Shown piece after piece: positions 1-64,000 of a stretch of 64,000 bases of DNA (within the stretch, counting starts at the first letter, position 1; each line of letters opens with the position of its first letter). Under the pieces are notes generated by a model. It saw only the letters and a program-made list of their open reading frames with translations. It made no database searches and was not told where the DNA came from. The translations under genes and the position numbers were made by a program. The DNA is from a virus (lineage: Duplodnaviria; Heunggongvirae; Uroviricota; Caudoviricetes). Where the stretch lies: IMG/VR virus record IMGVR_UViG_2728369393_000001. One strand, given 5' to 3'.

Positions 1-68
1 GTCCGCAGGGCGGGGTGACAAGTTACTTATCTTACAATGAGGCTTCACAACATTGATTAGGGAAAATC

Positions 69-503
69 ATGTCTGACGTCTCAACAAACCTCTATAAGAG
101 TCAGTTGTTGGACTATTACTATCAGCGGCGCGCTGAATCGTCCATTAACAAAGGCTCTCGATTTTTAATCAGCAAGGCCGTTTTCGGTACCAGTTCACTG
201 GTTACTAAGAAAGGAGATGGCACTTATGAGATTGGAGAACTGCCAAAGGCTTTCGATCTGGCAGAACTGACCAGTCAATTTTGCACCATCAACCTCGTCC
301 CAACCTACTCAGGCGGGATAATTACTGTCCGAATGGACCTTGATCAAAGTCAGTTGCAGGAAGGGAAAAACTACCCATTCAACACTCTGGTTGTTCTGGA
401 TAACGAGAATAAGCCAATCGCCATTATTTGTGTCCAAGAAGACTCGCTGTATGTGGGCAAAACATATACCGCAGTTATGGCCATAAACTCGACTACAGCA
501 TAA
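69..503 (+). CDS. tail fibre operon protein immediately upstream of the tail fibre gene (P1 R-like by position)
   Basis: 144-aa ORF with ATG at 69, ends 12 bp before tail fibre start; no diagnostic motif. Confidence 0.4.
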   Translation: MSDVSTNLYKSQLLDYYYQRRAESSINKGSRFLISKAVFGTSSLVTKKGDGTYEIGELPKAFDLAELTSQFCTINLVPTYSGGIITVRMDLDQSQLQEGKNYPFNTLVVLDNENKPIAIICVQEDSLYVGKTYTAVMAINSTTA

Positions 504-514
504 GGATATGCTTG

Positions 515-3133
515 ATGAATGACGTTACAGTTGTTACATCGGTTACTTACCCATCACCCGAGTCGTTGGCTCTGGTGGCTGATGTGCAATACCACGAACC
601 ATATCTGTCAGCCGCTCTAAACCGAAAATTCAGGGGAATTGTTGACCCGGGATTTTATGCTGGTTTCTTGCCTAAGCCTGGCGGTGGAATGAACCTGTTA
701 ATCACCTCAGTGGATGGAGATAAAACCGCTGGCGCGGCGTCAGTGGATATTGGTGAATTCTACCAGGTAACTATTCAGCATCGTAAGGATATCTCTCTTG
801 CACTTAACGCAGGCAAGAAATATGCAATTGTGCTGAAGGGAAGATACCTTCTTGGAGAAGATACCTATCAGGTGAATACCGCGTCACATATTCATGCAGC
901 TGAATTTGTTGCCAGAACCTATACCGATTCATATCAGTTAGGTGATGGGGAACTGCTGGTTTGTACGGTGAATATCCCTGCTGGCGTATCTACCATTACT
1001 CAAGAGATGATTGATACATCCGAGCGTATCAACCGCACGATCGGCATTGATATTTCAGACTCTGTAACCAGTACCAGAAGTGATGTTGCTGCGAGTTCGC
1101 TGGCAGTTAAAAAAGCCTACGATCTGGCGAAAAGCAAATATACGGCGCAGGATGCAAGCACAACGCAAAAGGGATTAGTTCAGCTCAGTAGTGCCACTAA
1201 CAGTACGTCCGAAGTGCTGGCCGCCACACCGAAAGCTGTCAAGGCTGCATATGACCTGGCTAACGGGAAGTATACAGCCCAGGATGCAACCACGACACAA
1301 AAAGGGATAGTTCAGCTCAGTAGCGACACCAACAGCACTTCTGAAACATTAGCTGCAACTCCAAAAGCGGTTAAAGCTGCATACGATCTAGCAGCCGGAA
1401 AGGCACCATCCAGTCATACACATCCCTGGAATCAGATCACTGGTGTGCCAACAGCTTCATTGACAGCGAAAGGCATCACTCAGCTCAGTAGTGCCACTAA
1501 CAGCACGTCTGAAGTGCTGGCCGCCACACCGAAAGCTGTCAAGGCTGCATATGACCTGGCTAACGGGAAGTATACAGCCCAGGATGCAACCACGACACAA
1601 AAAGGGATAGTTCAGCTCAGTAGCGACACCAACAGCACTTCTGAAACATTAGCTGCAACTCCAAAAGCGGTTAAAGCTGCATACGATCTAGCAGCCGGAA
1701 AGGCACCATCCAGTCATACACATCCCTGGAATCAGATCACTGGTGTGCCAACAGCTTCATTGACAGCGAAAGGCATCACTCAGCTCAGTAGTGCCACTAA
1801 CAGCACGTCTGAAGTGCTGGCCGCCACACCGAAAGCTGTCAAGGCTGCATATGACCTGGCTAACGGGAAGTATACAGCCCAGGATGCAACCACGACACAA
1901 AAAGGGATAGTTCAGCTCAGTAGCGACACCAACAGCACTTCTGAAACATTAGCTGCAACTCCAAAAGCGGTTAAAGCTGCATACGATCTAGCAGCCGGAA
2001 AGGCACCATCCAGTCATACACATCCCTGGAATCAGATCACTGGTGTGCCAACAGCTTCATTGACAGCGAAAGGCATCACTCAGCTCAGTAGTGCCACTAA
2101 CAGTACGTCCGAAGTGCTGGCCGCCACACCGAAAGCTGTCAAGGCTGCATATGATTTGGCTAACGGGAAGTATACAGCCCAGGATGCAACCACGACACAA
2201 AAAGGGATAGTTCAGCTCAGTAGCGACACCAACAGCACTTCTGAAACATTAGCTGCAACTCCAAAAGCGGTTAAAGCTGCATACGATCTAGCAGCCGGAA
2301 AGGCACCATCCAGTCATACACATCCCTGGAATCAGATCACTGGTGTGCCAACAGCTTCATTGACAGCGAAAGGCATCACTCAGCTCAGTAGTGCCACTAA
2401 CAGCACGTCTGAAGTGCTGGCCGCCACACCGAAAGCTGTCAAGGCTGCATATGATTTGGCTAATGGAAAGCAAGCGGCAGACGCTACGCTCACTGCTCTA
2501 GCGGCACTAGCTACAGCAGCAGATAAACTCCCTTATTTCACAGGTGTTGATCGTGCCGCGTTAACTGCATTGACAAGTGTTGGACGCGCCATTCTTGGTA
2601 AGACCAGTATTCAGAGCGTTCTTGATTACCTTGGTTTAGGGGAAGGCTCGGCGCTGCCCGTTGGTGTACCTATTCCATGGCCCTCAGCCACACCGCCAAC
2701 GGGGTGGCTGAAATGCAATGGTGCAGCATTTTCTTCTGAAAAGTACCCAAATCTGGCAAAGGTTTACCCAACGTTAAAATTACCTGATTTACGCGGTGAG
2801 TTTATCCGTGGCTGGGATGATGGGCGAGGGATTGACTCTGGTCGCTCTATTTTAAGCGAGCAAGGATATGCAACGGAGGATCATGCTCACGGATTACCGT
2901 CAAAATCAACCGTAGCAACTGACCGCTCAATTAATTTCTACTTTGACGAGGCATGGGCTACTAGTGGTAATACGGGAGTTATCAGATGGGGGAACACAAG
3001 CGATGCAGGATTGCCAGCCCCTAATTATGGAACTTTTAAAACATATAAACAGTCCGTAGCTAATTTAGGTACTGCTGGCTTAGAAACCCGCCCTCGTAAT
3101 ATTGCATTTAATTATATTGTGAGGGCGGATTAA
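515..3133 (+). CDS. S: tail fibre protein: constant N-terminal part with 100-aa tandem repeats fused to the currently expressed variable C-terminal collar / receptor-binding domain
   Basis: ATG (MNDVTVV) 29 codons into track ORF 428..3133; repeats KAVKAAYDLA..TQKGIVQLSS; C-terminus GEGSALPVGVPIPWP..TGWLKCNGAAFSS..RGEFIRGWDDGRG (tail collar-like) ending RPRNIAFNYIVRAD. Confidence 0.88.
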   Translation: MNDVTVVTSVTYPSPESLALVADVQYHEPYLSAALNRKFRGIVDPGFYAGFLPKPGGGMNLLITSVDGDKTAGAASVDIGEFYQVTIQHRKDISLALNAGKKYAIVLKGRYLLGEDTYQVNTASHIHAAEFVARTYTDSYQLGDGELLVCTVNIPAGVSTITQEMIDTSERINRTIGIDISDSVTSTRSDVAASSLAVKKAYDLAKSKYTAQDASTTQKGLVQLSSATNSTSEVLAATPKAVKAAYDLANGKYTAQDATTTQKGIVQLSSDTNSTSETLAATPKAVKAAYDLAAGKAPSSHTHPWNQITGVPTASLTAKGITQLSSATNSTSEVLAATPKAVKAAYDLANGKYTAQDATTTQKGIVQLSSDTNSTSETLAATPKAVKAAYDLAAGKAPSSHTHPWNQITGVPTASLTAKGITQLSSATNSTSEVLAATPKAVKAAYDLANGKYTAQDATTTQKGIVQLSSDTNSTSETLAATPKAVKAAYDLAAGKAPSSHTHPWNQITGVPTASLTAKGITQLSSATNSTSEVLAATPKAVKAAYDLANGKYTAQDATTTQKGIVQLSSDTNSTSETLAATPKAVKAAYDLAAGKAPSSHTHPWNQITGVPTASLTAKGITQLSSATNSTSEVLAATPKAVKAAYDLANGKQAADATLTALAALATAADKLPYFTGVDRAALTALTSVGRAILGKTSIQSVLDYLGLGEGSALPVGVPIPWPSATPPTGWLKCNGAAFSSEKYPNLAKVYPTLKLPDLRGEFIRGWDDGRGIDSGRSILSEQGYATEDHAHGLPSKSTVATDRSINFYFDEAWATSGNTGVIRWGNTSDAGLPAPNYGTFKTYKQSVANLGTAGLETRPRNIAFNYIVRAD
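1165..2460 (+). repeat. tandem direct repeat, 300-bp unit, about 4.3 near-identical copies, inside the tail fibre CDS
   Basis: cagctcagtagtgccactaacag recurs at about 1189, 1489, 1789, 2089, 2389; copies differ by a few SNPs. Confidence 0.9.
2619..2644 (+). other. Hin/Gin-family recombination crossover site at the expressed tail fibre locus (constant/variable junction)
   Basis: TTCTTGATTACC-TT-GGTTTAGGGGAA; left half resembles hix-type half-site, right half is shared with all silent cassette sites; homology to cassettes begins exactly at the TT core. Confidence 0.7.
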
Positions 3134-3138
3134 TTATA

Positions 3139-3750
3139 TCAACTGGCTGTAGAAAGTTGTTTTTCAGGCCAGTTGAGATCTGGTGCCGTGGTTAAATCCA
3201 TCGCGTTCAGCTCGTCTATATAATCTAGCACGGAGTTAAGCTGCGTGGTTTCTGCCTGCGTCAACTTCCGTCCAGCCCGTAATTTCAACTGAATCAGACT
3301 AATGGAATCCATCGCAGTATCAATCAATGACTGACGTTTTGTTTCTGCTGCCTCTACAGCTGCACTATGTTGAGCCTCAGTATCAACCACCCATTTCTCT
3401 CCATCCCATTTGTCGTATGGTGTTAGCGGGGCGATAGTGGTTGTATTTTCCGGATAGTCACCCAACACCGTGATTTCTTCGGGATTCCCAGTGTCAATGC
3501 TATAGACAGTTTCGCCACGATGATCTGGCACATACTCCCATGAACTTAAATCCTCTGAACGGAGAATCGCATAACCTGCTTTATGTGAGCCTGGAGCATC
3601 CAAACAAGAATTTGCCGGAATACCAACGCCAACAGCAAGATATTCAGTTGATGCAGAAATATATTCCCGATTACCACCATCATAGTTATAAACGATAATG
3701 TTTCCTGCCTGTATGGCTATAAGTTCGCTATTTAATATCGCATTATCCAT
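3139..3750 (-). CDS. tail fibre assembly protein (Tfa / U-like chaperone) belonging to silent cassette 1
   Basis: 203 aa, ATG; directly downstream of cassette 1 on the minus strand; Tfa-like conserved C-terminal region. Confidence 0.7.
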   Translation of the reverse strand: MDNAILNSELIAIQAGNIIVYNYDGGNREYISASTEYLAVGVGIPANSCLDAPGSHKAGYAILRSEDLSSWEYVPDHRGETVYSIDTGNPEEITVLGDYPENTTTIAPLTPYDKWDGEKWVVDTEAQHSAAVEAAETKRQSLIDTAMDSISLIQLKLRAGRKLTQAETTQLNSVLDYIDELNAMDLTTAPDLNWPEKQLSTAS

Positions 3751-3760
3751 TATGCTGCTC

Positions 3761-4211
3761 TCACAATATAATTGAAGGCAATGTTACGTGGGCGGGTTTC
3801 ATTCCCCCAGATAACTCCGTTCTGTATTGACTGGTAAATTTACCATTAATCGCTCCTTGCCGGACGGCGTTATCTGTCGACAACAGACTATCCCCCCCTC
3901 TGTCATTTGGCACCAATACCGTGTTATCCCACGCGTCCCATGACCGAATATTATGATAATGACTTCCTGTTAACCACCCCTGTATGCTTAAGATGACCCT
4001 TCCCGCATCCACACCTCGCCCATCATCCCAACCACGGATAAACTCACCGCGTAAATCCGGTAATTTATTGGTGGGGTAGGCCTTTGCCAGTTTGGGATAC
4101 ATTTCAGAAGAAAATGCTGCACCATTGCATTTTAGCCAGCCCGTTGGTGGTGTTTCTAAGGGCCACGGAACGGGCACACCAACAGGCAGTGCAGAGCCTT
4201 CCCCAAACCAA
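3761..4211 (-). other. silent tail fibre C-terminal cassette 1 (promoterless gene segment); 1-bp deletion at the junction puts it out of frame relative to the other cassettes
   Basis: encodes GEGSALPVGVPVPWPLETPPTGWLKCNGAAFSSEMYPKLAKAYPTNKLPDLRGEFIRGWDDGRG..; junction reads ttccccaaacc (C4) where other copies have C5 or CCCCT. Confidence 0.75.
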
Positions 4212-4223
4212 CGTTTTTATGCC
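4199..4223 (-). other. cassette crossover site 1 (inverted relative to the expressed-locus site)
   Basis: plus strand TTCCCCAAACC-AA-CGTTTTTATGCC; contains the stop codon of cassette 2. Confidence 0.65.
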
Positions 4224-4687
4224 GCCCTTACGATGTAATTAAATGCAATATTACGGGGCGGGTTTCAGATGCTGTACGAACTGAGCGAGAGGCGTCGAAT
4301 GTCCAGTTATAAGAGCCATAACCCTCAATAATTTCCGTTTCCTTTAGGCCTGTAGATAATACTTGACCATGTTGACTAAATGGCCCTGAACTAAGTACAT
4401 CTCTAAAAAGCTGAGTACGCCCGAAAGAACCAACAATATTCTGAATTGCATCATTCTGTGCAGATAATAAATTACGGCCAGAGTCAATCCCCCGCCCGTC
4501 ATCCCAGCCGCGAATAAATTCGCCCGTAGATCCGGCAATTTATTAGTAGGGTAAACCTTTGCCAGATTTGGGTACTTTTCAGAAGAAAATGCTGCACCAT
4601 TGCATTTCAGCCACCCCGTTGGCGGTGTGGCTGAGGGCCATGGAACAGGTACACCAACGGGCAGTGCCGAGCCTTCCCCCAAACCAA
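4212..4687 (-). pseudogene. silent tail fibre cassette 2, degenerate (two internal -1 frameshifts)
   Basis: conserved N-part intact to PDLR, then frame lost (cgggcgaa where others have cggggcgaa); second 1-bp loss before the terminal RPRNIAFNYIVRAA motif. Confidence 0.7.
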
Positions 4688-4699
4688 CGTTTTTATGCC
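4674..4699 (-). other. cassette crossover site 2
   Basis: TTCCCCCAAACC-AA-CGTTTTTATGCC. Confidence 0.65.
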
Positions 4700-5174
4700 G
4701 CCCTTACGATGTAATTAAATGCGATATTTCGTGGACGGGTTTCACTCCCGCCAGTATTACCAATACTCCCTCGAGAATGAAGTGTCGGTGATGGAATCAA
4801 ATTCCCTCCTGTATTTGAGGCATCAAGCCCCCGTCCTTGTGTGTATGTTTTTTTGAAAATTGTCGCCAGCTCCCATTCATCTTTTGTGTCGTAACCATCA
4901 TTGGCTACAACAATATGTCGGTGCTTTTCCAGCATTCCTGTCTGAATGCTCAATAAAGCACGTCCCGCATCCACCCCGCGCCCATCATCCCAGCCGCGAA
5001 TAAATTCTCCCCGTAAATCCGGTAATTTATTGGTGGGGTAGGCCTTTGCCAGTTTGGGATACATTTCAGAAGAAAATGCTGCTCCGTTACATTTCAGCCA
5101 CCCCGTTGGCGGTGTTTCTAAGGGCCACGGAACGGGCACGCCAACGGGCAATGCTGAGCCTTCCCCCAAACCAA
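4693..5174 (-). other. silent tail fibre C-terminal cassette 3 (intact)
   Basis: in-frame from junction GEGSALPVGVPVPWP to ..TRPRNIAFNYIVRAA stop; track ORF 4693..5169. Confidence 0.8.
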
Positions 5175-5186
5175 CGTTTTTATGCC
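5161..5186 (-). other. cassette crossover site 3
   Basis: TTCCCCCAAACC-AA-CGTTTTTATGCC. Confidence 0.65.
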
Positions 5187-5688
5187 GCCCTTACGATATA
5201 ATTAAATGCAACGTTGCGAGGGCGAGTTTCTGTACCTACATTTCCACTAATTTCACCATAACGTTTAACACTACGAGAGCTAATAGCTCGTAGTGAGGAA
5301 GGCACCTTATGACCGGGTTCGTCCGTTTTAACTATTCCCCCGTCACCGTATGTAGCTAGTATTCCTGGATTTACGCCTTCCCGTGCACTTCCTGCGGCGA
5401 GTCCGTCCCCTGTCCATAATTCCATATAGTGTGCATGGTCCAAAATTGTGTGTGGCTGCCAATTAAGCAAAGCGCGGCCAGCATCCACCCCGCGCCCATC
5501 ATCCCAGCCACGGATAAATTCACCGCGTAAATCAGGTAATTTTAACGTTGGGTAAACCTTTGCCAGATTTGGGTACTTTTCAGAAGAAAATGCTGCACCA
5601 TTGCATTTCAGCCACCCCGTTGGCGGTGTGGCTGAGGGCCATGGAATAGGTACACCAACGGGCAGCGCCGAGCCTTCCCCTAAACCAA
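5180..5688 (-). other. silent tail fibre C-terminal cassette 4 (intact; conserved part nearly identical to the expressed copy)
   Basis: hand translation 5488..5690 has no stop; encodes GEGSALPVGVPIPWPSATPPTGWLKCNGAAFSSEKYPNLAKVYPTLKLPDLRGEFIRGWDDGRGVDAGRALL..RPRNVAFNYIVRAA. Confidence 0.8.
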
Positions 5689-5700
5689 CGTTTTCATGCC
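5675..5700 (-). other. cassette crossover site 4
   Basis: TTCCCCTAAACC-AA-CGTTTTCATGCC. Confidence 0.65.
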
Positions 5701-6127
5701 GCCCTTACGATATAATTAAACGCAATGTTACGAGGACGAATGGTTACATAATTAACCCCATCACCTCGTGAAGGCCCTGCAAATGAAAAACGGGAAAATC
5801 CTGGTTGGTTAGAAACAATTTGGTCATAGTTATTGATTGAATGACCAGACCCAATGTCGAAATTACCTCCGTAATGAGAAAAACTTGTACCATCCTGCCC
5901 TGAAAGCAGGGTACGTCCCGCATCAATCCCGCGCCCATCATCCCAGCCACGGATAAATTCACCGCGTAAATCCGGTAATTTATTGGTGGGGTAGGCTTTT
6001 GCCAGTTTGGGATACATTTCAGAAGAAAATGCTGCACCATTGCATTTTAGCCAGCCCGTTGGTGGTGTTTCTAAGGGCCACGGAACGGGCACACCAACAG
6101 GCAGTGCAGAGCCTTCCCCCAAACCAA
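5694..6127 (-). other. silent tail fibre C-terminal cassette 5 (intact)
   Basis: track ORF 5694..6122, GEGS..RPRNIAFNYIVRAA. Confidence 0.8.
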
Positions 6128-6139
6128 CGTTTTTATGCC
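6114..6139 (-). other. cassette crossover site 5
   Basis: TTCCCCCAAACC-AA-CGTTTTTATGCC. Confidence 0.65.
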
Positions 6140-6566
6140 GCCCTTACGATGTAATTAAATGCGATATTTCGCGGCCTGACAGCAACAAAATTTATACCAT
6201 CACCTACAGAGTTACTGGTGAAATTAAATCGTGAAAATCCTGGCTGATTTCCGACGATGCCATCATGAAAATTAATTGCGTGCCCTGCACCATCGCCTAT
6301 ATTTCCGGCACGCTGAGAAAAGTTTGTAGCCTCTTGGCTGCTTAATAATGCTCGCCCATTGTCCACACCTCGTCCATCATCCCAACCTCGAATAAATTCG
6401 CCCCGTAGATCCGGCAATTTATTAGTGGGGTAAACCTTTGCCAGATTTGGGTACTTTTCAGAAGAAAATGCTGCTCCGTTACATTTCAGCCACCCCGTTG
6501 GTGGTGTGGCGGAGGGCCATGGAACAGGTACACCAACGGGCAGCGCCGAGCCTTCCCCTAAACCAA
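6133..6566 (-). other. silent tail fibre C-terminal cassette 6 (intact)
   Basis: track ORF 6133..6417 starts at an internal TTG; hand translation shows the frame stays open up to the junction. Confidence 0.75.
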
Positions 6567-6578
6567 CGTTTTTATGCC
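6553..6578 (-). other. cassette crossover site 6
   Basis: TTCCCCTAAACC-AA-CGTTTTTATGCC. Confidence 0.65.
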
Positions 6579-7038
6579 GCCCTTACGATATAATTAAAGG
6601 CAATATTACGAGGACGGTTTTCATTAGCTGTTGGCACGACACGAGAGGCGTCGAATCCAAGGTCATCGGTTTTGCCTATATCAGTTGTGTTATTCGGCAT
6701 TCTCGCAGATCGTGTTCCTGCATCATAAAAAGCCCCTCTGATTGCATCAAAAGACATGCCAATCCCGCCATCGGCGAACCCCTCAATATTTCTTATTGCA
6801 TCCCCCTGTGAAGATAATAATTGTCGCCCGGCATCCACACCACGTCCGTCATCCCAGCCACGAATAAATTCACCGCGTAAATCCGGCAATTTATTAGTAG
6901 GGTAAGCCTTTGCCAGATTTGGGTACTTTTCAGAAGAAAATGCTGCTCCGTTACATTTCAGCCACCCCGTTGGCGGAGTGGCTGAGGGCCACGGAACAGG
7001 TACGCCAACAGGCAATGCTGAGCCTTCCCCCAAACCAA
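6572..7038 (-). other. silent tail fibre C-terminal cassette 7 (intact)
   Basis: track ORF 6572..7033, GEGS..NRPRNIAFNYIVRAA. Confidence 0.8.
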
Positions 7039-7050
7039 CGTTTTTATGTG
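7025..7050 (-). other. cassette crossover site 7
   Basis: TTCCCCCAAACC-AA-CGTTTTTATGTG. Confidence 0.6.
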
Positions 7051-7552
7051 GCCCTTACAATGTAATTAAAAGCAACGTTGCGGGGGCGCATTGATATCCA
7101 TGCCCCGGTAAAATTATCCTCTGCCGTCCTTTGAGTGCCTGTTATGGAGTTATCTGATGATGCTGGAACATAATCGCTATTATCTCCTGCTTTAGGATTA
7201 GCAGGGTTTCCAACAGTTATAACAGAATCAGCAGTAGCATAAGCGATACCTACTTTGACATTAGTAGTCAGATCGACACCGTAATAATCCTGCAAAGCTG
7301 TACGAATAAATGTTGCAGTCTGACCACTTAGCAATGAACGCCCTGTATCAATCCCTCTCGAATCATCCCAACCACGGATAAACTCACCGCGTAAATCAGG
7401 TAATTTTAACGTTGGGTAAACCTTTGCCAGATTTGGGTACTTTTCAGAAGAAAATGCTGCTCCGTTACATTTCAGCCACCCCGTTGGTGGTGTGGCGGAG
7501 GGCCACGGAACAGGCACACCAACGGGCAGCGCCGAGCCTTCCCCTAAACCAA
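7044..7552 (-). other. silent tail fibre C-terminal cassette 8 (invertase-proximal)
   Basis: track ORF 7044..7517 plus upstream conserved junction; ends MRPRNVAFNYIVRAT. Confidence 0.75.
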
Positions 7553-7564
7553 CGTTTTAGTCTT
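7539..7564 (-). other. cassette crossover site 8, last of the array, 55 bp from the invertase start
   Basis: TTCCCCTAAACC-AA-CGTTTTAGTCTT. Confidence 0.6.
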
Positions 7565-7618
7565 AATCCCTACCTATACCAACGATGTATTTTTAACTAA
7601 ACAAAGAGGTTGTTTTTC

Positions 7619-8191
7619 ATGCAAATTGGCTACATTCGTGTGTCAACAAATGACCAAAACACAGATTTACAAAGAAATGCACTGAATTGCGCAGGATGTG
7701 AACTGATTTTTGAAGATAAAATAAGCGGAACAAAGTCAGCCAGACCAGGCTTGAAAAAGCTGCTCAGAACGTTATCAGAAGGAGATACGCTGGTTGTCTG
7801 GAAGCTGGATAGGCTTGGCAGAAGTATGAAACACCTTATCACGCTTATAGAGGAGTTGCGGGAAAAAGGTGTTAATTTCCGTAGTCTGACAGACAGTATT
7901 GACACATCAACACCCATGGGGCGTTTCTTTTTTCATGTCATGGGTGCTTTAGCAGAAATGGAACGTGAATTAATTGTTGAGAGAACACTGGCCGGACTGG
8001 CAGCTGCACGCGAACAGGGACGCATTGGCGGACGTCGCCCGAAGTTGACAAAAGAACAACATGAGCAAATAGCGAGGTTGATCGAAAATGGCTACAGCAG
8101 GAAACAGTTGGCAATTATTTACGATATCGGTGTATCGACGATTTATCGTTATCATCCTGTAGAGAAGCGCCAAACTCAATCTGAGCTGTAA
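7619..8191 (+). CDS. cin: serine recombinase DNA invertase (Hin/Gin/Cin/Pin/Min family)
   Basis: MQIGYIRVSTNDQNTDLQ (catalytic Ser), C-terminal HTH; ATG at 7619 with AGAGG RBS; adjacent to the cassette array. Confidence 0.9.
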   Translation: MQIGYIRVSTNDQNTDLQRNALNCAGCELIFEDKISGTKSARPGLKKLLRTLSEGDTLVVWKLDRLGRSMKHLITLIEELREKGVNFRSLTDSIDTSTPMGRFFFHVMGALAEMERELIVERTLAGLAAAREQGRIGGRRPKLTKEQHEQIARLIENGYSRKQLAIIYDIGVSTIYRYHPVEKRQTQSEL

Positions 8192-8626
8192 TTCTAATGC
8201 CGCGTCGGTGTAATTTATCTTGATAGAATAGGTACATTTATCGCGCGGCACATCAATTCGATGTATCTAGCGCCTGCTGACCGCTAATGAAAACTGTTCT
8301 CGAAATGTTGTCCCTAGTCCGAGACTAGGGTATCACCTCTGGAAAGCATACGCAGAACCTTTTTTAACCCAGGGTGCCCAGTTTTTTTGCTGCTCGCCTT
8401 ATTCGCAAAAATTAGCTCACATCCTGCGCTTTCAAGTGCTTTTCACTGCATAGCTGTGTTTTGTTCATTTGTCTATATGCATACATAGCCTATTAACATA
8501 TTTTCTGCCCACTATCGTTATTTATTGCAAGCTACAGGTTTTAATTAACAAAACCAGTGTGTGTGGAAATCACAAAGTGCATACCGTTCTCAAATGTTGT
8601 TCAACTTACTGTTGTATAGGTAAAAA

Positions 8627-8890
8627 ATGACATTTTATGTACATATCGTGATGTTATCCCTTCTTGGTGGGGTGTATTCGTATTTGAGTGGGCTATGTGA
8701 AAACCGTTACGAGTCTTCATGCAAGAAATTGCTGGCCGAATGTATTTCCGCCGTACTTGCTGGCTTTATTGGCATGTATCTCGCGGAATATAAGGACATG
8801 AATGAAAGCCTTCAGAGCTGCATGGTTCTTATTTTCAGCGCCAATAGCAGGCTTATTATTGAAGGTTCCAAAAGTCGGTTGAATAGGTAA
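8627..8890 (+). CDS. small membrane protein upstream of the holin gene
   Basis: 87-aa hydrophobic ORF. Confidence 0.35.
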   Translation: MTFYVHIVMLSLLGGVYSYLSGLCENRYESSCKKLLAECISAVLAGFIGMYLAEYKDMNESLQSCMVLIFSANSRLIIEGSKSRLNR

Positions 8891-8964
8891 GTCTCTTATG
8901 CAACATAACCGGTTGAGAAGTTACTTTGCATACCATTACCTCCTGACAACGTAGGAGGGAACTT

Positions 8965-9294
8965 GTGCTTGACACACAGGAATTAGCTCCAGTTGCTATT
9001 GCGCTCCTGCTTTCAGTAATTGGTGGGATAGGCACGTTCCTGATGGATGTCCGAGACGGTCGCCAGTCTGGCAATTTGTTGGGATTGGTTACGGAGATCT
9101 TTGTTGCAGTGACAGCTGGCGCGGTGGCGTACCTATTGGGGCAACACGAGGGCTGGGAGTTATCAATTACGTACTTAATGGTAACGATAGCCAGCAATAA
9201 CGGTCATGAGGTGATTTCAGGGATGAAACGAGTGAATATCGATAGCATTCTGAATGTTCTTACAAGTTTGGTGAAAAAGGGAGGCGGGAAATGA
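8965..9294 (+). CDS. lydA: holin-like membrane protein (P1 LydA-like)
   Basis: 109 aa with hydrophobic segments; position between invertase and darA operon; length matches recalled LydA. Confidence 0.55.
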   Translation: MLDTQELAPVAIALLLSVIGGIGTFLMDVRDGRQSGNLLGLVTEIFVAVTAGAVAYLLGQHEGWELSITYLMVTIASNNGHEVISGMKRVNIDSILNVLTSLVKKGGGK

Positions 9295-9734
9295 TTGGCT
9301 GGGGTGTATGCGTTCTTGCGTTAGCCTTAGCCGATCGCTATTTGCTAAAACGCAAGGACATCACGCATTTAGAACTTGGTGATGTGGAAATTAAACCGGG
9401 TTTCATCCGGGTGCCGTTCAAATACCGGTCTAAATTCCCGTTTTTGCGCGGCGCAACGGTCAGATATTGGATCCGCGATGTTCAGAAGCCGACGACAGTG
9501 ATTGAAGGCGAACAACGTTGTTTGACGTCGGCTGAACAGGGCGAAAACAGTGAATGGTTGTACATACCCACTGAATATATGGGTAAAGGAGAGCGACTGT
9601 GGCATTTCAACGTCATGGTTACGCATGGCGACTCGTTCATTAACCCGTTGTATCGGATTTTCCCTGTTACTCAGCAAATCCGCAGAAGTTACGTAATAAA
9701 TCTCGCACAGGATGTGTCAGATGACGAAAAATAA
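9291..9734 (+). CDS. lydB: antiholin-like protein (P1 LydB-like)
   Basis: 147 aa; start overlaps lydA stop; synteny. Confidence 0.5.
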   Translation: MIGWGVCVLALALADRYLLKRKDITHLELGDVEIKPGFIRVPFKYRSKFPFLRGATVRYWIRDVQKPTTVIEGEQRCLTSAEQGENSEWLYIPTEYMGKGERLWHFNVMVTHGDSFINPLYRIFPVTQQIRRSYVINLAQDVSDDEK

Positions 9735-10323
9735 GTATGCAACGGTCGATTTTGACCAGGTTAATGAAAAGGGGCTGAAATCCCTTATCGCGGCGATCAA
9801 TAAAACCGGTGTTACGGTAATTGAGGTTGACTCCAGCAACCGCGCAACAACGAAAGATGGCGTTAAAGTTAAAACCGCAAAGCTGGTTCTTAACGACGGA
9901 CAAATTCTTGCCATACAGGTAAACGATACTGGCGATATATCGTCTGTGAGGCTGAATGGAAAAGCTATTCCTAACGCTCAGTCGCCGGATATCAAGACGC
10001 TTGGTACCGTCATGGGGCAAGCGGCCCGCAAAAACTCCGCAAAATTCCAGAAATCACTGATCGCCAAAGCGAAACGTGTTGCCAATCCGGTAGACAAGAA
10101 ACCGGCAGTAAAATCCAACTTTCAGCGCCTGCAAGAGGCAAAACAGCGGAATGCTCAGGTGGTTGCCGCTTATAAATCAGCGCAGAACTCGGTGTCTTTC
10201 AATCAACAGCAGATCACTGATTTGCGGGCGAAGCTGGATAAGGAGACAGGCCGACTCAATAACGAAAAGGCCCGAAATGGCGAACTCAAACGCCGTCTTA
10301 AGCAACTGAAAGCAGGAAATTAA
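9721..10323 (+). CDS. hdf: Hdf-like protein (shares a segment with DarA)
   Basis: ATG 3 codons into track ORF 9712..10323; KNSAKFQ segment shared with the downstream DarA; coiled-coil C-terminus. Confidence 0.55.
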   Translation: MTKNKYATVDFDQVNEKGLKSLIAAINKTGVTVIEVDSSNRATTKDGVKVKTAKLVLNDGQILAIQVNDTGDISSVRLNGKAIPNAQSPDIKTLGTVMGQAARKNSAKFQKSLIAKAKRVANPVDKKPAVKSNFQRLQEAKQRNAQVVAAYKSAQNSVSFNQQQITDLRAKLDKETGRLNNEKARNGELKRRLKQLKAGN

Positions 10324-10324
10324 C

Positions 10325-12244
10325 ATGGAACAGTTCAATATCAATAAAGGGGTGACGATCAAGCCTGGGCTTGACGTGCTTCCCCCGCCAGTGACTGATG
10401 ATGAATATCGCGCATTAATGGCCGGTGAGGACCGCTATCTGATGACGGAATCCAACACCCTGGAGGAAATCGAGGCTACGTTCTTCTATGACACGCCGAT
10501 CCACTGGTGTGCTACGGATTTACTGGAGGCGATTAGTTCTACTCGTTTGCAGTTACACCGGACCATGCAGGCATTTGTCCGGGCATTGAACCAGAAGCTG
10601 AATGGTACCGGAATCTCTGCGGGGAGTGATAAAACGGGGGATGTGGCCCAGAGCGGCGCGCGCGCGATCGGCGGTGCTGAAATTGGCCGGGCACGTAACG
10701 TTAACGGGCTGCCGGTCCTGCCAGCCATTATTCCGCTCAGTGATGGTCAGACTATCAGCATTCTGTTTCATAGCCCGACAGCGGAAAACCGGATCACCAA
10801 TAGCGATACGCTGGTTGCTTTCCAGTTCTTACTGAATAAAAAAGACGTTACTCACACCGTTGCTCCGATGAGTGGACGTGATATGACGCTGGCGCAGGTC
10901 ACCATGAAACTTGCCAACCTTGCAGAGAAAAACTCGGCAAAATTCCAGCGTGCGCAGAAGAAGAAAAAAGCCCTTGTTGATGAAATAACCCAACTACAGG
11001 CTGACAGTGACCAGAAAGAGGACGCCATGAGCGACCTCGCGGATCAGGTGGCAGCGGTAGAAGGGCAGAAGGCAGATCTGGAGCAGAAAATTAACGCTGT
11101 TGCATCGGAAGCGGATTCTCTTTATGAAGAGAATGAGCGTTTGCAGGGGGAGATTGATCGGCTCAATCGCACTGGTGGGCGCGATACCATTGCCCCTGCG
11201 GGGATGACTGGTGGGCACTCTCGCGCGCTGACGGATCGCCTTGCCAGTATCAAAAATCGTATGCATATGGACGGGGAAGCGACGCTCAGTAATGGTGCAT
11301 CAATGAAGCAATTCATTGGGGACGGCGAAGGGTATATCCAGTTAACCGATCCGGATGGCAGCGTATACATGATCAAGGCTAAATCCATACAGGGTGTGGA
11401 CATGGCAGATGCGATCGGCAAGCTGTTTAAAGCCTATAAAGCGGGTAATGTATCGGAATACCTGGTCCAACCAGAAGAACATAAACCGGAAAACGTCGAA
11501 CCTGAACCAGCGGAGGATACCGGTAGCTCTTCGCCTGAACCAGAAGTCTCTGTAGGTGCATATCGATATGCCCTGCAAATGCGTCCGGCGGCCCCTGGCG
11601 CAATACCTGAAGGTAACAAAGCAATTCTGCCGCGCCCTGATGAAGGTGACCCGTATTATGAATATGCACGCTACGGCATTGCTACTTACGATACCCCGCT
11701 TTCTGATCAGCAAATGAGTGAGTACGACCTGAAGTTATTGCCTCGCGAGGATTCTTTCGATTTCCTGGCGAAGACACTTACTAATGGTCCGTTTGGCAAA
11801 TATGCACAAAAAGCTCTGGAGCTGGCCACCAGCTCACCAGACGAGTTCCGCGTAATGCTGAAAACTCAGTTTCAAAAAACTTTCCCCAATATTGCGTTTC
11901 CTGGGGGCGCTGGCACCGAGAAAATGGTGCAGAGCATGATCAATGCATTGCAGGCCGAAGTCGGTGAGATTACTCAGCCAGAACCGGCCCCGGCACAGCC
12001 TGATGAAACGGTTAGCGAAGCAGATGCAGAGGCTAATAAAGCCATTGAATATCTCAATAACGTGATGGATATGCAAAGCACTGACATGGCGGAGATCCGT
12101 AACGCCCGGGGCAATGTCCGGGAAGCGATTGCAGCCCTTCAGGCTGCCGGACGTTTTGAGGAAAACGAAGAGCTGGTTAACGGCGCAGCTCGCCACCTGG
12201 CTGATCTGTTGGTAGCAATCCAGAAAGCGGGGGTAGCGGCATGA
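10325..12244 (+). CDS. darA: DarA-like capsid-packaged antirestriction protein
   Basis: 639 aa; position after lydAB-hdf; size and synteny consistent with P1 DarA. Confidence 0.7.
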   Translation: MEQFNINKGVTIKPGLDVLPPPVTDDEYRALMAGEDRYLMTESNTLEEIEATFFYDTPIHWCATDLLEAISSTRLQLHRTMQAFVRALNQKLNGTGISAGSDKTGDVAQSGARAIGGAEIGRARNVNGLPVLPAIIPLSDGQTISILFHSPTAENRITNSDTLVAFQFLLNKKDVTHTVAPMSGRDMTLAQVTMKLANLAEKNSAKFQRAQKKKKALVDEITQLQADSDQKEDAMSDLADQVAAVEGQKADLEQKINAVASEADSLYEENERLQGEIDRLNRTGGRDTIAPAGMTGGHSRALTDRLASIKNRMHMDGEATLSNGASMKQFIGDGEGYIQLTDPDGSVYMIKAKSIQGVDMADAIGKLFKAYKAGNVSEYLVQPEEHKPENVEPEPAEDTGSSSPEPEVSVGAYRYALQMRPAAPGAIPEGNKAILPRPDEGDPYYEYARYGIATYDTPLSDQQMSEYDLKLLPREDSFDFLAKTLTNGPFGKYAQKALELATSSPDEFRVMLKTQFQKTFPNIAFPGGAGTEKMVQSMINALQAEVGEITQPEPAPAQPDETVSEADAEANKAIEYLNNVMDMQSTDMAEIRNARGNVREAIAALQAAGRFEENEELVNGAARHLADLLVAIQKAGVAA

Positions 12245-12606
12245 CACTATCAGCTATTGAGTTAATGGATCTCAGCGATAAGTTGGATGCTCTGATGTCC
12301 AAAGCGGCTACCGCGAGTGGTATGGAGTTGCTGGATATCAGCGATGAAATTGACCAGATCATGCAACAGATGGGGTACGGCGCGTCCGGCGGTGGTAGTG
12401 GCGAGGAAAAACAACCTTCGGAACATGATGGTGTGCCAAAACTGGTTGCTGATTTCCTGGCTGATAAATTCGTCGATCAGAGCACCGATGCATTTATCGG
12501 TACCTTGCAGGATTTGAATCAATATGTTGGCACATACATCGACCTGGACCAGGTTAAACAGCACACGGCGGCATGGATAGCCGCCAACATTAAAGAGGCA
12601 GCATAA
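12241..12606 (+). CDS. ddrA: DdrA-like protein
   Basis: 121 aa, start overlaps darA stop (ATGA). Confidence 0.55.
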   Translation: MTLSAIELMDLSDKLDALMSKAATASGMELLDISDEIDQIMQQMGYGASGGGSGEEKQPSEHDGVPKLVADFLADKFVDQSTDAFIGTLQDLNQYVGTYIDLDQVKQHTAAWIAANIKEAA

Positions 12607-12618
12607 GGCGTAACAGGG

Positions 12619-15606
12619 ATGAGCTTAAGCGATCAGGTGGTAATGGCCACCAGCATAGAAACGCTGATCGAGCTGCTAAAGAACCTGCCCGATTATGGGC
12701 GGGTTTCGTATGTGGTGACAGCGAAGGGAGACGAGGTAAAAACAGCGTTTGATATCGTCGATGCCTCAGCTCTTTTGGTATCCAATACTCTGGATGGGAA
12801 AATTAATCCTGACTATCCCCAGGAACTTCAACCGCGCGACCGGACCCGCGCATCCAGCCTTCTTCAGGTTAACCAGATATCCAAAGATTTGCGGCCTGCT
12901 CAGCTTACTGATTCCGGTTTATCCAGCCATGGCGCGCCGATAATTGGTGAGGACAATGCCGTTGAGTCAGGTAATGGGAGGACCATGGGGATCATTAAAG
13001 CCTATCAGGACGGTAATGCGGATCGGTATCGGGAGTACCTGATTGAACATGCGACCGAATTCGGAATACGACCTGAAAAGGTTGAATCAATGACGGCTCC
13101 GGTACTGGTGCGCCGCCGGTTAACGAAGGTTGACCGTGTTCAGTTTGCCAAGGACTCAAATATTTCTGATCTCCAGGAAATGGCAGCCAGTGAAAAGGCT
13201 TTTGTTGATGCCGACAGCATAACTCCGGCGATGATGGCGCTGTTTAACCCATCAGAAAGCGGAGATCTGCTTAGCCGCAGTAATGACGCGTTTATTCGCG
13301 GATTCATGACGCAAGTTGGTGCCACACAGGCTGCTGGCCTTGTAACGGAAGATGGGCGACCAACACGGCAACTTGTTGACCGTATACAAAACGCGATCTT
13401 TGCCAAGGCATATAAGGATGCGCGCCTGGTAAGAATGGTTGCAGAAGAACCTGATCCGGATATGCGTAATGTTCTGACGGCGCTTAATGCGGCAGCCAAT
13501 GATTTTGTCCAGATGCAGGCTTTATCAGGAGAAGCGCACAAGCAGGCTGTGACAACTATTGTTGATGGTATTGAGACAGCGGATAGTCTCGATAAAAAGG
13601 CGCTGGCGGCATTGAAAGATGCGGTAGACCTGGTAAGGCAATCGAAGGAGTCAGGCCAACATATTACCGATGTTATTGCTCAGGGGGATATGTTCAGCGA
13701 AACAGCCCCGGAAGTGAAAGCTCTCGCGTTGTTCATCGTCGCGAATAACCGTAGCGCGAAGCGTATGGCCACCGCCTTTAAATTGATGGCTCAACGTATC
13801 AATGATGAGTTACAGCACCAGGGCCAGGCGCTGGGGGATATGTTTGGCGGTGGTGATGTGTCGTTACAGGATATCCTTCGCCAGGTGTCTCAGGAACTGG
13901 AAAACGAAGGCATGCAAGGGATATCCGGCGGTCTTTTCGAGTCCGTTTCCGGCGGTAGTTACAACGGTGTTGCTCCATATACCAGCTTGCTATTACATCG
14001 GGCATCCGGCATCAAAGACATTATTCATCTGATCAGGCTGCTTTCCCGTACAGATCCCCAGGATGAACAGCTTGTACAAGTGCTTGCGCATTTTGTTCGA
14101 ATGCCTGTTGCCGACGTGAATAAATGGTGCCGATTATTCGGTATCAGCAATTCGTTACTTCGCGGATTGTTAAATCACGCATCCTCCCTTGGGCGCGACG
14201 GCTTTGATGAGATAGCGCAGGCGATAAAAAACGGAGATATGCCACCAGCTATTGACTGGTTTTCCATTCGCCCAACCAGGGTGAAAGCATTCCTTAGCGC
14301 GGCGCATTCGGCATCACCATTGGCAGAAATGGTTCAGAGGTTGTCGCTCATATTCACAGACCATACCGCGTTGGGTGATCTGACTCTGGACGAGATGAAA
14401 GAAGCCTCCATTCAGTGGGCCGATCAACAAAATGAGGTTAACTCTGACTTCTTGCCAGCATTCAGGAAGGCCGTTAGTAAAGCGGATGATGCCCGTGGAA
14501 TTCTGAAGGCATTTAAGGCATTGCAAAGTCGTGTTAATAAACATGTCGGTGATATCGATGGGGTAACGGCGGAAGGCCGGGATATCCTTAAAGAGCACGG
14601 CATAACGCCAGAGTTTATTGATGAGATCAGGACGGATATGCAGCGTGAGGTCGTATCGTCCCTGCAAATCGTAGCCAGAGCGTTGGCGGATGCTAATCCG
14701 AAGAGTGCGGCCATTGTTAACCGGGTTATTGGTGATATTGAAGCATCGGAGGGCATGGGGGCGCTGAAACTCTTCCTTTCGCGAGCGTTTAATCCTAACG
14801 GCAATATTCTCCCTGGCATTATTGGTGAGGCTAAAAAGTATGTCAGTGAAGAAGAACTTGAGCAGCTTGACCAACTACTTAAGCGATTCTCATATAACCC
14901 GCAGACACGCTGGCAAATGAATCAGCGAAGTATGGGTTCGGTCCACGAGAAAGTGTTATCTGCCATGAACAGTGCGATCGCCAACTCATCCGTATCTGAA
15001 GAAAAAGCTCTTGAGTGGGCCGACTCTTTTATCACGGAAGAAGTGGAAGAAGCCCGCGCTGGACAGAATGGTGGGATAGACCTGCGCAAGGAACTTGCTG
15101 ATATTTATCGCCTGACCGGCGGTAAAATTTCGACCTTAACAAAGGTGGTTCACCACCAGGGAAGGGCATATGCAAATCTTAATGGTGTTGTTGCTGTCAA
15201 TTTGAACGATGAAAATGCAAGTGCACTGTGGCACGAGCTGGGTCATCATCTTGAGTACAGTAACCCTGGTTTGTTAGAGAAAGCCCGGTCATTCCTGAAG
15301 GCCAATGTTGAAGGGGATAAGCCATCTTTCGTTAATATCGGTGGGCGTGGCAAGCCTGAATGGTGCTTCAGATCTCGATTGAGTAATATTTATATGGCGA
15401 AGGTATACCCGCCAGCCTCAGTGAGTAATTCCGGGAAAATTCGGCAGAAATCACCGACTATTTCCAAAACGTCAGCAACGGAAGTATTCTCTATGGCTCT
15501 TCAGTTGTATCATGACAAAGAGGCCGCTGCCGCATCACTGATGAATGGTGACGGATTGCTGGAACTGTTATTAGGTGTGGCAAAGGAGCTAAATAATGCA
15601 GATTAA
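12619..15606 (+). CDS. ddrB: DdrB-like large protein of the darA operon
   Basis: 995 aa, ATG at 12619; synteny. Confidence 0.65.
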   Translation: MSLSDQVVMATSIETLIELLKNLPDYGRVSYVVTAKGDEVKTAFDIVDASALLVSNTLDGKINPDYPQELQPRDRTRASSLLQVNQISKDLRPAQLTDSGLSSHGAPIIGEDNAVESGNGRTMGIIKAYQDGNADRYREYLIEHATEFGIRPEKVESMTAPVLVRRRLTKVDRVQFAKDSNISDLQEMAASEKAFVDADSITPAMMALFNPSESGDLLSRSNDAFIRGFMTQVGATQAAGLVTEDGRPTRQLVDRIQNAIFAKAYKDARLVRMVAEEPDPDMRNVLTALNAAANDFVQMQALSGEAHKQAVTTIVDGIETADSLDKKALAALKDAVDLVRQSKESGQHITDVIAQGDMFSETAPEVKALALFIVANNRSAKRMATAFKLMAQRINDELQHQGQALGDMFGGGDVSLQDILRQVSQELENEGMQGISGGLFESVSGGSYNGVAPYTSLLLHRASGIKDIIHLIRLLSRTDPQDEQLVQVLAHFVRMPVADVNKWCRLFGISNSLLRGLLNHASSLGRDGFDEIAQAIKNGDMPPAIDWFSIRPTRVKAFLSAAHSASPLAEMVQRLSLIFTDHTALGDLTLDEMKEASIQWADQQNEVNSDFLPAFRKAVSKADDARGILKAFKALQSRVNKHVGDIDGVTAEGRDILKEHGITPEFIDEIRTDMQREVVSSLQIVARALADANPKSAAIVNRVIGDIEASEGMGALKLFLSRAFNPNGNILPGIIGEAKKYVSEEELEQLDQLLKRFSYNPQTRWQMNQRSMGSVHEKVLSAMNSAIANSSVSEEKALEWADSFITEEVEEARAGQNGGIDLRKELADIYRLTGGKISTLTKVVHHQGRAYANLNGVVAVNLNDENASALWHELGHHLEYSNPGLLEKARSFLKANVEGDKPSFVNIGGRGKPEWCFRSRLSNIYMAKVYPPASVSNSGKIRQKSPTISKTSATEVFSMALQLYHDKEAAAASLMNGDGLLELLLGVAKELNNAD

Positions 15607-15904
15607 AATCGCAGCGCCATTAGGCGGAGATGCCATTATCGAATTTGATGATAATGAAGAAGTTTCCGGGCGTTTAAGCATTATCTCCGGTGACATTACC
15701 GAGGACATGATCGCTGAAGCCATAGCTGGAGCAAATCCCAATAGCTATATGGGATTCGTTAACACCCTTGATGCTCCCGCAAGTGATGTTCTCCGAACGC
15801 TGCATCTTTACGCTGGCTGGTTTGTTGATTGGCCAGCAGTAGATGGTGGCGATGAGGACGACGACGATGATTTTGGTGATCATGTAGACCAGATCGTATA
15901 TTGA
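15596..15904 (+). CDS. small acidic protein, last gene of the darA operon
   Basis: 102 aa, ATG overlapping ddrB stop; poly-acidic C-terminus (DGGDEDDDDD); followed by terminator. Confidence 0.4.
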   Translation: MQIKIAAPLGGDAIIEFDDNEEVSGRLSIISGDITEDMIAEAIAGANPNSYMGFVNTLDAPASDVLRTLHLYAGWFVDWPAVDGGDEDDDDDFGDHVDQIVY

Positions 15905-15907
15905 AGA

Positions 15908-15934
15908 AATCCCGCCAATCGGCGGATTTTTTTT
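15908..15934 (+). terminator. rho-independent terminator
   Basis: TCCCGCC-AATC-GGCGGA stem-loop followed by T8. Confidence 0.7.
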
Positions 15935-16841
15935 AATCGCTTTCCACTTCTTCCGTGGTGTTTTCTTGCAGTTCTGTTAATGCAGCACGACATAGGTTCC
16001 GGGCATTGGCTATAGCCACACTTTTGACTTCATCCGTCATCGTGCAGGTAATGTACTGATCGAGTTCTTCAGCGCGGATGATGCTTTTGCCAATCAGAAA
16101 CTGTATTTGCCAGAGCAGATCGGCATCCATAATCAGAATTTCTGCCGGGCCTTCAGGGCCAGCCGGGAAGGAAACATAAGACTGTTTGCCCAGCCCGACA
16201 ACTCGACAACTTGCTTCAAGAATTGCGCGCTTGAGGTCTGACTTTATAACGGAAACAGGTTGATTTTCACCAGTGATTACGCCGTTGACATGGAAAGGCA
16301 TGTAGCTTGAAATACGCTCTACTTTCCACACGCCAGCAAGCGATCCTTCATGCAGCACAATGGGGGTAACCGCGAGTTTCATCTCACCATATAACTGCTG
16401 GCAGATAGCTGGATTGCTGAATACATCTAAAGGCTCACATTCAAACAGCGGCGCAATCTGCATGAGGTCCATCATGGTCATCCCTGGGGTACGAGCAGTA
16501 ATGAATTTGCGCATACCAGTATCCATTGCGCTCCAGATTGCTACACCATGCTTTTTGCTCACTTCTTCAGTAAAGCCAAGGTGGCACATGATGGTTTTTT
16601 CGATAGCCAGATCAGAGATAGAAACTTTTTCGCCAGGTACTCCATCATTATTGATGGTCACTTCGACACTCTGGCCATTACGTAGGCGGTATTGAATGGT
16701 TTTAGTTTTTTGTGCTGTCATAGTCTTTTCTCTGCTTAAAAACTGATGTATTGCGTCTTCAGGTGGGTTAGGAATGTTTTCCCACCAGCGAAAGCAATAT
16801 CTCGTGGTGTTCTGTTCGTTAAAAACGCGTGCCATTGCCAA
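15933..16841 (-). CDS. hypothetical protein
   Basis: 302-aa ORF (possible internal start at MTAQKT); no motif recognised. Confidence 0.4.
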   Translation of the reverse strand: MAMARVFNEQNTTRYCFRWWENIPNPPEDAIHQFLSREKTMTAQKTKTIQYRLRNGQSVEVTINNDGVPGEKVSISDLAIEKTIMCHLGFTEEVSKKHGVAIWSAMDTGMRKFITARTPGMTMMDLMQIAPLFECEPLDVFSNPAICQQLYGEMKLAVTPIVLHEGSLAGVWKVERISSYMPFHVNGVITGENQPVSVIKSDLKRAILEASCRVVGLGKQSYVSFPAGPEGPAEILIMDADLLWQIQFLIGKSIIRAEELDQYITCTMTDEVKSVAIANARNLCRAALTELQENTTEEVESD

Positions 16842-16918
16842 CTTTGGCGTTTTTTAGCGAGTTCGTGCTTTTGTTGGCGTCTGGACCACCGCTTTTCTTT
16901 CAGTCGTTTTTTACACAT

Positions 16919-17407
16919 TCAGAACGGAATATCGTCGTCAAAGTCCATTGGAGGTTCGTTATTGGCGTTGCTCTGAGGTTTACCGCCACCACTGTATTGC
17001 TGGTGGTTTTGAGGTTGGTTTGATTGCCCCCAGCCATTTGAGGACTGTGAATCGTCACGGCGAGCGCCGATCATTTGCATGGTGCCGCCCTGGCTGACGA
17101 TAATTTCCGTCGTGTAACGTTCTACACCGGCGTCATCTGTCCACTTACGGGTTTTAAGTTTCCCTTCGATGTAGACCTGAGAACCTTTTCGTAAATACTC
17201 ACTCGCAATTTCAGCAAGTTTTCCGAACAAAACGACTTTATGCCATTCTGTTTGCTCTTTCTGTTGGCCCGTTTGCTTGTCGCGCCATGATTCATTCGTT
17301 GCGATGCTGAGTCTTCCGACCGCTCCGCCATTTGGTATATACCTGATCTCCGGGTCTTGCCCCAGGGTACCAATCAGGATGACTTTGTTTACACCGCGTT
17401 GTGCCAC
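16919..17407 (-). CDS. ssb: single-stranded DNA-binding protein
   Basis: OB-fold N-terminus, Gly/Gln-rich linker, acidic tail ending DFDDDIPF. Confidence 0.93.
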
Positions 17408-17426
17408 TTATCTTACCTAATAAAAT

Positions 17427-17443
17427 AAATTAATTAGAGCAAT
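17427..17443 (-). promoter_or_regulatory. C1 repressor operator-like site upstream of ssb
   Basis: minus strand ATTGCTCTAATTAATTT, 16/17 to recalled consensus ATTGCTCTAATAAATTT. Confidence 0.55.
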
Positions 17444-17575
17444 AATGTATATCTTTGAAACGTAGCTAACAAGTGATTTGCATTATCCTGTGCCTTCTAA
17501 AGGGATCGAGTCAGTCGGTATTGGCTGTGAATGGGTGTTGTCCTGGAGCGTAAAAAATTCGCTTATGAGGTCTTT

Positions 17576-18133
17576 ATGAAGGGAAAAACAGCCGCAGGAG
17601 GCGGTGCAATTTGCGCTATCGCGGTGATGATTACCATCGTGATGGGTAATGGCAATGTGCGAACCAACCAGGCGGGGCTTGAGCTTATCGGAAACGCTGA
17701 AGGTTGCCGACGTGACCCATACATGTGCCCGGCGGGTGTATGGACTGACGGGATTGGTAATACACACGGGGTAACGCCAGGCGTGCGAAAAACCGACCAG
17801 CAAATCGCCGCTGATTGGGAAAAGAATATCCTGATCGCTGAACGCTGTATTAATCAGCACTTCCGGGGCAAAGACATGCCCGATAATGCCTTCAGTGCAA
17901 TGACAAGCGCGGCATTCAATATGGGATGCAATAGTTTACGGACCTACTACAGCAAAGCGCGAGGCATGCGAGTAGAAACGTCCATCCACAAGTGGGCGCA
18001 GAAAGGGGAATGGGTGAATATGTGTAACCATCTCCCTGATTTCGTGAACAGTAACGGCGTGCCACTGCGAGGCTTAAAGATTCGCCGTGAAAAAGAACGT
18101 CAGCTTTGCCTGACGGGACTGGTCAATGAATAA
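17576..18133 (+). CDS. lyz: SAR-type endolysin (lysozyme with N-terminal signal-arrest-release domain)
   Basis: ATG 15 codons into track ORF 17531..18133, GAGG RBS; MKGKTAAGGGAICAIAVMITIVMG hydrophobic Gly/Ala-rich N-terminus then lysozyme-like domain. Confidence 0.85.
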   Translation: MKGKTAAGGGAICAIAVMITIVMGNGNVRTNQAGLELIGNAEGCRRDPYMCPAGVWTDGIGNTHGVTPGVRKTDQQIAADWEKNILIAERCINQHFRGKDMPDNAFSAMTSAAFNMGCNSLRTYYSKARGMRVETSIHKWAQKGEWVNMCNHLPDFVNSNGVPLRGLKIRREKERQLCLTGLVNE

Positions 18134-18380
18134 ACTCCGGCAGCTCCGCCGACTTTCGACAATGAAGTTATCGCTGGCGGCGATAGTTTTCGACTCGATT
18201 TTCATGGCGGTATATGTGCTCAATGAGACGTGGCCACTGGAACCGCTATTATATGCCGGGCTTCGGCTGTGCCTGACATTTTTGAGCATGGCTGCAAGAT
18301 TGATGCAGCAGAAAGAAACCGCTTCAGATTGCCCACGTCGCGCGGTGCGAAAATATATGGCACGCAGACGAAGGCGATAA
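18126..18380 (+). CDS. small membrane protein with Arg-rich C-terminus downstream of lyz
   Basis: 84-aa ORF overlapping lyz stop. Confidence 0.3.
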   Translation: MNKLRQLRRLSTMKLSLAAIVFDSIFMAVYVLNETWPLEPLLYAGLRLCLTFLSMAARLMQQKETASDCPRRAVRKYMARRRRR

Positions 18381-18423
18381 TAGTTAACGAGAACCCGGCA
18401 GCCGCCGGGGTTATTTTTGATGG

Positions 18424-21154
<2,731 letters not shown>

Positions 21155-21220
21155 TTAATTAGAATAATTCGCATCGTGTTTGAACGGAATTTAACACTAG
21201 TCACTTGTTAAGGATTACCA

Positions 21221-24200
21221 ATGAACAAGCTATCTATGGGGGTGTTTCGCTGTTCAAGTGTCAGCGAAATATTGAAATACATTAGGGCAATAACATCTCA
21301 CCGAGCGCCGATTAGATACGGCGTGGAAAAGGTGGAAGGCAAAAGCTATGACCGACTACGCCGGGAGGCAAATCAGAAGGCGATAGATTTGCTTAATTCG
21401 CTGGTGGACGGCGCGACACTGACAGATGAACAGCGCCAGATCCTGGCTGGGTACACCGGCGAAGGCGGCATTGGCGGGTCCGTCTCCGAATATTACACAC
21501 CAAAGCCGATCGCTGAAGGTGTCTGGGAGATCATGAAGCTCTACGGCGCGGACGTAGGTAACACTCTGGAACCATCGGCGGGAACCGGCGTTTTTAATGA
21601 GACAAAACCGGTTGGTACGGTGATGACCGCGACTGAGATCAGCAGTGTTTCCGGTCGTATAAACCAGCTGTTGCACCCGGAAGACAGCGTACAGATTTCT
21701 CCGTTCGAACAACTGGCTGTAAGCACGCCTAACGATTCATTCGACCATGTTGTGGGTAACGTTCCGTTCGGTGGTCGTGATAACACACGCAACATCGATA
21801 AGCCTTACGCAGAAGAAACGGACATGGGTTCTTACTTCATGCTCCGCATGCTGGACAAGATAAAGCCAGGCGGATTCATGTGCGTGATTGTGCCGCCGTC
21901 CATTGTTTCAGGTTCAAACATGAAGCGGTTACGCCTGCGCCTATCACGGAAAGCTGAATTTCTTGGTGCCCACCGCTTGCCTACCGGTACTTTTGACGCT
22001 AACGGGACCAGTACGGTCGTAGATGTGGTGCTGATGCGCAAACATCCGGCAGAGATGGCTGAGAAAATCCCCCTGGTGGATGAAAGCACTCTCGAATCGG
22101 CAAATGTGCTTTGGTCAACGTTTATTTCTGGCAAGTGGTTTGAAAAGGATGGCCGCCGGTTTGTTCATGGCACCCAGGAAAAGGGCTTCCAGGGGCGTAT
22201 TGAGGTTCGTGCCGACGGTCAGATTGATAACCAGGCTCTTAAAGCGAAGCTGATTCATCGTTTCGAAAGCCGTATCGACTGGTCTTTGCTCGATATGGCT
22301 GAACCGTCACCGACCGCAGACGTTGTTGGTGAAGGGGAAATGCGCCTGATTAATGGCGTATGGCAAAAATATGCTGGTGGTCGCTGGATTGAAGCTGATG
22401 CAGGGAAGGAACTTAAGATCGATGCTGCCAGTTATGGCGCGGATAGCTGGGAGGCTCTTCAGCGTAACCTGACTACAACAGAAGGCCGTCTCGGCATGAC
22501 ATTTACCCAGATGGCAAATGTCCGCGATAAGTACACCACATCAATCAGCGACGATATGGTGCAGCTGGTGGACTGGATTAACAGCCAGCCTGAAAAATAC
22601 CGTGAACGCTTGTATCGCGGGGCGATGATTGGCCGGATGTTAATTGAATATCAGGACATGAAGGCCGCCGGGCATAGTGCTGAACAAATCGAACAGCAGC
22701 GCCTTTCTCTGGTATCCCGTTTGCAGGCAGAGATTGACCGTTTTGGTAACCCCGGTCGCGGTCCGATAGCGAAATTATCGGGGAGCGGTGCGCGCGCCTG
22801 GTTTGCTTTCCGTGGTGCAATTAAGCTGGATGGCACTATTTCTGACGAGCTGACAGGAAAACTGGTTACGCATGATTCCAGCGCCAGTTATGACTCCACC
22901 AGCTATCAGGACACCCTGCGTTATCTCTACAGTGATCTCACTCGCGATCCAATCCAGCTCGATGATTTCCGCCTTGCGTTTACCGGCGAACTGCCAGCCA
23001 GTGATGACGAGTTGCTTAATTTATTGGCCAGCACCCCTGGCATTGCGGTTTCACCGTATGGCGGGATTGTTCCGTTCGCCCGCGCCACCAGCGGCGACAT
23101 TAACGAGATAGTGGCTCCAAAACAGGAATTCCTCGCCACGCTCCCCGACGGTCCAGTAAAGAACAACGTCCTTAATCAGCTGGCAGCGATCGAAGAGAAG
23201 CGCATCAAGACGCCAGCAGAGAATATCCGCTTTAAGCTCAATAGCCGTTGGTTCGACCGTTCCGTCATTCTGGAGTTTTTGCAGGAAAACGGCTATCCGG
23301 ATCTGCGCTATGTGCAGTCAGTGCAGTTGGAAGGCGACGAAATGGTTTCTGACACCTATCACGGTGGTGATGGCCTGTTCGTCGGGCACCGATACGGTGT
23401 CGTCCAGCGTAAGGATAAAGAAACAGGCGAGATCCGCTACGAGTGGGACCGTAAATCAGGTGAAAACGCGACCGGGTTCCCGGCACAGCTGGAAAAGTAT
23501 CTCAATGGTGCGCGTATCGGTGGCAAAGATAGCGCGACGGCGAACGGCTACCGCGAGCAGATGGCACTGCTTGAGGACCAGTTCAATAAGTGGATCAAGA
23601 CGCACGATCGCTACGATGAGTTGGTTGCCAAATACAACGATGTGTTCAATAGCAATATCCCGTATGAACATTCTGGCGATCCGCTTGGGTTGAAGGGATT
23701 AAGCGGTAAGCGCCAGCCATTTGATTACCAGAATAGCGAGGTGCGCCGACTGTCCGAAGATGGGCGCGGCATCCTGGGCTTCGGCACCGGGCTGGGTAAA
23801 ACCACGACCGCGCTGGCGCTTGAGGCGTTCAACTATGAGAACGGTCGCTCTACCCGTACTGCGTATGTAGTGCCTAAATCAGTGCTGGAAAATTGGTATT
23901 ACGAAGCAAAAGAATTCCTGAGTGAAGAGGCATTCAGTAACTACTTGTTCGTCGGTCTTGATGTGCTGATGGATGGCGATCAGATTCGCCAGGTGCCGGT
24001 GCTCAATGAGAACGGTAAACCTGTTCTTGGTACTGATGGCACTCCAGTTATGCGCGATGCTCTTAAGCTGGCAGATGAAGCCACTATCACGGCGCGGATG
24101 AACGCGATCCCGCACTCAAACTACCGTGCAGTCGTGTTTACCAAAGAACAATACGCCCGCATTCCGCTACGTGATGACACCGTAGATGAGCATGCACAAG

Positions 24201-27200
24201 ACATGCTTTATGACTTCGTTGCCGCCGGGCGCGTAGCCAGCGCAATGGATTCCGACTCCCATCGTAAAGAGGCGGCGCGTCGCCGGGTATTGTCGGAGTA
24301 TTCAGATACCGGTACCGAAAAAGCAGAGAAATATCCGTACTTTGAGGATATGGGCTTCGATAGTGTGATCGCCGACGAAGGCCACAACTACCGCAATAGC
24401 TATAAAAATGGTCGCGAAGCGTCACAACTGGCCTATCTGCCCACCAGCGCGGTGGCGCAATCGGCGCGGGATATGGCAATCAAAAACGCGTACCTGATGA
24501 AAAAGAATGGCGGGCGCGGGCCGGTTCTCCTGACTGCAACGCCAGTCGTTAACACCCCGATCGATGCATACAACATGCTTTCTCATGTTCTGCCGAAGGA
24601 ATACTGGCAGAAGATGGGGATCTACGGTCCTGATGACTTCGTTAAATTCTTCGGCAAGACCAGGCTGGAAACGGTACAGAAAATCAGCGGTGAAGTTGAA
24701 GAAAAAATGGCGCTGGTGGGCTTTGAAAACCTTGATGCGCTGCGCGGTATATTCCATCGCTGGGTAACGCTTAAAACGGCGGAAGACGTTAAGGATACCG
24801 TGGAGATCCCGGAGCTGGACGAACACCAGCAGGATGCACCACTTACTGAAGAACAACTGGCGGCGTATGAAGAATTGCGTCAGCAGGCGGAAGCGGCGGC
24901 CAAAGCCAACAATGGCGTAACGACCTCGGTCAATGAAGACGGCGTGATTGAGCACGAGAAGGCCCGTCCGATCTTCTCAATAATCAGGGATATGGACCGC
25001 GTATGTACTGACATGGACCTGTACTATCGCCGGATCACCTATCGTTTCCTGCCGGAGTACGCCGATGCGGTGCAGCAGCTGGCGGACAGTTTGCCTAAAC
25101 AAGCCACCAGCGAAGACGACGACAGTGATGATTTAATCACGCAGCAATCGCAATACTCCCTGATAGATAAGGGCGAGTTTATTCAGTTGCAGGTTCCGGA
25201 AGCGTTCGAGCAGGAAGTGAATAAGCGCCTGGCCAGGTTTGGCATTGACGAACAGACCGTAACTCACCCCGTTACGCCCAAATACGCGAAGCTGATTGCC
25301 ACGCTGAAGGAGTTTTTCCCGGAAGGTAAGCAAATCATCTTCACCGATGAAAAAACGCAGCACCAGAAGCTCAAGCGCATTATCTGCAATGCTCTTAACC
25401 TTGAACCTTCAAAGGTGGGGATACTGAATGCTCAGACGGTTGCCGAGGCAGGTAAAACCGGTAAGAAACTGAAAGCGGTTAAACCGCCGAAAGAGTTACC
25501 GGATGAACCAACAGATGCACAGATAGCGAAATACAACGAGCAAATGGCTCTGTATGACGCCTATATCGCGCAGCAAAATGAAATGTCGTTGGGCGGTCTG
25601 GAAAAGATTGCAGCCGACTTCCAGGAGGGCCGGACTCCGATCATCATCTGCAACAAAAAGGCAGAGGTGGGTATCAACCTGCATCGAGGAACGACTGACA
25701 TCCATCATCTGACGTTGCCATGGACTCCAGCCAGTATTGCGCAACGAAACGGTCGCGGTGCCCGAGTTGGCTCCAACCGTGCAAGCGTTCGCGTTCACTA
25801 CTACTGCGGCAAGGGTTCTTTCGATGAATACCGACTGAAGACGCTGAAGCGTAAAGCAGGCTGGATCTCCGATATCCTCCGTTCAGATAAGTCAGAAATG
25901 GAGAACGCCGACGCCAACGATATGATCGAAATGCAGATGTATACCGCTAAGGATGATGGCGAACGTCTGGCAATGATGCAGGTTCAAATGGATAAGGCGA
26001 AAGCCGCGCAACGCGCTCGCCAGAAAGAACAGGCTACTATCGACCTTCAGAACTACATCAAGGCGCAGCACGCAGCTGGTGAGGATGTGGAGGTGCTTAC
26101 CGCTGAATTAGAGCGAAGCAAAGCGGAACTTGAAAAGACCACCGCCGAGGTAGCTAAATTCAAACAGGCGGCAATGGCCAAGGCAGCGGATAACGCAGAC
26201 TGGAAGGCACGCTGGGGGAGTGTCCATCACACAGACCGTATGTTGTTAGCACAGTATCGCGCGTCGTTGAAAAGCGCCATTCAGCGCAAGGCTAATATCT
26301 CTCAAGCCATCTCCCGCTATGAGAAATTATTGAACCGTACTCAGAAGGCCGCGACGGATATCAAACGCCTGCGCCCGCTGGTGGAGGATGCATTAAATAA
26401 AGGCATTCTGGATGTTGATCCTGACCTGGTTAACCATGCGAGTGAGTTCCTTGTTATCGGCGATCGCTCATGGCGTGTAGGCCAATACTACGATTGTGCC
26501 GGTGATATCGTTCGCATTAAGTCGCTGGACTTCGACAGCCAGCGCGCAGACGTGGAGATCATCTTCACCTTCAAAGGCACCAAATCTGGTAACTGGGATG
26601 TGAAGACGCTGGATAAACAGGTTGATGTAACTCCCGATGAAGATGCTGTTATGCAGAAAATCAGTGGTGGCGTCTCCATCGCCGGGATTAACGACATCGT
26701 TTCCTGTGACGATTTCTACCGTTTCCAGCAGCGCGGCATGATCAAAATCACTGACTCATACGGCGTTCAGACTACAGAGTCAGGCTATAGCATTGATTTT
26801 GTTGGTACCTATACGGACCCACTGAAGCATGCGGTTTACCCGGATCGCCGTGACGGCGCGCTGAAGTCGTCAATTGCAAAATGGGTGCTTGGTATGATGT
26901 CGGAAGGGAATAACCGCCAGATCCGTTCGGCAGAAGCATTCCTGGTTGAACTGTTTGGCTCCAATTATGGCGATGTAATCGCGTCATACGGAGATACGCT
27001 ATCCCCTGAAGCAATTCAGGAGAAAATAGCGGATGCGATCGCCAGAATGCCGGAGAAAACAAGCCAGGGGGCTACTCGTAACGGGGATTCTGAACTTGAA
27101 GTCACCAATGCCATTTTCGGTACCAATGAGTTCCGGGCGTCAGATTATGAGATCACCACAGCACAGTTTGGCACCATTGGCATTTACAGCAATAAAGACG

Positions 27201-27988
27201 AGATCAAGCAGGCAATGGACGCAGCAAGCGCGCGCATTGCAGCAGAACGGAAAGTCAATCTGAATCATGCAGTCGCCGCGCTGACTCAATCGTGGGTAAC
27301 AGCAATCAGGGAGGCCGCCACCACAGGAAAAATCACACCGGCAATTGCGGATGTCGTAAACGACGGCTCTAAATTTATGGATGCCTATAAAATGGATGCG
27401 GTGCAGTTGCCATCAGCCTATGGGCAACTCAGCTATCGCATGACCTACAACCTGGTATCAATGTTTACCGACCTTGCCATCCTTGGGCTGGTGGACCTTA
27501 ACGAGGTTACGCCGGAATTGCTCAGCATGCGCAAGAATCATGTGGAGATATTGCACAGAATTAACACGGTACTTGCCGGGCGCACCGATGAAGAGAAACA
27601 GGCAGACGCTGATCGGATAAACCTGGCCCTTGGCAACATCACGGAGGAAGAAATTGCTGCCAGAAACGAGAAACAAGAAGAGTTATCATCAATACAGGGT
27701 GATGCCACCAGCATAGCTCAGTCTCTTGGTCTGAATTATCGCGTATCCACCGCCGACCTGAAGATGATGTACGCACCAAAATTCGCCGCTGGCGAGGTAT
27801 TTGGGCTTCAGGAAGCCTCCGGCATGAAAGGGGTTCTTTTCCGTGCGAAAGACGCAATCAAGGCGAAATTCGGCGCTCGCTGGTTGCCAGCGAAGGCGAA
27901 GAACAGCGACTTCCCAGGTAACTGGTGGATTATCGAGACAAAACACAACGTGGCGGACGTTCTGGCCGTCATCCAACAATACGCATAA
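21221..27988 (+). CDS. darB: DarB antirestriction protein: N6-adenine methyltransferase domain fused to SF2 helicase
   Basis: 2255 aa; NVPFGG (NPPF-type MTase motif), GFGTGLGKTT Walker A, ADEGHN (DExH), QRNGRGARVG helicase motif VI. Confidence 0.85.
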   Translation: MNKLSMGVFRCSSVSEILKYIRAITSHRAPIRYGVEKVEGKSYDRLRREANQKAIDLLNSLVDGATLTDEQRQILAGYTGEGGIGGSVSEYYTPKPIAEGVWEIMKLYGADVGNTLEPSAGTGVFNETKPVGTVMTATEISSVSGRINQLLHPEDSVQISPFEQLAVSTPNDSFDHVVGNVPFGGRDNTRNIDKPYAEETDMGSYFMLRMLDKIKPGGFMCVIVPPSIVSGSNMKRLRLRLSRKAEFLGAHRLPTGTFDANGTSTVVDVVLMRKHPAEMAEKIPLVDESTLESANVLWSTFISGKWFEKDGRRFVHGTQEKGFQGRIEVRADGQIDNQALKAKLIHRFESRIDWSLLDMAEPSPTADVVGEGEMRLINGVWQKYAGGRWIEADAGKELKIDAASYGADSWEALQRNLTTTEGRLGMTFTQMANVRDKYTTSISDDMVQLVDWINSQPEKYRERLYRGAMIGRMLIEYQDMKAAGHSAEQIEQQRLSLVSRLQAEIDRFGNPGRGPIAKLSGSGARAWFAFRGAIKLDGTISDELTGKLVTHDSSASYDSTSYQDTLRYLYSDLTRDPIQLDDFRLAFTGELPASDDELLNLLASTPGIAVSPYGGIVPFARATSGDINEIVAPKQEFLATLPDGPVKNNVLNQLAAIEEKRIKTPAENIRFKLNSRWFDRSVILEFLQENGYPDLRYVQSVQLEGDEMVSDTYHGGDGLFVGHRYGVVQRKDKETGEIRYEWDRKSGENATGFPAQLEKYLNGARIGGKDSATANGYREQMALLEDQFNKWIKTHDRYDELVAKYNDVFNSNIPYEHSGDPLGLKGLSGKRQPFDYQNSEVRRLSEDGRGILGFGTGLGKTTTALALEAFNYENGRSTRTAYVVPKSVLENWYYEAKEFLSEEAFSNYLFVGLDVLMDGDQIRQVPVLNENGKPVLGTDGTPVMRDALKLADEATITARMNAIPHSNYRAVVFTKEQYARIPLRDDTVDEHAQDMLYDFVAAGRVASAMDSDSHRKEAARRRVLSEYSDTGTEKAEKYPYFEDMGFDSVIADEGHNYRNSYKNGREASQLAYLPTSAVAQSARDMAIKNAYLMKKNGGRGPVLLTATPVVNTPIDAYNMLSHVLPKEYWQKMGIYGPDDFVKFFGKTRLETVQKISGEVEEKMALVGFENLDALRGIFHRWVTLKTAEDVKDTVEIPELDEHQQDAPLTEEQLAAYEELRQQAEAAAKANNGVTTSVNEDGVIEHEKARPIFSIIRDMDRVCTDMDLYYRRITYRFLPEYADAVQQLADSLPKQATSEDDDSDDLITQQSQYSLIDKGEFIQLQVPEAFEQEVNKRLARFGIDEQTVTHPVTPKYAKLIATLKEFFPEGKQIIFTDEKTQHQKLKRIICNALNLEPSKVGILNAQTVAEAGKTGKKLKAVKPPKELPDEPTDAQIAKYNEQMALYDAYIAQQNEMSLGGLEKIAADFQEGRTPIIICNKKAEVGINLHRGTTDIHHLTLPWTPASIAQRNGRGARVGSNRASVRVHYYCGKGSFDEYRLKTLKRKAGWISDILRSDKSEMENADANDMIEMQMYTAKDDGERLAMMQVQMDKAKAAQRARQKEQATIDLQNYIKAQHAAGEDVEVLTAELERSKAELEKTTAEVAKFKQAAMAKAADNADWKARWGSVHHTDRMLLAQYRASLKSAIQRKANISQAISRYEKLLNRTQKAATDIKRLRPLVEDALNKGILDVDPDLVNHASEFLVIGDRSWRVGQYYDCAGDIVRIKSLDFDSQRADVEIIFTFKGTKSGNWDVKTLDKQVDVTPDEDAVMQKISGGVSIAGINDIVSCDDFYRFQQRGMIKITDSYGVQTTESGYSIDFVGTYTDPLKHAVYPDRRDGALKSSIAKWVLGMMSEGNNRQIRSAEAFLVELFGSNYGDVIASYGDTLSPEAIQEKIADAIARMPEKTSQGATRNGDSELEVTNAIFGTNEFRASDYEITTAQFGTIGIYSNKDEIKQAMDAASARIAAERKVNLNHAVAALTQSWVTAIREAATTGKITPAIADVVNDGSKFMDAYKMDAVQLPSAYGQLSYRMTYNLVSMFTDLAILGLVDLNEVTPELLSMRKNHVEILHRINTVLAGRTDEEKQADADRINLALGNITEEEIAARNEKQEELSSIQGDATSIAQSLGLNYRVSTADLKMMYAPKFAAGEVFGLQEASGMKGVLFRAKDAIKAKFGARWLPAKAKNSDFPGNWWIIETKHNVADVLAVIQQYA

Positions 27989-28021
27989 CAGGAGCGCCCG
28001 GTTCGCCGGGCGTCGCATAAT

Positions 28022-28462
28022 ATGGCCACACTATCTGATACAATAAAACCGAATAAAACATATCTTGAGGCGGTACTCCGTACAGCGTTGTTAGGAAAGA
28101 CAGAAGACGAATACGTTGATTTCTTCCTGTCAGGGCTACGCGGGCGATTACTGAAAAATCCCCGCCTGTACCGCAGCTATGGTCCATACTGGCCGGAAAT
28201 TAAAAAATTATTACTGGAGCGCGGTTATGGTAATTTCGGTCGTCTCGTTGACCGTGACGTTCGCAAAATTTACCGTTATGACCGCCCGGCGCTAACACTC
28301 ATAGCCGCGACGCTCTACAGCCAGGAGCGTTTTGATAATGGTCAGATATACTCAGCCTGGCATTTACTGCCAGTGCCTGAAGAAGTTGACGACCAGGACT
28401 ATGAGTTTGAGTCTTACGATTTGGAAGTTGAAGCCTTGGCACAGGCTGGAGAGAAAACTTGA
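28022..28462 (+). CDS. ulx: Ulx-like protein (gene upstream of lxc)
   Basis: 146 aa; synteny only. Confidence 0.45.
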   Translation: MATLSDTIKPNKTYLEAVLRTALLGKTEDEYVDFFLSGLRGRLLKNPRLYRSYGPYWPEIKKLLLERGYGNFGRLVDRDVRKIYRYDRPALTLIAATLYSQERFDNGQIYSAWHLLPVPEEVDDQDYEFESYDLEVEALAQAGEKT

Positions 28463-28707
28463 AAAAGCGATACTACACAGTAAAGCATGGGACGCTACGA
28501 GCATTACAAGAGTTTGCTGACAAGCATAACGTTGAGGTGCGCAGGGAAGGGGGAAGTAAAGCTCTGCGCATGTACCGTCCGGACGGGAAATGGCGTACAG
28601 TCGTCGATTTCAAAACAAACAGTGTTCCCCAGGGCGTCCGCGACCGGGCATTCGAAGAATGGGAGCAGATCATCATAGATAATGCATTGCTTCTCAATGC
28701 TGATTGA
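28459..28707 (+). CDS. lxc: Lxc/Bof-like C1 co-repressor
   Basis: 82 aa, basic; length and position consistent with P1 Lxc. Confidence 0.55.
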   Translation: MKKRYYTVKHGTLRALQEFADKHNVEVRREGGSKALRMYRPDGKWRTVVDFKTNSVPQGVRDRAFEEWEQIIIDNALLLNAD

Positions 28708-28789
28708 GTTTTGTTGGCCCGGTTTGCACCGGGCGTTTCACAAACAATCAACTGGTTTGTAGTTCCTGCGGCGAGATGAATTATTAATA

Positions 28790-29398
28790 TTATCGTGGTG
28801 CCGATGATGCGATAGCCTGTATGATGTTATCAATATCGTTATCGTTCAGCATGAATATAGGTACACCATTAGAGTTTGCATTTTTTTCAGTGCTCATCAA
28901 ACAAAGCCCCTCATACATGCCGCGAGTTTTTTTGAAATTGGCGACTGATGGAGTGGTGTAATTTCCTTTAAAGTGCATTCCGGCTGATTCATAAAAAGGA
29001 ACCAAATCAGACTGGCAAATCAAAGCGACCTCATTTGGAAATGCAAGTATTTCTGCCAGTATATTACTTCCAAGTCCATTACCACGATATTGCTCATATA
29101 CATATATTTTATGACAGTACAACGGAAAATTTCCCGATGGATGTCCGAAGATTAAGGCGTATCCGAACAAGTTTTCTTCATTAGTAAAGCCCATAATGCG
29201 CAAATGACCGGCTCGGTAACACTCTTCAAAAACGTTAATTATGTAGCTTCTCGCTGCTTTCAGCTCCTCTTCTGTCGGGAACATCATCAACCCCATAAGC
29301 GATGGAGTATAGGCCAGATCCTGAAGAATCCCATTAGCTTCATTTTCGAAAATTAGCGGTAAGTGCGGTACAATTTCATTTGCCGAGGTATTAGACAT
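28790..29398 (-). CDS. GNAT family N-acetyltransferase
   Basis: 202 aa, ATG; acetyl-CoA binding motif YEQYRGNGLGSNILAEI; AT-rich flanks. Confidence 0.75.
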   Translation of the reverse strand: MSNTSANEIVPHLPLIFENEANGILQDLAYTPSLMGLMMFPTEEELKAARSYIINVFEECYRAGHLRIMGFTNEENLFGYALIFGHPSGNFPLYCHKIYVYEQYRGNGLGSNILAEILAFPNEVALICQSDLVPFYESAGMHFKGNYTTPSVANFKKTRGMYEGLCLMSTEKNANSNGVPIFMLNDNDIDNIIQAIASSAPR

Positions 29399-29406
29399 AG
29401 TATGGT

Positions 29407-29430
29407 GAGTCCTTTGTTTTCAAAGGACTC
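29407..29430. promoter_or_regulatory. perfect 10-bp inverted repeat (4-nt spacer) immediately upstream of the GNAT start codon
   Basis: GAGTCCTTTG-TTTT-CAAAGGACTC; overlaps the likely RBS on the minus strand. Confidence 0.5.
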
Positions 29431-29597
29431 ATGTTATCAGTGATAATCGTTTGTTGTAATAGTGTTGATAAAATAATTTTCTATTATGTAAGCAAGCTCA
29501 TTTTTATGACGGGTAATGCAAAAAAAAATAGAATCAAAAAACTAAAAAATAATAATTCATGGGGTTTTACACCATCAAAAGTCCCCACTATAAATTA

Positions 29598-30239
29598 TTA
29601 GAAATAATTATGCTTGCCTGTTAATACCCCTTTCGGCACTTTTTTTTGTTCCAGTGTCTGGGTACCCAGAATTATGTTAATAAGTGGACTTAGTAACGAT
29701 GGTTCCTGGCGGGCTTCAACTTCTCCAGCCATTGCCCTGATGTAGTCGGCGCTGGCAACGTTGTTGTATTCCGTCGCAAAGCAACATAGTAACGTCAGAA
29801 CATGCTCTGTCGTTATTTCGCTCCAGTTGATGTTGAAAAATTCATCGCCTTTTTTATCGTGTTCGGAATCGAAGATGCTTTGGTGGAGGATGTATTTGCC
29901 GGATTCCTTGCGCGGTAACTTGATCGCTTTCTGGCGTTCCAGCTCCTTGTAAATCTGCATTGCTTCAATCAGTACCGGCCTGCCGTTCATGAAGGGATCG
30001 CGCAACCTTACACGCTGGCCAACTCGACCAGTAATAAAGCTGTTTTCCTCTTCCACCAGCACGATAAAACCCTTTTCCTCTTTTTCTCGCAATTCGCGCA
30101 GCAGCTGGAGTTCCATGTCGCGGCGGCGTTCAGGGTAGCTGGTCCGCTCAGCCATTATCAGCTCGTTGTTGATCCATGCAGCAGTCATTGACGCCGGTTT
30201 GCCGACGCTCATCGAAACAACGCATATTTTCTTATCCAT
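29598..30239 (-). CDS. hypothetical protein between GNAT gene and ref (P1 Mat-like by position only)
   Basis: ATG (MDKKICVV) 9 codons into track ORF 29598..30266. Confidence 0.4.
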   Translation of the reverse strand: MDKKICVVSMSVGKPASMTAAWINNELIMAERTSYPERRRDMELQLLRELREKEEKGFIVLVEEENSFITGRVGQRVRLRDPFMNGRPVLIEAMQIYKELERQKAIKLPRKESGKYILHQSIFDSEHDKKGDEFFNINWSEITTEHVLTLLCCFATEYNNVASADYIRAMAGEVEARQEPSLLSPLINIILGTQTLEQKKVPKGVLTGKHNYF

Positions 30240-30427
30240 AGCGCCCCTACAAAAAAGAAAAGCCACCAGCGGCGGCTTAGCAATACAACTGAAGGTAGCG
30301 CCCGGTACTCAGACTGTGCCGTCCATGGAATATTTGAAAAGGGATCCATCCGTACCGGGCGTGTGATGATTCTGACTCAAGTCACTTGTCAGTTGTCAAT
30401 CATTTAAGATTAAAAATAATATATTTA

Positions 30428-30988
30428 TTAGTGCATGATGTTTGCCATTTCATAGGCGTCAGCCAGCAACTCCATCTCTGACTTGTTCAACAAGGTGAAT
30501 TCTTTCTTGCCTCCTACCACGCCATCGGCATGAACAGGGACCAGCCAGGGGTATTTTTCTCTTACTTCAGCCGGTGCTGCATGCTGGTGGTGCCATCTGC
30601 AAAGGGGCAATTGCTTTTTGTGACAACCCGGCGCGGTACGACCGGAGATATGGTGCAGAGACACCTCTTCAGATATTACTCCATGCATGTAGCAGGCAAT
30701 GCAGGGGAGAGTGCCAAGAGCATTGGCGATAGTCTGTTCCTCCTCCGTCGGTGTTCGCCCCTTCAAGCCACGAGATTTTATTTTTACCGCACTTTTCCGC
30801 GTTTTGCTGGCTGGTGGGCGCTCTTTCTGTTTAGCGATACGGCGGTCGATAGAATCCCGCATTTTCTGATATTGCGATTCTCGCCAGGCGGGGTCAGCCA
30901 ACTTTTCCCGTTGCCGAGCGATCGCTCGTTCTCTGGCTGCCTTCTGCCACTCGCGGCGCTGTTCAAGTTTTTGTTCGATTGTTTTCAT
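30428..30988 (-). CDS. ref: Ref, recombination enhancement function (HNH endonuclease)
   Basis: 186 aa from MKTIEQKLEQRREWQKAARERAIARQREK..; HNH-like Cys/His motif CIACYMHG..HH..CHKK; next to cre. Confidence 0.8.
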   Translation of the reverse strand: MKTIEQKLEQRREWQKAARERAIARQREKLADPAWRESQYQKMRDSIDRRIAKQKERPPASKTRKSAVKIKSRGLKGRTPTEEEQTIANALGTLPCIACYMHGVISEEVSLHHISGRTAPGCHKKQLPLCRWHHQHAAPAEVREKYPWLVPVHADGVVGGKKEFTLLNKSEMELLADAYEMANIMH

Positions 30989-31086
30989 ATGGCAAAAAAA
31001 AGGCGGCCTAATGGCCGCCAATGATGTCAAGGAGTGAAGTAATGGCAACGTCTTCGTAGTTGACAAAAACTGCGGCCAAATTATAG

Positions 31087-31103
31087 CAATCAATTAGAGC
31101 AAT
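31087..31103 (-). promoter_or_regulatory. C1 operator-like site upstream of ref
   Basis: minus strand ATTGCTCTAATTGATTG, 14/17. Confidence 0.45.
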
Positions 31104-31563
31104 GGTATATATTTTGTTTCTCGCGAATCACATTTTTTCACTTCAGTACCTGTGTGCTATACTCCTTCTTGATTGATTGGATGCGGAATACAAACCCGCT
31201 CTTTTGTGCAGCCTGGCTCCTTGCCAGGCTTTTTTTTATTTCATCATGGAAGCGGTTAACGCTTTGGACCTTGCTGAACTGATTGAAAGGGCATTGTTTA
31301 CCTTACCCAGGAGTTCGCCAAATTCCCCCATCACTCTAGTAAGCCCGCGCCGCGCTTCCTCCTCCGTTGCATTCATCACAAAATGTTCAGCACTCCGCAT
31401 GCTTTTAACGGGGAACGCAACAGATATCGAGTCGATATCAGGCATCCTATCGCTCAACTTTACGGTGACAATGACAGATGGCGACAGAATATTAGTGCTT
31501 ACAGACAGCACTACATATTTTCCGTCGATGTTGAAATCCTTTCTCATATGCCACCATAAATAT

Positions 31564-31580
31564 CAAAGAATTAGAGCAAT
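31564..31580 (-). promoter_or_regulatory. C1 operator-like site just downstream of cre
   Basis: minus strand ATTGCTCTAATTCTTTG, 13/17. Confidence 0.4.
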
Positions 31581-31597
31581 CATTTACGCGTTAATGG

Positions 31598-32629
31598 CTA
31601 ATTGCCATCTTCCAGCAGGCGCACCATTGCCCCTGTTTCACTATCTAGGTTACGGATATAGTTCATGACAATATTTACATTGGTCCAGCCACCAGCTTGC
31701 ATGATCTCCGGTATTGAAACTCCAGCGCGGGCCATATCTCGCGCTGCTCCGACACGGGCACTGTGTCCAGACCAGGCCAGGTATCTCTGACCAGAGTCAT
31801 CCTTAGCGCCGTAAATCAATCGATGAGTTGCTTCAAAAATCCCTTCCAGGGCGCGAGTTGATAGCTGGCTGGTGGCAGATGGCGCGGCAACACCATTTTT
31901 TCTGACCCGGCAAAACAGGTAGTTATTCGGATCATCAGCTACACCAGAGACAGAAATCCATCGCTCGACCAGTTTAGTTACCCCCAGGCTAAGTGCCTTC
32001 TCTACACCTGCGGTGCTAACCAGCGTTTTCGTTCTGCCAATATGGATTAACATTCTCCCACCGTCAGTACGTGAGATATCTTTAACCCTGATCCTGGCAA
32101 TTTCTGCTATACGTAGCAGGGTATTATAAGCAATCCCAAGAAATGCCAGATTACGTATATCCTGGCAGCGATCGCTATTTTCCATGAGTGAACGAACCTG
32201 GTCGAAATCAGTGCGTTCGAACGCCAATGCCTGTTTTGCACGTTCACCGGCATCAACGTTTTCTTTTCGAATCCGCCGCATGACCAGTGAAACAGCATTG
32301 CTGTCACTTGGTCGTGGCAGCCCGGACCGACGATGAAGCATGTTTAGCTGGCCCAAATGTTGCTGGATAGTTTTTACTGCCAGACCGCGCGCCTGAAGAT
32401 ATAGAAGATAATCGCGAACATCTTCAGGTTCTGCGGGAAACCATTTCCGGTTATTCAACTTGCACCATGCCGCCCACGACCGGCAAACGGACAGAAGCAT
32501 TTTCCAGGTATGCTCAGAAAACGCCTGGCGATCCCTGAACATGTCCATCAGGTTCTTGCGAACCTCATCACTCGTTGCATCGACCGGTAATGCAGGCAAA
32601 TTTTGGTGTACGGTCAGTAAATTGGACAT
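31598..32629 (-). CDS. cre: Cre site-specific tyrosine recombinase
   Basis: 343 aa MSNLLTVHQNLPALPVDATSDEVRKNLMDMFRDRQAFSEHTWKMLLSVCRSWAAWCKL.. matches Cre as I recall it, except it ends LEDGN where I recall LEDGD. Confidence 0.97.
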   Translation of the reverse strand: MSNLLTVHQNLPALPVDATSDEVRKNLMDMFRDRQAFSEHTWKMLLSVCRSWAAWCKLNNRKWFPAEPEDVRDYLLYLQARGLAVKTIQQHLGQLNMLHRRSGLPRPSDSNAVSLVMRRIRKENVDAGERAKQALAFERTDFDQVRSLMENSDRCQDIRNLAFLGIAYNTLLRIAEIARIRVKDISRTDGGRMLIHIGRTKTLVSTAGVEKALSLGVTKLVERWISVSGVADDPNNYLFCRVRKNGVAAPSATSQLSTRALEGIFEATHRLIYGAKDDSGQRYLAWSGHSARVGAARDMARAGVSIPEIMQAGGWTNVNIVMNYIRNLDSETGAMVRLLEDGN

Positions 32630-32636
32630 TTAACAC

Positions 32637-32858
32637 TCAGATAATGGTTTTAAGTAAAGTGTACAGGATCGGCTCTGCCTTTACCTGTTTATGGTTCTCG
32701 TCATAGAAACGCCAGCGACCGCGCGTGCGTTCTATTTTCTCTTCACCGCGCGATAATGACAGTTGGCAACTATCACGATCAAACCCTTTTGCCCGCCAGT
32801 AACCACGGTTTTTCTCAAGCTCAAGATGAGTGGACACTTTAGCAGCTGAATATCCCAT
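32637..32858 (-). CDS. small ORF between loxP and cre
   Basis: 73-aa ORF on the cre strand in the cre promoter region; may be non-coding. Confidence 0.25.
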   Translation of the reverse strand: MGYSAAKVSTHLELEKNRGYWRAKGFDRDSCQLSLSRGEEKIERTRGRWRFYDENHKQVKAEPILYTLLKTII

Positions 32859-33047
32859 TTTTCACCTCTGATTGATTGGTGGTGCTAAGTGCGCTACGCG
32901 AAATCTGGAGCACTAACACTGCCAACATTTCGCAGATTTTACGTAGCGCAACCTTGATCAAATGATCAAGTGATCACTATTTGACCTGATAAGGTATTGA
33001 ACTGTATGGATTTACAGGTAAATTGATCATGTTCAATAACCCTTAAG

Positions 33048-33081
33048 ATAACTTCGTATAATGTATGCTATACGAAGTTAT
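33048..33081 (+). other. loxP recombination site
   Basis: exact ATAACTTCGTATA-ATGTATGC-TATACGAAGTTAT, 419 bp upstream of cre start. Confidence 0.98.
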
Positions 33082-33124
33082 TAGGTCTGAAGAGGAGTTT
33101 ACGTCCAGCTGCGCATAAAAATCA

Positions 33125-33141
33125 AGAATTATTAGAGCAAT
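33125..33141 (-). promoter_or_regulatory. C1 operator-like site (immC region)
   Basis: minus strand ATTGCTCTAATAATTCT, 14/17. Confidence 0.5.
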
Positions 33142-33207
33142 AAATTTTGAGAGAAAAATCCCACTCCACCAGCCAAAAACTGGATTGTTTTTCATAGTTG
33201 TTTGACA

Positions 33208-33224
33208 ATTGCTCTAATAAATTA
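33208..33224 (+). promoter_or_regulatory. C1 operator overlapping a TTGACA -35 element upstream of coi-c1
   Basis: ATTGCTCTAATAAATTA, 16/17; TTGACA immediately 5 prime. Confidence 0.65.
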
Positions 33225-33462
33225 TAGTTTTGCCGCCGTTTCGTAATACGACTTTGGATTCACTATTTAATGTGTCTTCAGCGTTGTAGAGCGGCTCAGA
33301 AGGAAATGAGCAAACAGGGAAACCTTATACAACGGCATTACAGCTATGCATTGCTCATCTTACACACAGCGCAATGTTGTTAGATTACCCCAGCATGGAT
33401 CATGGGTGAAACAGTAGGTCAGAGCTTCAGGCTCTGTGTTGTCAATACAGTGAGGCATAATT

Positions 33463-33672
33463 ATGGCTTTCATTCCACCAACCATCGACGACGTTAGACA
33501 TTGCTCTAACGCTTTATCTGTAGACCCCGCCGAAACCGACGCTGCCCGCGCCATTGCTGAACACTACTCAAAGATATCCAATCAGGAGTACCGCATCACC
33601 CAAGACGACCTGGATGATCTCACTGACACAATCGAATATCTCATGGCCACTAACCAGCCAGACTCACAATAA
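33463..33672 (+). CDS. coi: Coi-like C1 inactivator
   Basis: 69 aa, directly upstream of c1 on the same strand. Confidence 0.55.
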   Translation: MAFIPPTIDDVRHCSNALSVDPAETDAARAIAEHYSKISNQEYRITQDDLDDLTDTIEYLMATNQPDSQ

Positions 33673-33782
33673 ATGCACTAATAAATCTATTATTTTCGTT
33701 GGATCCTTCTATAATGGTGGCCAACAACTCCCAGTGTAATCCGCTGTGAGTTGTTGGCCATGTCAATTCTGGAGGAGGATCA

Positions 33783-34634
33783 ATGATAAATTATGTCTAC
33801 GGCGAACAACTGTACCAGGAGTTCGTCAGCTTCAGGGATCTCTTTCTAAAAAAAGCTGTTGCACGCGCCCAACACGTTGATGCCGCCAGCGACGGTCGTC
33901 CTGTACGCCCGGTTGTCGTTCTGCCGTTCAAAGAAACTGACAGCATTCAGGCTGAAATTGATAAATGGACTTTAATGGCGCGGGAACTGGAACAGTACCC
34001 AGACCTCAATATCCCAAAGACTATTTTATATCCAGTGCCTAACATCCTTCGCGGTGTGCGTAAGGTTACGACTTATCAGACAGAAGCTGTGAACAGCGTC
34101 AACATGACCGCTGGCCGCATTATTCATCTGATTGATAAGGACATTCGCATCCAGAAAAGCGCAGGGATCAATGAGCACAGTGCGAAATACATAGAGAACC
34201 TGGAAGCAACAAAAGAGCTAATGAAGCAGTACCCGGAGGATGAAAAATTCCGTATGCGCGTACACGGCTTTAGCGAAACAATGCTGCGCGTCCATTACAT
34301 TTCTAGTAGCCCTAACTACAATGATGGTAAATCAGTTAGTTACCATGTGCCGCTATGTGGTGTGTTTATCTGCGATGAAACTCTCCGTGATGGAATTATC
34401 ATCAACGGTGAATTCGAGAAAGCAAAATTTAGCCTTTATGACTCTATAGAACCGATCATCTGCGACCGCTGGCCGCAGGCAAAAATATATCGCCTGGCAG
34501 ATATTGAAAATGTAAAAAAACAAATTGCCATCACTCGCGAAGAGAAAAAGGTCAAATCAGCCGCATCAGTTACGCGCAGCCGTAAAACTAAGAAAGGGCA
34601 GCCAGTAAACGACAACCCCGAAAGCGCGCAATAG
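33783..34634 (+). CDS. c1: C1 repressor of lysogeny
   Basis: 283 aa, ATG; position between loxP and pacB; multiple matching operator sites in the window. Confidence 0.75.
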   Translation: MINYVYGEQLYQEFVSFRDLFLKKAVARAQHVDAASDGRPVRPVVVLPFKETDSIQAEIDKWTLMARELEQYPDLNIPKTILYPVPNILRGVRKVTTYQTEAVNSVNMTAGRIIHLIDKDIRIQKSAGINEHSAKYIENLEATKELMKQYPEDEKFRMRVHGFSETMLRVHYISSSPNYNDGKSVSYHVPLCGVFICDETLRDGIIINGEFEKAKFSLYDSIEPIICDRWPQAKIYRLADIENVKKQIAITREEKKVKSAASVTRSRKTKKGQPVNDNPESAQ

Positions 34635-34658
34635 TTTCCATCCGGCATGGTCAATGAG

Positions 34659-36143
34659 TTATTCATTAAGCCATGCCAGAGCTTCATCAACCTGCGCTTC
34701 GTCTTCGACGCTAAGCACTTCATCCTGGGGAACATAATCCGCCAGCATAGCGAAACAATATGTATCCCAATGGTCTGGTGAGTGCAGGTTGAGTTTTTTC
34801 TTCATATCCTCCTTACTCATCACCTTCCATTGACCTGCGGAGTTAATCCCTACAGGGATTTTCGACGCTTCCTCAATAGTTTCATTACCCTTATCCAGTC
34901 TCATACGACCAGATTTTACGGCCTCTGCGGCTTGAACGTTGGCATAAGCACGTTTATCAAAGTACAGGCTCTTATCTTCACGACTATGCATCTTTTTACC
35001 CCAGCGTATACGCTGTACGGTAATACCATAATACTCGTACATCAGATCCGCCGTTGCTTTACCCAGCCCATCGCCGTCTATCGCTATGGTGATATTTGGG
35101 AATCGCTCAGGATTACATTCTGCGAAAATTTTGGCGGCAAGCTGCGTTTCTGTAACGTCTGTGTATTCCAGCATTCGATAGTTGATTACACGGCGTTTAT
35201 TTCTCTGGCCGGACACCATCATGATATTGATAACGGACTTATCCCGTCCCGTACCACCAGCAACGTCCACACATGCAAGCCAGCCCCATCCTTTGGCAAT
35301 CTTGACTTTCCGCCGCGTCGCACGTTCAACCTCATCACGTCCAAGAAGGAAGCCATCCTGTGATTTAGGGAATAGTCCGCGTACCTTAATCATGTACATA
35401 GGGTTATCACGCCCGCCGTACTCCGCCAGCTTCATTTTGATAAATGCTGGCGTTACCAGCGGTGATTCCTCACTGTTAAGCGTGATCGCCGTATAAACGC
35501 CATCAGGGTTACCAGGACGCTTGGCCAGTTTATGGTGAGTATCGTAGAAATAGCCGCTTGGGCGTGTAGGCTGTGACAGTAATAAGATGCGGTTATCCTG
35601 TCCGGTAAGAGCACCGGTGATGATACCGAAAGCTCTATCACTGACACCGGAGGCTTCATCGATAATATACAGAAGATGATCTGCGTGTTCACCGGCGAGA
35701 GCTTCTTCACTTCCCAGACGAAAGCCCTTCGGTACTACAGTCCATACACCTTTACCAGTAACCTCATAGAAAGCGGTTTCTGTCAGAACAAAATAATCAG
35801 CAAGCCATGGAAAACGGCTGGTGGCAGTAGCCCAGTTTATCTTGATGTACTTGAATATACCGGTCATTACCTGCTGAATTTTGTTCGCAACGATAATGGC
35901 GCGGGCACCGGGATACATGATTATGAACAACATGATCATGATAGAAGTCATGTCTGATTTCCCGGTACCGTGACCAGACGAAACAGATGTCTTGCTACCC
36001 TGTTCCTGCACAGACTCAATAATCAGATCCTGCTGCCAGGTAGGTGTTTTGCCGAACAAAACATCAGCGGCAGCAATCCAGTCATAACGATATAGCGCCA
36101 CCAGCTCGCGCCAACGTGGATCCGTTACGCAACTTCTGGCCAT
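34659..36143 (-). CDS. pacB: terminase large subunit (PacB-like)
   Basis: 494 aa; Walker A-like GHGTGKS, Walker B-like YIIDEA, C-terminal nuclease-like region. Confidence 0.8.
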
Positions 36144-37336
36144 TAATCATCATCCCCGTATAGCTTGCGGGTAACTTCTTCGTCTTCCTCCTCGTCTTCG
36201 TCCAGGTCTTGTTCCAGCCATGGGTCGTTTGATACACCTTCAGTATCAACATCTCCATAACCGCCTGTATCAACGATATCGGCGATTTCTTCCCTACGCT
36301 GCTCAATCCACAATGCGGCATCGGCGCGGCGGTTGGCGGCCCGTTCTCGCGCAACTTTGTCCAGATCTTCAAGAGAAGGGCCACCGACGGCTGTTTGCCT
36401 TTCCTCATCATCGGTATTGGTCTTAGGAGCACGCAGATCGGCTTTGATTTGCTCCAGCATCAGGGGCGGCACTTTTCCGCCATGCGCCTCGATGAATTCA
36501 GCTGCTTCCAGCACTGACCAGTTATTTTCACGCTTTCGTTCGTATGCCAGCTTAACAATGCCAGCTTGCCCCATAGATAAAGCGTGCTTTTCCGCCTCCC
36601 GGCTTTCTTTTCGATAGTTATTCCGGATGCTGTAAATGGTGTTGATCAGGCTGCTTATCTGCGCGGAACAGCTGTTTAGCATGCTCGCGATACGATATTC
36701 AGGCGGAGTCCCTTCATCATCGTCTTTTTGCTGATCGCGCATTTCCTGCACCAGACGAATACACGTATCCCTGGCGTTCTCCAGCATAAGGAGATGAGAA
36801 AGAGACTTTTCCAGAAGAGTGGTTTCCAGAACATCGGCCCCGGACCGACGCAACATAGCGCGCGCGGCCTTCCGCGCTTCAACGTTATCTATCAGGTAAT
36901 CGCCAGCTTCGAATTCAAAGCGTTCACCATCATCATCCAGGGTGTCGCGTTCCAGGCGATCACGTAAGGTCCGGTGGGCGCGGGTGATCACGTCATGATC
37001 ATCAGAACGATCATTTATGCGCTTATTTTGGCGCTTCGCATTCTCGACTGCGGCACTGACAACGGCATTAACCCTTTGTTTTTCCGCTATTTCAGCCGCA
37101 ATGTGATCACCTGCATGTTGATCATTAGAGTGATCAATGATCATGCTTTTTAGTGGCTTCCTGACTGGCTTATTTGGCTTGCGGCTGTCCGCTGTCCTGG
37201 TGTCTTCTTTGAAGGCACGGAGATAACGACGTGCAGTATTAGGGTTAAGATTAAACTCGGCGGCATACTGTGCGATGGTGTAACCACCATCTCGCGCCAG
37301 GCGAGCAAAATTCTTCTTGTGATCGTCCCAGGTCAC
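36143..37336 (-). CDS. pacA: terminase small subunit / pac-recognition subunit (PacA-like)
   Basis: 397 aa, acidic C-terminus; contains the pac site in its 5 prime coding region. Confidence 0.75.
36985..37143. other. pac packaging site: 3 + 4 TGATCA/G hexanucleotide repeats (Dam sites) flanking an ~90-bp central region
   Basis: TGATCA-type elements at about 36985, 36996, 37008 and 37104, 37119, 37131, 37138. Confidence 0.8.
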
Positions 37337-37421
37337 TTATGCTTCCTTTCGTAAAAACTCTTTTTGACGCGAGGGTAACGAAAGTCACATGTCAAAAGGC
37401 CCGGAACGGGCAAGCAATCAA

Positions 37422-37874
37422 TCAGATACGTGCGGATGTGGCATTACCGTAATGACGGTGCTGACGGGCCACCTTATTGAAAAGTTGACGCGCCATTACC
37501 CAAGGCTGGTGCTCCCGGCGTTCCTTTTCGTCCTGCGTCATATAGAGTTCGTTCTGGAGTTTTTCATCAAACCGGCGCGGAGCGCGGCTACGGCGAAAGA
37601 ATTCAGGATTCAGAGAGTGGATCTGAAATCTACGTGGGCGTGTACTGTCATCAATCAAAACAGACGAATACTTAGACACAGCGATAGCCTTTAAGCGCAG
37701 ATAAACATCGCGCTTATCGACATCCAGATGCGGGTATTCCTTTTCAAGAATTGCTGCGAGTTCTTTCGCTGATAGAAGAGATTTAGTGCGGATCATGTAA
37801 TCCGCAATCTCGTACGATGTTATTCGTGAGTGATTTATTTCCATGAAGTGGCGTCCCTGCCAGTTAAGTAACAT
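37422..37874 (-). CDS. lpa: late promoter activator (Lpa-like)
   Basis: 150-aa basic protein upstream of pacA with C1 operator in front; start may be the internal ATG (MEINHSR) at 37844. Confidence 0.5.
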   Translation of the reverse strand: MLLNWQGRHFMEINHSRITSYEIADYMIRTKSLLSAKELAAILEKEYPHLDVDKRDVYLRLKAIAVSKYSSVLIDDSTRPRRFQIHSLNPEFFRRSRAPRRFDEKLQNELYMTQDEKERREHQPWVMARQLFNKVARQHRHYGNATSARI

Positions 37875-37944
37875 CCTGTCACCTACTGATTAGCCCATGT
37901 CAACTAATCAACGTGGAATATAATACCCTCGATTAAAGAAATAG

Positions 37945-37961
37945 CAATACATTAGAGCAAT
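37945..37961 (-). promoter_or_regulatory. C1 operator-like site upstream of lpa
   Basis: minus strand ATTGCTCTAATGTATTG, 13/17. Confidence 0.45.
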
Positions 37962-37962
37962 T

Positions 37963-39006
37963 TTATCTAACACTCGACGAGTGACTTGTGATAGCGCCGA
38001 CTCCAAGCGCGTAATCAAAGAACAATCGTTGATGCATCGCCAGCCTACCGTGCGTCTTCTCCCAATTATCGCGGTCACGCTCAATATCACGCTGGCATGA
38101 CTGGCACAGAGGAATTGCGTAAATGTCATGCGCGCATAATCGACTATGACGAACGATATAAGGCGTAATGTGAGCGCCAGCTCCCGCCGCTCCACACCCA
38201 CAGCATGGACGGGAAGCAACAAAGTCCATGTACTCAGGTAATTTTAGCGATTGCAGTTTTGGTATTTTGAAATGCGCCATGCCAGGGTCGGAGTCAACAT
38301 CCACAGGGCATACTTTTGCACGCATCGGCGCGGCGCGTTCTTCCATCATCTGAACATATGCTGTAGCGCGATCGTCATACGGGCGAATATCCGCCTCTTT
38401 CAGAGGTCCGCTATCCTGCGTTGCGGCTTTCATCTTATTTATTGATATACGGCAAACTTCTTCCGGCATCAGGTGCATCATGTTGCGCATGAAAGCCCAC
38501 CAGCACAGTTCCTGAATACTTAAATCATGGCCATCTGAAAGCCCCATTTCCTGACGGGCGACATCCAGTATCCAGTTAACGCGATTATTATGCAGCGTTT
38601 CTTTCAGCTCATTAAAACCACGCATCCGGTAATGGTTATCGTGATGCCAGCACAACAACACCGCGCTATTGTCTCGTTCTGCGTGGACAATATGGTTGTC
38701 ACACCAGCTACGATCTGCGGCCTGGCATTGCCCCTCTTTCCTGCGCAACCACGCCACCAGCGCGTCAATTCCACCAATACGGCGAAACAGTTCATCGCTG
38801 TTAAAAAACGGCTGCAACGCCTCATTTGTTGCCATAGTTTGCTCGGAAACAACGAGGCCGTCGTCCATGTGCTCGATTAACTCACGCGGCACCGGCTCCA
38901 TAATAAATTTACGGCCAGCCTCCACCAGCTTTCTGACTTCCTGATCCACTTTGAATGTGGCGACGCCAAGCTCTTTTTGTACAAAGGGAGTAATTACGGC
39001 TTTCAC
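37963..39006 (-). CDS. hypothetical Cys-rich protein
   Basis: 347 aa; CCGCG..C..C..C cluster near C-terminus. Confidence 0.45.
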
Positions 39007-39033
39007 ATCACACCTTTCATCACTGATTGGGCT

Positions 39034-39234
39034 TTATCTGCTGCCCGGCATTCTCTGTTTAAGCACAACCATTTCCTGACGGCATAACACAGCAATAGCA
39101 GTCCTGGCTCCAATTTGCTTACCAACCAGGTATTGCTTTACCTCGCGGCGACTCACGCCATCAAGAAGCATCTTTAACGCTTCACGGGACAATTTGTTGT
39201 ATTTGCGTGCCATTAATCTACTCCGCAGAACCAT
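39034..39234 (-). CDS. small basic protein
   Basis: 66-aa ORF overlapping doc start; uncertain. Confidence 0.25.
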
Positions 39235-39598
39235 ACAATCTACGTAACGTGTCGGCGACAGAAGATACAGATATCTCGCCAGTCGCAGCGCCTACAGTAA
39301 GGTCTGCCAGTTCAGGTGAATCAAATACCTGCACCCCGTTACGGCGTAGAAATAGCAGCGCGCTGTTTAGCGCGGTACGCTTATTGGCATCATTGAATAT
39401 ATGCCCTCTCGCTGTAGCCACCAGGTAGGTGGCGGAGACTTCGAAAAGGTCGGTGATCTCTTCGTAGGCAACTCTGGCCTGAACTCTCCCGATAATGGCC
39501 TCTGCCCTGCCCGGATCTGACATGCCAGGCAGGCCGCCGTAGCGGCTTATATTCGCATCATGAAGCGCAATAAGTTCTTCCGGTGATATATGCCTCAT
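39218..39598 (-). CDS. doc: Doc toxin (Fic-family kinase) of phd-doc addiction module
   Basis: 126 aa [40 protein letters not shown].. ; Fic-like motif [11 protein letters not shown]. Confidence 0.95.
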
Positions 39599-39819
39599 TA
39601 TCGGTTAACCAGTTCCTTGTTGGTGGAGTCCAGGGTGTCAAACAGGGATGCAAATTCAGCATCCAGCGCCGCTTTTTTGTAGGCTTCGAAAGTAGCCTTG
39701 CTGACAATTACTGCTGGCTCACGGCCTCTGCGGGTGATTTCAACCTCTTCCCCGGCTTCAACATTGTTGAGCACTTCAGAAAGGTTGCCGCGCGCGGTAC
39801 GGAAGTTAATGGATTGCAT
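39598..39819 (-). CDS. phd: Phd antitoxin
   Basis: 73 aa [73 protein letters not shown]; stop overlaps doc start. Confidence 0.95.
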
Positions 39820-39891
39820 AAATACCTCGTGTACTCGTTATGTGTACACAATTATAAACCTCACAGGCATAAAGCACCAGCCCTTTGCAGC

Positions 39892-40281
39892 TTAAATAAC
39901 CGGACAATCATCAAACTCCCCACTTCGGGCATCATTGATGACATGAGTGATCACACCAAAAACAGCATTACTGCCCGTGCATCCATCGTCATCTACTGGT
40001 AACGCCTCTTTCTTCCCGGTGCTTAAATCCTCCAGGTGCTGGCGCGGATACTTCCTGTATCTCTTTATGCGATATTCACCCTCCATAGCGCACACAAGCA
40101 GCGAACCATCAACTGGAGTAAGCGAAGAATCAACCACCAGCAAAGCACCCTGCAATATTCCCTCACGGTGATGGCTATCAGCTGCCCGCATGAAGTAGGT
40201 TGCTGATGGATGTCTAATTATCTGCTGATCAAGAGAAATTCGGCTTTCAACATAATCCGCCGCAGGAGAAGGGAAACCCAT
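39892..40281 (-). CDS. humD: UmuD-like SOS mutagenesis protein (LexA/S24 peptidase fold)
   Basis: 129 aa; S24-like region; LexA box 22 bp upstream. Confidence 0.75.
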   Translation of the reverse strand: MGFPSPAADYVESRISLDQQIIRHPSATYFMRAADSHHREGILQGALLVVDSSLTPVDGSLLVCAMEGEYRIKRYRKYPRQHLEDLSTGKKEALPVDDDGCTGSNAVFGVITHVINDARSGEFDDCPVI

Positions 40282-40302
40282 AGCGTTTTACCTCAAAAAT
40301 AC

Positions 40303-40318
40303 TGTTTATCTGTACAGT
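40303..40318. promoter_or_regulatory. LexA (SOS) box between divergent humD and the 40456 gene
   Basis: CTGTTTATCTGTACAG = CTGT-N8-ACAG. Confidence 0.7.
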
Positions 40319-40455
40319 ATACATTAAAGAAGCACCTTTGGTGCAAACGCGTTATGTACATCAACCACCGCTGATGATTTTTGTGCGCTTTGCTACTATT
40401 CATCACCGCGGGATCAGCGTAACCTCGTTGCCAATCAGTTAATAAGGAATTAGCT

Positions 40456-41040
40456 ATGCCTAATCGCATTCCTCTCGATCCTGTATTGCCCAAAAATTTT
40501 GACTGCACTCCTAACGAGAAACGCTCTAAAGCTCAGCTGGACGCCTGGTGGGACCATCCATATGGGGTTACACAACCTGACGGGAAAATTGTAGTTTATT
40601 GTCTGAATGGTGGGGCGTGGGACCGTCCATCCGTGCTTTGTTTGGCAGATAACTATGATGAAGCCTGTGAACTTGCCGAAAGACAGCAGGCAAGCTGGGT
40701 AAAAACACGGTCTGAACCGACATTCATGTTTTCAAAAGAACCGCCATTTATACTGGCGAGGATGCCGCAGCGACCGGATCATCAACAAGAAATTGTTGCT
40801 GAATTTTCCTCAAGGGATGAGATGAATCTCTTCTCATTAAAGCAGGAAGAAAGGGATCGCGTCGAAGTGTCTCCAACTCTCGACCACAACCGGATGAACC
40901 TGGCCCAGCTCGCCTGGTACAGCAAAGAATTGGAGATGTCTATCGCCCGGCTTGAAAACGAAAAAGCCGCTATCCAAGCCCAGCATGAAGTAGTTCTGAA
41001 CCGGATTAGAGAAATGCAAAACGATAACAGGGGATTTTGA
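40456..41040 (+). CDS. hypothetical protein divergent from humD (possibly LexA-regulated)
   Basis: 194 aa, ATG. Confidence 0.45.
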   Translation: MPNRIPLDPVLPKNFDCTPNEKRSKAQLDAWWDHPYGVTQPDGKIVVYCLNGGAWDRPSVLCLADNYDEACELAERQQASWVKTRSEPTFMFSKEPPFILARMPQRPDHQQEIVAEFSSRDEMNLFSLKQEERDRVEVSPTLDHNRMNLAQLAWYSKELEMSIARLENEKAAIQAQHEVVLNRIREMQNDNRGF

Positions 41041-41397
41041 ATGGCTAAAATCGAGTACCATCGCGATCGCGGTAATTACCTGGAAATATACGATCATGAA
41101 TCTCTTAACGATATCAACGATGCGTTATATGAATACTGTGAAAAAACGAGCGTCACAGATGCACCTGATGCATTTGTCGAGCTACCGGTATATCTCCGCG
41201 ACATCTATGCAATACGAACACCGCCCGTATCGGTGATTCACATTGGCTATGTCCGCCTGTCCATCGAAGAAGATGAAGATCGTTATATCGTGCGCCACTA
41301 TACATTGGACAGAAAAGAGCTTCCCAATGAATGGAACATGAGTAATTTCTACAACGGTGAATATGGCTTAAAATCCGCTAATAATTTACGGTCATAA
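41041..41397 (+). CDS. hypothetical protein
   Basis: 118 aa, ATG immediately after previous stop. Confidence 0.4.
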   Translation: MAKIEYHRDRGNYLEIYDHESLNDINDALYEYCEKTSVTDAPDAFVELPVYLRDIYAIRTPPVSVIHIGYVRLSIEEDEDRYIVRHYTLDRKELPNEWNMSNFYNGEYGLKSANNLRS

Positions 41398-42472
41398 TCT
41401 ATACAGGCATGTATAACAACAACGAGCCTATTAGCTGTCAACAACGTTATTTTCTCAAATAAGAAAAAGCAGAAAACAAATTGTTTAAGGTCACAAATTG
41501 TGGCCTTGATGGAGGAGGGAGGCTTATTGGCTATGGCTAAAAATCAAATTAGACACTTCATGTTGCTGTAGCTCATCAAGATCCGAGGCCACAAAACCTT
41601 TTCCGAAAAACTTCACAAGTAACTCACTAGCCGCATCATTGTCACCTATTACACGAAAGTCATACGGCAACGTCGCAAGTTGACGATGTAATCCTGCTGA
41701 GAAAGTCGAATCTAACAGCGCCCAGAATTCCCACCGCAGGATAATACTCGCCTCTTAATACTGTATATATGTTGTTACGATATGTTTTTCTGTCTCTAAA
41801 AAAAGATGTTAATAGAATGCTAACCATTGAAGGGGATAAAAATATACAATTCCAACAAACGTTATTTTTAACAATTTTTTTCTTTGCGTTGACTTTCCCG
41901 GACACCTTGTCTGACCGAAGGTGCGCGAAAGCCACTTTTTCCTTCCTGAGTTATCCACAAAGTTATGCACTTGCAAGAGGGCCATTTTCTACATATTGTG
42001 GTGGCTAACAGATGAAATGAATGTAGATTAATTGAAGATAAGGAGAAAATTTGAGATGCAATCATGACGTTAATAGATAGGGTCTGCATTACAGACCCCA
42101 CCCGCATCAAGGAATTAGCCGTTCCCTGATGTTTTTCCGAAAACATGTGCCGTAAGCTCACGTTAACGACTTTCATTCACCGAATCCAACTATATAGGGG
42201 TTGGGTTTCTACGTCAACGTGAGCAAGTGCACCTTTACATTTGACAAGGAACCACCTGAATGAACGCTTTTTTTCAGTTCCTGAGTGCATTTTTAGATGC
42301 GCCTATTATTAGCCAGATTCTGGCTATTATCCTCATCATCGTTTTGATTTTGCTTTTAAGGTCAGTAAAAAATGGAATTATGCACTGGCTTACTTAATGT
42401 TTCAGTGAAACATTAAAATCTCCTTGATGTGGAAACAATCATTTTCTGTATGTGCTGGTGGGCACCTGTAGT

Positions 42473-42835
42473 TCAGCTTTCGTTGGCATTTAACTTCGTC
42501 TTTGCTTTCTCCACCAGCAACTTCCAGATGCCTATTTCATTAGCAGCCGCCTTGATGGCGGCATAAAAAGCATCTTGCTGATCGTAACGCTGGATCTGTT
42601 TTTTCAGTTTTGCCTCCACCAATTTAATTTCATTACGTGCTTTCTGAAGCCGCATCACCGCCCGGTTACGTCTGTTCTTGTATAGCGTGTTAATCTCTGA
42701 CAATTGCTTTAATTTACCAGCCTGACTGTGGATTATCGCCTCCCTGGCTTCTGCCGTGCGTCTCATCTGATCTCTTAAGAGTTCACCGTTTTCGATAATT
42801 CTTTCAAGGTGTTTGATGTGATCTGCAACTCTCAT
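42473..42835 (-). CDS. hypothetical coiled-coil protein
   Basis: 120 aa. Confidence 0.4.
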   Translation of the reverse strand: MRVADHIKHLERIIENGELLRDQMRRTAEAREAIIHSQAGKLKQLSEINTLYKNRRNRAVMRLQKARNEIKLVEAKLKKQIQRYDQQDAFYAAIKAAANEIGIWKLLVEKAKTKLNANES

Positions 42836-43506
42836 ACTTCACCCTCGCTTGTATCACCAGCGTCCACCAACGACAATAAAGCCCTGGCCATCTTATGAAC
42901 CAACAGTGCATCAATAATGCCAAGCGTATGCCCCGGCTTAATGTTTAATGCTGCCTCAAGATGACACCTTTCCAGACCGCTTTTCTCGGCTTGTTTATGA
43001 TGATATGGCGTAATAACGTCGCCCAAAACACGGCTAATTCTTTCTCGTAATTGCTGGGTGCCAGCACACTTGATCGCTGTATCGTGGAGACGGTTAACCA
43101 GTTCGCGATAAACATGCGGCTTAATGCGGATACGTTCACCGGTGACGCCCTTTCCTGGCGCTGGCACCGAACTATCCGGAATATCCGGATAGTTGCCAGC
43201 CTCGTAAGCTACCCGCAGCCAGTGCATGAATGTTTCAGTGGACACACAACCACAGTCCACATCGATTTTTCCGCGTTGCTGTTCCAGCCACTGCTCAAAA
43301 TTCAATCTACACGTATTACTTTTATGTTGCTCTTTTTGTCTCAAGGCCAGCACCTGTTGGGCCAGTTCCAGAACGATACCGGGTGACGCTAACCTCTCAA
43401 ATTCCAATAAATAGTTTGCGTCAGGATGACAAGTAGCCTCGCCTGCAAAAAATACCAATTGCTGTAAGTATGCTGTCGTTAGAGTAGTCATTTCTTTTTG
43501 CGCCAT
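42832..43506 (-). CDS. hypothetical protein
   Basis: 224 aa, overlaps neighbours by 4-19 bp (operon-like). Confidence 0.45.
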   Translation of the reverse strand: MAQKEMTTLTTAYLQQLVFFAGEATCHPDANYLLEFERLASPGIVLELAQQVLALRQKEQHKSNTCRLNFEQWLEQQRGKIDVDCGCVSTETFMHWLRVAYEAGNYPDIPDSSVPAPGKGVTGERIRIKPHVYRELVNRLHDTAIKCAGTQQLRERISRVLGDVITPYHHKQAEKSGLERCHLEAALNIKPGHTLGIIDALLVHKMARALLSLVDAGDTSEGEV

Positions 43507-43862
43507 TTCTTTTCACATTCCTTAGTCCATTTTTCAATGTTCATTTTGGCAATATCAGTCATTCCATCACCTAAGAAATACTTTTTCCGGTACGTCTTGC
43601 ACTTAAACCACACTACAACAGCCACCAGCCAGAAAATAAAAGGCCATACGGCAATACCAACTCCAGCCGCGATAAAGCCCAATATCCATAAATGAAGCTC
43701 TCCAACTTCTGTTTCCGGCAATATTCTTAAAGAATTAAACAGCAGGCTGAACGAATGGTCGTATGCATTGGCAGTATAAGACATGCAATCCATATAATTA
43801 AAGTCATAGCCTGCGGCTGCCGCCCATAATGGGCGGTCAAGAAAATGTTTTAGTGTCATCAT
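43488..43862 (-). CDS. membrane protein
   Basis: 124 aa; central hydrophobic helices, Lys-rich C-terminus. Confidence 0.4.
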   Translation of the reverse strand: MMTLKHFLDRPLWAAAAGYDFNYMDCMSYTANAYDHSFSLLFNSLRILPETEVGELHLWILGFIAAGVGIAVWPFIFWLVAVVVWFKCKTYRKKYFLGDGMTDIAKMNIEKWTKECEKKWRKKK

Positions 43863-43868
43863 ATTAAT

Positions 43869-44162
43869 TTAAGGTTCAGACCAGTTATCTTCAATAGCAA
43901 TGCTTAATCTTTGTAGCCATTCTGCTAATTTCAGCATTGCTTCTCTTTCGCTTAAACCACACGGAAAATCATCAAGCGATATTGTTGGCTTGAAGTTTCC
44001 CAAATTATCCATTTCAACGGTCAGATTTTGCTCCAGAACGGTATTTCTTACGCGGCTATTGTGCCGAAGCAAATATACTGAACGTGATTTATTGGTTTTG
44101 TGGTCGAACGTATATTCGGTAAGTATCATCTGACTTCCGCCATGATTATTACCGCGCCACAT
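43869..44162 (-). CDS. hypothetical protein
   Basis: 97 aa. Confidence 0.35.
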   Translation of the reverse strand: MWRGNNHGGSQMILTEYTFDHKTNKSRSVYLLRHNSRVRNTVLEQNLTVEMDNLGNFKPTISLDDFPCGLSEREAMLKLAEWLQRLSIAIEDNWSEP

Positions 44163-44185
44163 AATTACTCCGTGTTAATTGAAAT

Positions 44186-44467
44186 TTAGCTATTAATCTT
44201 CACTTTTATCGCGAACACCTTTACCGGTTTATCACCGAAGTGTGGATGTGTGATTGTTTTTATTTCATATCCGTTATACGGGACGTCAATTCTGCGACTG
44301 AAGTCTTCGCGCTTCGGATATCCCTTTGTGATAATCAGGCGGTAATACTTACGGTTAACGAGGCGCTTATTCCAGTAGTCATTACACAGGCGATACTCTT
44401 CCGTTTTCTCCCCGCGAATCATGGCATCGAAGTATTCACCTTTAACGGCAAGTTGCAGGTTAGCCAT
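44186..44467 (-). CDS. ASCH/PUA-like domain protein
   Basis: MANLQLAVKGEYFDAMIRGEKTEEYRL resembles ASCH N-terminal signature; start 7 codons into track ORF. Confidence 0.4.
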   Translation of the reverse strand: MANLQLAVKGEYFDAMIRGEKTEEYRLCNDYWNKRLVNRKYYRLIITKGYPKREDFSRRIDVPYNGYEIKTITHPHFGDKPVKVFAIKVKINS

Positions 44468-44799
44468 TACCTCACCTCCAGTCTCCATACCGCCTGACCA
44501 ATCCGGCTGGCATGGGTATCTTTGGATACTGTTCCGTCTTTAGCCAGCTCCATAAGAATTTTGCGCAAATCTGCCGAACGCCATTCTTCATCAGGAAATT
44601 CCTTCTCCATTGCCAACCGCAGATTCCAGGTTGCCATCCTGAATGGATATTCCCCGCCGAGAGCTTTATCTTGCAGGGCAGCCCGGTAACGCATCACCTG
44701 CAAAACCTTCTCTTTTACATCCATCTTTTCGCCTCCTGCGGCGGTTCTGGTAGCGGCATCCAGTGTGATGGTATCCACGACGCACCAGGTATTACCCAC
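44467..44799 (-). CDS. hypothetical protein
   Basis: 110 aa. Confidence 0.35.
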   Translation of the reverse strand: MGNTWCVVDTITLDAATRTAAGGEKMDVKEKVLQVMRYRAALQDKALGGEYPFRMATWNLRLAMEKEFPDEEWRSADLRKILMELAKDGTVSKDTHASRIGQAVWRLEVR

Positions 44800-45284
44800 C
44801 CATCATTAGCGTCAGGATGCCCCGGGATGTAAGTCGCCCATTTCATTCGCCAGTCACCTTTCCTGTCAAACTCCCTGGCAACAAGAACGGCTGTTTTGGT
44901 ATCCGGCATTCGCTCACTACAGCTTATCCAGCCATCCGGAGTTACCGGAGAGTTGCCATTTACATCGAAGTTTGGCTCTGCGTCCTGAACCAGGAGGATG
45001 TAACCATTCTTGGCTGTATCAAGTTCTAACGCCTCGGTGACGGTGCCGAAATAGCGATTACCTAAATCAGCATCACAAGTGCTTACATCAATGGAAACTT
45101 CCATGCCTTCGATTAATTCTGGTAAGTTGTAAGTTTGGTTTACAGGCTCTGCTTCCAGCGATGCCAGAGCAATTCGTGCCAGTTCTTCCGCTTCTTCTGC
45201 TGGCAGTACAACGTTGCTACCCGGTCCGTATGTTTCGCGCCACTGCTTGATTGTCAGCAGTCGCTCTTTGGTAATAGTGATCAT
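44715..45284 (-). CDS. hypothetical protein, paralog family A (shares N-terminal module with 46159..46521)
   Basis: MITITKERLL..ELARIALASLEAEPV shared at protein and DNA level. Confidence 0.5.
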   Translation of the reverse strand: MITITKERLLTIKQWRETYGPGSNVVLPAEEAEELARIALASLEAEPVNQTYNLPELIEGMEVSIDVSTCDADLGNRYFGTVTEALELDTAKNGYILLVQDAEPNFDVNGNSPVTPDGWISCSERMPDTKTAVLVAREFDRKGDWRMKWATYIPGHPDANDGWVIPGASWIPSHWMPLPEPPQEAKRWM

Positions 45285-45868
45285 GCCGCGTTTCCTTCTT
45301 TCTTATTAACAATTACACCGTCATATATTTCATTAAGGTGCCCTCTCAACTCCATGCGCCTTAATGCAGATAACATGTAATCGCATTCAACCTGCTTATT
45401 TCCAGTAAATGGCTTATCGTCAGGATTACCCCAACAGCAATTACCCTTGGGCCACCCATGTACTTTCCGTACTCTTCCGTTAACAACGTGAAGTAATCCC
45501 CAGCCAGGTGGTAAATCCTCAACTGAAATAATTCCCGGCTCACTAATAAAGAATCGCCAGTCGCCCATTCCAAGAGATGGATTTTTACGAAAACGCTTTT
45601 TTCTATCTGCCAACAAGTCAGCACGAGAACACTTCGCCTCTATCAGGCATGATGCTGAATTTCTGAATCCCATAGCATCTGGCTGTTCTCCGGTACTGGT
45701 TACAGCTATAAAGCGGTCATGAAAACAAACCTTGAACCCGTTGCGCTTAAGGAACTTATACGCAATCTGACAGAGTTCGCGGTGTGTTAACGCCATATCA
45801 CTCTCCTTTAGTGCGCAAGTGGTTTTTCCAGCGGTTTTGCGCCGCGCTGGGCTTTTTGCAAAAACCAC
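45281..45868 (-). CDS. hypothetical protein with possible PD-(D/E)xK nuclease-like motif
   Basis: D..EAK spacing in GEQPDAMGF..LIEAKCS; start uncertain. Confidence 0.35.
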   Translation of the reverse strand: MVFAKSPARRKTAGKTTCALKESDMALTHRELCQIAYKFLKRNGFKVCFHDRFIAVTSTGEQPDAMGFRNSASCLIEAKCSRADLLADRKKRFRKNPSLGMGDWRFFISEPGIISVEDLPPGWGLLHVVNGRVRKVHGWPKGNCCWGNPDDKPFTGNKQVECDYMLSALRRMELRGHLNEIYDGVIVNKKEGNAA

Positions 45869-46158
45869 AATCCATCATCCCGTAATATTTCATCAACCCC
45901 ATCCGTCGGTTGCTGAGTCTCACCCACTGCCAGACGCCAGGAGCGTTTCTACGAACTAACAGAATCTTTGCTTTACGGTTTTTCATCGCTTTGCTCTCCT
46001 GCGTCTCTTTGCTGCTCGTCGTGCCGCTGCAATACCGGTATGGCGGCGCTTTGGTGCCGGGATGATGTTGTCAGCCATCAGGACATGTGGCTTTGCAATT
46101 AGCGCAGAAGCCCAAAAACGAGTCGGGTACGGTAACAAGCCGAAAAATGCCACACGCA

Positions 46159-46521
46159 TTACTCATCTCCCTTACCCTGAAGCATGGCAGCGCGGCAGGC
46201 GTTCCAGCCATCAACATAATCAAACGTATTGCTATCGTCTGGCTCGATTTCATCCGGCACTACCGGCTCTGGTTGGATAGTGACGTTGGCAAAGGCAGCA
46301 CGCAAACCGGCCTTAATTTCCTCTACTTCATCAGCGCCTAGCGATGAATCTGACAATGCGTGATGGAATGCGTAAGCCATGTCGTCGTTTACTGCAACCG
46401 GTTCGGCTTCCAGTGATGCCAGCGCAATTCGTGCCAGTTCCATTTGTTCGCCACGGGTAAGCCCGTTATCAAGCGGATTTTTAATGAATAATTCGATACG
46501 TTCTTTGGTAATAGTGGTCAT
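46159..46521 (-). CDS. hypothetical protein, paralog family A
   Basis: MTTITKERIELFIK..ELARIALASLEAEPV. Confidence 0.45.
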   Translation of the reverse strand: MTTITKERIELFIKNPLDNGLTRGEQMELARIALASLEAEPVAVNDDMAYAFHHALSDSSLGADEVEEIKAGLRAAFANVTIQPEPVVPDEIEPDDSNTFDYVDGWNACRAAMLQGKGDE

Positions 46522-46760
46522 TTGTTAATCCTCAAAACTTTATGCCCGGGCGCAAAAGCACGTGTTTTGTCTTTACTTATTCGCCACCCGTCTTTACGGG
46601 CCTCTTTTGCACAACCAGACCATGACGTACCGATATACTCACCGAAGTCTGGCACTGGATATACACCTTCCGTACACTGGCGGCAGTCACAATAGAGATG
46701 CATGGTGTAACTTGCAGCGATAGCCATATCACTCTCCTTTGATGCGAATGCCTGTTGCAA
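46518..46760 (-). CDS. hypothetical Cys-rich small protein
   Basis: 80 aa; CDC..C motif. Confidence 0.35.
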   Translation of the reverse strand: MQQAFASKESDMAIAASYTMHLYCDCRQCTEGVYPVPDFGEYIGTSWSGCAKEARKDGWRISKDKTRAFAPGHKVLRINK

Positions 46761-47214
46761 TGCTGTTTATGATGCTGTCAGTGCATGGGGTAGAAAGCTG
46801 GGCATCTCCAGCAATTTTCATGACATCAACATCTGCATATCGAATACCGAGGTGTATCAGACCGGCTATACCTGACTTAAGCCGAGCATTTTCCATAAAC
46901 AGATCCTTTGCCCGCTGTTTTTCTGCCTCAAGCTCAACGCGCAACTTCCCTACCGTTAGCGCAATATCCTCGTTCTCCTGGTCGCGGGATTTGATGTATT
47001 GCTGGTTTCTTTCCCGTTCATCCAGTAGTGCCAGCACGGTTTCTGGTCCGGCCAGAAATTTGAAGGCGTTGAGCGCATCAATATCCACACCGTAATCTTT
47101 AAGTTCCTGTTCGCTTATCAGATCATCATCAACTGGCAACATTAACAGGCGTTCCATTGCCGGAATTGCACGTTCTGCCGCCTCACGCAGTGCCTGATAG
47201 TTAATTTTGGTCAT
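46729..47214 (-). CDS. hypothetical coiled-coil protein
   Basis: 161 aa; INYQALREAAERA N-terminus similar to 48530..49267. Confidence 0.4.
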   Translation of the reverse strand: MTKINYQALREAAERAIPAMERLLMLPVDDDLISEQELKDYGVDIDALNAFKFLAGPETVLALLDERERNQQYIKSRDQENEDIALTVGKLRVELEAEKQRAKDLFMENARLKSGIAGLIHLGIRYADVDVMKIAGDAQLSTPCTDSIINSIATGIRIKGE

Positions 47215-47215
47215 A

Positions 47216-47515
47216 TCACATCACCCTGAAGCCGTTGCATTTACGTAAAAAATCGCAGATATAGCCCTTCATTTTTTCGTGCCAATCTCGATCATTCCCA
47301 TTGCACCAACCATCAGGTGGAGTCCAGTTTTCTATCAGAGCAGCCATTTTCTTTGCTTTCGCCGGAGTAGCTGTTGCGGTATCGCAGTAATGACGAGTGT
47401 CAACCAACGTATCCATACCATCGATATCAAGTACGCAAAACCATGTGTGATTCGGCATTTCAACAGATGGTATTTGTTGCCCACGTCGACGTTTATCAAT
47501 AAGACATACAGTCAC
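47216..47515 (-). CDS. hypothetical protein
   Basis: 99 aa. Confidence 0.35.
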   Translation of the reverse strand: MTVCLIDKRRRGQQIPSVEMPNHTWFCVLDIDGMDTLVDTRHYCDTATATPAKAKKMAALIENWTPPDGWCNGNDRDWHEKMKGYICDFLRKCNGFRVM

Positions 47516-48246
47516 TGGTTGCCTCCTTTGCGAAGCTGGGCAGCAAAGTCAACTAACCACTCAGTCATTTCAACCTTCCCTACCAGGTCTGAACCAGGGT
47601 GCATACAGCAATCACTCTGCGCCGCTTTGAAATCCTTATACTCATATTCTTGGGCCACCAGATTTTTTGCAGCTTCTATAGCAGCATCCACCCCCTGCGC
47701 CCGGACTTCAGCCAAGAAAGCGTCGGTGGCTGACATATTTCCTGTTGCCTTCATGGCCTTCAAAATAACCAGAACGCCATCTCGCCCAACCACCTCAGCG
47801 ATAACCTCGGTGTTGTCGCCAACAACATCGCAGAATGCCTGAAATGCCTTACGAGCCAGCTCATTCTCCACTGCCAGCGCCGTGCGATTACCCTCCAGCT
47901 CTGCAATGCGCTGTTTTGCGGCATCCAGTTCAATCGACAATTTTTCCAACTGCTCTTGATGCTTCTTGTATTCCTGATATGCGTGCCAAGACTGACCTTT
48001 GCGCACACTATCAGTGATATCAGTAATCTGTTCTGGTGTTAGCGTGGTCAGTGGCTGTGATGGGAAAATAAGCACTTTCCCGGAATCCCAATCAAAACCA
48101 GCGTGAATTGACTGAACCTCAACTGAAGGTGTTGAACCAATGCTGCCAGGCGAATGAACAACGATTGTTACATCCATATCGCGACGATGGCTGTGGTTGT
48201 TGGACAAAATACGATTCACCAACTCAGAAAATTTGGAAATTTTCAT
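47512..48246 (-). CDS. hypothetical protein, paralog family B
   Basis: 244 aa; ATDAFLAEVRA module and RKGGNQ C-terminus shared with neighbours. Confidence 0.45.
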   Translation of the reverse strand: MKISKFSELVNRILSNNHSHRRDMDVTIVVHSPGSIGSTPSVEVQSIHAGFDWDSGKVLIFPSQPLTTLTPEQITDITDSVRKGQSWHAYQEYKKHQEQLEKLSIELDAAKQRIAELEGNRTALAVENELARKAFQAFCDVVGDNTEVIAEVVGRDGVLVILKAMKATGNMSATDAFLAEVRAQGVDAAIEAAKNLVAQEYEYKDFKAAQSDCCMHPGSDLVGKVEMTEWLVDFAAQLRKGGNQ

Positions 48247-48566
48247 GCTGATTCCCCTTTCTCTGCTCTCTCCTGTCGGAACATCACTATCATCAGGTCG
48301 CCTTTTGTCGCTATCCTGGCTGTTGTACCTGGTTCAATGCGGCTAAGCTCAAATGCGTCATAGAACGCTTCTAATGCCTTCTGGCGTAGTTCCTGTTTGC
48401 GCCGTTTTTTCCACTGTTTTAGGAAAATGGAACCCAGCCATCGCCATGTGCGGGACATGATGTAAAGCCAACCGAGAAGTGCCAGACCGGTATTTAGGAG
48501 CGTATCGATCGTTATTGTCGTGTCGATATTCACTGGCTGCTTCCTTTGCGAATCTGTTCCGCCCAT
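48243..48566 (-). CDS. small membrane protein
   Basis: 107 aa, one hydrophobic helix. Confidence 0.35.
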   Translation of the reverse strand: MGGTDSQRKQPVNIDTTITIDTLLNTGLALLGWLYIMSRTWRWLGSIFLKQWKKRRKQELRQKALEAFYDAFELSRIEPGTTARIATKGDLMIVMFRQERAEKGESA

Positions 48567-49267
48567 TCTTCAAGGGATTTCTCCGCATATTCACCAGACA
48601 GGCCATCAATCGGATGCGCTTCATTAGCCAACTCTTCTTTCGCTGACAAAATCATGCGTGTAACGTCGAAAACTTCACGCAAAGACTTATTGATAAATCC
48701 GTGATTGAACGCAGCAGCAAGACGGCTGGCGGTATAGTTAATCCCCTCGTTGCGTGCTTCCGCACGAATTTCAGCCAGAAAAGCATCGGTAGCTGGAGTT
48801 TCGCTGTGGTGTAGGGCATCGTTGATAATCATTGCAGCAACTCCGGCCTGCCCTGCATCCGTGACCGACACATGATCAAGAGTTACAGCCATTGCGTGTT
48901 TCAGCCCAGCGTTCTCTGCCACCAGAGCCGCGAGCTTAGTCTCAAGCGGTGCTATTCGGCACATAGCATCAATATTTGTGTCCTCCAGGCGCTTAATTTC
49001 ACCAAGTAGCTCCAGTGCAACCTTTGGGTTGAATGCGGCAATATAACGAGCGTTGTTCTCTGCGTTTTTCAGTCCATCAAAGCCGGTCCATTTGATAACG
49101 TCTTCACATCGTTTATCACCGGGCGTATGCACCGCATACGTACCAGTACCCGGCGAAATAAATGCGACCCATTCGCCCTGTGTTGCCTGTTTTGCTATCT
49201 CACGCAGTGCCCGGTAATTAATTTCGCTCACTGGCTGCCTCCTTTGCGGAGTTGCGCTTCGATGCAC
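48530..49267 (-). CDS. hypothetical protein, paralog family B
   Basis: 245 aa; ATDAFLAEIRA and RKGSSQ C-terminus. Confidence 0.45.
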   Translation of the reverse strand: MHRSATPQRRQPVSEINYRALREIAKQATQGEWVAFISPGTGTYAVHTPGDKRCEDVIKWTGFDGLKNAENNARYIAAFNPKVALELLGEIKRLEDTNIDAMCRIAPLETKLAALVAENAGLKHAMAVTLDHVSVTDAGQAGVAAMIINDALHHSETPATDAFLAEIRAEARNEGINYTASRLAAAFNHGFINKSLREVFDVTRMILSAKEELANEAHPIDGLSGEYAEKSLEEWAEQIRKGSSQ

Positions 49268-49467
49268 GAAAAAAAAGACTCCCGAGTATGACTGTTAAGA
49301 GCTGGTGCGAACGCCGCGTTAAGAACGGCAGCATCACAGCCGTCATCAATATAGAGCGCAATTTTTTTCTCCAGGCGCGCTTTGGCTTCCTGCAACTGCA
49401 TACCCCGGCACGCACGCGGGATATAATCAGCAATTTGAGCGATAGCTTTTTCGTTCTGTTTAAACAT
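49228..49467 (-). CDS. small protein sharing the family B C-terminal tail
   Basis: 79 aa ending QLRKGGSQ. Confidence 0.35.
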   Translation of the reverse strand: MFKQNEKAIAQIADYIPRACRGMQLQEAKARLEKKIALYIDDGCDAAVLNAAFAPALNSHTRESFFSCIEAQLRKGGSQ

Positions 49468-49663
49468 GCTTCACCTCGATAGGCTTGATGGTGTCTAACA
49501 GCAGTCGACGGCGCGTATTTTCTGCAAAGTGGCGGCGTCCGGTATCTTTGTGGTAAAACTCATTTTTGCCGACGACCCACATCCGCTCTGTTTGGTGCAG
49601 TTTTTTTACCTGCGGCCCGTCTTTGGTGATCACGGTGCCGGTATGGGTTTTTACGATTGTCAT
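49460..49663 (-). CDS. hypothetical small protein
   Basis: 67 aa. Confidence 0.3.
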   Translation of the reverse strand: MTIVKTHTGTVITKDGPQVKKLHQTERMWVVGKNEFYHKDTGRRHFAENTRRRLLLDTIKPIEVKHV

Positions 49664-49746
49664 GCCACTACCTCTTCGAACAGATGAACGAGACAGGCCG
49701 ATGCTCGTCCACCTGAAAAACTGACGATTTGATGCATACTCACGGT

Positions 49747-50475
49747 TTATTCCTGAATGCGCTTAAACTCGATTACCCACACCCAGGGATTAGCGTTCCA
49801 GCTTTCTTCACCATAGATGGATTCCCACAGGCGCTGGAACGCAACCTTGGCCATTGCGAAATCCCTCTTGGGAGTAAGGAATGTTCCCGGGTGATCAGGA
49901 AGCAAACTTCCAGCAGGCGGAACGCCCTCAGCCCTTGCATCGCATTCGCTGATATCGTTCAACCGTTCAACGCGCACGTTGGTAATTTCCAACAGAATGC
50001 GTGATGCCCATCGCGGCATGTGAATTGATGGACGCCACCCACCATCAAACTTTTCATTCACAGTGTGAGGTTTCCAGTCGGCATCATCGGGTATCGACCA
50101 TAAGCCGTAATCACCAGGTTTTTGCTCACAACTGGCCCGATAAATCCTTGCTGCGTTCTTCTCATCGCCACGACAAAGGTTGTCGTTCCAGTCCACACTG
50201 CAACCATCTTCATTGCCTAATATCGTCCATGTTTCACGAACCCAAATTCGATCGCCGACGATACCAAAGGGGCAATTGAAAACACTGCTTACACCATCAG
50301 CCCCGTACCACTGAAAACCTGCACCAATTTCCCTAACCATCACTGGTGCTTCTGGACCAACTTCCGCAGGCTGATTTTTCATTATCCGCCGCGTCTGCGT
50401 TTTCCTTCCTTCGAGGATGGCTCGGACCATCTCATCGTTGAAAATCATGCCGCGCTCTTTCACTTCGCCTTTCAT
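49747..50475 (-). CDS. ASCH-like domain protein
   Basis: MIFNDEMVRAILEGRKTQTRR N-terminal signature. Confidence 0.45.
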   Translation of the reverse strand: MKGEVKERGMIFNDEMVRAILEGRKTQTRRIMKNQPAEVGPEAPVMVREIGAGFQWYGADGVSSVFNCPFGIVGDRIWVRETWTILGNEDGCSVDWNDNLCRGDEKNAARIYRASCEQKPGDYGLWSIPDDADWKPHTVNEKFDGGWRPSIHMPRWASRILLEITNVRVERLNDISECDARAEGVPPAGSLLPDHPGTFLTPKRDFAMAKVAFQRLWESIYGEESWNANPWVWVIEFKRIQE

Positions 50476-50653
50476 GCATCCCCCTTACCCATGCGCGACG
50501 ATGCCGCCAAAAGTGATAGAGAACAGCCAGAAATAGATCGCGGCCATAATGATTTTGAATGCCGTGTTCATATTTTCAGCTCCTGTGATTGATTGGATAC
50601 ATGCCGCGCCTTGCGGCATGTTTTTATTTTCACTTTCTCTGTTTTAAAAATCA

Positions 50654-50670
50654 AGATTTATTAGAGCAAT
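50654..50670 (-). promoter_or_regulatory. C1 operator-like site
   Basis: minus strand ATTGCTCTAATAAATCT, 16/17. Confidence 0.55.
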
Positions 50671-51176
50671 TATTGTTGATGGAGAAGCGCGTTTTCATAC
50701 TCCCTGACCATTAACGTAAGTACGCCGTGACTCCTGAAAACACGCGCCACGTCAATCTTATCTTCCAGCGCGAACGCAATTTTACTTAGACCAATTTTCT
50801 TCAGGAGATCAATCTTTGCTGGACCGTCATTTCTGTCATCGGTGGCAGGACGCATAGATAGCAAAGGCTCAGTCCCATTTGTTACGTGCTTACGCAACCA
50901 GGCTCGTGTTTTATCCCTGGCTATCTCACAGCGCCCGGTTACAAACCAGAGGGTGTAAATGCCGGACAACTGGCGCACCATATCAATAACTGAAGTGATG
51001 GGAGCATCAGTGTCACAGGCAAGGTTAAACTCGTTCCAGTGCTCTGTTAATGCACCTTTGCCAGGTGGTGGAAGTAAATGCAGCCTGTCTTCCGTTGCCT
51101 CTGATATCGTCCCATCAATATCTACTATGACGATGTACGGACGTTCCTGGTGTGCGTGTTTATTGAAAATACTCAA
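50670..51176 (-). CDS. HAD-superfamily phosphatase-like protein
   Basis: VIVDIDGTI = DxDxT HAD motif I near N-terminus. Confidence 0.45.
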   Translation of the reverse strand: MSIFNKHAHQERPYIVIVDIDGTISEATEDRLHLLPPPGKGALTEHWNEFNLACDTDAPITSVIDMVRQLSGIYTLWFVTGRCEIARDKTRAWLRKHVTNGTEPLLSMRPATDDRNDGPAKIDLLKKIGLSKIAFALEDKIDVARVFRSHGVLTLMVREYENALLHQQ

Positions 51177-51248
51177 ATGCCCTCCTCATTGGACGAAAAA
51201 AATGCTGGTGGGAGCACTCCACCAGCATTAAAAGTGACACTGTAACTA

Positions 51249-52511
51249 TCAGCGAACGTAAATAGTGCCGCCGTTCTCTTTTTCCCATGCATCGCTACGT
51301 GCATAGCAAACATCGAGAAGTCTTCTTGCCGCAGTTTCCTCTAAACCCAATTCGACAACCAACTGCTCATGACGGCGGGTAACCACATCAAACAGGGTAT
51401 GCAGCCCTTTAGTTGCCAGATCATCAATGAATTCCGGTTCGAACGGCAGCTCTGCATCTGCCAACATAACCTCTTGCGCCCACTCAACTCGACGGACCAA
51501 TTCCGGGCGGCGGCTTTCCATCTCTTTACAGATCAATTCATGGAAGAACTCTACCCAACCTTCCGGCTGGAACTCGCGGAAAATTGCCAACGGCTGGAAG
51601 TTTGGCATCAACCATTCGTTGATTCGGATATCAATGGCATAGCCCATGTCGCAGCAGAACTGATAAGCAAAGTCCAGCTTAGAAACGATATAAGGACGCT
51701 CGTTATTGAACTCTTTAGGCGATGAGATCCCATAAGCCAGGAGGCGCGGGAAGAAGGAGATTTGCCCTAACGTCGGATGAAGTTTGCTTGCAGGGAAACG
51801 GCGCTCAGTAATGCCATACATTTCCTTCTTGAGCGTCGCAAATTTGGCATTCTCATTAACCAGCGCGGTAACCTCTGCTTTTTTATTAGCAAATGCCACG
51901 CGCGCTTCGCTTGCATCTTTAATAGTTTTTTTGAGCTGTTGGTTAAGGTCAGCGACCTGCTTACGCAGTTCCTGTCGCTCGCTTTTAGCTTTGTTATAGC
52001 GTTTCTCAAGGTTAAAAGGATCAAGTTTCATGATCTCTTTATATTGAGATTTTAGCGTTGAAATCTGTGAGTTCCGCAGTTCAACCATCGCGGTCATTTC
52101 ATTGAGTTTTGTTTCCAGCTCAATGCTTATACGTTCGGCATTATCAGCACGCTGGTTGGCGTCATGCGTCGCATCGTCGATCGCGTCCTGTTGCTGGCGT
52201 TTCAAATGTTCAATTTGCAGCTGAAGCTCTTCAATTTCTTTACCCTTCAGACCGAGATCCAACTGCATATTTTCAGCTGCATCTACCAGGGAGTTATGGC
52301 TATCAGCTTCTGCGTTATAAACATCAATAAGCTGTGCGTGAAGCATCTCCGCTGACTGAACCGCATTATCAAAAAAACGTGCTGTGAGGTCATCACAACT
52401 AACGCGGCGTTGCGCGGCCCGGATGTTCTGGATAATGGCCGGGATACCGGCATTCAGGACATCAGGGATAGATACATTTTCGATTGATTGGTTTTGTGCT
52501 GAAGTGCTCAT
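51249..52511 (-). CDS. hypothetical protein with long coiled-coil N-terminal half
   Basis: 420 aa. Confidence 0.45.
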   Translation of the reverse strand: MSTSAQNQSIENVSIPDVLNAGIPAIIQNIRAAQRRVSCDDLTARFFDNAVQSAEMLHAQLIDVYNAEADSHNSLVDAAENMQLDLGLKGKEIEELQLQIEHLKRQQQDAIDDATHDANQRADNAERISIELETKLNEMTAMVELRNSQISTLKSQYKEIMKLDPFNLEKRYNKAKSERQELRKQVADLNQQLKKTIKDASEARVAFANKKAEVTALVNENAKFATLKKEMYGITERRFPASKLHPTLGQISFFPRLLAYGISSPKEFNNERPYIVSKLDFAYQFCCDMGYAIDIRINEWLMPNFQPLAIFREFQPEGWVEFFHELICKEMESRRPELVRRVEWAQEVMLADAELPFEPEFIDDLATKGLHTLFDVVTRRHEQLVVELGLEETAARRLLDVCYARSDAWEKENGGTIYVR

Positions 52512-52512
52512 T

Positions 52513-52731
52513 TCAAAGTTCCGTATTAGCTTGTGCTTCGGTCATTTTTCCTAAGTATGAAGGAGGAAGGACTACGCAATTTGTATCCAGTCCCTCACCT
52601 ATGGCAGCCTGTAAAATTCTGGCTAAGGTGAGTCTCTTGTTGCGATACCTGGTGATGACATGCCTGATACCGCCGGTCGGCGTAACAAAGGCGATCAGCC
52701 AGTAGTGATATTTCCGTCGGAATGGCCACAT
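52513..52731 (-). CDS. hypothetical small protein
   Basis: 72 aa. Confidence 0.3.
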   Translation of the reverse strand: MWPFRRKYHYWLIAFVTPTGGIRHVITRYRNKRLTLARILQAAIGEGLDTNCVVLPPSYLGKMTEAQANTEL

Positions 52732-52745
52732 AGTGCACCTTGTAG

Positions 52746-52762
52746 ATTGCTCTAATAAAAAA
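52746..52762 (+). promoter_or_regulatory. C1 operator-like site (left of a palindrome)
   Basis: ATTGCTCTAATAAAAAA, 15/17. Confidence 0.5.
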
Positions 52763-52794
52763 CGTGATGAGTGTACATCACGTTTTAAAAATAT

Positions 52795-52811
52795 GGAATT
52801 ATTAGAGCAAT
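52795..52811 (-). promoter_or_regulatory. C1 operator-like site (right of the palindrome, inverted)
   Basis: minus strand ATTGCTCTAATAATTCC, 14/17. Confidence 0.5.
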
Positions 52812-52812
52812 A

Positions 52813-53514
52813 TTATTCTGATTCTCGCTCAAAAAACGAGCTAATAAGGGGAAGCCAATCCTCTGACACTTCGCGAGGTCGCGGTTTGCCGTGGAAAAAG
52901 ATTATTCGGCAGTCCTTTGGTAATGCCCCATTCCCCCTGGAGTAACGCGCGCTCGCATATTTTGAACCAGGTTCCACAACATCGGCCTTGTAACTTACAA
53001 ACCATCCTGGATACAGATCCTGAAATGCTGGTGTATCATCGCCCATAACCTTCCGTAAGAACCCCTGATCACCCCAGCACTCAGTAGTGACACAACGAGA
53101 AATCCAACCTTCCGGATCTTGCCAGAATGAACTCCAGATATGCGCTTTTACACTATTTGGTATCCACAGGGCACCGCTACCACGATATTGTGGATGGTAA
53201 AAATCCCTAAGCATGGTGAAGCTGGTTGGTGGATTCTCAAGGATTGGGCGTATATCACCGGCAATAACTGTGTCCAAATCCAGATAGAACAGATCATCTG
53301 TTATATCCGGTCGGAACAACTCGATTTTCGCCCACCAGCCACGGCACTTTTGCCACTGGTTGATCAATGGGACAACTTTGACGCCAGGTACATGTAAACG
53401 CTTCAGGTCTGTCAGGCAAATAATTTCATAGCCTTTTGGCAGTTGATTAACCAGCCACTGCACATCGGAAGCGTTATAGTCACCACCAGAGCGAAAAACT
53501 AAAGCAATCTTCAT
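52813..53514 (-). CDS. hypothetical protein, possible DxD-type glycosyltransferase
   Basis: 233 aa; YLDLDTV motif; weak. Confidence 0.35.
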
Positions 53515-54203
53515 GCTGCACCATCACCTTTCACTTTCATCAATGTCAGGTTTCCGCAAAATACGGCACCAGTGTCGATATACTGCTGATTCCAGAATGT
53601 CTTCGGGCTTTTCACCGGAGTGTGACCAAAGATAAAACGATCTGCGCCCGAAATTTCGCCACCAATATCATCCATCGAATCACTGATACGCTCGCGCGCC
53701 CAGACAACGTTGAAAAGCGGCACCTCCTTACCGAATTGGTATTCATTATCCGGATAGTCGGCATGGGCTATAACGATAGTTTCTTGCCCGGTGTTCAACT
53801 CAATGATATAGGGCAGACGCTTTACCAGCTCCACCAGCGCCCAGGCTAATATTTCCTGATCAGTGTCCAGCATGAAGAACCATTGTCCGCCATTCATTAG
53901 CCAGTTATTCACGTTGCCATCTGGACTTAACGCATCAATCATCAGCCGCTCATGGTTCCCCATCACTGCCCTGAACCAGGGCATCTGCAATAGTTCCAGA
54001 CATTCGACATTTTCAGTACCGCGATCGATAAGGTCGCCGACCGATATCAGTAAATCCTGCGCCGGGTCAAAATCCACACGATGGAGTTCGGACATCAGTC
54101 TGGTGTAGCAACCATGCAGATCACCAACAACCCAGACATTCCTGTATTTGGTACCGTCGATACGGTGATAAATTGTGGGTGCCATCATGTATTCTTCAGC
54201 CAT
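53511..54203 (-). CDS. ppp: Ser/Thr protein phosphatase (calcineurin-like metallophosphoesterase, lambda PP / P1 Ppp-like)
   Basis: GDLHGC .. GDLIDRG .. GNHE metallophosphatase motifs. Confidence 0.8.
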
Positions 54204-54811
54204 TCTTTAAGAGTCATCTGCGGAATACCTCCCATTTTCCCGCATGAAACAACGTCAATCTGTTCACGCGCAGACTGGAATAACAAAGGCAGGTGACTTA
54301 GATTTTTTGGCGTGCCGCCGGAGTGAACGCGTGGTTCTTGTGTAGCGTCAACGCCCACCAGGGCGACATGTTTGAATCCGATATGGAAAGCCAGGTTCAG
54401 AGCGCCATATGCACTATTGCCGCTGGCAATTTCATTCTCATCTTCGCAAAGTCCGAAATGTGCGGACCAGCGCCACGCCCACCACTCGGGAGAATTCATA
54501 TTTTTTGGCTCCATGCCACGATCAGCCACACGACGGAAGCACAGAACGCCGTCTCTGACTTCACGTTCTTTAACATCGGGTAGTGCCATGCAATAACAAA
54601 CACCACGGCGACGGCGGCCACGACCAACGCGCCGCATATTGTCTGGCGATGGATCAAGTGTGAAAAAATAAGAAGCGCGGTTCAGCCAGTCGATGGCCCC
54701 ATTGACCGCTATAATCGGCACTCCGCGCGGCGCAACAAAGTTTGCGGCGCTTGGGCCACTGCCGACGATAATAACGCGATCACTGCCTCTAAATTTATTC
54801 TTGGGAAACAT
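54185..54811 (-). CDS. hypothetical Rossmann-like protein, GSGPS-motif paralog 1
   Basis: [16 protein letters not shown]. Confidence 0.4.
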
Positions 54812-55371
54812 TGAATTGCACTGCTCCTACTTGCATTCAAAATATGTAAATCTGCGTGTTTTTTGCGGGTATCCAGGAACTGCTGTTGCCATTTTGAAAT
54901 AGACACCTGCGTTGGATTCCGTAGGGCTTGAGGGTGCGCGCCATGCCAATGAAGGCCGTTTTGCAGAGAACAGTCATAGCCGACTAATACAACTACTTCA
55001 GCCCCTGATTCAGCAGCCAGACTGATAGCCTGCGCGCCGCTATTTACCCCTTCCGCCGGTCCACAATATCGCCTGTACTCCAACGAAAATGATTTCGCCG
55101 CCGCCAGGTTGGCTGTCACTTTGCGGAATTTCCCTCCCGGTATGGTGGATCCGTATTGCTTCCACCATGACAAATCACCGGCGTATAAGGCATAAATGTC
55201 ATCGAACATCTGCCAGGAATTGTTAACCGCGATGATTGAACAGCCAGTTTTTTCTATAGCAGCACAGTCCTCACGAGTGAGTGACGGACCGCTACCGACA
55301 CAAAAAACAGTCCTAGTCGCCCTGGGTGGTATGTTCATTCTCAGCTGCAAATTCAGCCTCCAGGCGAGCAT
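54709..55371 (-). CDS. hypothetical Rossmann-like protein, GSGPS-motif paralog 2
   Basis: VFCVGSGPS..IIAVNNS; likely start at internal ATG (MNIPP) at 55338. Confidence 0.4.
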   Translation of the reverse strand: MLAWRLNLQLRMNIPPRATRTVFCVGSGPSLTREDCAAIEKTGCSIIAVNNSWQMFDDIYALYAGDLSWWKQYGSTIPGGKFRKVTANLAAAKSFSLEYRRYCGPAEGVNSGAQAISLAAESGAEVVVLVGYDCSLQNGLHWHGAHPQALRNPTQVSISKWQQQFLDTRKKHADLHILNASRSSAIQCFPRINLEAVIALLSSAVAQAPQTLLRRAECRL

Positions 55372-55534
55372 TCATTTCAGCGATTACCGGGTCCACTACA
55401 GCATCTGCTTCCTGTTCATTACGCGGCATGATCGATGCCAGCGATTCATAATTAGCCTTGGATGACACGATTATTCTCCCGATGTTAATGTGCGCTGTAT
55501 CAAAGAACACATATGCACTAATTAATTTATTATT

Positions 55535-56113
55535 TCACGTAGCGAACAACCACTTGTCACCGTTCAATACATGCTCAATAGCCTCACCCTTTTTAAGGCT
55601 CATGTATTCCAGGATGGCGGTTATCGCTTGTTCTGCACCATACGCAAGAACGACGTAGTAACCTTCCTCTCTAAGCCTGCGCATCCAGGCGATCTGCTCT
55701 TTCGTCGGGGCTTTACCATTTGGTTCTTTAAGCTCAATTCGCATGCCGTGATAAATACCGCATGCTTTATCGAGACTCATGTCCGGATAACCTTTTTTCT
55801 GCCCTTCAGCCTTCATTTTCCCGGCGGTTGCTTTTGAACGTTTCCCTCCGTTAGGCGTTGCATGCAACAGCTCATAGATGTCAGGGTGCTTGCGTTCGAA
55901 GTAATCAAAAATGAAAACCTGCTCGAAGTGCTCGCAATTTCCGTCGCGCAGGTCGGGGTTCTTTGCCAGTGCTGCAAGTGCCTTCGCATGTGGAGAAACT
56001 TCTTTTACCGGCGCAAGCGATAAGAATGGATCCTTTTTGGTTTTTGGCCTGGACCGCCCCTTATTTCGACGCTCACTAAAAGCCTGAAACTCTTCCTCAG
56101 TAAAGCGCAACAT
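55535..56113 (-). CDS. VRR-NUC / PD-(D/E)xK nuclease-like protein
   Basis: D..ELK arrangement (GMRIELKEPNGK); weak. Confidence 0.35.
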   Translation of the reverse strand: MLRFTEEEFQAFSERRNKGRSRPKTKKDPFLSLAPVKEVSPHAKALAALAKNPDLRDGNCEHFEQVFIFDYFERKHPDIYELLHATPNGGKRSKATAGKMKAEGQKKGYPDMSLDKACGIYHGMRIELKEPNGKAPTKEQIAWMRRLREEGYYVVLAYGAEQAITAILEYMSLKKGEAIEHVLNGDKWLFAT

Positions 56114-56115
56114 AA

Positions 56116-56361
56116 TCAGTCAAATCCTGCCGGTCGCATGCCATATTTACGCTGTTTTGCAGCCTGCTCTTCCCTGTGCCATTGCGCACATTCAGCGTCA
56201 CAATAAATGCCTGATTCAATCGATTCATTGCAGTAACGACACTTCCCTGTAAATACCTGGCTCACGACCTGTGCCTGCTTTCTGATGTTATCGATGGCCA
56301 TGTCTTTGAGAGCTTCTAACTGATTCATGCTCAGCTCTGCATCATCAACACGTTCTGCCAA
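56116..56361 (-). CDS. TraR/DksA-type C4 zinc-finger protein
   Basis: CRYCNESIESGIYCDAECAQW. Confidence 0.5.
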   Translation of the reverse strand: MAERVDDAELSMNQLEALKDMAIDNIRKQAQVVSQVFTGKCRYCNESIESGIYCDAECAQWHREEQAAKQRKYGMRPAGFD

Positions 56362-56418
56362 TTTTGTTTCCTCGTGAAGAACCTACTTAAGGGCAGAATG
56401 ATACATTTCACAATCAAA

Positions 56419-56435
56419 ATTGCACTAATAATTTT
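56419..56435 (+). promoter_or_regulatory. C1 operator-like site in divergent promoter region
   Basis: ATTGCACTAATAATTTT, 15/17. Confidence 0.45.
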
Positions 56436-56507
56436 CTTTTATTGAGTTAAATAATCAACAAATGACTAGCGGTAGAATCACCATCATCTATTTCTGGCAG
56501 GCTGACT

Positions 56508-56885
56508 ATGGCTACATCAATCACTACAACCCAAAGCACCCGGCAATATCCTCTGACGCGGTATGACGACCGCAACATAGCCGATCCAATACTCAGGGCA
56601 GAGCTACGCAAAGAGGTGATGCTTATGTGTGAATCGAACGACAAGAATCTGACGATTTATTACGTTCTTCCCGATGAGCAATATCGCCCGGATTTGCTGG
56701 CTTACCGTATGTGGGGCATAGCAGAGCTACGCTGGGTTGTGACGCTCGCCGCCGGGCTTGAGGATGAGTCTCAGGGTATGACTGTTGGCAAAAAATTAAA
56801 ACTCCCACCTGCCACCTGGATCCGCGAAATGATTCGCCATTTCCAATACGACGGCCAGGTAATAGGGACATTATCCATTGCGTAA
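56508..56885 (+). CDS. hypothetical protein (first gene of plus-strand structural operon)
   Basis: 125 aa. Confidence 0.4.
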   Translation: MATSITTTQSTRQYPLTRYDDRNIADPILRAELRKEVMLMCESNDKNLTIYYVLPDEQYRPDLLAYRMWGIAELRWVVTLAAGLEDESQGMTVGKKLKLPPATWIREMIRHFQYDGQVIGTLSIA

Positions 56886-56894
56886 GGGAAATGA

Positions 56895-58112
56895 ATGCCA
56901 ACTGAATATGCTCGCGACAACCTTGGTCGCTATCAGACTGATGGATTAAGTGCAAAAGACTTTAACAAGGTCTTCGATCTTATCCGTAAACAGCAGCGTC
57001 AGAATCGGCGAAACGCGCGACGTACACTCACCCCAAGGATTATGGGGATGCGTAACCGCGAACTTGAGGCATTCCTCAGCCTTGGGAAAAAGAAAGATGG
57101 CACCTACTTTACGCCCGAAGATATACGCAGTTTCAACACCTCAAGGCAGGCTCATAAAACCAAATTCAAGAGCACGGTACCCGGCATTACCTATGCTCAG
57201 CTGGTGGCGCAGTCCACCAGCATTGATATAAAACGCGCTAACAACAAAGTTTCTGATGGCACAGGGATCAAAGCCGCGACATTCCTCGGGCTAAAACACA
57301 ACCTTGCATTGATATCTGTTAATGCCTCGGATGAGTCGGTCCACCAGCATCACCGTGTCAGAATTCGATTTGAGGAATGGGATAAAGCCGTTGAGGAAAT
57401 TGCTGAAGACGGTGCGAAAAAAGCCCGAATCGCTGCCGATCTCTGCAAGGGCCGGGTATCTTTCGACTGTGATTGTGGACGCCATCAATACTGGTATCGT
57501 TATATGGCCACGGCTGGTAACTATGCTGTCGCGCCGCCAAAAGAGTATGCATTCCCCAAGATCCGCAACCCTGATCTGACTGGTGTGGCCTGCAAACATG
57601 TGTTGCACGCTATGACGCGTTTTCAGTCTCCCACATGGCACAAGGCCATCATTATTGCCCTGGAAAAAGCAGCTGAACAGGTAGCCTTCGGCGATGACAA
57701 GCGGAAGACAACAACCTATTTCAAAGGCGAACTGGCTAAATCGCTCGCGCGCAACCGGACAACAACGACGGATCAGGCTAAAGCTGCGCGTGAGTATGAG
57801 CTGTATCTGAAATCTCAGGATGCATTAGGCAAAAAACTACGCGCAAAAGATAGCGCCACGGACAACGTTCGCCGGTTGTTAAAAAAAGCTCGCACCACGG
57901 CAAACAGGAAGAATGCCGAACTAAAAGCATCGCGGGTGAGGGAAGCCCAGGCTCGCGCTGAAGCCGACGCTCTCAAAAAAGCCCTGCAAACGCAGGCGAA
58001 CAACCTCATAAAGTTTTTCATGAGTCAGGGAATGGACAAGGCCGCTGCCACTGCGCAGGCGCGAAGCATTCTTGAGACACAAATTAACGAAGCCCGTAAA
58101 CGGAAAGGATAA
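56895..58112 (+). CDS. hypothetical protein with SWIM-like CxC..CxH zinc finger and basic coiled-coil C-terminus
   Basis: CDCGRHQYW .. GVACKHVLH. Confidence 0.45.
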   Translation: MPTEYARDNLGRYQTDGLSAKDFNKVFDLIRKQQRQNRRNARRTLTPRIMGMRNRELEAFLSLGKKKDGTYFTPEDIRSFNTSRQAHKTKFKSTVPGITYAQLVAQSTSIDIKRANNKVSDGTGIKAATFLGLKHNLALISVNASDESVHQHHRVRIRFEEWDKAVEEIAEDGAKKARIAADLCKGRVSFDCDCGRHQYWYRYMATAGNYAVAPPKEYAFPKIRNPDLTGVACKHVLHAMTRFQSPTWHKAIIIALEKAAEQVAFGDDKRKTTTYFKGELAKSLARNRTTTTDQAKAAREYELYLKSQDALGKKLRAKDSATDNVRRLLKKARTTANRKNAELKASRVREAQARAEADALKKALQTQANNLIKFFMSQGMDKAAATAQARSILETQINEARKRKG

Positions 58113-61259
<3,147 letters not shown>

Positions 61260-61305
61260 GAAAAGCCCGGCGTTCGGGCTTTTCTGTTATGACGGGTTCA
61301 ATTTT

Positions 61306-62304
61306 TTATCCGTTACCGCACGACGGTTTCTGCGTGATAAACGTCTCAAGCATCTTTTCCGCAATTGCCGACCAGGTGTGACACTGGACCTTTTCAGCAT
61401 TTTTCACGCGATCAACGCGAGCAATAACCTCATCCCAATCAATCCGCGACTTGATAACCATATGGTTCACCAAAGCCAGGCGATCTGGCGGAAGGCAATC
61501 GGGAGGCGTTAATACCAACGCCCCGCACATTGCCGCCTCAAGTACAGTTAATCCAAGGCTTTCGGGATGCGTAACGATAAAAACGTCACTCTTACGCAAT
61601 TCAGCTGCAAATTCGGTTGCTGGCACCGGCGTCCGCCTGTATGGAGTTACCGAAATATTCCCCGGATCAATGGTAACCAATCCGTCATCAGTCAACGTTC
61701 TGGCCTCATACGGAACGGTCAGACGCTGAAGGTTCATAAGGATACTTAAGGAGTGATCAAAACCACTAACATCAAATGCAGCGTGGTCTACAAAAATACG
61801 CAGAACATCGTCCGTTTTGGTTTCCAGATGGAACAGCTCCTGATTCGCTGCCCATCCAACATGTTTGTTAAAGCGATTATGACGTTCTAACCGACCGGGA
61901 TTATCCAGGTACCGCCAGGTATCATCGCGGACAGTAAAAGTAATATCGACTGGTGCCGAATCCAGCATAGAACCGTCATATACCTGGGCTACCCATCCAG
62001 AGAATCGGCGACACAGTTGCATGCCTATTTCCCTGGGTACCGTAGTAAAATACCTCAATCCTGGTGCCAAAATGGCCTTCGCAGAACATGCTGTCGCAGC
62101 AGTCAACACAGCTTCAACATAATCCTCGGGGCTTTCGACGCCAGGGGAATATGGACGATGGTATTGCAATGTTACCCCTGCCTCACTAAAGGCGCAGGCC
62201 AGGTTATAAGACCACATTTCCGTATATGTTTTCACATCACTGATGGCTGCAAATTTTCGCCCAATGATCAGGATGTTCATCGGCTTTTCCTCATTCCATT
62301 GCAT
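61306..62304 (-). CDS. hypothetical protein downstream of ban (dbn-like by position); weak GT-B glycosyltransferase-like motif
   Basis: 332 aa; LTVLEAAMCGALVL resembles glycosyltransferase donor-binding region; start overlaps ban stop. Confidence 0.4.
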   Translation of the reverse strand: MQWNEEKPMNILIIGRKFAAISDVKTYTEMWSYNLACAFSEAGVTLQYHRPYSPGVESPEDYVEAVLTAATACSAKAILAPGLRYFTTVPREIGMQLCRRFSGWVAQVYDGSMLDSAPVDITFTVRDDTWRYLDNPGRLERHNRFNKHVGWAANQELFHLETKTDDVLRIFVDHAAFDVSGFDHSLSILMNLQRLTVPYEARTLTDDGLVTIDPGNISVTPYRRTPVPATEFAAELRKSDVFIVTHPESLGLTVLEAAMCGALVLTPPDCLPPDRLALVNHMVIKSRIDWDEVIARVDRVKNAEKVQCHTWSAIAEKMLETFITQKPSCGNG

Positions 62305-63668
62305 TAATAATCCTCTTTCCAGTCAGCACCGGCATAGTTATCAAACCGTGAGTATTGGCCGTTAAAAGCCAATCTCACCGTGCCAATTGGGCCATTTCGT
62401 TGCTTTCCGATAATTACCTCGGCAATGCCCTTCATTTCGCTATCCGGGTGATAAACTTCGTCGCGATACAGAAACATAATCAGGTCTGCGTCCTGCTCAA
62501 TTGCTCCTGATTCACGTAAATCTGAATTTACCGGTCGTTTGTCCGCACGCTGTTCAAGTGAACGATTAAGTTGTGACAATGCCACCACCGGTACTTGTAA
62601 TTCCTTCGCCAAAGCCTTCAGTGAGCGAGAAATCTCGGCAATTTCCAGCGTTCGGTTATCTTGCAGCTCGGGGACGCGCATAAGTTGCAGGTAGTCGATC
62701 ATAATCATGCTCAAACCACCATTTTCTTTATAAACACGACGAGCGCGGGAACGAAGCTCTGTAGGTGTCAGGGCGCTTGAGTCATCAATAAAAATATTTT
62801 GCTTGTCCAACAGAATCCCCATTGCGCCAGAAACCCGCGCCCAATCCTCGTCGTTAAGTTGCCCTGTTCGAATACGAGTCTGATCAACGCGTGCAAGAGA
62901 AGCCAGTGAGCGCATCATCAGCTGGTGGCTCGGCATCTCAAGGCTAAAAACCAATACGGGCTTATAGTTACGGACTGCGGCATTTTCGACGAGATTCATC
63001 GCAAACGTGGTCTTCCCCATAGATGGGCGGGCGGCGACAATGATGAGATCGGACGGCTGAAGCCCTGCCGTCTTCTTATTGAGATCGGTAAATCCCGTAT
63101 CAAGCCCCGTTACACCATCATGTGGTCGCTGAAACAACTCTTCTATGCGAGATACCGTTGCATCGAGAATGCTGGCGATATCTTTTGGACCACTACCGCT
63201 CTTTTGTCGTTTTTCAGCTATTTCAAAAACGCGGCGCTCGGCCATATCCAGCAATTCATTGCTGCCCCTGCCATCCTGCGCATATCCAGCTTCGGCTATT
63301 TCATTTGCGACGGAAATCATTTCACGAACAACCGCGCGTTCACGAACGATATCCGCATAAGCACAAATATTTGCCGCGCTGGGCGTGTTCTTTGACATCT
63401 CCGCAAGGTACGCAAAACCACCGGCGCGTTCTAATTTACCGTTCTGTTCAAGTGCTTCAGCAAGTGTTATCAAATCAATCGGTTTGCCATGACTTAATAA
63501 CCTCTCCATCTCACTGAAAATTTCACGATGAGCACTGGTATAAAAATCATCAGCAACTATACGATCTGCAACTTCATCCCAGCGGCAGTTATCAAGCATT
63601 AAGCCACCAAGTACAGCTTGTTCTGCACTAAGGGAATTTGGCATGGATTCAAGAGGGGATGCAGACAT
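62304..63668 (-). CDS. ban: replicative DNA helicase (DnaB family, P1 Ban-like)
   Basis: ATG (MSASP) 2 codons into track ORF 62304..63674; Walker A ARPSMGKTTFAMN, Walker B IMIDYLQLM, DnaB C-terminal motifs. Confidence 0.9.
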   Translation of the reverse strand: MSASPLESMPNSLSAEQAVLGGLMLDNCRWDEVADRIVADDFYTSAHREIFSEMERLLSHGKPIDLITLAEALEQNGKLERAGGFAYLAEMSKNTPSAANICAYADIVRERAVVREMISVANEIAEAGYAQDGRGSNELLDMAERRVFEIAEKRQKSGSGPKDIASILDATVSRIEELFQRPHDGVTGLDTGFTDLNKKTAGLQPSDLIIVAARPSMGKTTFAMNLVENAAVRNYKPVLVFSLEMPSHQLMMRSLASLARVDQTRIRTGQLNDEDWARVSGAMGILLDKQNIFIDDSSALTPTELRSRARRVYKENGGLSMIMIDYLQLMRVPELQDNRTLEIAEISRSLKALAKELQVPVVALSQLNRSLEQRADKRPVNSDLRESGAIEQDADLIMFLYRDEVYHPDSEMKGIAEVIIGKQRNGPIGTVRLAFNGQYSRFDNYAGADWKEDY

Positions 63669-63954
63669 TAGCACTCCACCCAGGCGTGCTGAATGTCAGA
63701 TATAATCGGCATACTCAAATCACTCCTAACGATATGAGTCATCACCAGAAAATCAGGATTAATGCGCCGGACTCTTCCCGGCTGTCACACCGAATCGCCA
63801 GGATGGTGAATCCCTTTACCCGAGAAACAACAAACGGTGGCTTGCACATTCCGGCTACCTGGTTCGTTGCCTGAGCTAGGGGCAAGGTTCCCCCCTTTTA
63901 ACGTCACCAGACCGCTAACGACGCATGTGCCAGACGCCGTGTTACAACCAAATA

Positions 63955-64000
63955 TGGTGGCCCCTACCGGACTTGAACCGGTGACCGTGCGATTATGAGT
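63955..64000 (-). tRNA. partial tRNA (3 prime half; CAU anticodon, Met or Ile2 type), truncated by the window edge
   Basis: minus strand ..aCTCATAAtcgcacggtCACCGGTTCAAGTCCGGTaggggccaCCA: anticodon loop CTCATAA, 5-bp T-stem with TTCAAGT loop, acceptor 3 prime strand plus CCA. Confidence 0.55.

Follow-up and report, generated by a model that had tools for sequence, protein, structure and literature searches.

A tail-fibre locus with nine crossover sites that resembles the Min multiple DNA-inversion system of p15B

How is a tail-fibre gene related to a row of headless tail-fibre ends that lie behind it on the opposite strand? We analyzed such a locus in a 64,000-nt stretch of DNA from a tailed phage ("the window"; IMG/VR record IMGVR_UViG_2728369393_000001). 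The tail-fibre gene (518-3133, plus strand) has a 26-bp crossover site inside it, at 2619-2644, and is followed by eight minus-strand cassettes, each of which begins with a copy of the site in inverted orientation. A first-pass annotation, made from the sequence alone, had described eight silent tandem segments whose sites are inverted relative to the site of the expressed gene, and all of these elements are present.

The tail-fibre gene and its expressed tip

The tail-fibre operon begins with a homologue of P1 gene R (69-503, plus strand). Window positions 1-1261 are 95.3% identical to P1 38355-37095, which spans the late promoter LPs, gene R, and the beginning of S. By homology, LPs would lie just upstream of the R homologue, at about 20-38. 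The constant 5' part of the tail-fibre gene S (Sc; open reading frame at 518-2630, plus strand) has ten Phage_fiber_2 repeats (E = 5e-186). Its first 750 nt or so are homologous to P1 S, and it contains about 4.3 copies of a 300-nt tandem repeat (1180-2470, plus strand; 99% identical; repeat families D2 and D3). The currently expressed C-terminus, cassette A (2631-3133, plus strand), has 167 amino acids and ends in ...NYIVRAD. Its PDB matches include a short tail fibre (9cuy, E = 1.5e-16) and the tip of T4 gp37 (2xgf, E = 1.7e-15). The Pfam domain Collar (PF07484) was found in cassette A and in the six intact silent cassettes, so the collar-like C-terminal domain proposed for the fibre was recognized correctly.

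Nine sites with a common core

Site 0, which is mix-like (2619-2644, plus strand), reads TTCTTGATTACC-TT-GGTTTAGGGGAA, with its core at 2631-2632. The other sites are on the minus strand: site 1 (4199-4223), site 2 (4674-4699), site 3 (5161-5186), site 4 (5675-5700), site 5 (6114-6139), site 6 (6553-6578), site 7 (7025-7050), and site 8, the fixed outer site (7539-7564). The left half-site was GGCATAAAAACG in five cases, GGCATGAAAACG at site 4, CACATAAAAACG at site 7 (derived from the ...VRAT stop of cassette I), and AAGACTAAAACG at site 8. Site 1 is one G short (the G5 of its right half-site is shortened to G4), and we found it only when mismatches were allowed. A 26-bp site had been expected at every segment; the TT core on the coding strand is indeed identical at all nine sites, but site 1 has 25 bp and the left half-sites vary.

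The motif TTGGTTTRGGGGAA occurs 8 times, compared to 0.06 times expected in 64 kb. All 8 occurrences are within the inversion locus, with none in the rest of the 64 kb. A repeat finder reported a family of eight direct repeats between 3980 and 7619, spaced 439-514 nt apart. It also paired 2623-2864 with each of the minus-strand junctions, which gave eight inverted repeats of 166-237 nt that are 80-95% complementary.

The silent cassettes

On the minus strand, cassettes B (3750-4211) and C (4217-4687) are silent and broken, while cassettes D (4693-5174), E (5180-5688), F (5694-6127), G (6133-6566), H (6572-7038), and I (7044-7552) are silent and intact. If joined to Sc at the core, these six of the eight cassettes (D-I) give a full in-frame C-terminus, through to RPRN..VRA(A/T); for example, D would add a tail of 160 amino acids, and I ends in ...VRAT. 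B and C each have two 1-nt deletions in homopolymers (in G runs for B; G4 to G3 and C5 to C4 for C), one of which is within site 1, and because of these deletions their RPRN...VRAA ends are out of frame. The claim that every segment ends in RPRN...VRA(A/D/T) is thus accurate for six silent cassettes and not for the first two. Also, the variable parts have about 64-89 amino acids, rather than about 90. All four deletions are in homopolymers within repeated sequence, and 4.6 kb of flanking sequence has no indel. The deletions are probably assembly errors.

A tail-fibre assembly chaperone (tfa; 3139-3750, minus strand; Caudo_TAP, PF02413, E = 3e-30) is co-oriented with cassette B only. tfa adjoins a B-type cassette in all annotated loci, and the statement that just the first cassette carries a chaperone extends to every locus that we examined, each of which has a single chaperone-bearing cassette.

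Could the cassettes be independent paralogous genes, each expressed alone? In related plasmids, PGAP calls them as "phage tail protein" coding sequences of 411-510 nt, and they have open reading frames that start at TTG or GTG. But the called TTG start is inside the crossover site, and the frame is open upstream to the stop codon of the previous cassette. None of the cassettes has its own start codon, ribosome-binding site, or promoter, and the latter two are not conserved either: a promoter scan gave 9 promoter-like matches, all weak, when 14 were expected, which agrees with the earlier description of the segments as promoterless. The products would be tips of 140-170 amino acids that lack a shaft or an attachment domain, and cassette types are seen fused to Sc in other plasmids. 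We consider independent expression to be scarcely credible.

The invertase and its enhancer

The gene beyond the last site (7619-8191, plus strand) encodes a Min-type serine DNA invertase of 190 amino acids, with Resolvase and HTH_7 domains and the catalytic Ser9. It matches Mu Gin over its full length (PDB 4m6f, E = 4e-92; 3uj3, E = 2e-91), as expected for the Hin-family invertase of the first-pass annotation, and proteins that are 99% identical to it are encoded by many E. coli plasmids. Its ATG, at 7619, is 54 bp past the last site (7539-7564), not 55. The 5' end of the gene contains a putative Fis-dependent recombinational enhancer (7643-7713, plus strand), which is identical to the annotated P1 cin enhancer at 59 of 71 positions, without gaps. 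It includes two Fis-like 15-mers centred at 7647 and 7696, or 49 bp apart; from this homology and a loose motif, we consider it a putative site of Fis binding. Further downstream, on the minus strand, is a remnant of a cin-like gene (8323-8499), which comprises its first 177 nt; it matches P1 cin at 154 of 177 positions and contains stop codons. A second enhancer-like copy (8410-8480) is inside this remnant.

These features bear on whether the array is a locked fossil: derived from Min, but with inversion stopped (because the invertase or the sites are inactive or the enhancer was lost), so that only tip A is expressed. Frameshifting deletions in two cassettes, one of them in a site, would fit this idea, and Venturini et al. 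describe a degraded switch in P1-like plasmids. Also, the all-tandem arrangement with A expressed is shared with four other loci that we retrieved (in all, 5 of the 12 plasmids examined, including the window), which could mean that inversion is infrequent or that this state is favoured. However, the invertase is full length, has kept Ser9, and shares 99% identity with its counterpart in plasmids that are isomers of each other; eight of the nine sites are intact and the core is common to all; and four homopolymer deletions in repeats, next to 4.6 kb without an indel, are typical of assembly errors. A locked array seems improbable to us.

Natural isomers and the point of exchange

We modelled which arrangements can be reached by inversion. 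In this model, n sites give 2(n-1)! states, or 240 for six sites, which reproduces the published number of isomers for p15B, and 80,640 (2 x 8!) for nine sites. Every product consists of Sc, plus-strand cassettes, the tail-to-tail unit of A and tfa-B (in either orientation), minus-strand cassettes, and the invertase. This form is fixed because single cassettes carry the right half-site at the 5' end and the left half-site at the 3' end. All loci obey this rule of half-site polarity. Nine sites allow nine alternative tips to be expressed. The strictly tandem layout noted at first is present, but two of its eight silent cassettes are broken, and it is one of 80,640 isomers.

The nine cassette types of the window are found, once each, in three other plasmids, in different orders and orientations. 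The order is +A -B -C -D -E -F -G -H -I in the window, +E +F +G +A -B -H -I -C -D in pCDF6_3, +H +E +A -B -C -D -I -F -G in p160070-MCR, and +G +E +C +F +I +D +A -B -H in pMCR_SCKP-LL83. Both p160070-MCR and pMCR_SCKP-LL83 have 97,393 bp, with flanks of 6,016 and 5,223 nt that are 100% identical, and all nine of their junctions are identical. Five of the six pairs of these four plasmids are interconverted by 4-6 legal inversions. For the remaining pair (the window and L010), a bounded pairwise search gave no path, but the full enumeration reaches all states. Across plasmids, the types seen fused to Sc are A, D, E, F (frameshifted there), G, H, and Q.

We considered whether the array's size is inflated by misassembly, with alternative isomers concatenated. 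Artefacts of this kind are present in some records: LR882977.1 has a duplicated invertase-holin block, the linear record NZ_CP122504.1 has the locus at both ends, and both have many frameshifts. But the window has nine different cassette types and no duplicate, the same nine appear once each in three independent plasmids, and the flanking DNA runs in the same order as in P1 and p15B, so we give inflation next to no weight.

To locate the exchange, we scored 35 of the 36 cassette instances in the four nine-cassette plasmids (the window's B, which falls outside the site pattern, was left out). In the 35 scored instances, the left half-site variant tracks the upstream unit. The 213-nt junction instead goes with the variable part of its own cassette: apart from cassette C, it shows 0-4 differences, while junction types differ from one another by 13-41 nt. 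The exchange is therefore inside TT-GGTTT.

Homologous recombination of the RecA type, between the inverted junction repeats of 166-237 nt, might rearrange the locus without the invertase. These repeats are long and 80-95% identical, and array sizes from 1 to 17, with duplicated cassettes, require unequal homologous exchange. Also, in distant plasmids, cassettes of one type have mosaic junction haplotypes (median 4-42 differences), and the cassette C junction has 17 differences between close relatives L003 and L008, which implies that homologous recombination or gene conversion acts on the array as well. As the cause of the inversions it is very unlikely, though. The four nine-cassette plasmids have no chimeric junction (cassette C varies by lineage, not by position), and the switch between upstream and downstream haplotypes is always within TT-GGTTT. 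Furthermore, left of the site, Sc and the cassettes are not homologous, and still they are joined at the exact position of the site every time, and the arrangement of all loci follows half-site polarity.

Overall, the proposed mechanism of recombinational tip switching is supported by relatives that are inversion isomers of the window and by exchange inside the site. The inversion system is real. It is probably active; for the window's own plasmid, we infer this from its relatives.

Relation to p15B and other systems

The Min multiple DNA-inversion system of plasmid p15B, from E. coli 15T- (GenBank X62121), was reportedly described by Sandmeier, Iida, Arber and colleagues in 1990-1992, and the original work is said to have found six sites in a 3.5 kb invertible region. 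The window has nine sites and a 4.9-kb invertible region, and 80,640 possible isomers instead of 240. (A six-site relative, pRHBSTW-00503_2, has an invertible region of 3,533 bp.) Both loci are carried by IncY phage-plasmids related to P1; the shared order is the R-S operon, Sc with tandem repeats, the invertible cluster, an invertase in the same orientation, and the 5' remnant of cin; and the parts are a serine invertase, 26-bp sites, one chaperone-bearing tail-to-tail unit, and single cassettes. The window's enhancer (59/71) has the same gap-free identity to P1, 83%, as is listed for p15B nt 6463-6533 in the GenBank record of P1, and the spacing from the enhancer to the cin remnant (684 nt) equals the value implied by p15B coordinates. 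By coordinate arithmetic, rather than alignment, the distance from one shared anchor to the other is 1,692 nt greater in the window than in p15B, which is the sum of cassettes F, G, and I (1,392 nt) and one extra 300-nt Sc repeat. The window resembles p15B with three cassettes added, the link to p15B being made via secondary sources and this arithmetic. We think it very probable that this is the p15B Min system in a nine-site form.

The first-pass annotation suspected a larger repertoire than had been described for a P1-like element, which is not borne out: besides the kinship to Min, the nine-cassette set of the window occurs in plasmids that have already been published (L010; PMC5786510). 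Zhou et al. (2018) reported that a segment of pMCR_SCKP-LL83 is 99% identical to p15B min at 92% coverage. About 170 plasmids in PLSDB carry the junction, usually in 4-9 copies, and RefSeq includes arrays with 13 and 17 sites. The locus is a known kind of system that is common in sequenced E. coli plasmids.

The window occupies the same genome position as the locus of P1, with a backbone that is 97.3% identical over 96% of 24.8 kb. The Cin system of P1 and P7 and the Gin system of Mu use the same recombinase family, with an enhancer in the 5' coding region, and the C-segment and G-segment likewise join a constant Sc to alternative Sv parts. However, P1 has two cix sites, one 4.2-kb segment, and two Sv-U sets, while the window has nine sites and one chaperone; the window's invertase gene has just 69% DNA identity to P1 cin; its tips are of the Collar type (similar to T4 gp12 and gp37), unlike the Sv of P1 or Mu; and, unlike P1, it keeps a dead 5' fragment of cin downstream of the invertase. 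Invertible tail-fibre segments in E. coli prophages (Phi2 of EC958; Pin of e14) also have sites within inverted repeats of about 200 bp, where Phage_fibre_2 repeats meet a Collar domain, but each has just two sites and one invertible segment. The sites of Phi2 (..ATTACC-TT-GGTTTAGGAGAA and ..TAAACG-TT-GGTTTGGGGGAA) are nearly identical to the window's, and PacBio reads showed inversion there. The IncI-plasmid shufflons (R64, Rci) and the Rin system of prophages in bifidobacteria have a constant 5' gene part, 3' cassettes, and multiple overlapping inversions as well, but with a tyrosine recombinase and other sites (11-bp repeats for Rin) instead of a serine invertase. The shufflon acts on pilV rather than on a tail fibre.

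How the switch would work

Given the homology to P1, a P1-type LPs would drive late transcription of R and then S. S consists of Sc (518-2630) joined at the 26-bp site to one receptor-binding tip, now A, and eight further tips lie downstream, each behind an inverted site that has the TT core in common. As is known for the Gin/Hin/Cin family, the invertase would pair two inverted sites, cut the core, rotate, and religate, and a Fis-bound enhancer in the 5' coding region of the invertase gene probably assists. Deletion between sites in direct repeat would be avoided because this family uses inverted sites only. Each event would flip the DNA between the paired sites and put a new tip in frame after Sc. 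If the deletions in cassettes B and C are real, two tip variants are dead. A population of lysogens would yield virions with differing host specificities.

The tail-fibre gene and its chaperone

The window comes from a P1-like phage-plasmid. Its positions 8,200-33,000 are 97.3% identical to phage P1, with 96% of the length covered, and positions 1-1261 are 95.3% identical to the segment of P1 in which the late promoter LPs and gene R precede the 5' end of the tail-fibre gene S. The tail-fibre gene (518-3133, + strand) encodes ten Phage_fiber_2 repeats with a Pfam Collar domain at the end. This confirms the first-pass annotation, which described a collar-like C-terminus and eight inverted segments on the minus strand; we located the sites of all eight. 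We call the constant part of the gene Sc (518-2630), the expressed tip cassette A (2631-3133), and the silent tips cassettes B to I. Tip A matches a short-tail-fibre structure (PDB 9cuy, E = 1.5e-16) and the tip of T4 gp37 (2xgf, E = 1.7e-15) in sequence.

As had been proposed, a tail-fibre assembly chaperone (tfa; Caudo_TAP; 3139-3750, - strand) accompanies the first silent cassette (B) only. Cassette A and tfa are convergent, and just 5 nt separate their stop codons (3133-3139). In the present state tfa opposes the late operon, so co-transcription would require B to be the expressed tip.

Within Sc, a 300-nt unit is repeated in tandem about 4.3 times (1180-2470, + strand; 99% identical), and each unit consists of two diverged 91-nt sub-repeats. 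In relatives, the tail-fibre coding sequence ranges from 1,485 to 3,024 nt, which suggests that the length of the shaft shifts via the number of repeats.

Crossover sites and cassettes

Site 0 (2619-2644, + strand) reads TTCTTGATTACC-TT-GGTTTAGGGGAA. The other eight sites are on the minus strand and have the inverted right half-site and the TT core: sites 1-4 are at 4199-4223, 4674-4699, 5161-5186, and 5675-5700, and sites 5-8 are at 6114-6139, 6553-6578, 7025-7050, and 7539-7564. The motif TTGGTTTRGGGGAA occurs 8 times, versus 0.06 expected in 64 kb, and every occurrence is within the inversion locus. All nine sites have TT at the core on the coding strand, and site 0 is inverted relative to the rest; in other words, they share one asymmetric core dinucleotide and the partners are inverted, as in other members of the family. 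They also have the 26-bp architecture of Din-family sites, with two imperfect inverted half-sites of 12 bp around a 2-bp core. The right half-site TTCCCCYAAACC, read outward, agrees with the Din-family consensus TTCCC.TAAAC (Sandmeier 1994, as cited in a passage of PMC4134206), while the left half-sites are degenerate relative to it (..AAAACG, ..ATTACC). The left half had been described as uniform, which is not so: it is the 3' end of whichever unit stands upstream. Left halves GGCATAAAAACG or GGCATGAAAACG contain the stop codon of ...VRAA, CACATAAAAACG has the stop codon that ends cassette I (...VRAT), and AAGACTAAAACG comes from the fixed flank.

A repeat finder reported eight inverted-repeat pairs (166-237 nt, 80-95% complementarity) and a family of eight direct repeats spaced 439-514 nt apart. 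Each cassette encodes about 72 conserved residues (GEGSALPVGVP...RGWDDGRG), a variable region of 64-89 residues (variable as first noted, but not uniformly about 90 residues long), and then RPRN(I/V)AFNYIVRA(A/D/T). We joined Sc in silico to every cassette at the core dinucleotide. Cassettes D to I (3-8 in the first-pass numbering) give uninterrupted in-frame C-termini, so for these the expected RPRN...VRA ending holds; cassettes B and C (1 and 2) are out of frame, due to 1-nt deletions.

To be specific, B has 3 differences from its intact homologue in plasmid pCDF6_3 and C has 2; all but one of the five are single-base deletions in runs of G or C: G5 to G4 (inside site 1), G6 to G5, G4 to G3, and C5 to C4, at approximately 4209, 3813, 4525, and 4258. 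All four are in repeated parts of the cassettes, while 4.6 kb of flanking backbone has no indel relative to pCDF6_3. With all of the deletions in homopolymers of repeated parts, and none in the unique flank, the pattern fits errors better than decay of the cassettes. They are probably homopolymer errors of long reads, left unpolished where short reads map to multiple places or isomers are mixed.

PGAP or ORF callers list silent cassettes as separate "phage tail protein" genes, both in the window (4344-4682, 4693-5169, 5694-6122, and 6572-7033, - strand) and in the fourteen related loci that we fetched. As the annotated TTG start codon falls within the crossover site (GGTTTGGGGGAA), the calls are artefacts. 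Promoter-like sites are not in excess within the silent cassettes either (9 versus 14 expected), and we rejected the idea that they are independent genes on both grounds.

The invertase and its putative enhancer

A serine invertase gene (7619-8191, + strand; 190 amino acids) begins 54 bp past the last site; it had been correctly placed next to that site, but at 55 bp. The protein has Resolvase (PF00239, E = 2e-51) and HTH_7 (PF02796, E = 4e-15) domains and aligns over its full length to Gin of phage Mu (PDB 4m6f, E = 4e-92), with Ser9 present and RVSTNDQ conserved. These are the features of the Din family (a serine recombinase of about 190 amino acids with an N-terminal catalytic Ser9/10 and a C-terminal HTH), and the original Hin-family assignment stands. 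In the protein database, its matches have only generic names ("recombinase family protein"), and "Min" is never among them. The invertase of pJIE250-3 (MN510445) was reported to be 98.5% identical to Min.

A putative Fis-dependent enhancer (7643-7713, + strand) lies in the 5' part of the invertase coding sequence, where the Din family has its enhancer, and is identical to the annotated cin enhancer of P1 at 59/71 positions, without gaps. It includes two loose Fis-like motifs, 49 bp apart, which overlap invariant blocks, and these blocks sit at synonymous positions.

The only trace of cin in the window is a dead fragment on the minus strand (8323-8499), 132 nt downstream of the live invertase. 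It corresponds to the first 177 nt of the gene, is identical to P1 cin at 154 of 177 positions, and has two in-frame stops. A second enhancer-like copy lies within it (8410-8480; 61/71 identical to P1). The fragment looks like a scar from the replacement of Cin by Min. The notes in P1's GenBank entry imply that p15B has a dead cin fragment too.

Comparison to known systems

From sequence comparisons, we identify the locus as the Min system of p15B, a plasmid related to P1. We judged indirectly its relatedness to the min region of p15B (X62121) via Zhou et al. and via the p15B coordinates in the GenBank record for P1. Zhou et al. (2018) found that a 5-kb segment of pMCR_SCKP-LL83 is 99% identical to the p15B min region, with 92% coverage. 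This plasmid shares all nine of the window's cassettes, with 0-4 differences in each junction except for cassette C. The P1 record describes the enhancer as "83 pct identical (0 gaps)" to nucleotides 6463-6533 of p15B, and the window's putative enhancer has exactly this similarity (59/71, ungapped). Also, the dead cin fragment begins 684 nt past the enhancer stretch in both the window and p15B. By coordinate arithmetic, the distance between shared anchors is 1,692 nt greater in the window than in p15B; cassettes F, G, and I (439 + 439 + 514 nt) and a single 300-nt repeat of Sc add up to this length. In a relative with six sites, pRHBSTW-00503_2, the invertible region is 3,533 bp; the invertible region of p15B is reportedly 3.5 kb, in line with this.

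The Cin C-segment of P1 or P7 is a single segment between two cix sites, with two Sv-U sets and an adjacent cin. The window's nine sites and single chaperone rule this out; furthermore, its tips are of the Collar type, and its invertase gene is just 69% identical to cin at the DNA level. A shufflon of the R64 type (with the tyrosine recombinase Rci, sfx sites, and pilV) is ruled out because the target is a phage tail-fibre gene. Since the recombinase is a serine enzyme, the locus is not a shufflon in the strict sense.

Which arrangements can form

Each single cassette is bounded by half-sites, a right one on its 5' side and a left one on its 3' side. Left halves are also supplied by Sc and by the flank on the invertase side. 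Cassette A and tfa-B meet tail to tail, and no site separates them. Given the polarity of the half-sites and this siteless A/B unit, all legal products share one layout: Sc comes first, followed by plus-strand cassettes, the A/B unit (either way round), and minus-strand cassettes, with the invertase last. All twelve of the plasmids that we examined obey this grammar. By exhaustive enumeration, the number of reachable states is 2(n-1)!, which is 240 when there are six sites and 80,640 when there are nine. Published work on p15B Min gives the same number of isomers (240). With nine sites, overlapping invertible segments, and six in-frame silent tips besides the expressed one, the locus has the organization of a Min-type system, which requires more than two sites.

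By analogy to Hin, Gin, and Cin, strand exchange would occur at the 2-bp core, recombination would be limited to inverted sites, and inversion would depend on a Fis-bound enhancer. The restriction to inverted sites would protect the direct repeats from deletion. The mechanism of this family has been settled since the 1980s-90s. The first-pass annotation had the mechanism right, and the locus leaves our understanding of it unchanged.

Natural isomers

A 232-nt junction sequence is present in 757 copies in 170 plasmids from PLSDB, nearly all of which are non-mobilizable E. coli replicons of about 95 kb, and in 801 of 5,426 complete E. coli genomes. In fourteen loci, fetched from twelve plasmids, we assigned a type to each cassette according to its variable region. 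Three plasmids carry exactly the same nine types as the window, but arranged otherwise. The window is +A -B -C -D -E -F -G -H -I; pCDF6_3 is +E +F +G +A -B -H -I -C -D; p160070-MCR is +H +E +A -B -C -D -I -F -G; and pMCR_SCKP-LL83 is +G +E +C +F +I +D +A -B -H. If inversion is allowed only between oppositely oriented sites, then a capped pairwise path search joins at least five of the six pairs, with 4-6 steps each. The pair that it did not join is the window and pMCR_SCKP-LL83; in the full enumeration, every state is reachable. The two Klebsiella plasmids, p160070-MCR and pMCR_SCKP-LL83, have the same length (97,393 bp) and no difference in their flanks (100% identity across 6,016 and 5,223 nt) or in any of the nine junctions; only inversions, at least four of them, set the two apart.

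We scored 35 of the 36 cassette instances in the four nine-cassette plasmids. (The window's cassette B falls outside the site pattern.) In the instances scored, the variant of the left half-site tracks the upstream unit. The 213 nt past the core track the variable part of the same cassette (0-4 differences in all types but C), while the junctions of different types are 13-41 positions apart. (For C, the junctions of pCDF6_3 and p160070-MCR have 17 differences, and the window's is shifted by an indel.) Since the half-site tracks the upstream unit and the junction tracks the variable part, the exchange point lies within TT-GGTTT. An exchange at this position is what a site-specific recombinase, unlike general homologous recombination, is predicted to produce, and for these close relatives we rejected homologous recombination as the mechanism of inversion. 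Homologous recombination is likely to be behind changes in copy number and the mosaicism of the junctions. Across the fourteen loci, which include those of more distant plasmids, the 213-nt junction haplotype varies within a type (median of 4-42 differences), which suggests that, over longer times, junctions undergo homologous exchange or gene conversion.

The types that are joined to Sc in one plasmid or another are A, D, E, F (with a frameshift in the record concerned), G, H, and Q. In the prophage Phi2 of E. coli EC958, PacBio reads directly show inversion at almost identical sites. Together, the rearranged relatives and the EC958 reads indirectly support the view that the window's array would yield a mixed population of isomers.

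Array size

In clean assemblies, the most common maximum is nine sites (the window, pCDF6_3, p160070-MCR, pMCR_SCKP-LL83, and locus L007). Two RefSeq loci are larger: NZ_CP135665.1 (5146-14108) has 17 crossover sites, with every cassette in frame, and NZ_CP196102.1 (5233-12128) has 13, with one cassette out of frame and the others in frame. Both contain duplicated types (for example, four copies of D and three of Q). These loci reflect either true expansion by unequal exchange or the concatenation of isomers by the assembler.

We do not use the number of BLAST hits per record as an exact count of cassettes: it was 13-14 in two error-rich assemblies in which we counted nine sites, and it was 12 in a linear record whose two ends both carry the locus. 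Instead, we counted sites directly on the fetched loci. Assembly artefacts account for some of the other large counts. In NZ_LR882977.1 (1-6700), an invertase-holin block is duplicated, along with three cassettes; NZ_CP122504.1, deposited as a linear sequence, has the inversion locus at each end. Invertible arrays seem to disrupt the assembly of plasmids.

The repertoire was initially described as unusually large, which is true only relative to the literature of the 1990s. In the searchable literature, we found no description of Min arrays with more than the six sites of p15B, or of the dynamics of the arrays; for expanded Min arrays in phage-plasmids, we found only remarks that the cin-S region is variable. 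Thus, a population-level description would be a modest contribution, and not the discovery of a new kind of system.

We consider it a toss-up whether a broader proposal is correct: that P1-like phage-plasmids, including carriers of mcr-1 or ESBLs, run actively shuffling Min arrays of 9-17 cassettes, whose size goes up and down by unequal exchange at the junction repeats of about 215 nt; that these are the largest inversion-encoded receptor-binding repertoire known in any phage (at least nine tips and roughly 10^5 or more isomers); and that tfa is needed by the B tip alone, while the other tips fold without a dedicated chaperone.

Implications

Arrays like this one affect how assemblies should be read: mixtures of isomers lead to misassemblies and unpolished errors, and silent cassettes are annotated as genes. 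The system might also be of use as a natural multi-state DNA shuffler. For the biology of these elements, the switch sets which bacteria a P1-like phage-plasmid can adsorb to. P1-like phage-plasmids carry antibiotic-resistance genes between Enterobacteriaceae, and two of the relatives that we analyzed carry mcr-1 in Klebsiella. Many of these elements have at least nine interchangeable tips, compared to two in P1 and six in p15B, and predictions of their host range should take this into account.

Follow-up and report, generated by a model that had tools for sequence, protein, structure and literature searches.

Sandmeier et al. are reported to have noted in 1992 that amplification of sequences in P1 and p15B had produced mosaics of repeats that are partly related to one another, and duplications in the His-box region of T4 gp37 are said to have been described by Tetart et al. 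in 1996. For P1, record M81956 annotates the elements a0 (36 bp) and a1 (132 bp, positions 1651–1782, equal to offset 625–756 of Sc, the constant segment of tail-fiber gene S); a1 is followed by two 222-bp b elements. Only one invertible segment, C, is present in P1. The tail fiber protein S of phage Mu (PDB 5YVQ, 9KI1, and 8JU3) carries one Phage_fiber_2 motif, at residues 109–149. In the repeats of T4 gp34 and gp12, a conserved Gly starts a β-strand and Ser/Thr-Pro starts a short helix, with a three-helix bundle (PMC5537660). Finally, the long tail-fiber gene of the Enterococcus phage EfV12-phi1 carries 1.8-kb in-frame tandem duplications that are variable in the population (PMC6365445).

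The window analyzed here, a 64,000-nucleotide stretch of caudoviral DNA (IMG/VR record IMGVR_UViG_2728369393_000001), contains a P1-like gene S with a long tandem array in its constant segment. The most likely reading is that the array is real, in frame, and variable in number, that it consists of shaft modules in the Sc part of S of a p15B-type P1-like phage-plasmid, and that its units are gained and lost recombinationally. The fiber shaft is probably a length-variable, modular region, since four near-identical repeats are present here and none to seven or more in close relatives. The PF03406 motif and the repeated a elements of P1 Sc are already on record, and the feature is real but ordinary. 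The locus is organized as follows.

69–503, plus strand: homolog of P1 gene R (144 aa), with size and 11-nt spacing to S as in the P1 record M81956
515–3133, plus strand: tail-fiber gene S (872 aa), composed of Sc and the tip cassette that occupies the expression position in this assembly, assigned by Phage_fiber_2, Collar, and 95–96% identity of the N-terminal 689 bp to S of P1 and P7
515–1138, plus strand: P1-like N-terminal (baseplate-proximal) part of Sc, common to all P1-like elements
1139–1270, plus strand: first 132-bp a element, a 44-aa Phage_fiber_2 module (YTAQDASTTQKGLVQLSS...LANGK), placed by the repeat-finder period and by an offset equal to that of P1 a1
1271–1570, 1571–1870, 1871–2170, and 2171–2470, plus strand: four 300-bp units in module register, each A44 (132 bp) plus H56 (168 bp)
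2471–2629, plus strand: conserved pre-crossover Sc segment (QAADATLTALAALATAADKLPYFTG...VLDYLG), kept after the array in all array-bearing relatives at any copy number
2630–2658, plus strand: junction sequence between Sc and the variable tip (Sv), the crossover-site region, recurring inverted at the heads of silent cassettes
3139–3750, minus strand: U-like tail-fiber assembly (chaperone) gene (Pfam Caudo_TAP, 3.1e-30)
3761–7553, minus strand: stacked alternative tip (Sv) cassettes in silent orientation, ORFs with a common frame and crossover-type sequences at their heads
7610–8191, plus strand: serine invertase of the Min/Pin/Cin/Gin type (Pfam Resolvase, 2.2e-51, and HTH_7, 3.5e-15)

The S protein matches Phage_fiber_2 (PF03406) in 10 stretches with a total of 602.4 bits (E = 5.5e-186; gathering score, 22 bits), and its C-terminus contains a Collar domain (5.7e-14) and has PDB matches to a short tail fiber and to the tip of T4 gp37. 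Its first 689 bp are 93–96% identical to S of P1, P7, RCS47, and SJ46; in megablast searches these same query positions, 1–689, were matched in the four phages and in hundreds of plasmids. The alignment to P1 spans a0 and about half of a1, up to Sc offset 689, and window positions 1139–1270, at Sc offset 625–756, mark the start of the 132-bp period and coincide with the offset of a1. The R homolog lies directly upstream of S; records of related phages give it the name "tail fiber protein R". Together with the Caudo_TAP gene, the tip cassettes, and the invertase, these features show that the first-pass annotation was right to assign the repeats to a tail-fiber shaft. The tRNA and Rfam scans of the window returned no matches.

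Tandem Repeats Finder reported a period-300 array at 1180–2470 (4.3 copies, 98% matches, 0% indels, score 2512) and an overlapping 132-bp sub-period at 1139–1383 (78% matches). Base-by-base comparison placed the true limits at 1180–2463, equal to 4.28 copies of 300 bp, with the period-300 match lost abruptly at 1179 on the left and at 2464 on the right. The annotated limits of 1165–2460 thus lie within about 15 bp of the true ones, and the annotated count of 4.3 copies is correct. A chance origin was rejected because the self-identity extends over about 1.28 kb at 98–100%.

With unit 2 (1480–1779) as the reference, unit 3 (1780–2079) shows zero differences, unit 1 (1180–1479) shows two, at positions 1204 and 1210, and unit 4 (2080–2379) shows four, at positions 2104, 2110, 2155, and 2156; the fifth copy is partial and ends at 2463. 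All six of these substitutions are synonymous, and the four 100-aa protein units are identical, so that of the "few synonymous or conservative differences" noted earlier only the synonymous ones are found. The array is in frame within the 872-aa ORF that starts at the ATG at 515; the program-made ORF list begins the S ORF at an upstream TTG, at 428. Each unit consists of A, a 44-aa Phage_fiber_2 module, and H, a 56-aa module made of a 12-aa HTH "His-box" linker (APSSHTHPWNQI) and a second 44-aa Phage_fiber_2 core. The SHTHPW (HxH) motif occurs once per unit.

The repeat number was then compared among related genomes, as had been proposed with the initial description, and it differs. Units were counted directly in 16 loci because spans in BLAST tables fall short for longer or differently ending arrays and are reliable only for records with four units or fewer. 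The array is absent from the complete plasmid pPC6-mcr1 (0 units), and 1 unit is found in the complete plasmids pS159-2, pHNSHP24-3, and pEC25-AU-EG2, 2 in p1303_95, 3 in pMTY9975 and a15, 4 in the window, pCFSAN004176P_03, and pF16EC0278-2, and 5 in pMS6198C; p1002-1 has at least 5, its array being cut by IS26, and pOONT121_2 has 12 shuffled modules. Shuffled arrays such as AHHAHH... are present beside regular (AH)n arrays. The best 120 database proteins comprise 29 distinct architectures, including (AH)3, (AH)4, (AH)4A, (AH)5, (AH)6, and AHHAHH... variants; (AH)4 accounts for 39 of these 120, and the largest database proteins have 13 modules. Array-bearing records number about 126 in PLSDB and 144 among complete E. 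coli genomes. This array also occurs behind unrelated N-termini, including that of a lambdoid side-tail-fiber gene. Several public records contain frameshifts inside the array. A literature search found no description of copy-number polymorphism of this (A44+H56)n array.

An array of near-identical units spanning about 1.28 kb exceeds the length of short reads, and the count of 4.28 might accordingly be an artefact of assembly, collapsed or inflated from an element with another number. The IMG/VR contigs that span the site have one unit in 10 of 10 cases, whereas two or more is the usual number in evenly spaced samples of complete genomes, and one whole IMG/VR contig (L045) terminates inside the repeat zone. 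This was the one clear case of an array running off an end, a property that was scored for whole contigs only because most stored IMG/VR locus ends are not contig ends (L055, for example, starts inside S and belongs to a 96.7-kb contig). Repeats also prevented short-read assembly of phage-plasmids in the study of Pfeifer et al. By contrast, a 2111-bp alignment of Sc of the window to the independent complete plasmid pCFSAN004176P_03 (NZ_CP012491.1) shows 100% identity, down to the SNPs specific to each unit, (AH)4 is carried by many independent records, and the SNPs that distinguish the units occur in a consistent order that collapse or random expansion would not keep. An artefactual count in the window is therefore highly improbable. 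The assembly-collapse hazard raised in the first-pass annotation is plausible in general, with weak support from the one-unit contigs and from Pfeifer et al., but the four-unit count at this site is reproduced exactly in a complete plasmid. Assembly errors could account for part of the copy numbers given in public "complete" records.

If the array is genuine, the differences among plasmids might still be old, with a stable and fixed array in each lineage and whole shaft segments inherited as alleles or replaced horizontally. Identical four-unit alleles do persist in unrelated isolates, tail-fiber segments are known to move horizontally, and the array occurs in other fiber genes. The flanks, however, speak against such a history. 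Across 2165 bp of the left flank, p1303_95 (2 units) and p1002-1 (at least 5) differ by 0 SNPs, as do pEC25-AU-EG2 (1 unit) and pOONT121_2 (12 modules), and pS159-2 (1 unit) and pMTY9975 (3 units) differ by 2; on the right, alleles of different length show 0 SNPs in 172 bp. Private SNPs are common to the units of one array: 31C is present in 3/3 units of pMTY9975, and 181G and 259T are present together in 4/4 units of pF16EC0278-2, 181G being found in no unit of the window. Furthermore, the length difference between alleles is a whole number of 300-, 132-, or 168-bp modules. Near-identical flanks, shared private SNPs, and exact module multiples argue for in-register homologous exchange within the array and leave the old-allele explanation very little credence.

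The comparison thus bears out the earlier proposal that copy number varies by gain and loss, with 0–5 units in complete plasmids, up to 13 modules, and near-identical flanks. The different numbers on flanks with 0–2 SNPs indicate that the changes are recent. At the same time, the array is not hyper-unstable on epidemiological timescales, since the four-unit allele with an equal SNP pattern recurs in independent isolates.

Based on these data, a simple model can be proposed for the variable shaft array. Whole modules would be added or removed by replication slippage or by unequal homologous exchange, either between sister copies or between copies that share a cell; such events would keep the reading frame because the units are 98–100% identical over 300 bp and have common 132-bp sub-repeats. 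Gene conversion would keep the units within one array alike. The outcome would be otherwise near-identical phage-plasmids whose fibers have 0 to at least 7 units. We infer this recombination mechanism from the variable number, the recent change, and the homogenized units, which together support slippage or unequal homologous exchange as the source of gain and loss. The physical length of the fiber would presumably change as well, and with it perhaps adsorption or host range. Each unit would add roughly 5–6 nm of trimeric shaft, a figure scaled from the T4 gp34 fiber (about 30 nm per 546 residues; PMC5537660). It is a scaling estimate only, because the single-sequence AlphaFold2 monomer model of two units is unusable (pLDDT 35, pTM 0.19; this poor model assigns GIVQ to a strand and PKAVKAAYDLA to a helix).

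It is important to note that the array is distinct from the machinery that exchanges the fiber tip. Sc ends at the crossover site of what is predicted to be a multi-cassette invertible tip region. The junction sequence has five matches in the window, where none is expected by chance: at 2630 on the plus strand and at 4660, 5661, 6539, and 7525 on the minus strand. The Sv cassette ORFs (3761–4177, 4344–4682, 4693–5169, 5180–5488, 5694–6122, 6133–6417, 6572–7033, and 7044–7517) have the common frame ...PVGVPVPWP...GWLKCNGAAF...RPRNIAFNYIVRA, and in pCFSAN004176P_03 the identical Sc is joined to a different tip, giving an S protein of 859 aa versus 872 aa in the window. The whole array lies inside Sc, on the upstream side of the crossover site near 2630; none of the five matches falls within 1180–2470; site-specific (invertase) recombination within the array was ruled out because it is free of crossover sites. 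DGR-type programmed variation was also rejected, the units being direct repeats without amino-acid diversification. The variation of the shaft would thus be independent of the invertase-driven swapping of the downstream receptor-binding tip, and the idea of a second layer of variation over tip switching is structurally right.

A further question is whether unit number is under selection. As an adaptive "contingency" trait, it would tune the reach or flexibility of the fiber to the depth of the O-antigen or capsule; this proposal extends the model of recombinational gain and loss and does not exclude it. It would be consistent with copy-number changes on almost identical backbones, with the occurrence of four-unit arrays, differing in their unit SNPs, on the diverged backbones of the window and pF16EC0278-2, and with the use of the array behind unrelated N-termini, the lambdoid side-tail-fiber gene among them. 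In EfV12-phi1, moreover, in-frame tail-fiber duplications arose repeatedly and only under coevolution (PMC6365445). However, nothing in the present data ties copy number to host type or phenotype, the units show no amino-acid diversification, and the observations are equally explained if the length of a tolerant fibrous shaft drifts neutrally, so we hold the selected trait to be a tentative and rather doubtful addition. A stronger version, which we regard as unlikely, would make (A44+H56)n a fast-switching length dial: each lysogen culture would release virions with fibers of mixed length, unit number would set the depth of O-antigen or capsule that is penetrated, and the array with the pre-crossover segment would be a mobile cassette, exchanged between lambdoid side-tail-fiber genes and P1-like plasmids. 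If so, the host range provided by the approximately eight invertible tips would be multiplied.

More generally, P1-like phage-plasmids often carry the resistance genes of E. coli, and the length of their tail-fiber gene is an unstable character; at the array, assemblies from short reads will probably break or report too few units. Any number of identical 100-aa modules from 0 to more than 7 is tolerated in the shaft, which marks it as a natural "spacer" region, where the length of P1-based delivery particles could be changed in either direction while sparing the baseplate-binding end and the receptor-binding tip. If length affects adsorption, the array would provide a simple recombinational second axis of host range beside invertase tip switching.

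Among the described systems, EfV12-phi1 and T4 gp37 are similar in having in-frame tandem repeats of variable copy number in a long tail-fiber gene, upstream of the receptor-binding part. Their duplications arose in experiments and were tied to infectivity, whereas the array described here is known from comparison alone, has a smaller unit (300 bp), and belongs to a temperate phage-plasmid. The HxH motif of the unit resembles in sequence the "His-box" of T-even fiber tips, in which six His residues per trimer coordinate a metal ion. The sequence pattern of the unit agrees with the description of the T4 gp34/gp12 repeats (PMC5537660), a resemblance that may serve as a lead; PDB searches with one unit or with a profile of seven module sequences retrieved only Mu gpS and not gp34 or gp12. 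With Mu gpS the array shares a motif of about 42 aa, KG-x-VQLSS...AATPKAVK, which is present once in Mu and in 10 stretches here. In Mu and P1 the Phage_fiber_2 motifs are single or diverged, while here they are near-identical in DNA and form a recent variable-number tandem array. With Sc of P1 the likeness covers the gene and its place next to R, 95% identity in the first 689 bp, the offset of the 132-bp a element, a downstream crossover site, and an invertase. The two part after a1, where the (A44+H56)n array takes the place of the b elements of P1, and again at the tip, where a stack of approximately eight cassettes, similar to Min of p15B, stands in place of the single C segment.

The array lies wholly inside Sc, the constant part of the tail-fibre gene S (515-3133, + strand). 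Tandem Repeats Finder places 4.3 copies of a 300-bp period at 1180-2470 (98% matches, indel-free, score 2512) and reports a second, overlapping 132-bp period at 1139-1383 (78% matches). The period-300 match breaks sharply at 1179 on the left and 2464 on the right, the fifth copy being partial and ending at 2463. The first-pass annotation had given limits of 1165-2460 and 4.3 copies, which were essentially right. By direct base comparison, units 2 (1480-1779) and 3 (1780-2079) have the same sequence, from which unit 1 departs at 1204 and 1210 and unit 4 at 2104, 2110, 2155 and 2156. All six differences are synonymous and the four 100-aa units, 400 of the 872 residues of the S protein, are identical as protein, so that of the "synonymous or conservative" differences described earlier only the synonymous kind is present, with zero amino-acid changes. 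At unit positions 25 and 31, unit 1 has T and C where units 2 and 3 keep the reference bases; unit 4 combines T and C with TT at 76-77, and in the partial fifth unit TT stands by itself. Such a mosaic of SNPs suggests that exchange took place more than once.

In module register the array spans 1271-2470, each unit consisting of A44 followed by H56 and adding to each chain two extra Phage_fiber_2 modules and one HxH linker.

Elements of the array region
132 bp per unit: module A44, YTAQDATTTQKGIVQLSSDTNSTSETLAATPKAVKAAYDLAAGK
168 bp per unit: module H56, a 12-aa linker APSSHTHPWNQI and a second 44-aa Phage_fiber_2 core
1139-1270: first "a" element, more diverged, preceding the array

In P1 (GenBank M81956), "repeated element a1" (132 bp), which follows "a0" (36 bp), sits at exactly the offset of 1139-1270, and two 222-bp "b" elements lie downstream of a1 where the window has the array.

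The array-bearing ORF encodes 872 aa from ATG 515, a start that a mechanical ORF list extends to TTG 428. Its Pfam domains are Phage_fiber_2 (PF03406; 602 bits, 10 stretches) and, at the C-terminus, Collar; a PDB search pairs the C-terminal part with the T4 gp37 tip and with a short tail fibre. Over its first 689 bp S shares 93-96% identity with the S genes of P1, P7, RCS47 and SJ46, and the ORF at 69-503 agrees with P1 gene R in size and spacing.

Neighbourhood of the array
3139-3750 (-): Caudo_TAP assembly gene (Pfam)
3761-7553 (-): about eight silent tip cassettes of the variable part Sv, sharing the frame ...GWLKCNGAAF...RPRNIAFNYIVRA
7610-8191: serine invertase (Pfam Resolvase and HTH_7)
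2630-2658 (+) and 4660, 5661, 6539 and 7525 (-): crossover-type Sc/Sv junction sequence

Within the window the junction sequence recurs four times, inverted, at cassette heads and not once inside the array. The tip-switching region (2630-8191) resembles the multi-cassette Min system of p15B, unlike the simple C segment of P1. Some cassettes are apparently truncated or frame-disrupted (for example 4344-4682). Judged by gene content, the likeness of S and R, and the inverted junction repeats, the element is a P1-like (Punavirus, IncY-type) phage-plasmid with p15B/Min-like multi-cassette tip switching. The 64-kb window has no tRNA gene by ARAGORN and no match to an Rfam family at or above the gathering score; P1 is reported to carry tRNA genes.

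Of the complete E. coli genomes that match, 144 of 647 have array-type Sc (at least 80% query coverage), as do 126 of 513 matching PLSDB plasmids. The other matches are mostly P1-type (N-terminal 689 bp only), the remainder being partial or prophage-type. Modules were counted directly in 16 fetched complete records. Repeat number in relatives, the check proposed by the first-pass annotation, proved to vary from 0 to 5 units, or 12 modules.

Array length in the window and in complete records
0 units: pPC6-mcr1
1 unit: pS159-2, pHNSHP24-3, pEC25-AU-EG2
2 units: p1303_95
3 units: pMTY9975, strain a15 plasmid
4 units: window, pCFSAN004176P_03, pF16EC0278-2
5 units: pMS6198C
At least 5 units, cut by IS26: p1002-1
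12 modules, in the order A H H A H H A H A H A H: pOONT121_2

In a collection of 5.8 billion proteins, the best 120 comprise 29 architectures, most often (AH)3 (37) and (AH)4 (39), along with (AH)4A, (AH)5, (AH)6, (AH)6A, and AHH... and H-rich variants of up to 13 modules. From the counted plasmids and these architectures, length varies in 300-, 132- and 168-bp steps, always in frame. Some alleles (A-H-A, (AH)4A, A alone) join an A module straight to the QAAD tail, the Sc segment between array and crossover site (2471-2629); these include IMG/VR loci L002, L010, L025 and L042, pPC6-mcr1 (L069) and proteins P0008 and P0065-P0070. Such alleles indicate exchange between A and H ends as well (132/168 bp), beyond whole 300-bp units. 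In p1002-1 (NZ_CP021203.1, 183 kb), IS26 interrupts S in the fifth unit and is followed by aac(3)-IIe (locus 4741-5479); here a P1-like backbone carries a resistance region directly within its tail-fibre array.

Three results mark the variation as recent: near-identical flanks, variants private to single plasmids and the SNP mosaic of the window. Over a 2165-bp left flank, made up of the S N-terminus and the 1500 bp before it, p1303_95 (2 units) and p1002-1 (at least 5) differ by 0 SNPs, as do pEC25-AU-EG2 (1 unit) and pOONT121_2 (12 modules); pS159-2 (1 unit) and pMTY9975 (3) differ by 2. The 172-bp right flank, where present, shows no differences in these three pairs. Private variants are shared by the units of one plasmid (31C in all three units of pMTY9975, 181G and 259T in all four of pF16EC0278-2), the pattern that recent expansion or homogenisation of each array would be expected to leave; 181G is in no window unit, though in most other arrays. 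Two four-unit backbones lie 31 SNPs apart in 1165 bp and differ also in their unit SNPs, so the same number has arisen or been kept on each independently. Many proteins, and one independent complete plasmid, have exactly the four-unit allele of the window. Overall the array is labile over evolutionary time but not chaotic.

The junction-sequence search found no invertase crossover site in the array, and unit comparison found no amino-acid diversification between the window units; the variation is therefore neither site-specific recombination nor the work of a diversity-generating retroelement. Direct repeats this long (300 bp) and this alike (98-100% identity) far exceed the minimal homology for RecA-dependent exchange, and are also well-known substrates of RecA-independent slippage between sister strands. 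In-register exchange between units, or between the 132-bp cores of the A and H modules, would account for every observed allele size and for the kept frame.

The repeats had also been flagged as an assembly-collapse hazard. The four units are argued to be correct for the window by its Sc, which is 100% identical over 2111 bp to that of E. coli plasmid pCFSAN004176P_03 (NZ_CP012491.1, 95.7 kb), a plasmid with a different tip in the expressed position. For the hazard in general the evidence is no more than suggestive. All 10 IMG/VR contigs spanning the site have one unit each, in some cases plus a further A module, in a set whose stored locus ends are mostly not contig ends and in which array-spanning contigs may favour short arrays; evenly spaced samples of complete genomes mostly have two or more units. 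One whole IMG/VR contig (L045) ends within the repeat zone, and repeats blocked short-read assembly of induced phage-plasmids (Pfeifer et al., PMC9600943). The single-unit pattern is suggestive of collapse or fragmentation in short-read data. Several "complete" long-read records (pPEC145_2, L065; vB_EcoM-673R5, L071; vB_EcoM-813R1, L072; and L068) have frameshifts inside the array at the CCC of HTHP codons, right after APSSHTHP, so that S is annotated in pieces or as a pseudogene; the frameshifts are probably long-read homopolymer errors rather than real inactivation.

In the repeated alpha-helix-containing domains of T4 gp34 and gp12, a conserved Gly begins a beta-strand and Ser/Thr-Pro begins a short helix, forming a three-helix bundle (PMC5537660). 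The array motif KG-IVQLSS...TP-KAVKAAYDLA fits this description, and the secondary structure of an otherwise poor predicted model agrees with it. PDB sequence and profile searches gave as sole match Mu gpS, which has one homologous motif (residues 109-149), and a gp34/gp12-type fold remains a candidate for the shaft modules. Scaled from gp34, in which residues 744-1289 span just over 30 nm (PMC5537660), a 100-aa unit is estimated at about 5-6 nm and the four units of the window at about 20 nm.

A near-identical (A44+H56) array with its pre-crossover segment also stands behind unrelated N-termini (L070; proteins P0072, P0113, P0014). One is a lambdoid side-tail-fibre gene adjoining gpJ and lom on E. 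coli chromosome NZ_CP191548.1 (L070, 1626-4200), with two units and an invertase remnant; another is a second plasmid fibre type starting MGADKT.... The shaft-plus-switch segment seems to be passed in one piece from fibre gene to fibre gene, and mosaic exchange of fibre segments is known, with which these arrangements are in line.

By these comparisons the array and its copy variation are real and ordinary in kind, which supports the original reading; their importance is modest until fibre length is tied to a phenotype. The literature search returned no paper describing copy-number polymorphism of this (A44+H56) array. Variable in-frame tandem duplications reportedly occur in the long tail-fibre gene of T4 (gp37; cited in PMC6365445). 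For P1 and p15B, Sandmeier et al. in 1992 reportedly described sequence amplifications that gave mosaics built of repeated elements. The array motif is already a curated Pfam repeat (PF03406), and the repeated "a" elements of P1 Sc already have a GenBank annotation based on Sandmeier et al. 1992. In the long tail-fibre gene of EfV12-phi1, in-frame tandem duplications varied in copy number within coevolving populations (PMC6365445).

What the first reader, a model, noticed from the sequence alone, without database searches (positions are those of the whole stretch)
4199..7564. Stop codon of each cassette is embedded in the crossover site of the next
On the minus strand each cassette ends ..GCG GCA TAA and the TAA lies inside the left half-site (GGCATAAAAACG) of the next cassette's crossover site, so the array has no spacer: stop, 2-bp core, next conserved junction. 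Every site therefore serves both as recombination site and translational terminator, and site spacing (about 430-520 bp) equals cassette length. This compact layout also leaves about 200-bp direct repeats that could support RecA-dependent cassette deletion or duplication.
Basis: seen in the sequence. Interest (0 to 1): 0.5.

Follow-up and report, generated by a model that had tools for sequence, protein, structure and literature searches.

The report
Shuffling tail-fibre tips of P1-like plasmid
This is the known "Min" multiple-inversion switch of P1/p15B-type phage-plasmids, here with nine recombination sites; the silent tail-fibre tip cassettes abut with no spacer, so the stop codon of one cassette sits inside the recombination site of the next, which is true and tidy but ordinary for this family.

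Summary
Nine 26-bp crossover sites (12-nt half-site, TT core, 12-nt half-site) exist in the window. One lies inside the expressed tail-fibre gene S on the plus strand. Eight lie on the minus strand, each at the head of a silent 3' cassette. In seven junctions the stop codon of the upstream cassette occupies positions 5-7 of the left half-site: five GGCATAA, one GGCATGA, one CACATAA. Site spacing (439-514 bp) equals cassette length.

The locus also holds a serine invertase 74% identical to P1 Cin, a single tail-fibre assembly gene, and cassettes 96-100% identical to a plasmid reported as 99% identical to the p15B min region. It is therefore the Min multiple-inversion system described in 1990-92.

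Related plasmids carry the same cassettes in other orders and orientations. Comparing them confines the exchange point to the 13 nt AAAACG-TT-GGTTT. Across relatives the embedded codon is always a stop (TAA 84, TGA 68, TAG 7).

Cassette number varies from 2 to 13 sites.

P1 cixL already shows a stop codon (of cin) inside a crossover site. Novelty: already known. Interest is low.

The parts
20..38 (+). P1-type late promoter (LPs homologue) upstream of R and S
   Evidence: Exact match to the motif AAGTTACTT-N4-TANNAT, derived from the annotated P1 LPs and LPdar promoters. The only other exact match is at 8918-8936 (+). There is none on the minus strand near the array.
515..3133 (+). Tail-fibre gene S: constant part Sc (515-2632) fused to the currently expressed variable part Sv0 (2633-3133)
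   Evidence: Pfam Phage_fiber_2 repeats (E 8e-186) and Collar domain. The ATG at 515 corresponds to the annotated start in relatives. A 300-nt unit is repeated 4.3 times at 1180-2470.
2619..2644 (+). Crossover site in S (Sc/Sv junction): TTCTTGATTACC TT GGTTTAGGGGAA
   Evidence: It reads in frame as ..D Y L|G L G E... It has the same register as P1 cixR, TTATCCAATACC TT GGTTTAAGAGAA.
3139..3750 (-). The only tail-fibre assembly (chaperone) gene, tfa; its start overlaps the stop of cassette c1
   Evidence: Pfam Caudo_TAP, E 3e-30. tblastn finds no second copy in the 64 kb.
3750..4211 (-). Cassette c1 (silent; frameshifted in this window by two 1-nt deletions in G runs)
   Evidence: The cassette is intact in pCDF6_3 (L001).
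4198..4223 (-). Site 1: GGCATAAAAACG TT GGTTTGGGG-AAG. The right half lacks one G. The left half holds the c2 stop at 4217-4219.
4212..4687 (-). Cassette c2 (silent; two 1-nt deletions in G/C runs)
4674..4699 (-). Site 2: GGCATAAAAACG TT GGTTTGGGGGAA. It holds the c3 stop at 4693-4695.
4688..5174 (-). Cassette c3 (intact, 159 codons from the core)
   Evidence: Collar domain.
5161..5186 (-). Site 3: GGCATAAAAACG TT GGTTTGGGGGAA. It holds the c4 stop at 5180-5182.
5175..5688 (-). Cassette c4 (intact)
5675..5700 (-). Site 4: GGCATGAAAACG TT GGTTTAGGGGAA. It holds the c5 stop, a TGA, at 5694-5696.
   Evidence: The TGA variant follows c5 in every relative examined.
5689..6127 (-). Cassette c5 (intact)
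6114..6139 (-). Site 5: GGCATAAAAACG TT GGTTTGGGGGAA. It holds the c6 stop at 6133-6135.
6128..6566 (-). Cassette c6 (intact)
6553..6578 (-). Site 6: GGCATAAAAACG TT GGTTTAGGGGAA. It holds the c7 stop at 6572-6574.
6567..7038 (-). Cassette c7 (intact)
   Evidence: Collar domain.
7025..7050 (-). Site 7: CACATAAAAACG TT GGTTTGGGGGAA. It holds the c8 stop at 7044-7046.
   Evidence: The CACATAA variant follows c8 in every relative examined.
7039..7552 (-). Cassette c8 (intact)
7539..7564 (-). Site 8 (invertase-proximal): AAGACTAAAACG TT GGTTTAGGGGAA. The left half is non-coding, with no in-register stop.
7619..8191 (+). Serine DNA invertase (Min/Cin/Gin/Hin family), transcribed away from the array
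   Evidence: Pfam Resolvase (2e-51) and HTH_7. 74% identity to P1 Cin. The best solved relatives are the Gin structures 4M6F and 3UJ3, E 4e-92 and 2e-91.
7637..7708 (+). Segment homologous to the annotated recombinational enhancer inside P1 cin (inferred)
   Evidence: 58/72 nt identical to the P1 enhancer (nt 19-90 of cin). The following 90-nt windows of the gene show 61-74%. This is suggestive only, because the segment is also coding.

Best explanation
The region is a Min-type multiple DNA inversion system ('phage shufflon') of a P1/p15B-like phage-plasmid.

Components. A serine invertase gene (7619-8191) sits beside nine 26-bp crossover sites that all share the asymmetric core TT. One site lies in frame inside tail-fibre gene S, at the boundary between the constant and variable parts. 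The other eight head silent 3' cassettes on the opposite strand.

Strand exchange (inferred from the Hin/Gin/Cin family). The invertase pairs two sites in inverted orientation, probably with host Fis bound to an enhancer in the 5' part of its own gene. It cuts both sites at the core, rotates the half-complexes and religates. This inverts everything between the sites and fuses a new cassette in frame to Sc.

Why the stop is in the site. Exchange is at the core. Each core-to-core unit is therefore a complete module: right half-site (codons G-L-G-E), a ~205-nt conserved block, a ~200-270-nt variable receptor-binding part, a ~50-nt conserved end, a stop codon, then AAACG. The left half-site of the next site is simply the 3' end of this module, and so it contains the stop. 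When a module is fused to Sc, that stop ends the fibre protein. Cassettes downstream are out of frame by one nucleotide and stay untranslated.

Combinatorics. Seven directional modules plus one central bidirectional segment (Sv0 - tfa - c1) give 80,640 reachable arrangements and nine possible fibre tips. Two of the nine (c1, c2) are frameshifted as this window is written.

Homologous recombination. The conserved blocks are also substrates for homologous recombination. It has made them mosaic and probably contributes to cassette gain and loss.

Status of each step. Shown here: the sites, frames, stops, invertase homology, shuffled arrangements in relatives and mosaic blocks. Inferred: catalysis by this invertase, Fis/enhancer dependence, and RecA involvement.
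For: Sites and stops.

Invertase.

Homology of the sites to P1 cix, in the same reading register.

Sites of this type have been seen to invert. EC958 prophage Phi2 carries TCCTCAATTACC TT GGTTTAGGAGAA and GAGAGATAAACG TT GGTTTGGGGGAA. The paper reports separately assembled alternative-orientation PacBio contigs for the Phi1, Phi2 and Phi4 tail-fibre regions (PMC4134206).

Relatives carry the same nine units in other arrangements.
- The units are 96-100% identical.
- pCDF6_3 reads c4> c5> c6> Sv0> tfa< c1< c7< c8< c2< c3<. pMCR_SCKP-LL83 reads c6> c4> c2> c5> c8> c3> Sv0> c1< c7<.
- The ten bounded arrays and most of the 38 IMG/VR fragments obey the rule expected for inversion at asymmetric cores: '>' units lie left of the central segment and '<' units lie right of it. 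A few short fragments (for example L015, L035 and L040) do not fit the rule as my clustering labelled them. I did not examine them.

The exchange point is mapped by polymorphisms.
- The left-half variants GGCATGA (after c5) and CACATAA (after c8) keep their upstream cassette but acquire 5-6 different downstream cassettes.
- In the closely related set (window, L001, L002) the A/G variant of the right half stays with the downstream cassette.
- Exchange is therefore within AAAACG-TT-GGTTT.

A breadth-first search over allowed inversions gives 240 isomers for 4 directional units. This is the number I recall being published for the six-site p15B system. It gives 80,640 for the window, and pCDF6_3 is reachable from the window in 6 inversions.

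Identity with the p15B min region: PMC5786510 reports pMCR_SCKP-LL83 as 99% identical over 92% coverage, and the window's units are 96-100% identical to that plasmid.

The stop is conserved as TAA, TGA or TAG in 159 junctions.

Mosaic blocks and copy-number variation.
Against: - No read-level data from this clone show inversion. All evidence for activity is comparative.
- Site 1 has an 11-nt right half (one G missing) and cassettes c1 and c2 are frameshifted in this window. At least part of the array may be damaged here, or mis-sequenced.
- The enhancer is inferred only from 81% identity within coding sequence.
- The outer six positions of the junction left half-sites (GGCATA) match the family's usual TTATCN/TTCTCN poorly. 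Binding strength is unknown.
- The p15B papers themselves could not be read. The figures of six sites and 240 isomers are from memory.
- The counts over relatives include redundant lineages. The IMG/VR loci were retrieved with a pattern that required CATRAAAACG at one site per locus.
Confidence: 0.9

Rival explanations
1. The different cassette orders in relatives arise only by RecA-type homologous recombination between the ~205-bp conserved blocks (inverted copies giving inversions, direct copies giving deletions and duplications). On this view the 26-bp 'sites' are just part of the repeat.
For: - The blocks are long and similar enough: 82-98% identity with exact runs up to 169 nt.
- Block haplotypes are clearly recombinant and unlinked from the variable parts.
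- Cassette number varies and exact duplicates exist.
Against: - In the near-identical set (window, L001, L002) every exchange maps to the 13 nt around the core, not to scattered points in the block.
- An intact Cin/Gin-family invertase is adjacent in every bounded array examined except the phage record L047, where the gene is annotated split in two.
- The sites have the 12-2-12 cix/gix geometry with one invariant asymmetric core.
- Sites of this sequence type belong to a prophage region for which alternative-orientation PacBio contigs were reported in one culture (PMC4134206).
Confidence: 0.04
2. In this particular plasmid the array is a decaying relic. The switch still looks complete but is partly or wholly inactive, and the silent cassettes are drifting to pseudogenes.
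For: - Four 1-nt deletions disrupt c1 and c2, and one of them shortens the right half of site 1.
- The flanking 4,940 nt show no indel at all against four relatives, so the assembly is not generally indel-prone.
- All eight cassettes sit on one strand in a single run.
Against: - Six cassettes, eight sites and the invertase gene are intact.
- All four lesions are in G/C homopolymer runs and three lie in multi-copy conserved blocks. That is typical of unpolished long-read errors in repeats.
- Other assemblies show length noise in the same G run of the half-site, for example GGTTTAGGGGGA in L044.
Confidence: 0.12
3. The overlap of stop codon and half-site has no functional significance of its own. 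It is inherited from one ancestral module that was copied in tandem, and it persists because both the stop and the A-rich inner half-site are needed separately.
For: - All junctions are homologous: the same ..NYIVRAA* end, the same register and the same AAACG.
- The family's half-sites are naturally A-rich where TAA fits.
- In P1 cixL an unrelated gene's stop (cin) also falls in the left half.
Against: This does not conflict with the main explanation. It disputes only the idea that compactness was selected. The substitutions seen at positions 6-7 are limited to those that keep a stop (TAA/TGA/TAG in 159 junctions). That shows selection on the stop, but it cannot show selection for the overlap.
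Confidence: 0.5

Closest known systems
Min multiple DNA inversion system of E. coli 15T- plasmid p15B (Sandmeier, Iida, Arber and colleagues, 1990-1992)
   Same: - A P1-related phage-plasmid backbone, with R, S, the invertible region, the invertase, then lydA/lydB/darA.
- A serine invertase transcribed away from the array.
- More than two crossover sites and alternative 3' ends fused to a constant tail-fibre 5' part.
- A repeated segment inside the constant part.
- The window's units are 96-100% identical to pMCR_SCKP-LL83. A paper reports that plasmid's region as 99% identical over 92% coverage to p15B min (PMC5786510).
- The architecture found here (directional modules plus one central bidirectional segment) reproduces the 240 isomers I recall for p15B.
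   Different: There are nine sites and nine variable parts here, against six as I recall for p15B, giving 80,640 possible arrangements instead of 240. I could not read the p15B papers or sequence, so I could not check whether they state that the stops lie inside the mix sites.
Cin/cix C-segment inversion of phage P1 (with Gin/gix of Mu, Hin/hix of Salmonella and Pin of e14)
   Same: - The invertase is 74% identical to Cin.
- The sites are 26 bp with a TT core, in the same register within S. P1 cixR is TTATCCAATACC TT GGTTTAAGAGAA.
- The enhancer position inside the invertase gene is homologous.
- P1 cixL (CAATCCTAAACC TT GGTTTAAGAGAA) already contains a stop codon, that of cin, in its left half.
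   Different: - P1 has two sites, two variable parts and two assembly genes (U and U').
- In P1, cin points towards the segment.
- The variable parts of P1 are unrelated in sequence and about 1.6 kb long.
R64 / IncI1 plasmid shufflon (Rci, sfx sites, pilV C-termini) and the Rin shufflon of Bifidobacterium prophages
   Same: The logic is the same: many sites, alternative C-terminal segments of an adhesin or receptor-binding protein, and many isomers (PMC6109161).
   Different: Those systems use tyrosine recombinases and short asymmetric sites. Here the recombinase is a serine invertase.

Membership tests
Din-family (Hin/Gin/Cin/Pin/Min) serine-invertase inversion system | A small serine recombinase, with an N-terminal resolvase catalytic domain and a C-terminal HTH, is encoded next to the invertible DNA | tested here: met
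   Pfam Resolvase (2e-51) and HTH_7 (3.5e-15). 74% identity to P1 Cin. Gin structures 4M6F and 3UJ3 match at E 4e-92 and 2e-91. The conserved GYIRVST serine motif is present.
Din-family (Hin/Gin/Cin/Pin/Min) serine-invertase inversion system | 26-bp crossover sites: two imperfectly symmetric 12-bp half-sites around a 2-bp asymmetric core that is identical in all partner sites | tested here: met
   Nine sites, all with core TT. The right halves are GGTTT[A/G]GGGGAA. The left halves end in ACC or ACG after an A/T-rich tract. They align with P1 cixL and cixR and with the EC958 prophage sites.
Din-family (Hin/Gin/Cin/Pin/Min) serine-invertase inversion system | A Fis-dependent recombinational enhancer in cis, within the 5' part of the invertase gene in P1 | tested here: inconclusive
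   The segment 7637-7708 is 58/72 identical to the annotated P1 enhancer. Third-codon positions are 14/24 identical there against 60/150 elsewhere. This is compatible with an enhancer but is not separable from coding constraint.
Din-family (Hin/Gin/Cin/Pin/Min) serine-invertase inversion system | Inversion actually occurs between sites in inverted orientation, with exchange at the core | tested here: met
   The evidence is comparative only. The same units occur in different orders and orientations in relatives, and the exchange interval is limited to 13 nt around the core. It was not tested within one clone.
Min-type multiple inversion region (p15B) | More than two crossover sites, giving overlapping invertible segments that assemble one variable tail-fibre gene from a constant 5' part and several alternative 3' parts | tested here: met
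   Nine sites. All cassettes begin GGT TTR GGG GAA directly after the core, and so are in frame with Sc ..TAC CTT. The isomer model reproduces 240 for a six-site system.
Min-type multiple inversion region (p15B) | Sequence identity to the p15B min region (GenBank X62121) | not testable with these tools
   X62121 is not in the searchable collections. The evidence is indirect: the window's units are 96-100% identical to pMCR_SCKP-LL83, which is reported as 99% identical over 92% coverage to p15B min (PMC5786510). The P1 record also notes p15B homology for the enhancer and lydA regions.
R64-type shufflon | A tyrosine recombinase (Rci) acting on sfx sites in pilV | tested here: not met
   The recombinase is a serine invertase and the target is a phage tail-fibre gene.

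The most novel reading that the evidence does not exclude
The stop-in-half-site layout may be more than inherited compactness.

First, because each core-to-core unit carries its own start of homology and its own terminator, any exchange at the cores moves or copies a complete, immediately usable fibre tip. Such an exchange could be site-specific, or could occur between sister copies in different isomeric states. This would let arrays grow from 2 to at least 13 sites.

Second, positions 5-7 of the left half-site are under double constraint. Only stop-preserving purine changes (TAA, TGA, TAG) are seen, which would mean the invertase tolerates A/G swaps there.

Third, a single assembly gene (tfa) serves nine tips that all end in the same ~17 residues. 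It is on the opposite strand from S in half of all isomers, with no late promoter of its own. This hints either that it is expressed in a way not yet described or that most tips fold without it.
Probability: 0.25. Interest if true: 0.35.

Novelty: already known. Interest (0 to 1): 0.18.

Why it matters
It matters little as a discovery. The locus is an instance of the p15B Min switch, which is common in P1-like phage-plasmids of E. coli, Klebsiella and Salmonella (248 plasmid records matched).

It has three practical uses.
- Annotation. The silent cassettes are routinely called as separate 'phage tail protein' genes, and the arrays are prone to assembly artefacts.
- Host range. Up to nine receptor-binding tips can be drawn from one gene.
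- Synthetic multi-state inversion devices. The modular core-to-core unit shows how to pack coding cassettes with no spacer.

Tried and rejected
- I tried to read the primary p15B papers (PMC206102, PMC329034), the P1 genome paper (PMC523184) and Johnson's 2015 review. None is held. Whether the 1991 paper states that stops lie within mix sites remains unverified.
- I checked whether promoters or terminators punctuate the array. The consensus scans gave no more hits than shuffles. The P1 late-promoter motif occurs only at 20-38 and 8918-8936 on the + strand.
- I considered the window's c1 and c2 frameshifts as a sign of a generally error-prone assembly. I rejected this as a general explanation, because 4,940 nt next to the array have no gaps against four relatives. 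Local repeat-polishing error remains possible.
- I tried to tell site-specific from homologous deletion or duplication by comparing duplicated cassettes. The copies are 100% identical over the whole unit, so the junctions carry no information.
- A first clustering run mislabelled the cassettes, because site 1 (with its missing G) escaped the pattern. I corrected this.
- The cluster 'n3' from the fuzzy site search is a false positive, an unrelated coding sequence. I excluded clusters n3 and n9 from the tallies.

Full report
**What is in the sequence**

On the plus strand a P1-type late promoter (20-38) precedes an R-like gene (69-503). The tail-fibre gene S follows at 515-3133. S contains Phage_fiber_2 repeats and a Collar domain.

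Convergent with S is the only tail-fibre assembly gene of the 64-kb window, at 3139-3750 on the minus strand (Caudo_TAP). Upstream of it on the minus strand lie eight head-to-tail cassettes (3750-7552). Each encodes a Collar domain followed by a divergent C-terminal part.

Next comes a 190-codon serine invertase gene on the plus strand (7619-8191). It has Resolvase and HTH_7 domains and is 74% identical to P1 Cin. Its closest solved relatives are the Gin structures 4M6F and 3UJ3, at E about 1e-92. Genes matching those annotated as holin/lysis (lydA/lydB-like) and darA in relatives follow. Megablast places the region in P1-like, mostly IncY, phage-plasmids. Of 248 plasmid records, 209 are from Escherichia.

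**Check of the observation**

The motif AAAACGTTGGTTTRGGGGAAGG occurs nine times with up to 3 mismatches, against none expected by chance. Written as half-site, core, half-site, the sites are:

| Site | Position | Sequence |
|---|---|---|
| S-gene site | 2619-2644, + | TTCTTGATTACC TT GGTTTAGGGGAA |
| Five junction sites | minus strand | GGCATAAAAACG TT GGTTTRGGGGAA |
| Site 4 (after c5) | 5675-5700, - | GGCATGAAAACG TT GGTTTAGGGGAA |
| Site 7 (after c8) | 7025-7050, - | CACATAAAAACG TT GGTTTGGGGGAA |
| Site 8 (invertase-proximal) | 7539-7564, - | AAGACTAAAACG TT GGTTTAGGGGAA |

In seven sites the in-frame stop of the upstream cassette occupies positions 5-7 of the left half. Core-to-core spacing (476, 487, 514, 439, 439, 472, 514 bp) equals cassette length.

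- There are seven junctions, not eight.
- One stop is TGA.
- One cassette ends GCC ACA TAA.
- Five nucleotides separate the stop from the core.
- The cassette next to tfa (c1) ends in TAATG, overlapping the tfa start, rather than in a site.
- The ninth site and the expressed variable part lie outside the reported range.

**The sites are cix-type crossover sites**

P1's annotated sites are cixR, TTATCCAATACC TT GGTTTAAGAGAA, and cixL, CAATCCTAAACC TT GGTTTAAGAGAA. They have the same geometry, the same core and the same reading register in S (..Y L|G L..).

A published table of prophage sites in E. coli EC958 includes TCCTCAATTACC TT GGTTTAGGAGAA and GAGAGATAAACG TT GGTTTGGGGGAA. That paper reports separately assembled alternative-orientation PacBio contigs for the tail-fibre regions of its Phi1, Phi2 and Phi4 prophages (PMC4134206).

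In every cassette the codons GGT TTR GGG GAA follow the core directly. Any cassette joined to Sc (..GAT TAC CTT) is therefore in frame. The upstream cassette's frame is offset by one nucleotide from the downstream cassette, so the embedded stop is what ends translation.

**Evidence that the array is shuffled, and where exchange occurs**

I fetched eight further plasmids and one phage genome of this group, together with 38 IMG/VR fragments that carry the junction motif.

The window's nine units (Sv0, c1-c8) recur at 96-100% identity but in other orders and orientations:
- pCDF6_3: c4> c5> c6> Sv0> tfa< c1< c7< c8< c2< c3<
- pMCR_SCKP-LL83: c6> c4> c2> c5> c8> c3> Sv0> c1< c7<

The ten bounded arrays and most fragments obey one rule. 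Forward units lie between Sc and a central segment (variable part, tfa, c1), and reverse units lie between that segment and the invertase gene. This is the rule expected if exchange happens only between inverted sites with an asymmetric core. A few short IMG/VR fragments (for example L015, L035 and L040) do not fit it as my clustering labelled them. I did not look into them.

Two natural markers locate the exchange. The left half GGCATGA always follows c5, and CACATAA always follows c8, whatever cassette comes next; there are five or six different partners for each. In the near-identical trio of window, L001 and L002, the A/G variant in the right half stays with the downstream cassette. Exchange is therefore confined to AAAACG-TT-GGTTT.

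**Combinatorics**

I modelled the array as seven directional units plus one bidirectional central segment. A breadth-first search over the allowed inversions reaches 80,640 arrangements. pCDF6_3 is six inversions from the window, and pMCR_SCKP-LL83 is eight.

The same model with four directional units gives 240. That is the number I remember from the abstract of Sandmeier et al. 1991 for the six-site p15B system. The p15B number is from memory, not from a tool.

**Identity with the known system**

A paper on pMCR_SCKP-LL83 states that its 5-kb invertible region is 99% identical, over 92% coverage, to the min region of p15B (PMC5786510). The window's units are 96-100% identical to that plasmid.

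Other papers describe Min as the coliphage or p15B shufflon that uses a serine invertase (PMC6109161; PMC6906374). The window therefore holds the Min system in an expanded, nine-site form.

**Is the embedded stop meaningful?**

Across all loci, sites preceded by a cassette end carry TAA (84), TGA (68) or TAG (7) at left-half positions 5-7. The single exception is a 1-nt deletion in an A run in one assembly. Invertase-proximal and Sc-type left halves have no in-register stop.

These counts include related lineages. One site per IMG/VR locus was selected by my search pattern, so they are not independent. Even so, the only substitutions seen are those that keep a stop.

All junctions are homologous: the same ..N-Y-I-V-R-A-A end and the same register. 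The overlap is therefore most simply inherited from one ancestral module that was copied, not evolved repeatedly. A stop codon inside a crossover site is also not new in the family, since the stop of cin lies in the left half of P1 cixL.

**The homologous-recombination idea**

The first 206 nt after each core are 82-98% identical between cassettes, with exact runs of 19-169 nt. From general knowledge, efficient RecA-dependent recombination in E. coli needs exact runs of roughly 25 bp, and most of these pairs exceed that.

Block haplotypes are not linked to the variable part. For example, c4 occurs with both VPIPWPSAT..EKYPNLAKVYPTLK and VPVPWPLET..EMYPKLAKAYPTNK. All four combinations of the PSAT/PLET and EKYPNLAKV/EMYPKLAKA segments exist. 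Recombination or gene conversion inside the block has therefore occurred.

Site number in bounded arrays is 2, 5, 6, 6, 9, 9, 9, 9, 9 and 13. Duplicated cassettes within one plasmid are identical over the whole unit. The 300-nt repeat in Sc also varies in copy number between relatives.

It cannot separate RecA-mediated events from rare invertase-mediated deletion, from exchange between sister copies, or from assembly artefacts. The EC958 paper warns of artefactual duplications in such regions.

**Oddities in this window**

Cassettes c1 and c2 carry four 1-nt deletions relative to pCDF6_3. All four are in G or C runs, and one shortens the right half of site 1. The adjacent 4,940 nt have no gaps against four relatives.

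These are therefore either real lesions or unpolished homopolymer errors confined to repeats. Other assemblies show length noise in the same G run.

tfa is convergent with S in this arrangement, and in half of all arrangements. No late-promoter motif lies on its strand. How the assembly protein is supplied in those states is not explained.

**Verdict**

However, the object is the long-known Min multiple-inversion system, and the stop-in-site overlap is an inherited feature of its modules with a precedent in P1. Novelty: already known. Interest is low.

Noticed in passing
window 3750-4687 (cassettes c1 and c2; site 1 at 4198-4223): Four single-base deletions relative to pCDF6_3, all in G or C homopolymer runs, break c1 and c2 and shorten the right half of site 1. 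The neighbouring 4,940 nt have no indel against four relatives. These are either real pseudogenisation or repeat-confined sequencing error.
   Followed up: partly
window 3139-3750 (-) and the whole 64 kb: There is only one tail-fibre assembly gene for nine alternative fibre tips. It is convergent with S in this arrangement and in half of the 80,640 possible ones. The P1 late-promoter motif occurs only at 20-38 (+) and 8918-8936 (+), never on its strand. All nine tips share the C-terminal residues RPRN(I/V)AFNYIVRA, most preceded by E-T; this is a possible common chaperone-docking end.
   Followed up: partly
window 1180-2470 (+): A 300-nt unit is repeated 4.3 times at 98% identity inside the constant part of S. 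Relatives have S genes that differ by multiples of about 300 nt, so this repeat array also expands and contracts.
   Followed up: partly
L002 (pPEC399_2, NZ_JBXSEY010000003.1) 4490-11256: This locus has thirteen sites, with exact duplicates (c8-c2-c8-c2, c7 twice, c5 twice), no annotated tfa and truncated central cassettes. It is either a real expansion or an assembly built from a mixed population of isomers.
   Followed up: no
L048 (phage P1, NC_005856) 1712-1742: The stop codon of cin (TAA) lies inside the left half of cixL, CAATCCTAAACC TT GGTTTAAGAGAA. A stop codon embedded in a crossover site is thus already visible in the P1 reference annotation.
   Followed up: yes
IMG/VR loci L009, L010, L018, L019, L022, L026, L034, L038, L040: In a second lineage the central bidirectional segment pairs c1-tfa with a c3-type variable part instead of Sv0. 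Additional cassette types (n1, n2, n4 and others) occur, mostly ending AGCATGA.
   Followed up: no
window 7610-7619: The mechanical ORF for the invertase starts at a TTG at 7610 (193 codons). The ATG at 7619 gives the 190-codon protein annotated in relatives, and it aligns with the start of P1 Cin.
   Followed up: yes

Follow-up and report, generated by a model that had tools for sequence, protein, structure and literature searches.

Are two of the eight silent tail-fibre tips in this invertible locus really broken, or do they only appear so in the recorded sequence? The window, by which we mean the whole 64,000-nucleotide stretch analysed (IMG/VR record IMGVR_UViG_2728369393_000001), carries at 1-8200 an ordinary multiple-inversion switch of the Min/Cin type on a P1-like IncY phage-plasmid, a locus of a known kind. 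Real frameshifts in silent cassettes 1 and 2 would leave two of the nine switch states producing fibres that lack a functional tip. In detail, the cassette 1 state would yield a fibre truncated after its constant part and the cassette 2 state a scrambled tip, and the repertoire would either have been caught in decay or possess a second layer of on/off control. A sequence-only reading of the locus had raised both of these possibilities and had named sequencing error at homopolymers as the trivial alternative.

Besides a single tfa gene and a serine invertase, the switch comprises nine tips, of which one is expressed and eight are silent. The gene for the expressed fibre (P1 S-like; 515..3133, + strand) is an open ORF with an 872-aa product. 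Its constant part (515-2632, + strand) has ten Pfam Phage_fiber_2 matches, and the expressed tip (2633-3133, + strand; 166 aa), in which Pfam finds a Collar domain, ends in ...NYIVRAD before the stop. The crossover site within this gene, at 2619..2644, reads TTCCCCTAAACC AA GGTAATCAAGAA on the - strand, which places the core TT at 2631-2632 on the + strand. Next comes tfa, the tail-fibre assembly chaperone gene (3139..3750, - strand; 203 aa; Pfam Caudo_TAP E = 3e-30). It is intact, it is the only tfa in the locus and it lies downstream of cassette 1, which is thus the only chaperone-linked cassette, as had been noted.

All silent cassettes are on the - strand. Cassette 1 (3750..4211) encodes a 153-aa tip in relatives, with the peptide ...GWLTGSHYHNIR... 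as an example of its sequence, and cassette 2 (4217..4687) encodes a 156-aa tip in relatives; each has two one-base deletions in the window. Cassettes 3-8 (4688..7552) are in frame and open, with tips of 159, 168, 143, 143, 154 and 168 aa, and these six, like the expressed tip, end in ...RNIAFNYIVRA(A/T/D) and a stop. On the + strand, the core AA of the eight silent crossover sites ends at 4211, 4687, 5174, 5688, 6127, 6566, 7038 and 7552. There are no spacers between cassettes: the TAA stop of a silent cassette (TTA on the + strand) sits within the right half-site of its neighbour, CGTTTTTATGCC (4212-4223, 4688-4699, etc.). The serine DNA invertase, of the Gin/Cin/Hin/Min kind, follows at 7619..8191 (+ strand; 190 aa; Pfam Resolvase E = 2e-51, HTH_7 E = 3e-15). 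It shares 75% identity with the invertase of phage D6, whose gene adjoins an annotated cixL site. The remaining window is P1 backbone, including DarA, LydB, lysozyme, SSB, portal, a Cre-like integrase, Ref and the C1 repressor. This invertible region, in the arrangement seen in the window, was not found in the phage, plasmid and complete E. coli collections.

The switch itself is nothing new in kind and works like Din-family invertase systems. The invertase combines an N-terminal resolvase catalytic domain with a C-terminal helix-turn-helix. The locus has nine 26-bp sites of the form TTCCCC(C/T)AAACC AA CGTTTT..., each with two 12-bp half-sites around a 2-bp core. We compared them with the consensus TTCCC.TAAAC.. 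/ GGTTT... as printed in PMC4134206, which covers the Mu, P1, e14 and p15B sites, and the left half-site of cassette 1 falls one base short of it. The site in the expressed gene points the opposite way from the eight silent ones. Moreover, plasmid pCFSAN004176P_03 has the same backbone with cassette 1 fused in the fibre gene, and sequence identity between the two changes over at the crossover site, as expected of inversion isomers. The invertase swaps the 3′ end of the fibre gene at these sites, and each exchange puts one of nine receptor-binding tips in frame.

The nearest described relative of this switch is the Min system of p15B, a likeness that we draw from layout, as the invertase sequence was compared with that of D6. 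The p15B system has reportedly been described with six mix sites, whereas the window has nine (one expressed, eight silent). It is said to have been described by Sandmeier et al. in PNAS and by Iida et al. in Mol Microbiol, both in 1990. The passages of PMC5903667 and PMC6906374 that cite this multiple-inversion system place it on a P1-related IncY plasmid. Both loci are on IncY, P1-related prophage plasmids, and both have a small serine invertase beside overlapping invertible segments, alternative fibre 3′ ends, 26-bp sites with a 2-bp core and many possible isomers. The Cin/C-segment of P1 and the Gin/G-segment of Mu share with the window the Resolvase plus HTH_7 recombinase family and the swap of tfa along with the receptor-binding C-terminus of the fibre, and the backbone of the window is like that of P1 (C1 repressor, Ref, DarA, LydB and others). 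However, P1 and Mu switch between two alternatives that are each paired with a tfa of their own (S/U and S′/U′). In the window a single tfa accompanies nine tips, most of which have the Collar domain alone. In the prophage segments of E. coli EC958 (PMC4134206), as in the window, the Phage_fibre_2 repeats are constant, the Collar part is invertible and the half-site GGTTTGGGGGAA is the same, but these are single invertible segments in chromosomal prophages rather than a nine-site array.

Cassettes 1 and 2 together lack four bases and not three, two in each cassette. The crossover site of cassette 1 (4199..4223, + strand) reads TTCCCC-AAACC AA CGTTTTTATGCC, with four C at 4201-4204 and its AA core at 4210-4211. 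Ahead of the core it has CTTCCCCAAACC, whereas the other seven silent sites have TTCCCCCAAACC or TTCCCCTAAACC (C5 or CCCCT), so the short junction that had been reported is where it was said to be. The expected outcome of an exchange, fusion in the -1 frame with a stop after about 18 codons, also holds: translation of cassette 1 from the core, kept in the frame of the constant part, yields GLGKALHCLLVCPFRGP and stops after 17 codons. The sequence-only reading had further taken the body of this cassette and its tfa gene to be intact. This is right for the tfa ORF, but the body has a second -1 shift at 3804..3808 (- strand), where the window has C5 (G5 on the coding strand) and relatives have a run of six. 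This loss leaves the terminal NETRPRNIAFNYIVRAA motif and stop of cassette 1 in a third frame and disrupts the TAATG through which the stop codon of the cassette overlaps the tfa start.

In cassette 2, the loss of a G that had been placed near 4520 is present at 4523..4525 (- strand). The window has CCC on the + strand, so GGG in coding orientation, whereas relatives carry CGGGG or CGCGG; it reads CTACGGGCGAA in place of CTACGGGGCGAA, with the shift falling between ...PDLR and GEFIRGW. A further base had been described as lost ahead of the terminal motif. It is indeed missing, and we locate it within that motif (ETRPRNIAFNYIVRAA), at 4255..4258 (- strand). Here the window has GGGG on the + strand, C4 in coding orientation, against 5 nt in relatives, and ACCCGCCCCGTAAT stands in place of ACCCGCCCCCGTAAT, with the shift between ETRP and RNIAFNYIVRAA.

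The closest record to the window is pCFSAN004176P_03 (NZ_CP012491.1). Window 8007-57726 aligns to it with no mismatches and two gaps, and window 57626-64000 is 100% identical, so that the ~56 kb backbone (8007-64000) differs by no substitution and by two one-base gaps only. The constant part of the fibre and the sequence of the expressed tip are identical to those in pCFSAN004176P_03. At the expressed gene, identity extends to 2637, and the first difference is at 2638 because cassette 1 is fused there in pCFSAN004176P_03, a different inversion isomer. In that plasmid cassette 1 is the in-frame expressed tip of an annotated 859-aa tail fibre, followed by tfa. Our cassette-by-cassette comparison covered all silent cassettes except cassette 5. 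Cassettes 3, 4 and 6 are identical in the two plasmids, cassette 7 has three substitutions, and cassettes 1 and 2 each show no substitutions and two one-base gaps.

The two backbone gaps are also deletions in the window, and each falls in a terminator-like hairpin. One, at 15924..15925 (+ strand; GG, GGG in relatives), shortens the 3′ arm of CCCGCC...GGCGG[G]TTTTTTTT, which has a T8 tail. The other, at 18394..18396 (+ strand; CCC, CCCC in relatives), shortens the 5′ arm of AACCC[C]GGC...GCCGGGGTT. Both lie outside annotated genes. The hairpin stems of relatives are perfectly complementary at both places, and other P1-like plasmids agree with pCFSAN004176P_03. Over window 7554-20000, the same two gaps recur against drafts L068, L073, L067 and L070, with no mismatches for the first two and one mismatch each for the others; L072, which covers 8.4 kb of this interval, shows no mismatches and one gap. 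Thus, outside the shuffled cassettes and within cassettes 1 and 2, all six differences are one-base deletions in the window, in a single direction and in G/C runs, with no substitutions in ~56 kb plus the two cassettes. Insertion errors in pCFSAN004176P_03 could have produced the same picture. We rejected this explanation since all other relatives agree with pCFSAN004176P_03, among them drafts that resemble short-read assemblies, although their technology is not given.

Comparison of the same cassettes across relatives gave longer runs at all four positions, with a single exception at the junction in one noisy contig (L047). Cassette 1 with tfa matches seven other records with no mismatches and two one-base gaps, both within the cassette, and cassette 2 matches four other records with no mismatches and two gaps; both alleles are intact in those records. 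The run at 3804-3808 is 6 nt in 20 of 20 relatives (16/16 in a first set of loci and 4/4 in a second). That at 4255-4258 is 5 nt in 20 of 20 (19/19 and 1/1), and at 4523-4525 the extra base is present in all 48 (39/39 and 9/9). Of the 86 sites that share the flanks of the junction, 84 have a 5-nt tract (77 from the first set, 7 from the second), and only the window and L047 have 4 nt. None of the 86 sites has a 6-nt variant, and in many of them the tract reads AGGGG, GGGAG or AGGAG, so that the homopolymer is interrupted. Apart from the junction of L047, the lesion states of the window are therefore singletons among 20-86 homologous sites. Intact cassettes number 210 of 219 in the first set of loci and about 19 of 23 in the second, in which 3 to 4 are broken.

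Three other assemblies resemble the window in this respect. In pLAO48 (L002; NZ_OP242270.1), the fibre repeats and cassettes have lost seven single bases (8269, 9038, 10520-10920) while some 8.7 kb of flanks has lost none, and its C4 junction is in a different cassette. E1624 p3 (L008) has frameshifted cassettes and deletion clusters at 3570-5585 and 7520-7968. The noisy contig with the 4-nt junction, L047 (1-1500), has 9-10 other indels in 1.5 kb. In all three, the deletion clusters are confined to the fibre repeats and invertible cassettes, and the flanks are clean. We set aside draft L072 as a further example of broken cassettes, because homopolymer deletion does not simply explain its differences, which may reflect misassembly.

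In combination, these comparisons make it very probable that the four frameshifting deletions are consensus or polishing errors at G/C homopolymers rather than features of the plasmid DNA. One-base homopolymer deletions without substitutions are the typical look of long-read consensus errors. We favor this explanation because relatives have the longer runs, because there are no substitutions and all six changes are deletions in G/C runs, because pCFSAN004176P_03 expresses cassette 1 in frame, and because the pLAO48, L047 and L008 assemblies show the same syndrome. What had been put forward as the trivial alternative is thus preferred over both biological readings, and the frameshifted cassettes appear, from sequence comparison, to be best classed as not a real feature.

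A uniform error rate does not account for the distribution of the lesions. The four span ~0.7 kb and lie at most about 400 bp to either side of the junction between cassettes 1 and 2. Four indels in 0.94 kb against two in 56 kb of backbone have a Poisson probability of 3e-8 under a uniform rate, and shortened G/C runs make up 4 of ~34 in cassettes 1 and 2 vs 2 of ~1007 elsewhere in the window (Fisher p = 1.4e-5). Only 5.3% of the bases in the window are in G/C runs of 3 or more. As the lesions are strongly clustered and the backbone is nearly free of error, a local cause is needed beyond uniform error. Sites that cannot be polished because they lie in repeats would be one such cause, and this partly holds: three of the four lesion sites have 7-8 paralogous copies in the window. 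However, 3804-3808 is unique, so failed repeat polishing cannot explain everything, and both backbone deletion sites are unique as well. Counting against the error explanation as a whole, cassettes 3-8 show no frameshift despite carrying the same repeated segments as cassettes 1 and 2.

The most economical local cause of the clustering is probably a mixed population of isomers. A culture would hold several inversion isomers, and few reads would then support the adjacency of cassettes 1 and 2, whereas reads from other isomers would align badly around their junction. Read heterogeneity or low effective coverage of this kind in a long-read assembly may have caused the deletions. A precedent is the PacBio assembly of EC958, in which indels and substitutions clustered in an invertible tail-fibre segment where half of the reads were in the opposite orientation (PMC4134206). 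One-base homopolymer deletions are known to create apparent frameshifts and pseudogenes and to persist where polishing is hampered (PMC12007338, PMC8011154). The window differs from the long-read errors of these two reports in that its backbone is nearly clean and its errors are packed into 0.7 kb.

Some of the same evidence could be read as real, very recent mutations by replication slippage, private to this clone, which would just have inactivated two unexpressed cassettes. We regard this as unlikely. A frameshift would cost nothing at first in a cassette that is silent and so not expressed, slippage occurs naturally at G/C runs, and other assemblies have some broken cassettes (9 of 219 and 3 to 4 of 23). 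The position of both backbone deletions outside annotated genes is as expected of mutations filtered by selection, although it fits errors in G/C hairpins equally well. On the other hand, relaxed selection cannot lift the mutation rate above that of the backbone, where no substitutions were seen, and a count of zero in ~56 kb predicts essentially no neutral change in 0.94 kb, where four indels were found. Real divergence should also include substitutions, and both cassettes are free of them. That all six differences have the same direction, and that the lesion states are singletons among their homologs, argue against real mutation too. We looked up the exact products of the frameshifted ORFs in an index of 153 billion genes, with three guesses of the start codon for cassette 1 and one for cassette 2, and they were absent; the expressed 872-aa fibre was likewise absent from this index by exact look-up. 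Gradual decay of the repertoire, as suggested by the sequence-only reading, would leave lesions shared by descent together with substitutions. Instead, the lesions are private to the window except for the L047 junction, cassettes 1 and 2 have no substitutions relative to intact copies in seven and four records, and ~95% of ~240 cassettes are intact, so this suggestion is not borne out. A variant of the real-mutation account would attribute the deletions to G/C runs losing single bases more often near the inversion junction than elsewhere, perhaps because the invertase acts there frequently or because the inverted repeats form secondary structure. This would mean that silent tips are inactivated far faster than the plasmid mutates elsewhere, and that the clusters in pLAO48, E1624 p3 and L047 are biology rather than error. 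We consider it quite improbable.

The remaining alternative, that the C tract at the crossover site is a programmed slipped-strand switch controlling chaperone-linked cassette 1 independently of inversion, is the one to which we give the least credence, and it is hardly credible. The tract does sit exactly at the fusion point, and a C4 junction occurs in two other assemblies. As in slipped-strand contingency loci, the length of a G/C homopolymer in a coding region would set the frame. Known contingency loci typically have G/C tracts of 7 nt or more. By contrast, the tract here measures 5 nt where the site is intact and 4 nt at cassette 1 of the window. The homopolymer itself is not conserved, given how common the interrupted forms are, and relatives show no length polymorphism, with the 5-nt form at nearly every site. 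Both other C4 cases come from assemblies with many nearby one-base deletions. Because cassette 1 has a second frameshift, restoring C5 would not by itself turn it on, and a one-base change in the half-site would be expected to disturb invertase binding. The proposal of homopolymer on/off control is not supported by the comparison with relatives.

The same alleles are intact everywhere else and cassette 1 is in use in pCFSAN004176P_03, so the evidence points away from fibres without a working tip. The broader lesson is that invertible multi-cassette fibre regions gather uncorrected homopolymer deletions even in assemblies that are otherwise clean. Apparent pseudogenes in such regions should be taken neither as biology nor as annotation to propagate unless the reads support them.

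Several further features of the locus deserve mention. The silent cassettes of pCFSAN004176P_03 are in a different order from those of the window, and cassette 8 (window 7044-7552) has no counterpart there. As the two plasmids have identical backbones and differ in the order and content of their cassettes, shuffling must be much faster than point mutation, and the absence of cassette 8 reflects at least one cassette loss, gain or assembly collapse. Within the constant part of the fibre there is a 300-bp tandem repeat (window 1180-2470; 4.3 copies at 98%). The lengths of fibres among relatives are widely spread (549, 757, 859, 872 aa and longer), which suggests that the copy number of this repeat varies between relatives. 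Finally, there is one tfa for nine tips, and the eight Collar-domain tips other than that of cassette 1 have no linked chaperone. In the isomer represented by the window, tfa converges on the currently expressed tip (window 2633-3750) and is thus antisense to the fibre operon.

Follow-up and report, generated by a model that had tools for sequence, protein, structure and literature searches.

A 64,000-nucleotide stretch of viral DNA (IMGVR_UViG_2728369393_000001, hereafter the window) contains two separated groups of genes which resemble the antirestriction genes of phage P1. This raises the question whether both groups together constitute a complete DarA/DarB-type antirestriction system and whether it is meaningful that such a system is retained in a window without a visible restriction-modification (R-M) system. 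With a probability of about 0.93, the locus is predicted to represent the Dar (defence against restriction) system carried by a plasmid prophage of the P1 family, unchanged in form from that of P1. This identification is based on DNA and protein identity, gene order, Pfam and PHROG family assignments, conservation of the capsid-binding parts and the promoters. Sequence evidence against it was not encountered.

Source Element and Distribution

The source element is a plasmid prophage of the P1 type from E. coli. Positions 9000–33900 of the window are identical to the 95.7-kb E. coli plasmid pCFSAN004176P_03, with the exception of two 1-nt homopolymer indels located outside of genes. Pfam searches of the window revealed Cre (343 aa, Phage_integrase), Ref (RecA_dep_nuc) and SSB, and C1, Lpa, Phd/Doc, RepA and ParA/ParB are annotated by RefSeq on the matching plasmid. 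The dar loci are surrounded by P1 backbone genes (cre/lox, c1, ref, mat, lxc, ssb, lyz, pro, prt, cin and tail fibre, with repA/parAB elsewhere on the plasmid), as is characteristic of Punavirus or P1-like phage-plasmids, and the flanking genes prt, pro, lyz, ssb, cre and c1 are all of full length.

In PLSDB, 822 records match positions 9000–33900, with 354 plasmids covering at least 80% of this region, and darB is present over at least 80% of its length in at least 440 plasmids. The Dar loci of P7, RCS47, SJ46, JL22 and vB_EcoM-673R5, like those of hundreds of plasmids from E. coli and Salmonella, show essentially no differences. Partial copies of darB, found in two of the PLSDB matches, indicate that some P1-like plasmids are degraded.

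Gene Content and Identity to P1

Comparison with the reference P1 genome revealed five large intact open reading frames without gaps, arranged as hdf-darA-ddrA-ddrB (9712/9721–15606) and the 2255-aa darB (21221–27988). Both loci are located where the sequence-only reading had placed them, as borne out by the reading frames. All genes of the system are encoded on the plus strand. The products of the first locus are Hdf (9712–10323; 203 aa), DarA (10325–12244; 639 aa), DdrA (12241–12606; 121 aa) and DdrB (12619–15606; 995 aa), which are identical to their P1 counterparts in 200/203 (98.5%), 635/639 (99.4%), 118/121 (97.5%) and 982/995 (98.7%) residues, respectively. The second locus encodes DarB, which can be aligned without gaps to P1 DarB with 2228/2255 identical residues (98.8%).

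The published Dar system comprises six components (PMC12810830), the sixth of which is Ulx. The corresponding gene ulx (28022–28462) starts just past position 27988, where the second locus had been thought to end, and its product shares 144/146 residues (98.6%) with P1 Ulx. The system had been described as complete from a list lacking ulx; the description holds, but only since ulx is present as well, and adding this gene completes the system. Piya et al. 2017 is the original publication on this set of six.

All six proteins are of full length, without gaps or internal stops, and their identity to P1 of 97.5–99.4%, together with the annotated P1 gene order, confirms the proposed likeness to the P1 Dar proteins. 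At the DNA level both loci are 98.0% identical to reference P1, and identity to further records of P1-like phages (about 19) ranges from 97.7 to 99.1%. Moreover, the system shares with P1 the orientation and length of the six genes, the late promoter and the split into two loci, which are separated by hxr-isaA-ssb-lyz-lydD/E-pro-prt. Two blocks of the window (8323–15902 and 15933–27915) align collinearly with the annotated P1 genome, whereas the spacer between the dar loci is 1.7 kb shorter than in P1 due to the absence of P1 isaB and IS1.

At the protein level, Hdf, DarA, DdrA, DdrB and DarB differ from P1 by 3–27 amino acid substitutions each, none of which affects a known motif or the modelled regions that bind the capsid. 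The genes differ from P1 by 12–132 nucleotides each, with about 80% of the differences being synonymous. The resulting dN/dS of 0.06–0.10 for all five large dar genes indicates that they are under purifying selection.

On the matching plasmid, five of the six Dar proteins are named 'hypothetical protein' by RefSeq and DarB is named 'N-6 DNA methylase'; the 'hypothetical protein' entries can now be assigned as Dar proteins. The start of hdf at 9721, an in-frame ATG that lies three codons inside the gene as annotated in P1 (start at 9712), was considered as a possible error and rejected, since 9721 is also the RefSeq/PGAP start on the matching plasmid, while the 203-aa form starting at 9712 is used in the P1 annotation and in PDB chain 9ukm_H.

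Promoters, Terminator and Neighbouring Late Genes

The dar operon begins upstream of hdf with the late promoter LPdar (8918–8936, plus strand), which consists of a −22 box and a −10 box and heads the genes lydA-lydB-hdf-darA-ddrA-ddrB. The promoter is predicted from its match to P1, the 61 bases around it (8910–8970) being identical base for base. The first genes of this late operon, lydA (8965–9294, plus strand) and lydB (9291–9734, plus strand), encode a holin and an antiholin with 109/109 and 145/147 residues identical to P1, respectively, yet are not components of the Dar system. Downstream of ddrB, hxr (15596–15904) ends just before a GC-rich hairpin followed by a T run (15907–15934, no strand assigned; AAATCCCGCCAATCGGCGGATTTTTTTT), which directly at the 3′ side of hxr likely serves as the terminator of the dar/hxr transcription unit.

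For darB, a separate sigma-70 promoter, PdarB, is predicted at 21135–21165 on the plus strand, with boxes identical to those of the annotated P1 PdarB. Between 21129 and 21224 only a single base differs from P1 (21171), which is situated outside of the PdarB boxes. As in P1, darB is directly followed by ulx and then lxc, and this unit is divergent from prt-pro. The divergent prt/darB intergenic region also carries LPpro on the opposite strand. Located between the dar loci on the minus strand are two trans-acting partners of the system, pro (18424–19473 as an open reading frame, with the RefSeq start further inside), which encodes the head-processing protease and is named 'head processing protein' by RefSeq, and prt (19436–21145), annotated as 'phage portal protein'. 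Both are collinear with P1 at 97.8% DNA identity. The gene for the late promoter activator, lpa (37422–37874, minus strand), on whose product promoters of the LPdar type depend in trans, is assigned by annotation only, as RefSeq 'late promoter-activating protein' at positions 65852–66304 of the plasmid record.

Capsid-Associated Components

Hdf contains the Pfam domain DarA_N (1.5e-21), belongs to PHROG 1620 ('Hdf-like antirestriction') and matches PDB chain 9ukm_H over its full length (E 9.5e-122). DarA combines DarA_N (3.8e-42) with DarA_C (5.7e-17) and likewise matches chain 9ukm_I over its full length, so that both proteins correspond to the in-capsid P1 structures 9ukm/9vz0. The three substitutions in Hdf (T27A, S61N, K80R) lie outside of the modelled capsid-binding helix domain (residues 135–203) and the four in DarA (M10V, S395P, N503S, T607A) outside of the modelled residues 70–382, leaving the capsid-binding parts of both proteins 100% conserved with respect to P1. 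By analogy with P1, Hdf is assigned as the DarA_N-domain head protein which pairs with DarA and is needed to package the other Dar proteins. On the same grounds DarA is assigned as an internal head protein which is cut by the prohead protease, has a role in head size and forms the platform for Dar incorporation. In P1, cleavage of DarA has been attributed to Pro (PMC12810830).

DdrA matches PHROG 1855 ('DdrA-like anti-restriction protein', 6.9e-57), in line with its role in P1 as a small head protein against EcoA restriction (PMC9024508 Table 1). DdrB displays the Pfam domain ddrB-ParB (1.3e-39) and a zincin motif, HELGH, at residue 872, which agrees with the reported combination of an N-terminal DdrB-type ParB and a C-terminal zincin domain (PMC5512222); its P1 counterpart aids in adding DarB to the capsid (PMC9024508). 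Ulx matches PHROG 1629 ('Ulx-like anti-restriction', 4.5e-66), and for the P1 protein it is reported that it 'aids DarB localization' (PMC9024508 Table 1).

Architecture of DarB

A domain search of DarB returned five Pfam matches above the gathering score, namely N6_Mtase, Eco57I, SNF2-rel_dom, ResIII and Helicase_C; the Pfam matches of Hdf, DarA and DdrB likewise exceed this score. The proposed methyltransferase motif NVPFGG is indeed present at residues 180–185, preceded by the SAM-binding motif LEPSAGTGVF, within a predicted gamma-class N6-adenine methyltransferase domain (residues about 90–295). A predicted SNF2-type SF2 helicase follows at residues about 830–1520, which comprises motifs I (GTGLGKTT, about 855–862), II (DEGH, 1052), III (TAT(P), 1105) and VI (QRNGRGAR, 1508) and which, in combination with the SNF2-rel and Helicase_C matches, supports the helicase motif set that had been read from the sequence. 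Methyltransferase and helicase activities can accordingly be predicted for DarB. For the C-terminal part of about 730 residues the Pfam search gave no domain.

Residues 1–31 are identical to P1 and include the N-terminal 30-residue capsid-targeting signal defined previously (PMC9024508). The 27 substitutions in DarB fall within residues 1–2231, the region for which they are listed, and none affects a catalytic motif.

Proposed Working of the System

P1 Dar proteins are packaged into the capsid and co-ejected with the DNA (PMC12810830, PMC9024508, PMC12707154), and protection is cis-acting, with DarB required against EcoK and EcoB and DarA against EcoA and StySA (PMC12810830, PMC12707154). The view that the capsid-packaged P1 proteins protect injected DNA from type I restriction is thus in agreement with these reports. 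Packaging order, co-ejection, action in cis and restriction specificity as described below stem from experiments on P1. The sequence of the present element shows gene content, gene order, intactness, domains, promoter identity and purifying selection.

During lytic growth, Lpa would activate LPdar and give rise to transcription of lydA-lydB-hdf-darA-ddrA-ddrB, and darB-ulx would be transcribed separately, from a promoter pointing away from prt/pro. As in P1, Hdf and DarA would be the first to enter the procapsid and, as pairs, would sit on the inside of the capsid where pentons and hexons meet, touch the DNA and help to set head size. The N-terminus of DarA would be cut off by the Pro protease. 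DdrA, DdrB, DarB and Ulx would be incorporated next, with DarB being recruited via its N-terminal 30 residues with the help of DdrB and Ulx. Upon infection, the Dar proteins would leave the head together with the DNA, and their action would be limited, in cis, to this DNA. DarB, together with DdrB and Ulx, would be needed against type I enzymes of the EcoK/EcoB type, and DarA, Hdf and DdrA against those of the EcoA/StySA type. The most likely blocking step is an action of DarB on the entering DNA: its SNF2-type motor and methyltransferase-like domain could occupy or remodel the DNA and thereby stop type I translocation and cleavage, or DarB might merely coat the DNA. Since the Dar proteins are 97.5–99.4% identical to those of P1, the window provides no new leverage on the mechanism of DarB.

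Alternative Explanations

Retention of the dar genes irrespective of host restriction would also be explained if they were kept mainly for capsid morphogenesis rather than for antirestriction, Hdf and DarA being determinants of head size which also stabilise the capsid. Loss of DarA or Hdf in P1 impairs head formation and keeps the remaining Dar proteins out (PMC12810830; PMC9024508 Table 1), 55 DarA-Hdf pairs strengthen the penton-hexon junctions, capsids devoid of them rupturing more often (PMC12810830), and the regions with which both proteins bind the capsid are completely conserved here. However, this explanation covers hdf and darA only, whereas no morphogenetic role is known for ddrA, ddrB, darB and ulx, which together span about 10.6 kb and display an equally low dN/dS of 0.07–0.08. 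As the main cause of retention, morphogenesis is therefore possible but rather doubtful, and since both roles are compatible, it would complement the antirestriction function rather than replace it. Far less credible is a plasmid prophage that is cryptic or defective, with Dar genes that owe their intactness to recent descent and are never deployed in virions. E. coli carries many P1-like plasmids, as the 822 PLSDB records illustrate, and some are degraded with partial darB, but in the present element every Dar reading frame and the flanking genes from prt to c1 are of full length and LPdar is identical to P1. Differences that are about 80% synonymous and a dN/dS of 0.06–0.10 would be unexpected in decaying genes, which makes a cryptic element highly improbable. 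Pseudogenes or a decaying prophage were likewise rejected on the basis of these values and the lack of stops and frameshifts.

Two further proposals concern the activity of DarB within a functional Dar system. Instead of shielding or remodelling the DNA, DarB could be an orphan N6-adenine methyltransferase which marks type I sites on incoming DNA. Motifs I and IV of gamma-class methyltransferases are intact, the closest solved relatives of the methyltransferase domain are type I HsdM proteins including EcoKI M (E 1.6e-4 to 6.9e-4), and the best methyltransferase match in PADLOC is a type I MTase. Nevertheless, the similarity to HsdM is weak and limited to the catalytic core, type I specificity requires an HsdS subunit, which DarB lacks, and a single enzyme would need to cover the differing sites of EcoK and EcoB. 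In addition, Dar protection is strictly cis-acting and immediate on entry (PMC12707154), and modification of this kind thus appears quite unlikely. That DarB is an active enzyme and no passive shield, with an HsdM-like core and an SNF2-type motor engaging type I complexes or their target DNA at entry, for instance by displacing or stalling translocating EcoKI or EcoBI, is a speculative proposal to which we give little weight.

Comparison with Other Antirestriction Systems

The Dar set described here is already known: it is the standard, well described P1 system and in this respect ordinary. Since it reproduces almost exactly an antirestriction system that was among the first to be described in phages, it is of little discovery value. 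Among other systems in which antirestriction proteins are packaged in the capsid and co-injected, IPI* (internal protein I*) of T4 is a small single protein which inhibits a type IV enzyme. Like the Dar proteins, it carries an N-terminal prohead-targeting sequence and enters the cell with the DNA, where it acts against host restriction (PMC9024508). However, the proteins are unrelated, and Dar is a six-protein, cis-acting set directed against type I enzymes. Ocr of T7 and ArdA are small DNA-mimic proteins acting in trans. They share with Dar the type I R-M systems as target class, but bind the restriction enzyme (PMC5512222) and have no sequence relationship to Dar.

A further comparison concerns the polyvalent proteins of phages and conjugative elements and ArdC-type DNA-binding antirestriction. 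DarB and DdrB were among the first examples of such multidomain proteins that accompany invading DNA into the cell (PMC5512222). DarB was described as a methyltransferase with an SNF2 helicase and DdrB as a ParB-like protein with a zincin peptidase (Iyer et al. 2017, PMC5512222), an architecture which places both in this class, as is already known. In contrast, the versions found on conjugative elements use type IV secretion and other domain sets.

Absence of Restriction-Modification Genes and the res/mod Slot

The sequence-only reading had pointed out that the Dar genes are retained without a cognate R-M system. No such system is visible in the window, and RefSeq annotates no restriction endonuclease on the whole 95.7-kb matching plasmid, but the premise does not apply, as no such partner belongs to Dar. 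The R-M system of P1 itself is EcoP1I, a type III system functionally unrelated to Dar. The targets of Dar are the type I enzymes EcoK, EcoB, EcoA and StySA as well as BREX of the entered host, against which it acts in cis (PMC12707154). Since the opponents of Dar are the type I enzymes of whichever host is entered next, a phage-borne R-M partner is not expected. Furthermore, a P1-type res gene is present in 108 PLSDB plasmids, 48 of them at ≥99% identity, compared with 440 plasmids with darB, so that Dar without res/mod is the common state; at most about a quarter of the darB plasmids would carry res, an upper bound derived from the two separate counts. Any meaning of the missing R-M genes was therefore rejected, which removes a false puzzle: Dar neither needs nor should adjoin a phage-borne R-M system. 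A Dam-family methyltransferase is annotated on the matching plasmid outside of the window.

While the Dar set is kept under purifying selection over hundreds of P1-like plasmids, the adjacent res/mod slot represents a variable cargo site. In P1 the type III res/mod genes are situated downstream of lxc. In the window, res/mod was not found between lxc and mat, and the slot is occupied by a GNAT gene of low GC content (28790–29398). Its classification as a known defence gene was rejected, as it has no PADLOC match, belongs to PHROG 10454, a family of unknown function, and gives only generic GNAT matches in Pfam. As a weaker side possibility, the gene, located beside darB-ulx-lxc, may be an undescribed defence or counter-defence cargo. 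Like the proposal of an actively engaging DarB, this would not be particular to the window. The order lxc-GNAT-mat is found in at least 18 plasmids, and other P1-like members carry different cargo in this slot, such as a RelA/SpoT-domain protein.

Organization of the Dar loci

All six antirestriction proteins that P1 packages into its head (Hdf, DarA, DdrA, DdrB, DarB and Ulx; the Dar set) are encoded in the window. The sequence-only reading had proposed a complete DarA/DarB-type system in two separated loci; this observation is confirmed and its interpretation is supported with two corrections, the addition of ulx and the removal of a restriction-modification puzzle that does not exist. The loci are already known and hold no new biology. 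Compared by megablast with phage records, both share 98.0% DNA identity with reference P1 over 100% of the query and 97.7–99.1% with P7, RCS47, SJ46, JL22 and other P1-like phages, and the features underlying these phage matches carry the names Hdf, DarA, DdrA, DdrB and DarB.

On the plus strand, the ORF list places hdf at 9712–10323 (203 aa), darA at 10325–12244 (639 aa), ddrA at 12241–12606 (121 aa), ddrB at 12619–15606 (995 aa) and darB at 21221–27988 (2255 aa). The coordinates read from sequence agree with this list save for the start of hdf, which had been set at 9721, an in-frame ATG three codons into the 203-aa ORF. The 203-aa form is found in the Lobocka annotation of P1 and in PDB entry 9ukm, the 200-aa form in the RefSeq/PGAP annotation of the matching plasmid. 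Directly after darB lies ulx (28022–28462), a gene missing from the earlier listing, whose product is identical to P1 Ulx at 144 of 146 positions; it is followed by lxc, which ends at 28707 and encodes a protein identical to P1 Lxc (82/82). Ulx 'aids DarB localization' (PMC9024508 Table 1). With ulx present immediately after darB the system is indeed complete, and its true extent is from 8918, the late promoter LPdar, to 28462. Both LPdar and the operon-heading genes lydA and lydB are identical or near-identical to P1, the boxes of the predicted darB promoter PdarB are unchanged, and the late promoter activator gene lpa as well as pro and prt are located within the window.

The window is oriented opposite to the P1 map and is collinear with it in two blocks (8323–15902 and 15933–27915). 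As in P1, the genes between the Dar loci are hxr, isaA, ssb, lyz, lydD/E, pro and prt. The sole rearrangement in this interval is the absence of isaB and IS1, which span 1.7 kb in the P1 reference and are replaced here by about 30 bases (15903–15932) in which a hairpin precedes a T run. The two-locus layout is therefore P1's own.

Within ddrB, an antisense ORF of 133 aa (13140–13541, minus strand) shares its frame with P1 iddB, which maps to about 13173–13571 of the window. The shifted ends suggest that iddB is not conserved as a gene.

Matching plasmid and public annotation

Positions 9000–33900 align unbroken, at 100.0% (rounded) identity, to NZ_CP012491.1, the circular 95,721-bp plasmid pCFSAN004176P_03 of E. 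coli CFSAN004176. Just two differences were found, 1-nt deletions located after hxr (about 15925) and after lydD/E (about 18398). Each affects a G/C homopolymer run within the stem of a GC-rich hairpin adjoining a T run, an arrangement that looks like a terminator; both fall outside genes and probably stem from differences in sequencing or assembly version. In NZ_CP012491.1 (75264–94007, corresponding to about 9721–28462 of the window), RefSeq/PGAP gives uninformative public labels to this well-characterised system: 'hypothetical protein' for Hdf, DarA, DdrA, DdrB and Ulx, and 'N-6 DNA methylase' for DarB.

Conservation and domain structure of the Dar proteins

Relative to P1 (AF234173 / NC_005856), identical residues number 200/203 in Hdf, 635/639 in DarA, 118/121 in DdrA, 982/995 in DdrB and 2228/2255 in DarB, with neither gaps nor internal stops. 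The underlying nucleotide differences (12 in hdf, 23 in darA, 13 in ddrA, 68 in ddrB and 132 in darB) are mostly synonymous, and dN/dS against P1 is 0.06–0.10 in each of the five genes (Nei-Gojobori), which indicates purifying selection. All three substitutions of Hdf are situated in the flexible N-terminal domain and the four of DarA either in the N-terminal piece that is cleaved off or in the C-terminal domain outside the model, leaving the parts modelled in the capsid by cryo-EM (DarA 70–382, Hdf 135–203) free of substitutions. DarB retains P1's residues 1–31, and with them the whole 30-residue capsid-targeting signal, and no substitution falls in its methyltransferase or helicase motifs.

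Above curated cut-offs, Pfam detects DarA_N in Hdf and DarA, DarA_C in DarA, a ddrB-ParB domain in DdrB and, in DarB, N6_Mtase/Eco57I (~145–291), SNF2-rel_dom/ResIII (~833–911) and Helicase_C (1455–1517). Both folds attributed to DarB are thus present, as are the motifs read from its sequence: NVPFGG at residues 180–185, preceded by the SAM-binding motif LEPSAGTGVF, and helicase motifs of SNF2 type (GTGLGKTT, DEGH at 1052, TATP at 1105 and QRNGRGAR at 1508). Hdf, DdrA and Ulx fall into the PHROGs families of Hdf-, DdrA- and Ulx-like anti-restriction proteins, respectively, and the solved in-capsid P1 structure is matched from end to end by DarA (chain 9ukm_I) and Hdf (chain 9ukm_H). HELGH at residue 872 of DdrB is consistent with the zincin peptidase domain proposed by Iyer et al. 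(PMC5512222).

The nearest solved relatives of the DarB methyltransferase core (~86–267) are type I HsdM subunits, including M of EcoKI, part of a system that DarB protects against. These matches are weak (E 1.6e-4 to 6.9e-4) and may reflect a shared gamma-class fold and nothing more.

Probable mode of action and the absence of restriction genes

In P1, Hdf and DarA enter the head early and form 55 DarA-Hdf pairs on the inner capsid surface at penton-hexon junctions, touching DNA; Pro cuts off the DarA N-terminus, DdrA, DdrB, DarB and Ulx follow, and all leave the head together with the DNA (PMC12810830). Protection is strictly cis, covering DNA from the same head, and extends to several type I systems and BREX (PMC12707154). 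Near-identity to P1 suggests that the same scheme would apply here. For the step that blocks restriction, our preferred hypothesis is that DarB would act on the entering DNA, either by coating it or via its motor and its methyltransferase-like domain.

Retention of Dar without a cognate restriction-modification system had appeared puzzling. Such a system is indeed missing from the window, and the RefSeq annotation of the whole matching plasmid lists no restriction endonuclease, but the puzzle does not exist, as Dar targets the type I enzymes of the infected host. EcoP1I, whose res and mod genes lie between lxc and mat/ref/cre in P1, is a type III system functionally unconnected to Dar. In the window, this slot (28708–29600) instead holds one GNAT acetyltransferase ORF (28790–29398, minus strand, 202 aa), in a stretch of 38% GC compared with 48% for the whole window. 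The ORF belongs to PHROG 10454, a family of unknown function, and had no match in a PADLOC search. The order lxc-GNAT-mat recurs in at least 18 plasmids of the plasmid database PLSDB. In other P1-like plasmids the occupant is a RelA/SpoT-domain gene, so the slot between lxc and mat is a variable cargo site. In PLSDB, darB (at least 80% of its length) occurs in 440 plasmids and a P1-type res gene in only 108 (48 at ≥99% identity); judging from these counts, Dar without res/mod would be usual among P1-like plasmids.

Repeats in the tail-fibre region

Within 2623–7620, a segment of about 230 nt close to where the tail-fibre gene (428–3133) terminates at its 3' side recurs downstream in eight inverted copies, spaced about 440–510 nt apart with 80–95% complementarity, each of which starts a short 'phage tail protein' ORF. 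A Cin-like recombinase ORF (7610–8191, plus strand) adjoins this array, which we take to resemble p15B-type multiple-inversion (shufflon-like) cassettes rather than the simple C segment of P1. Inside the tail-fibre gene itself, at 1180–2470, a 300-nt unit is repeated four times in tandem almost perfectly (99%) and has an internal sub-period of 132/168 nt. Repeated elements are also annotated in P1 gene S, and the array here is an expanded form of them.
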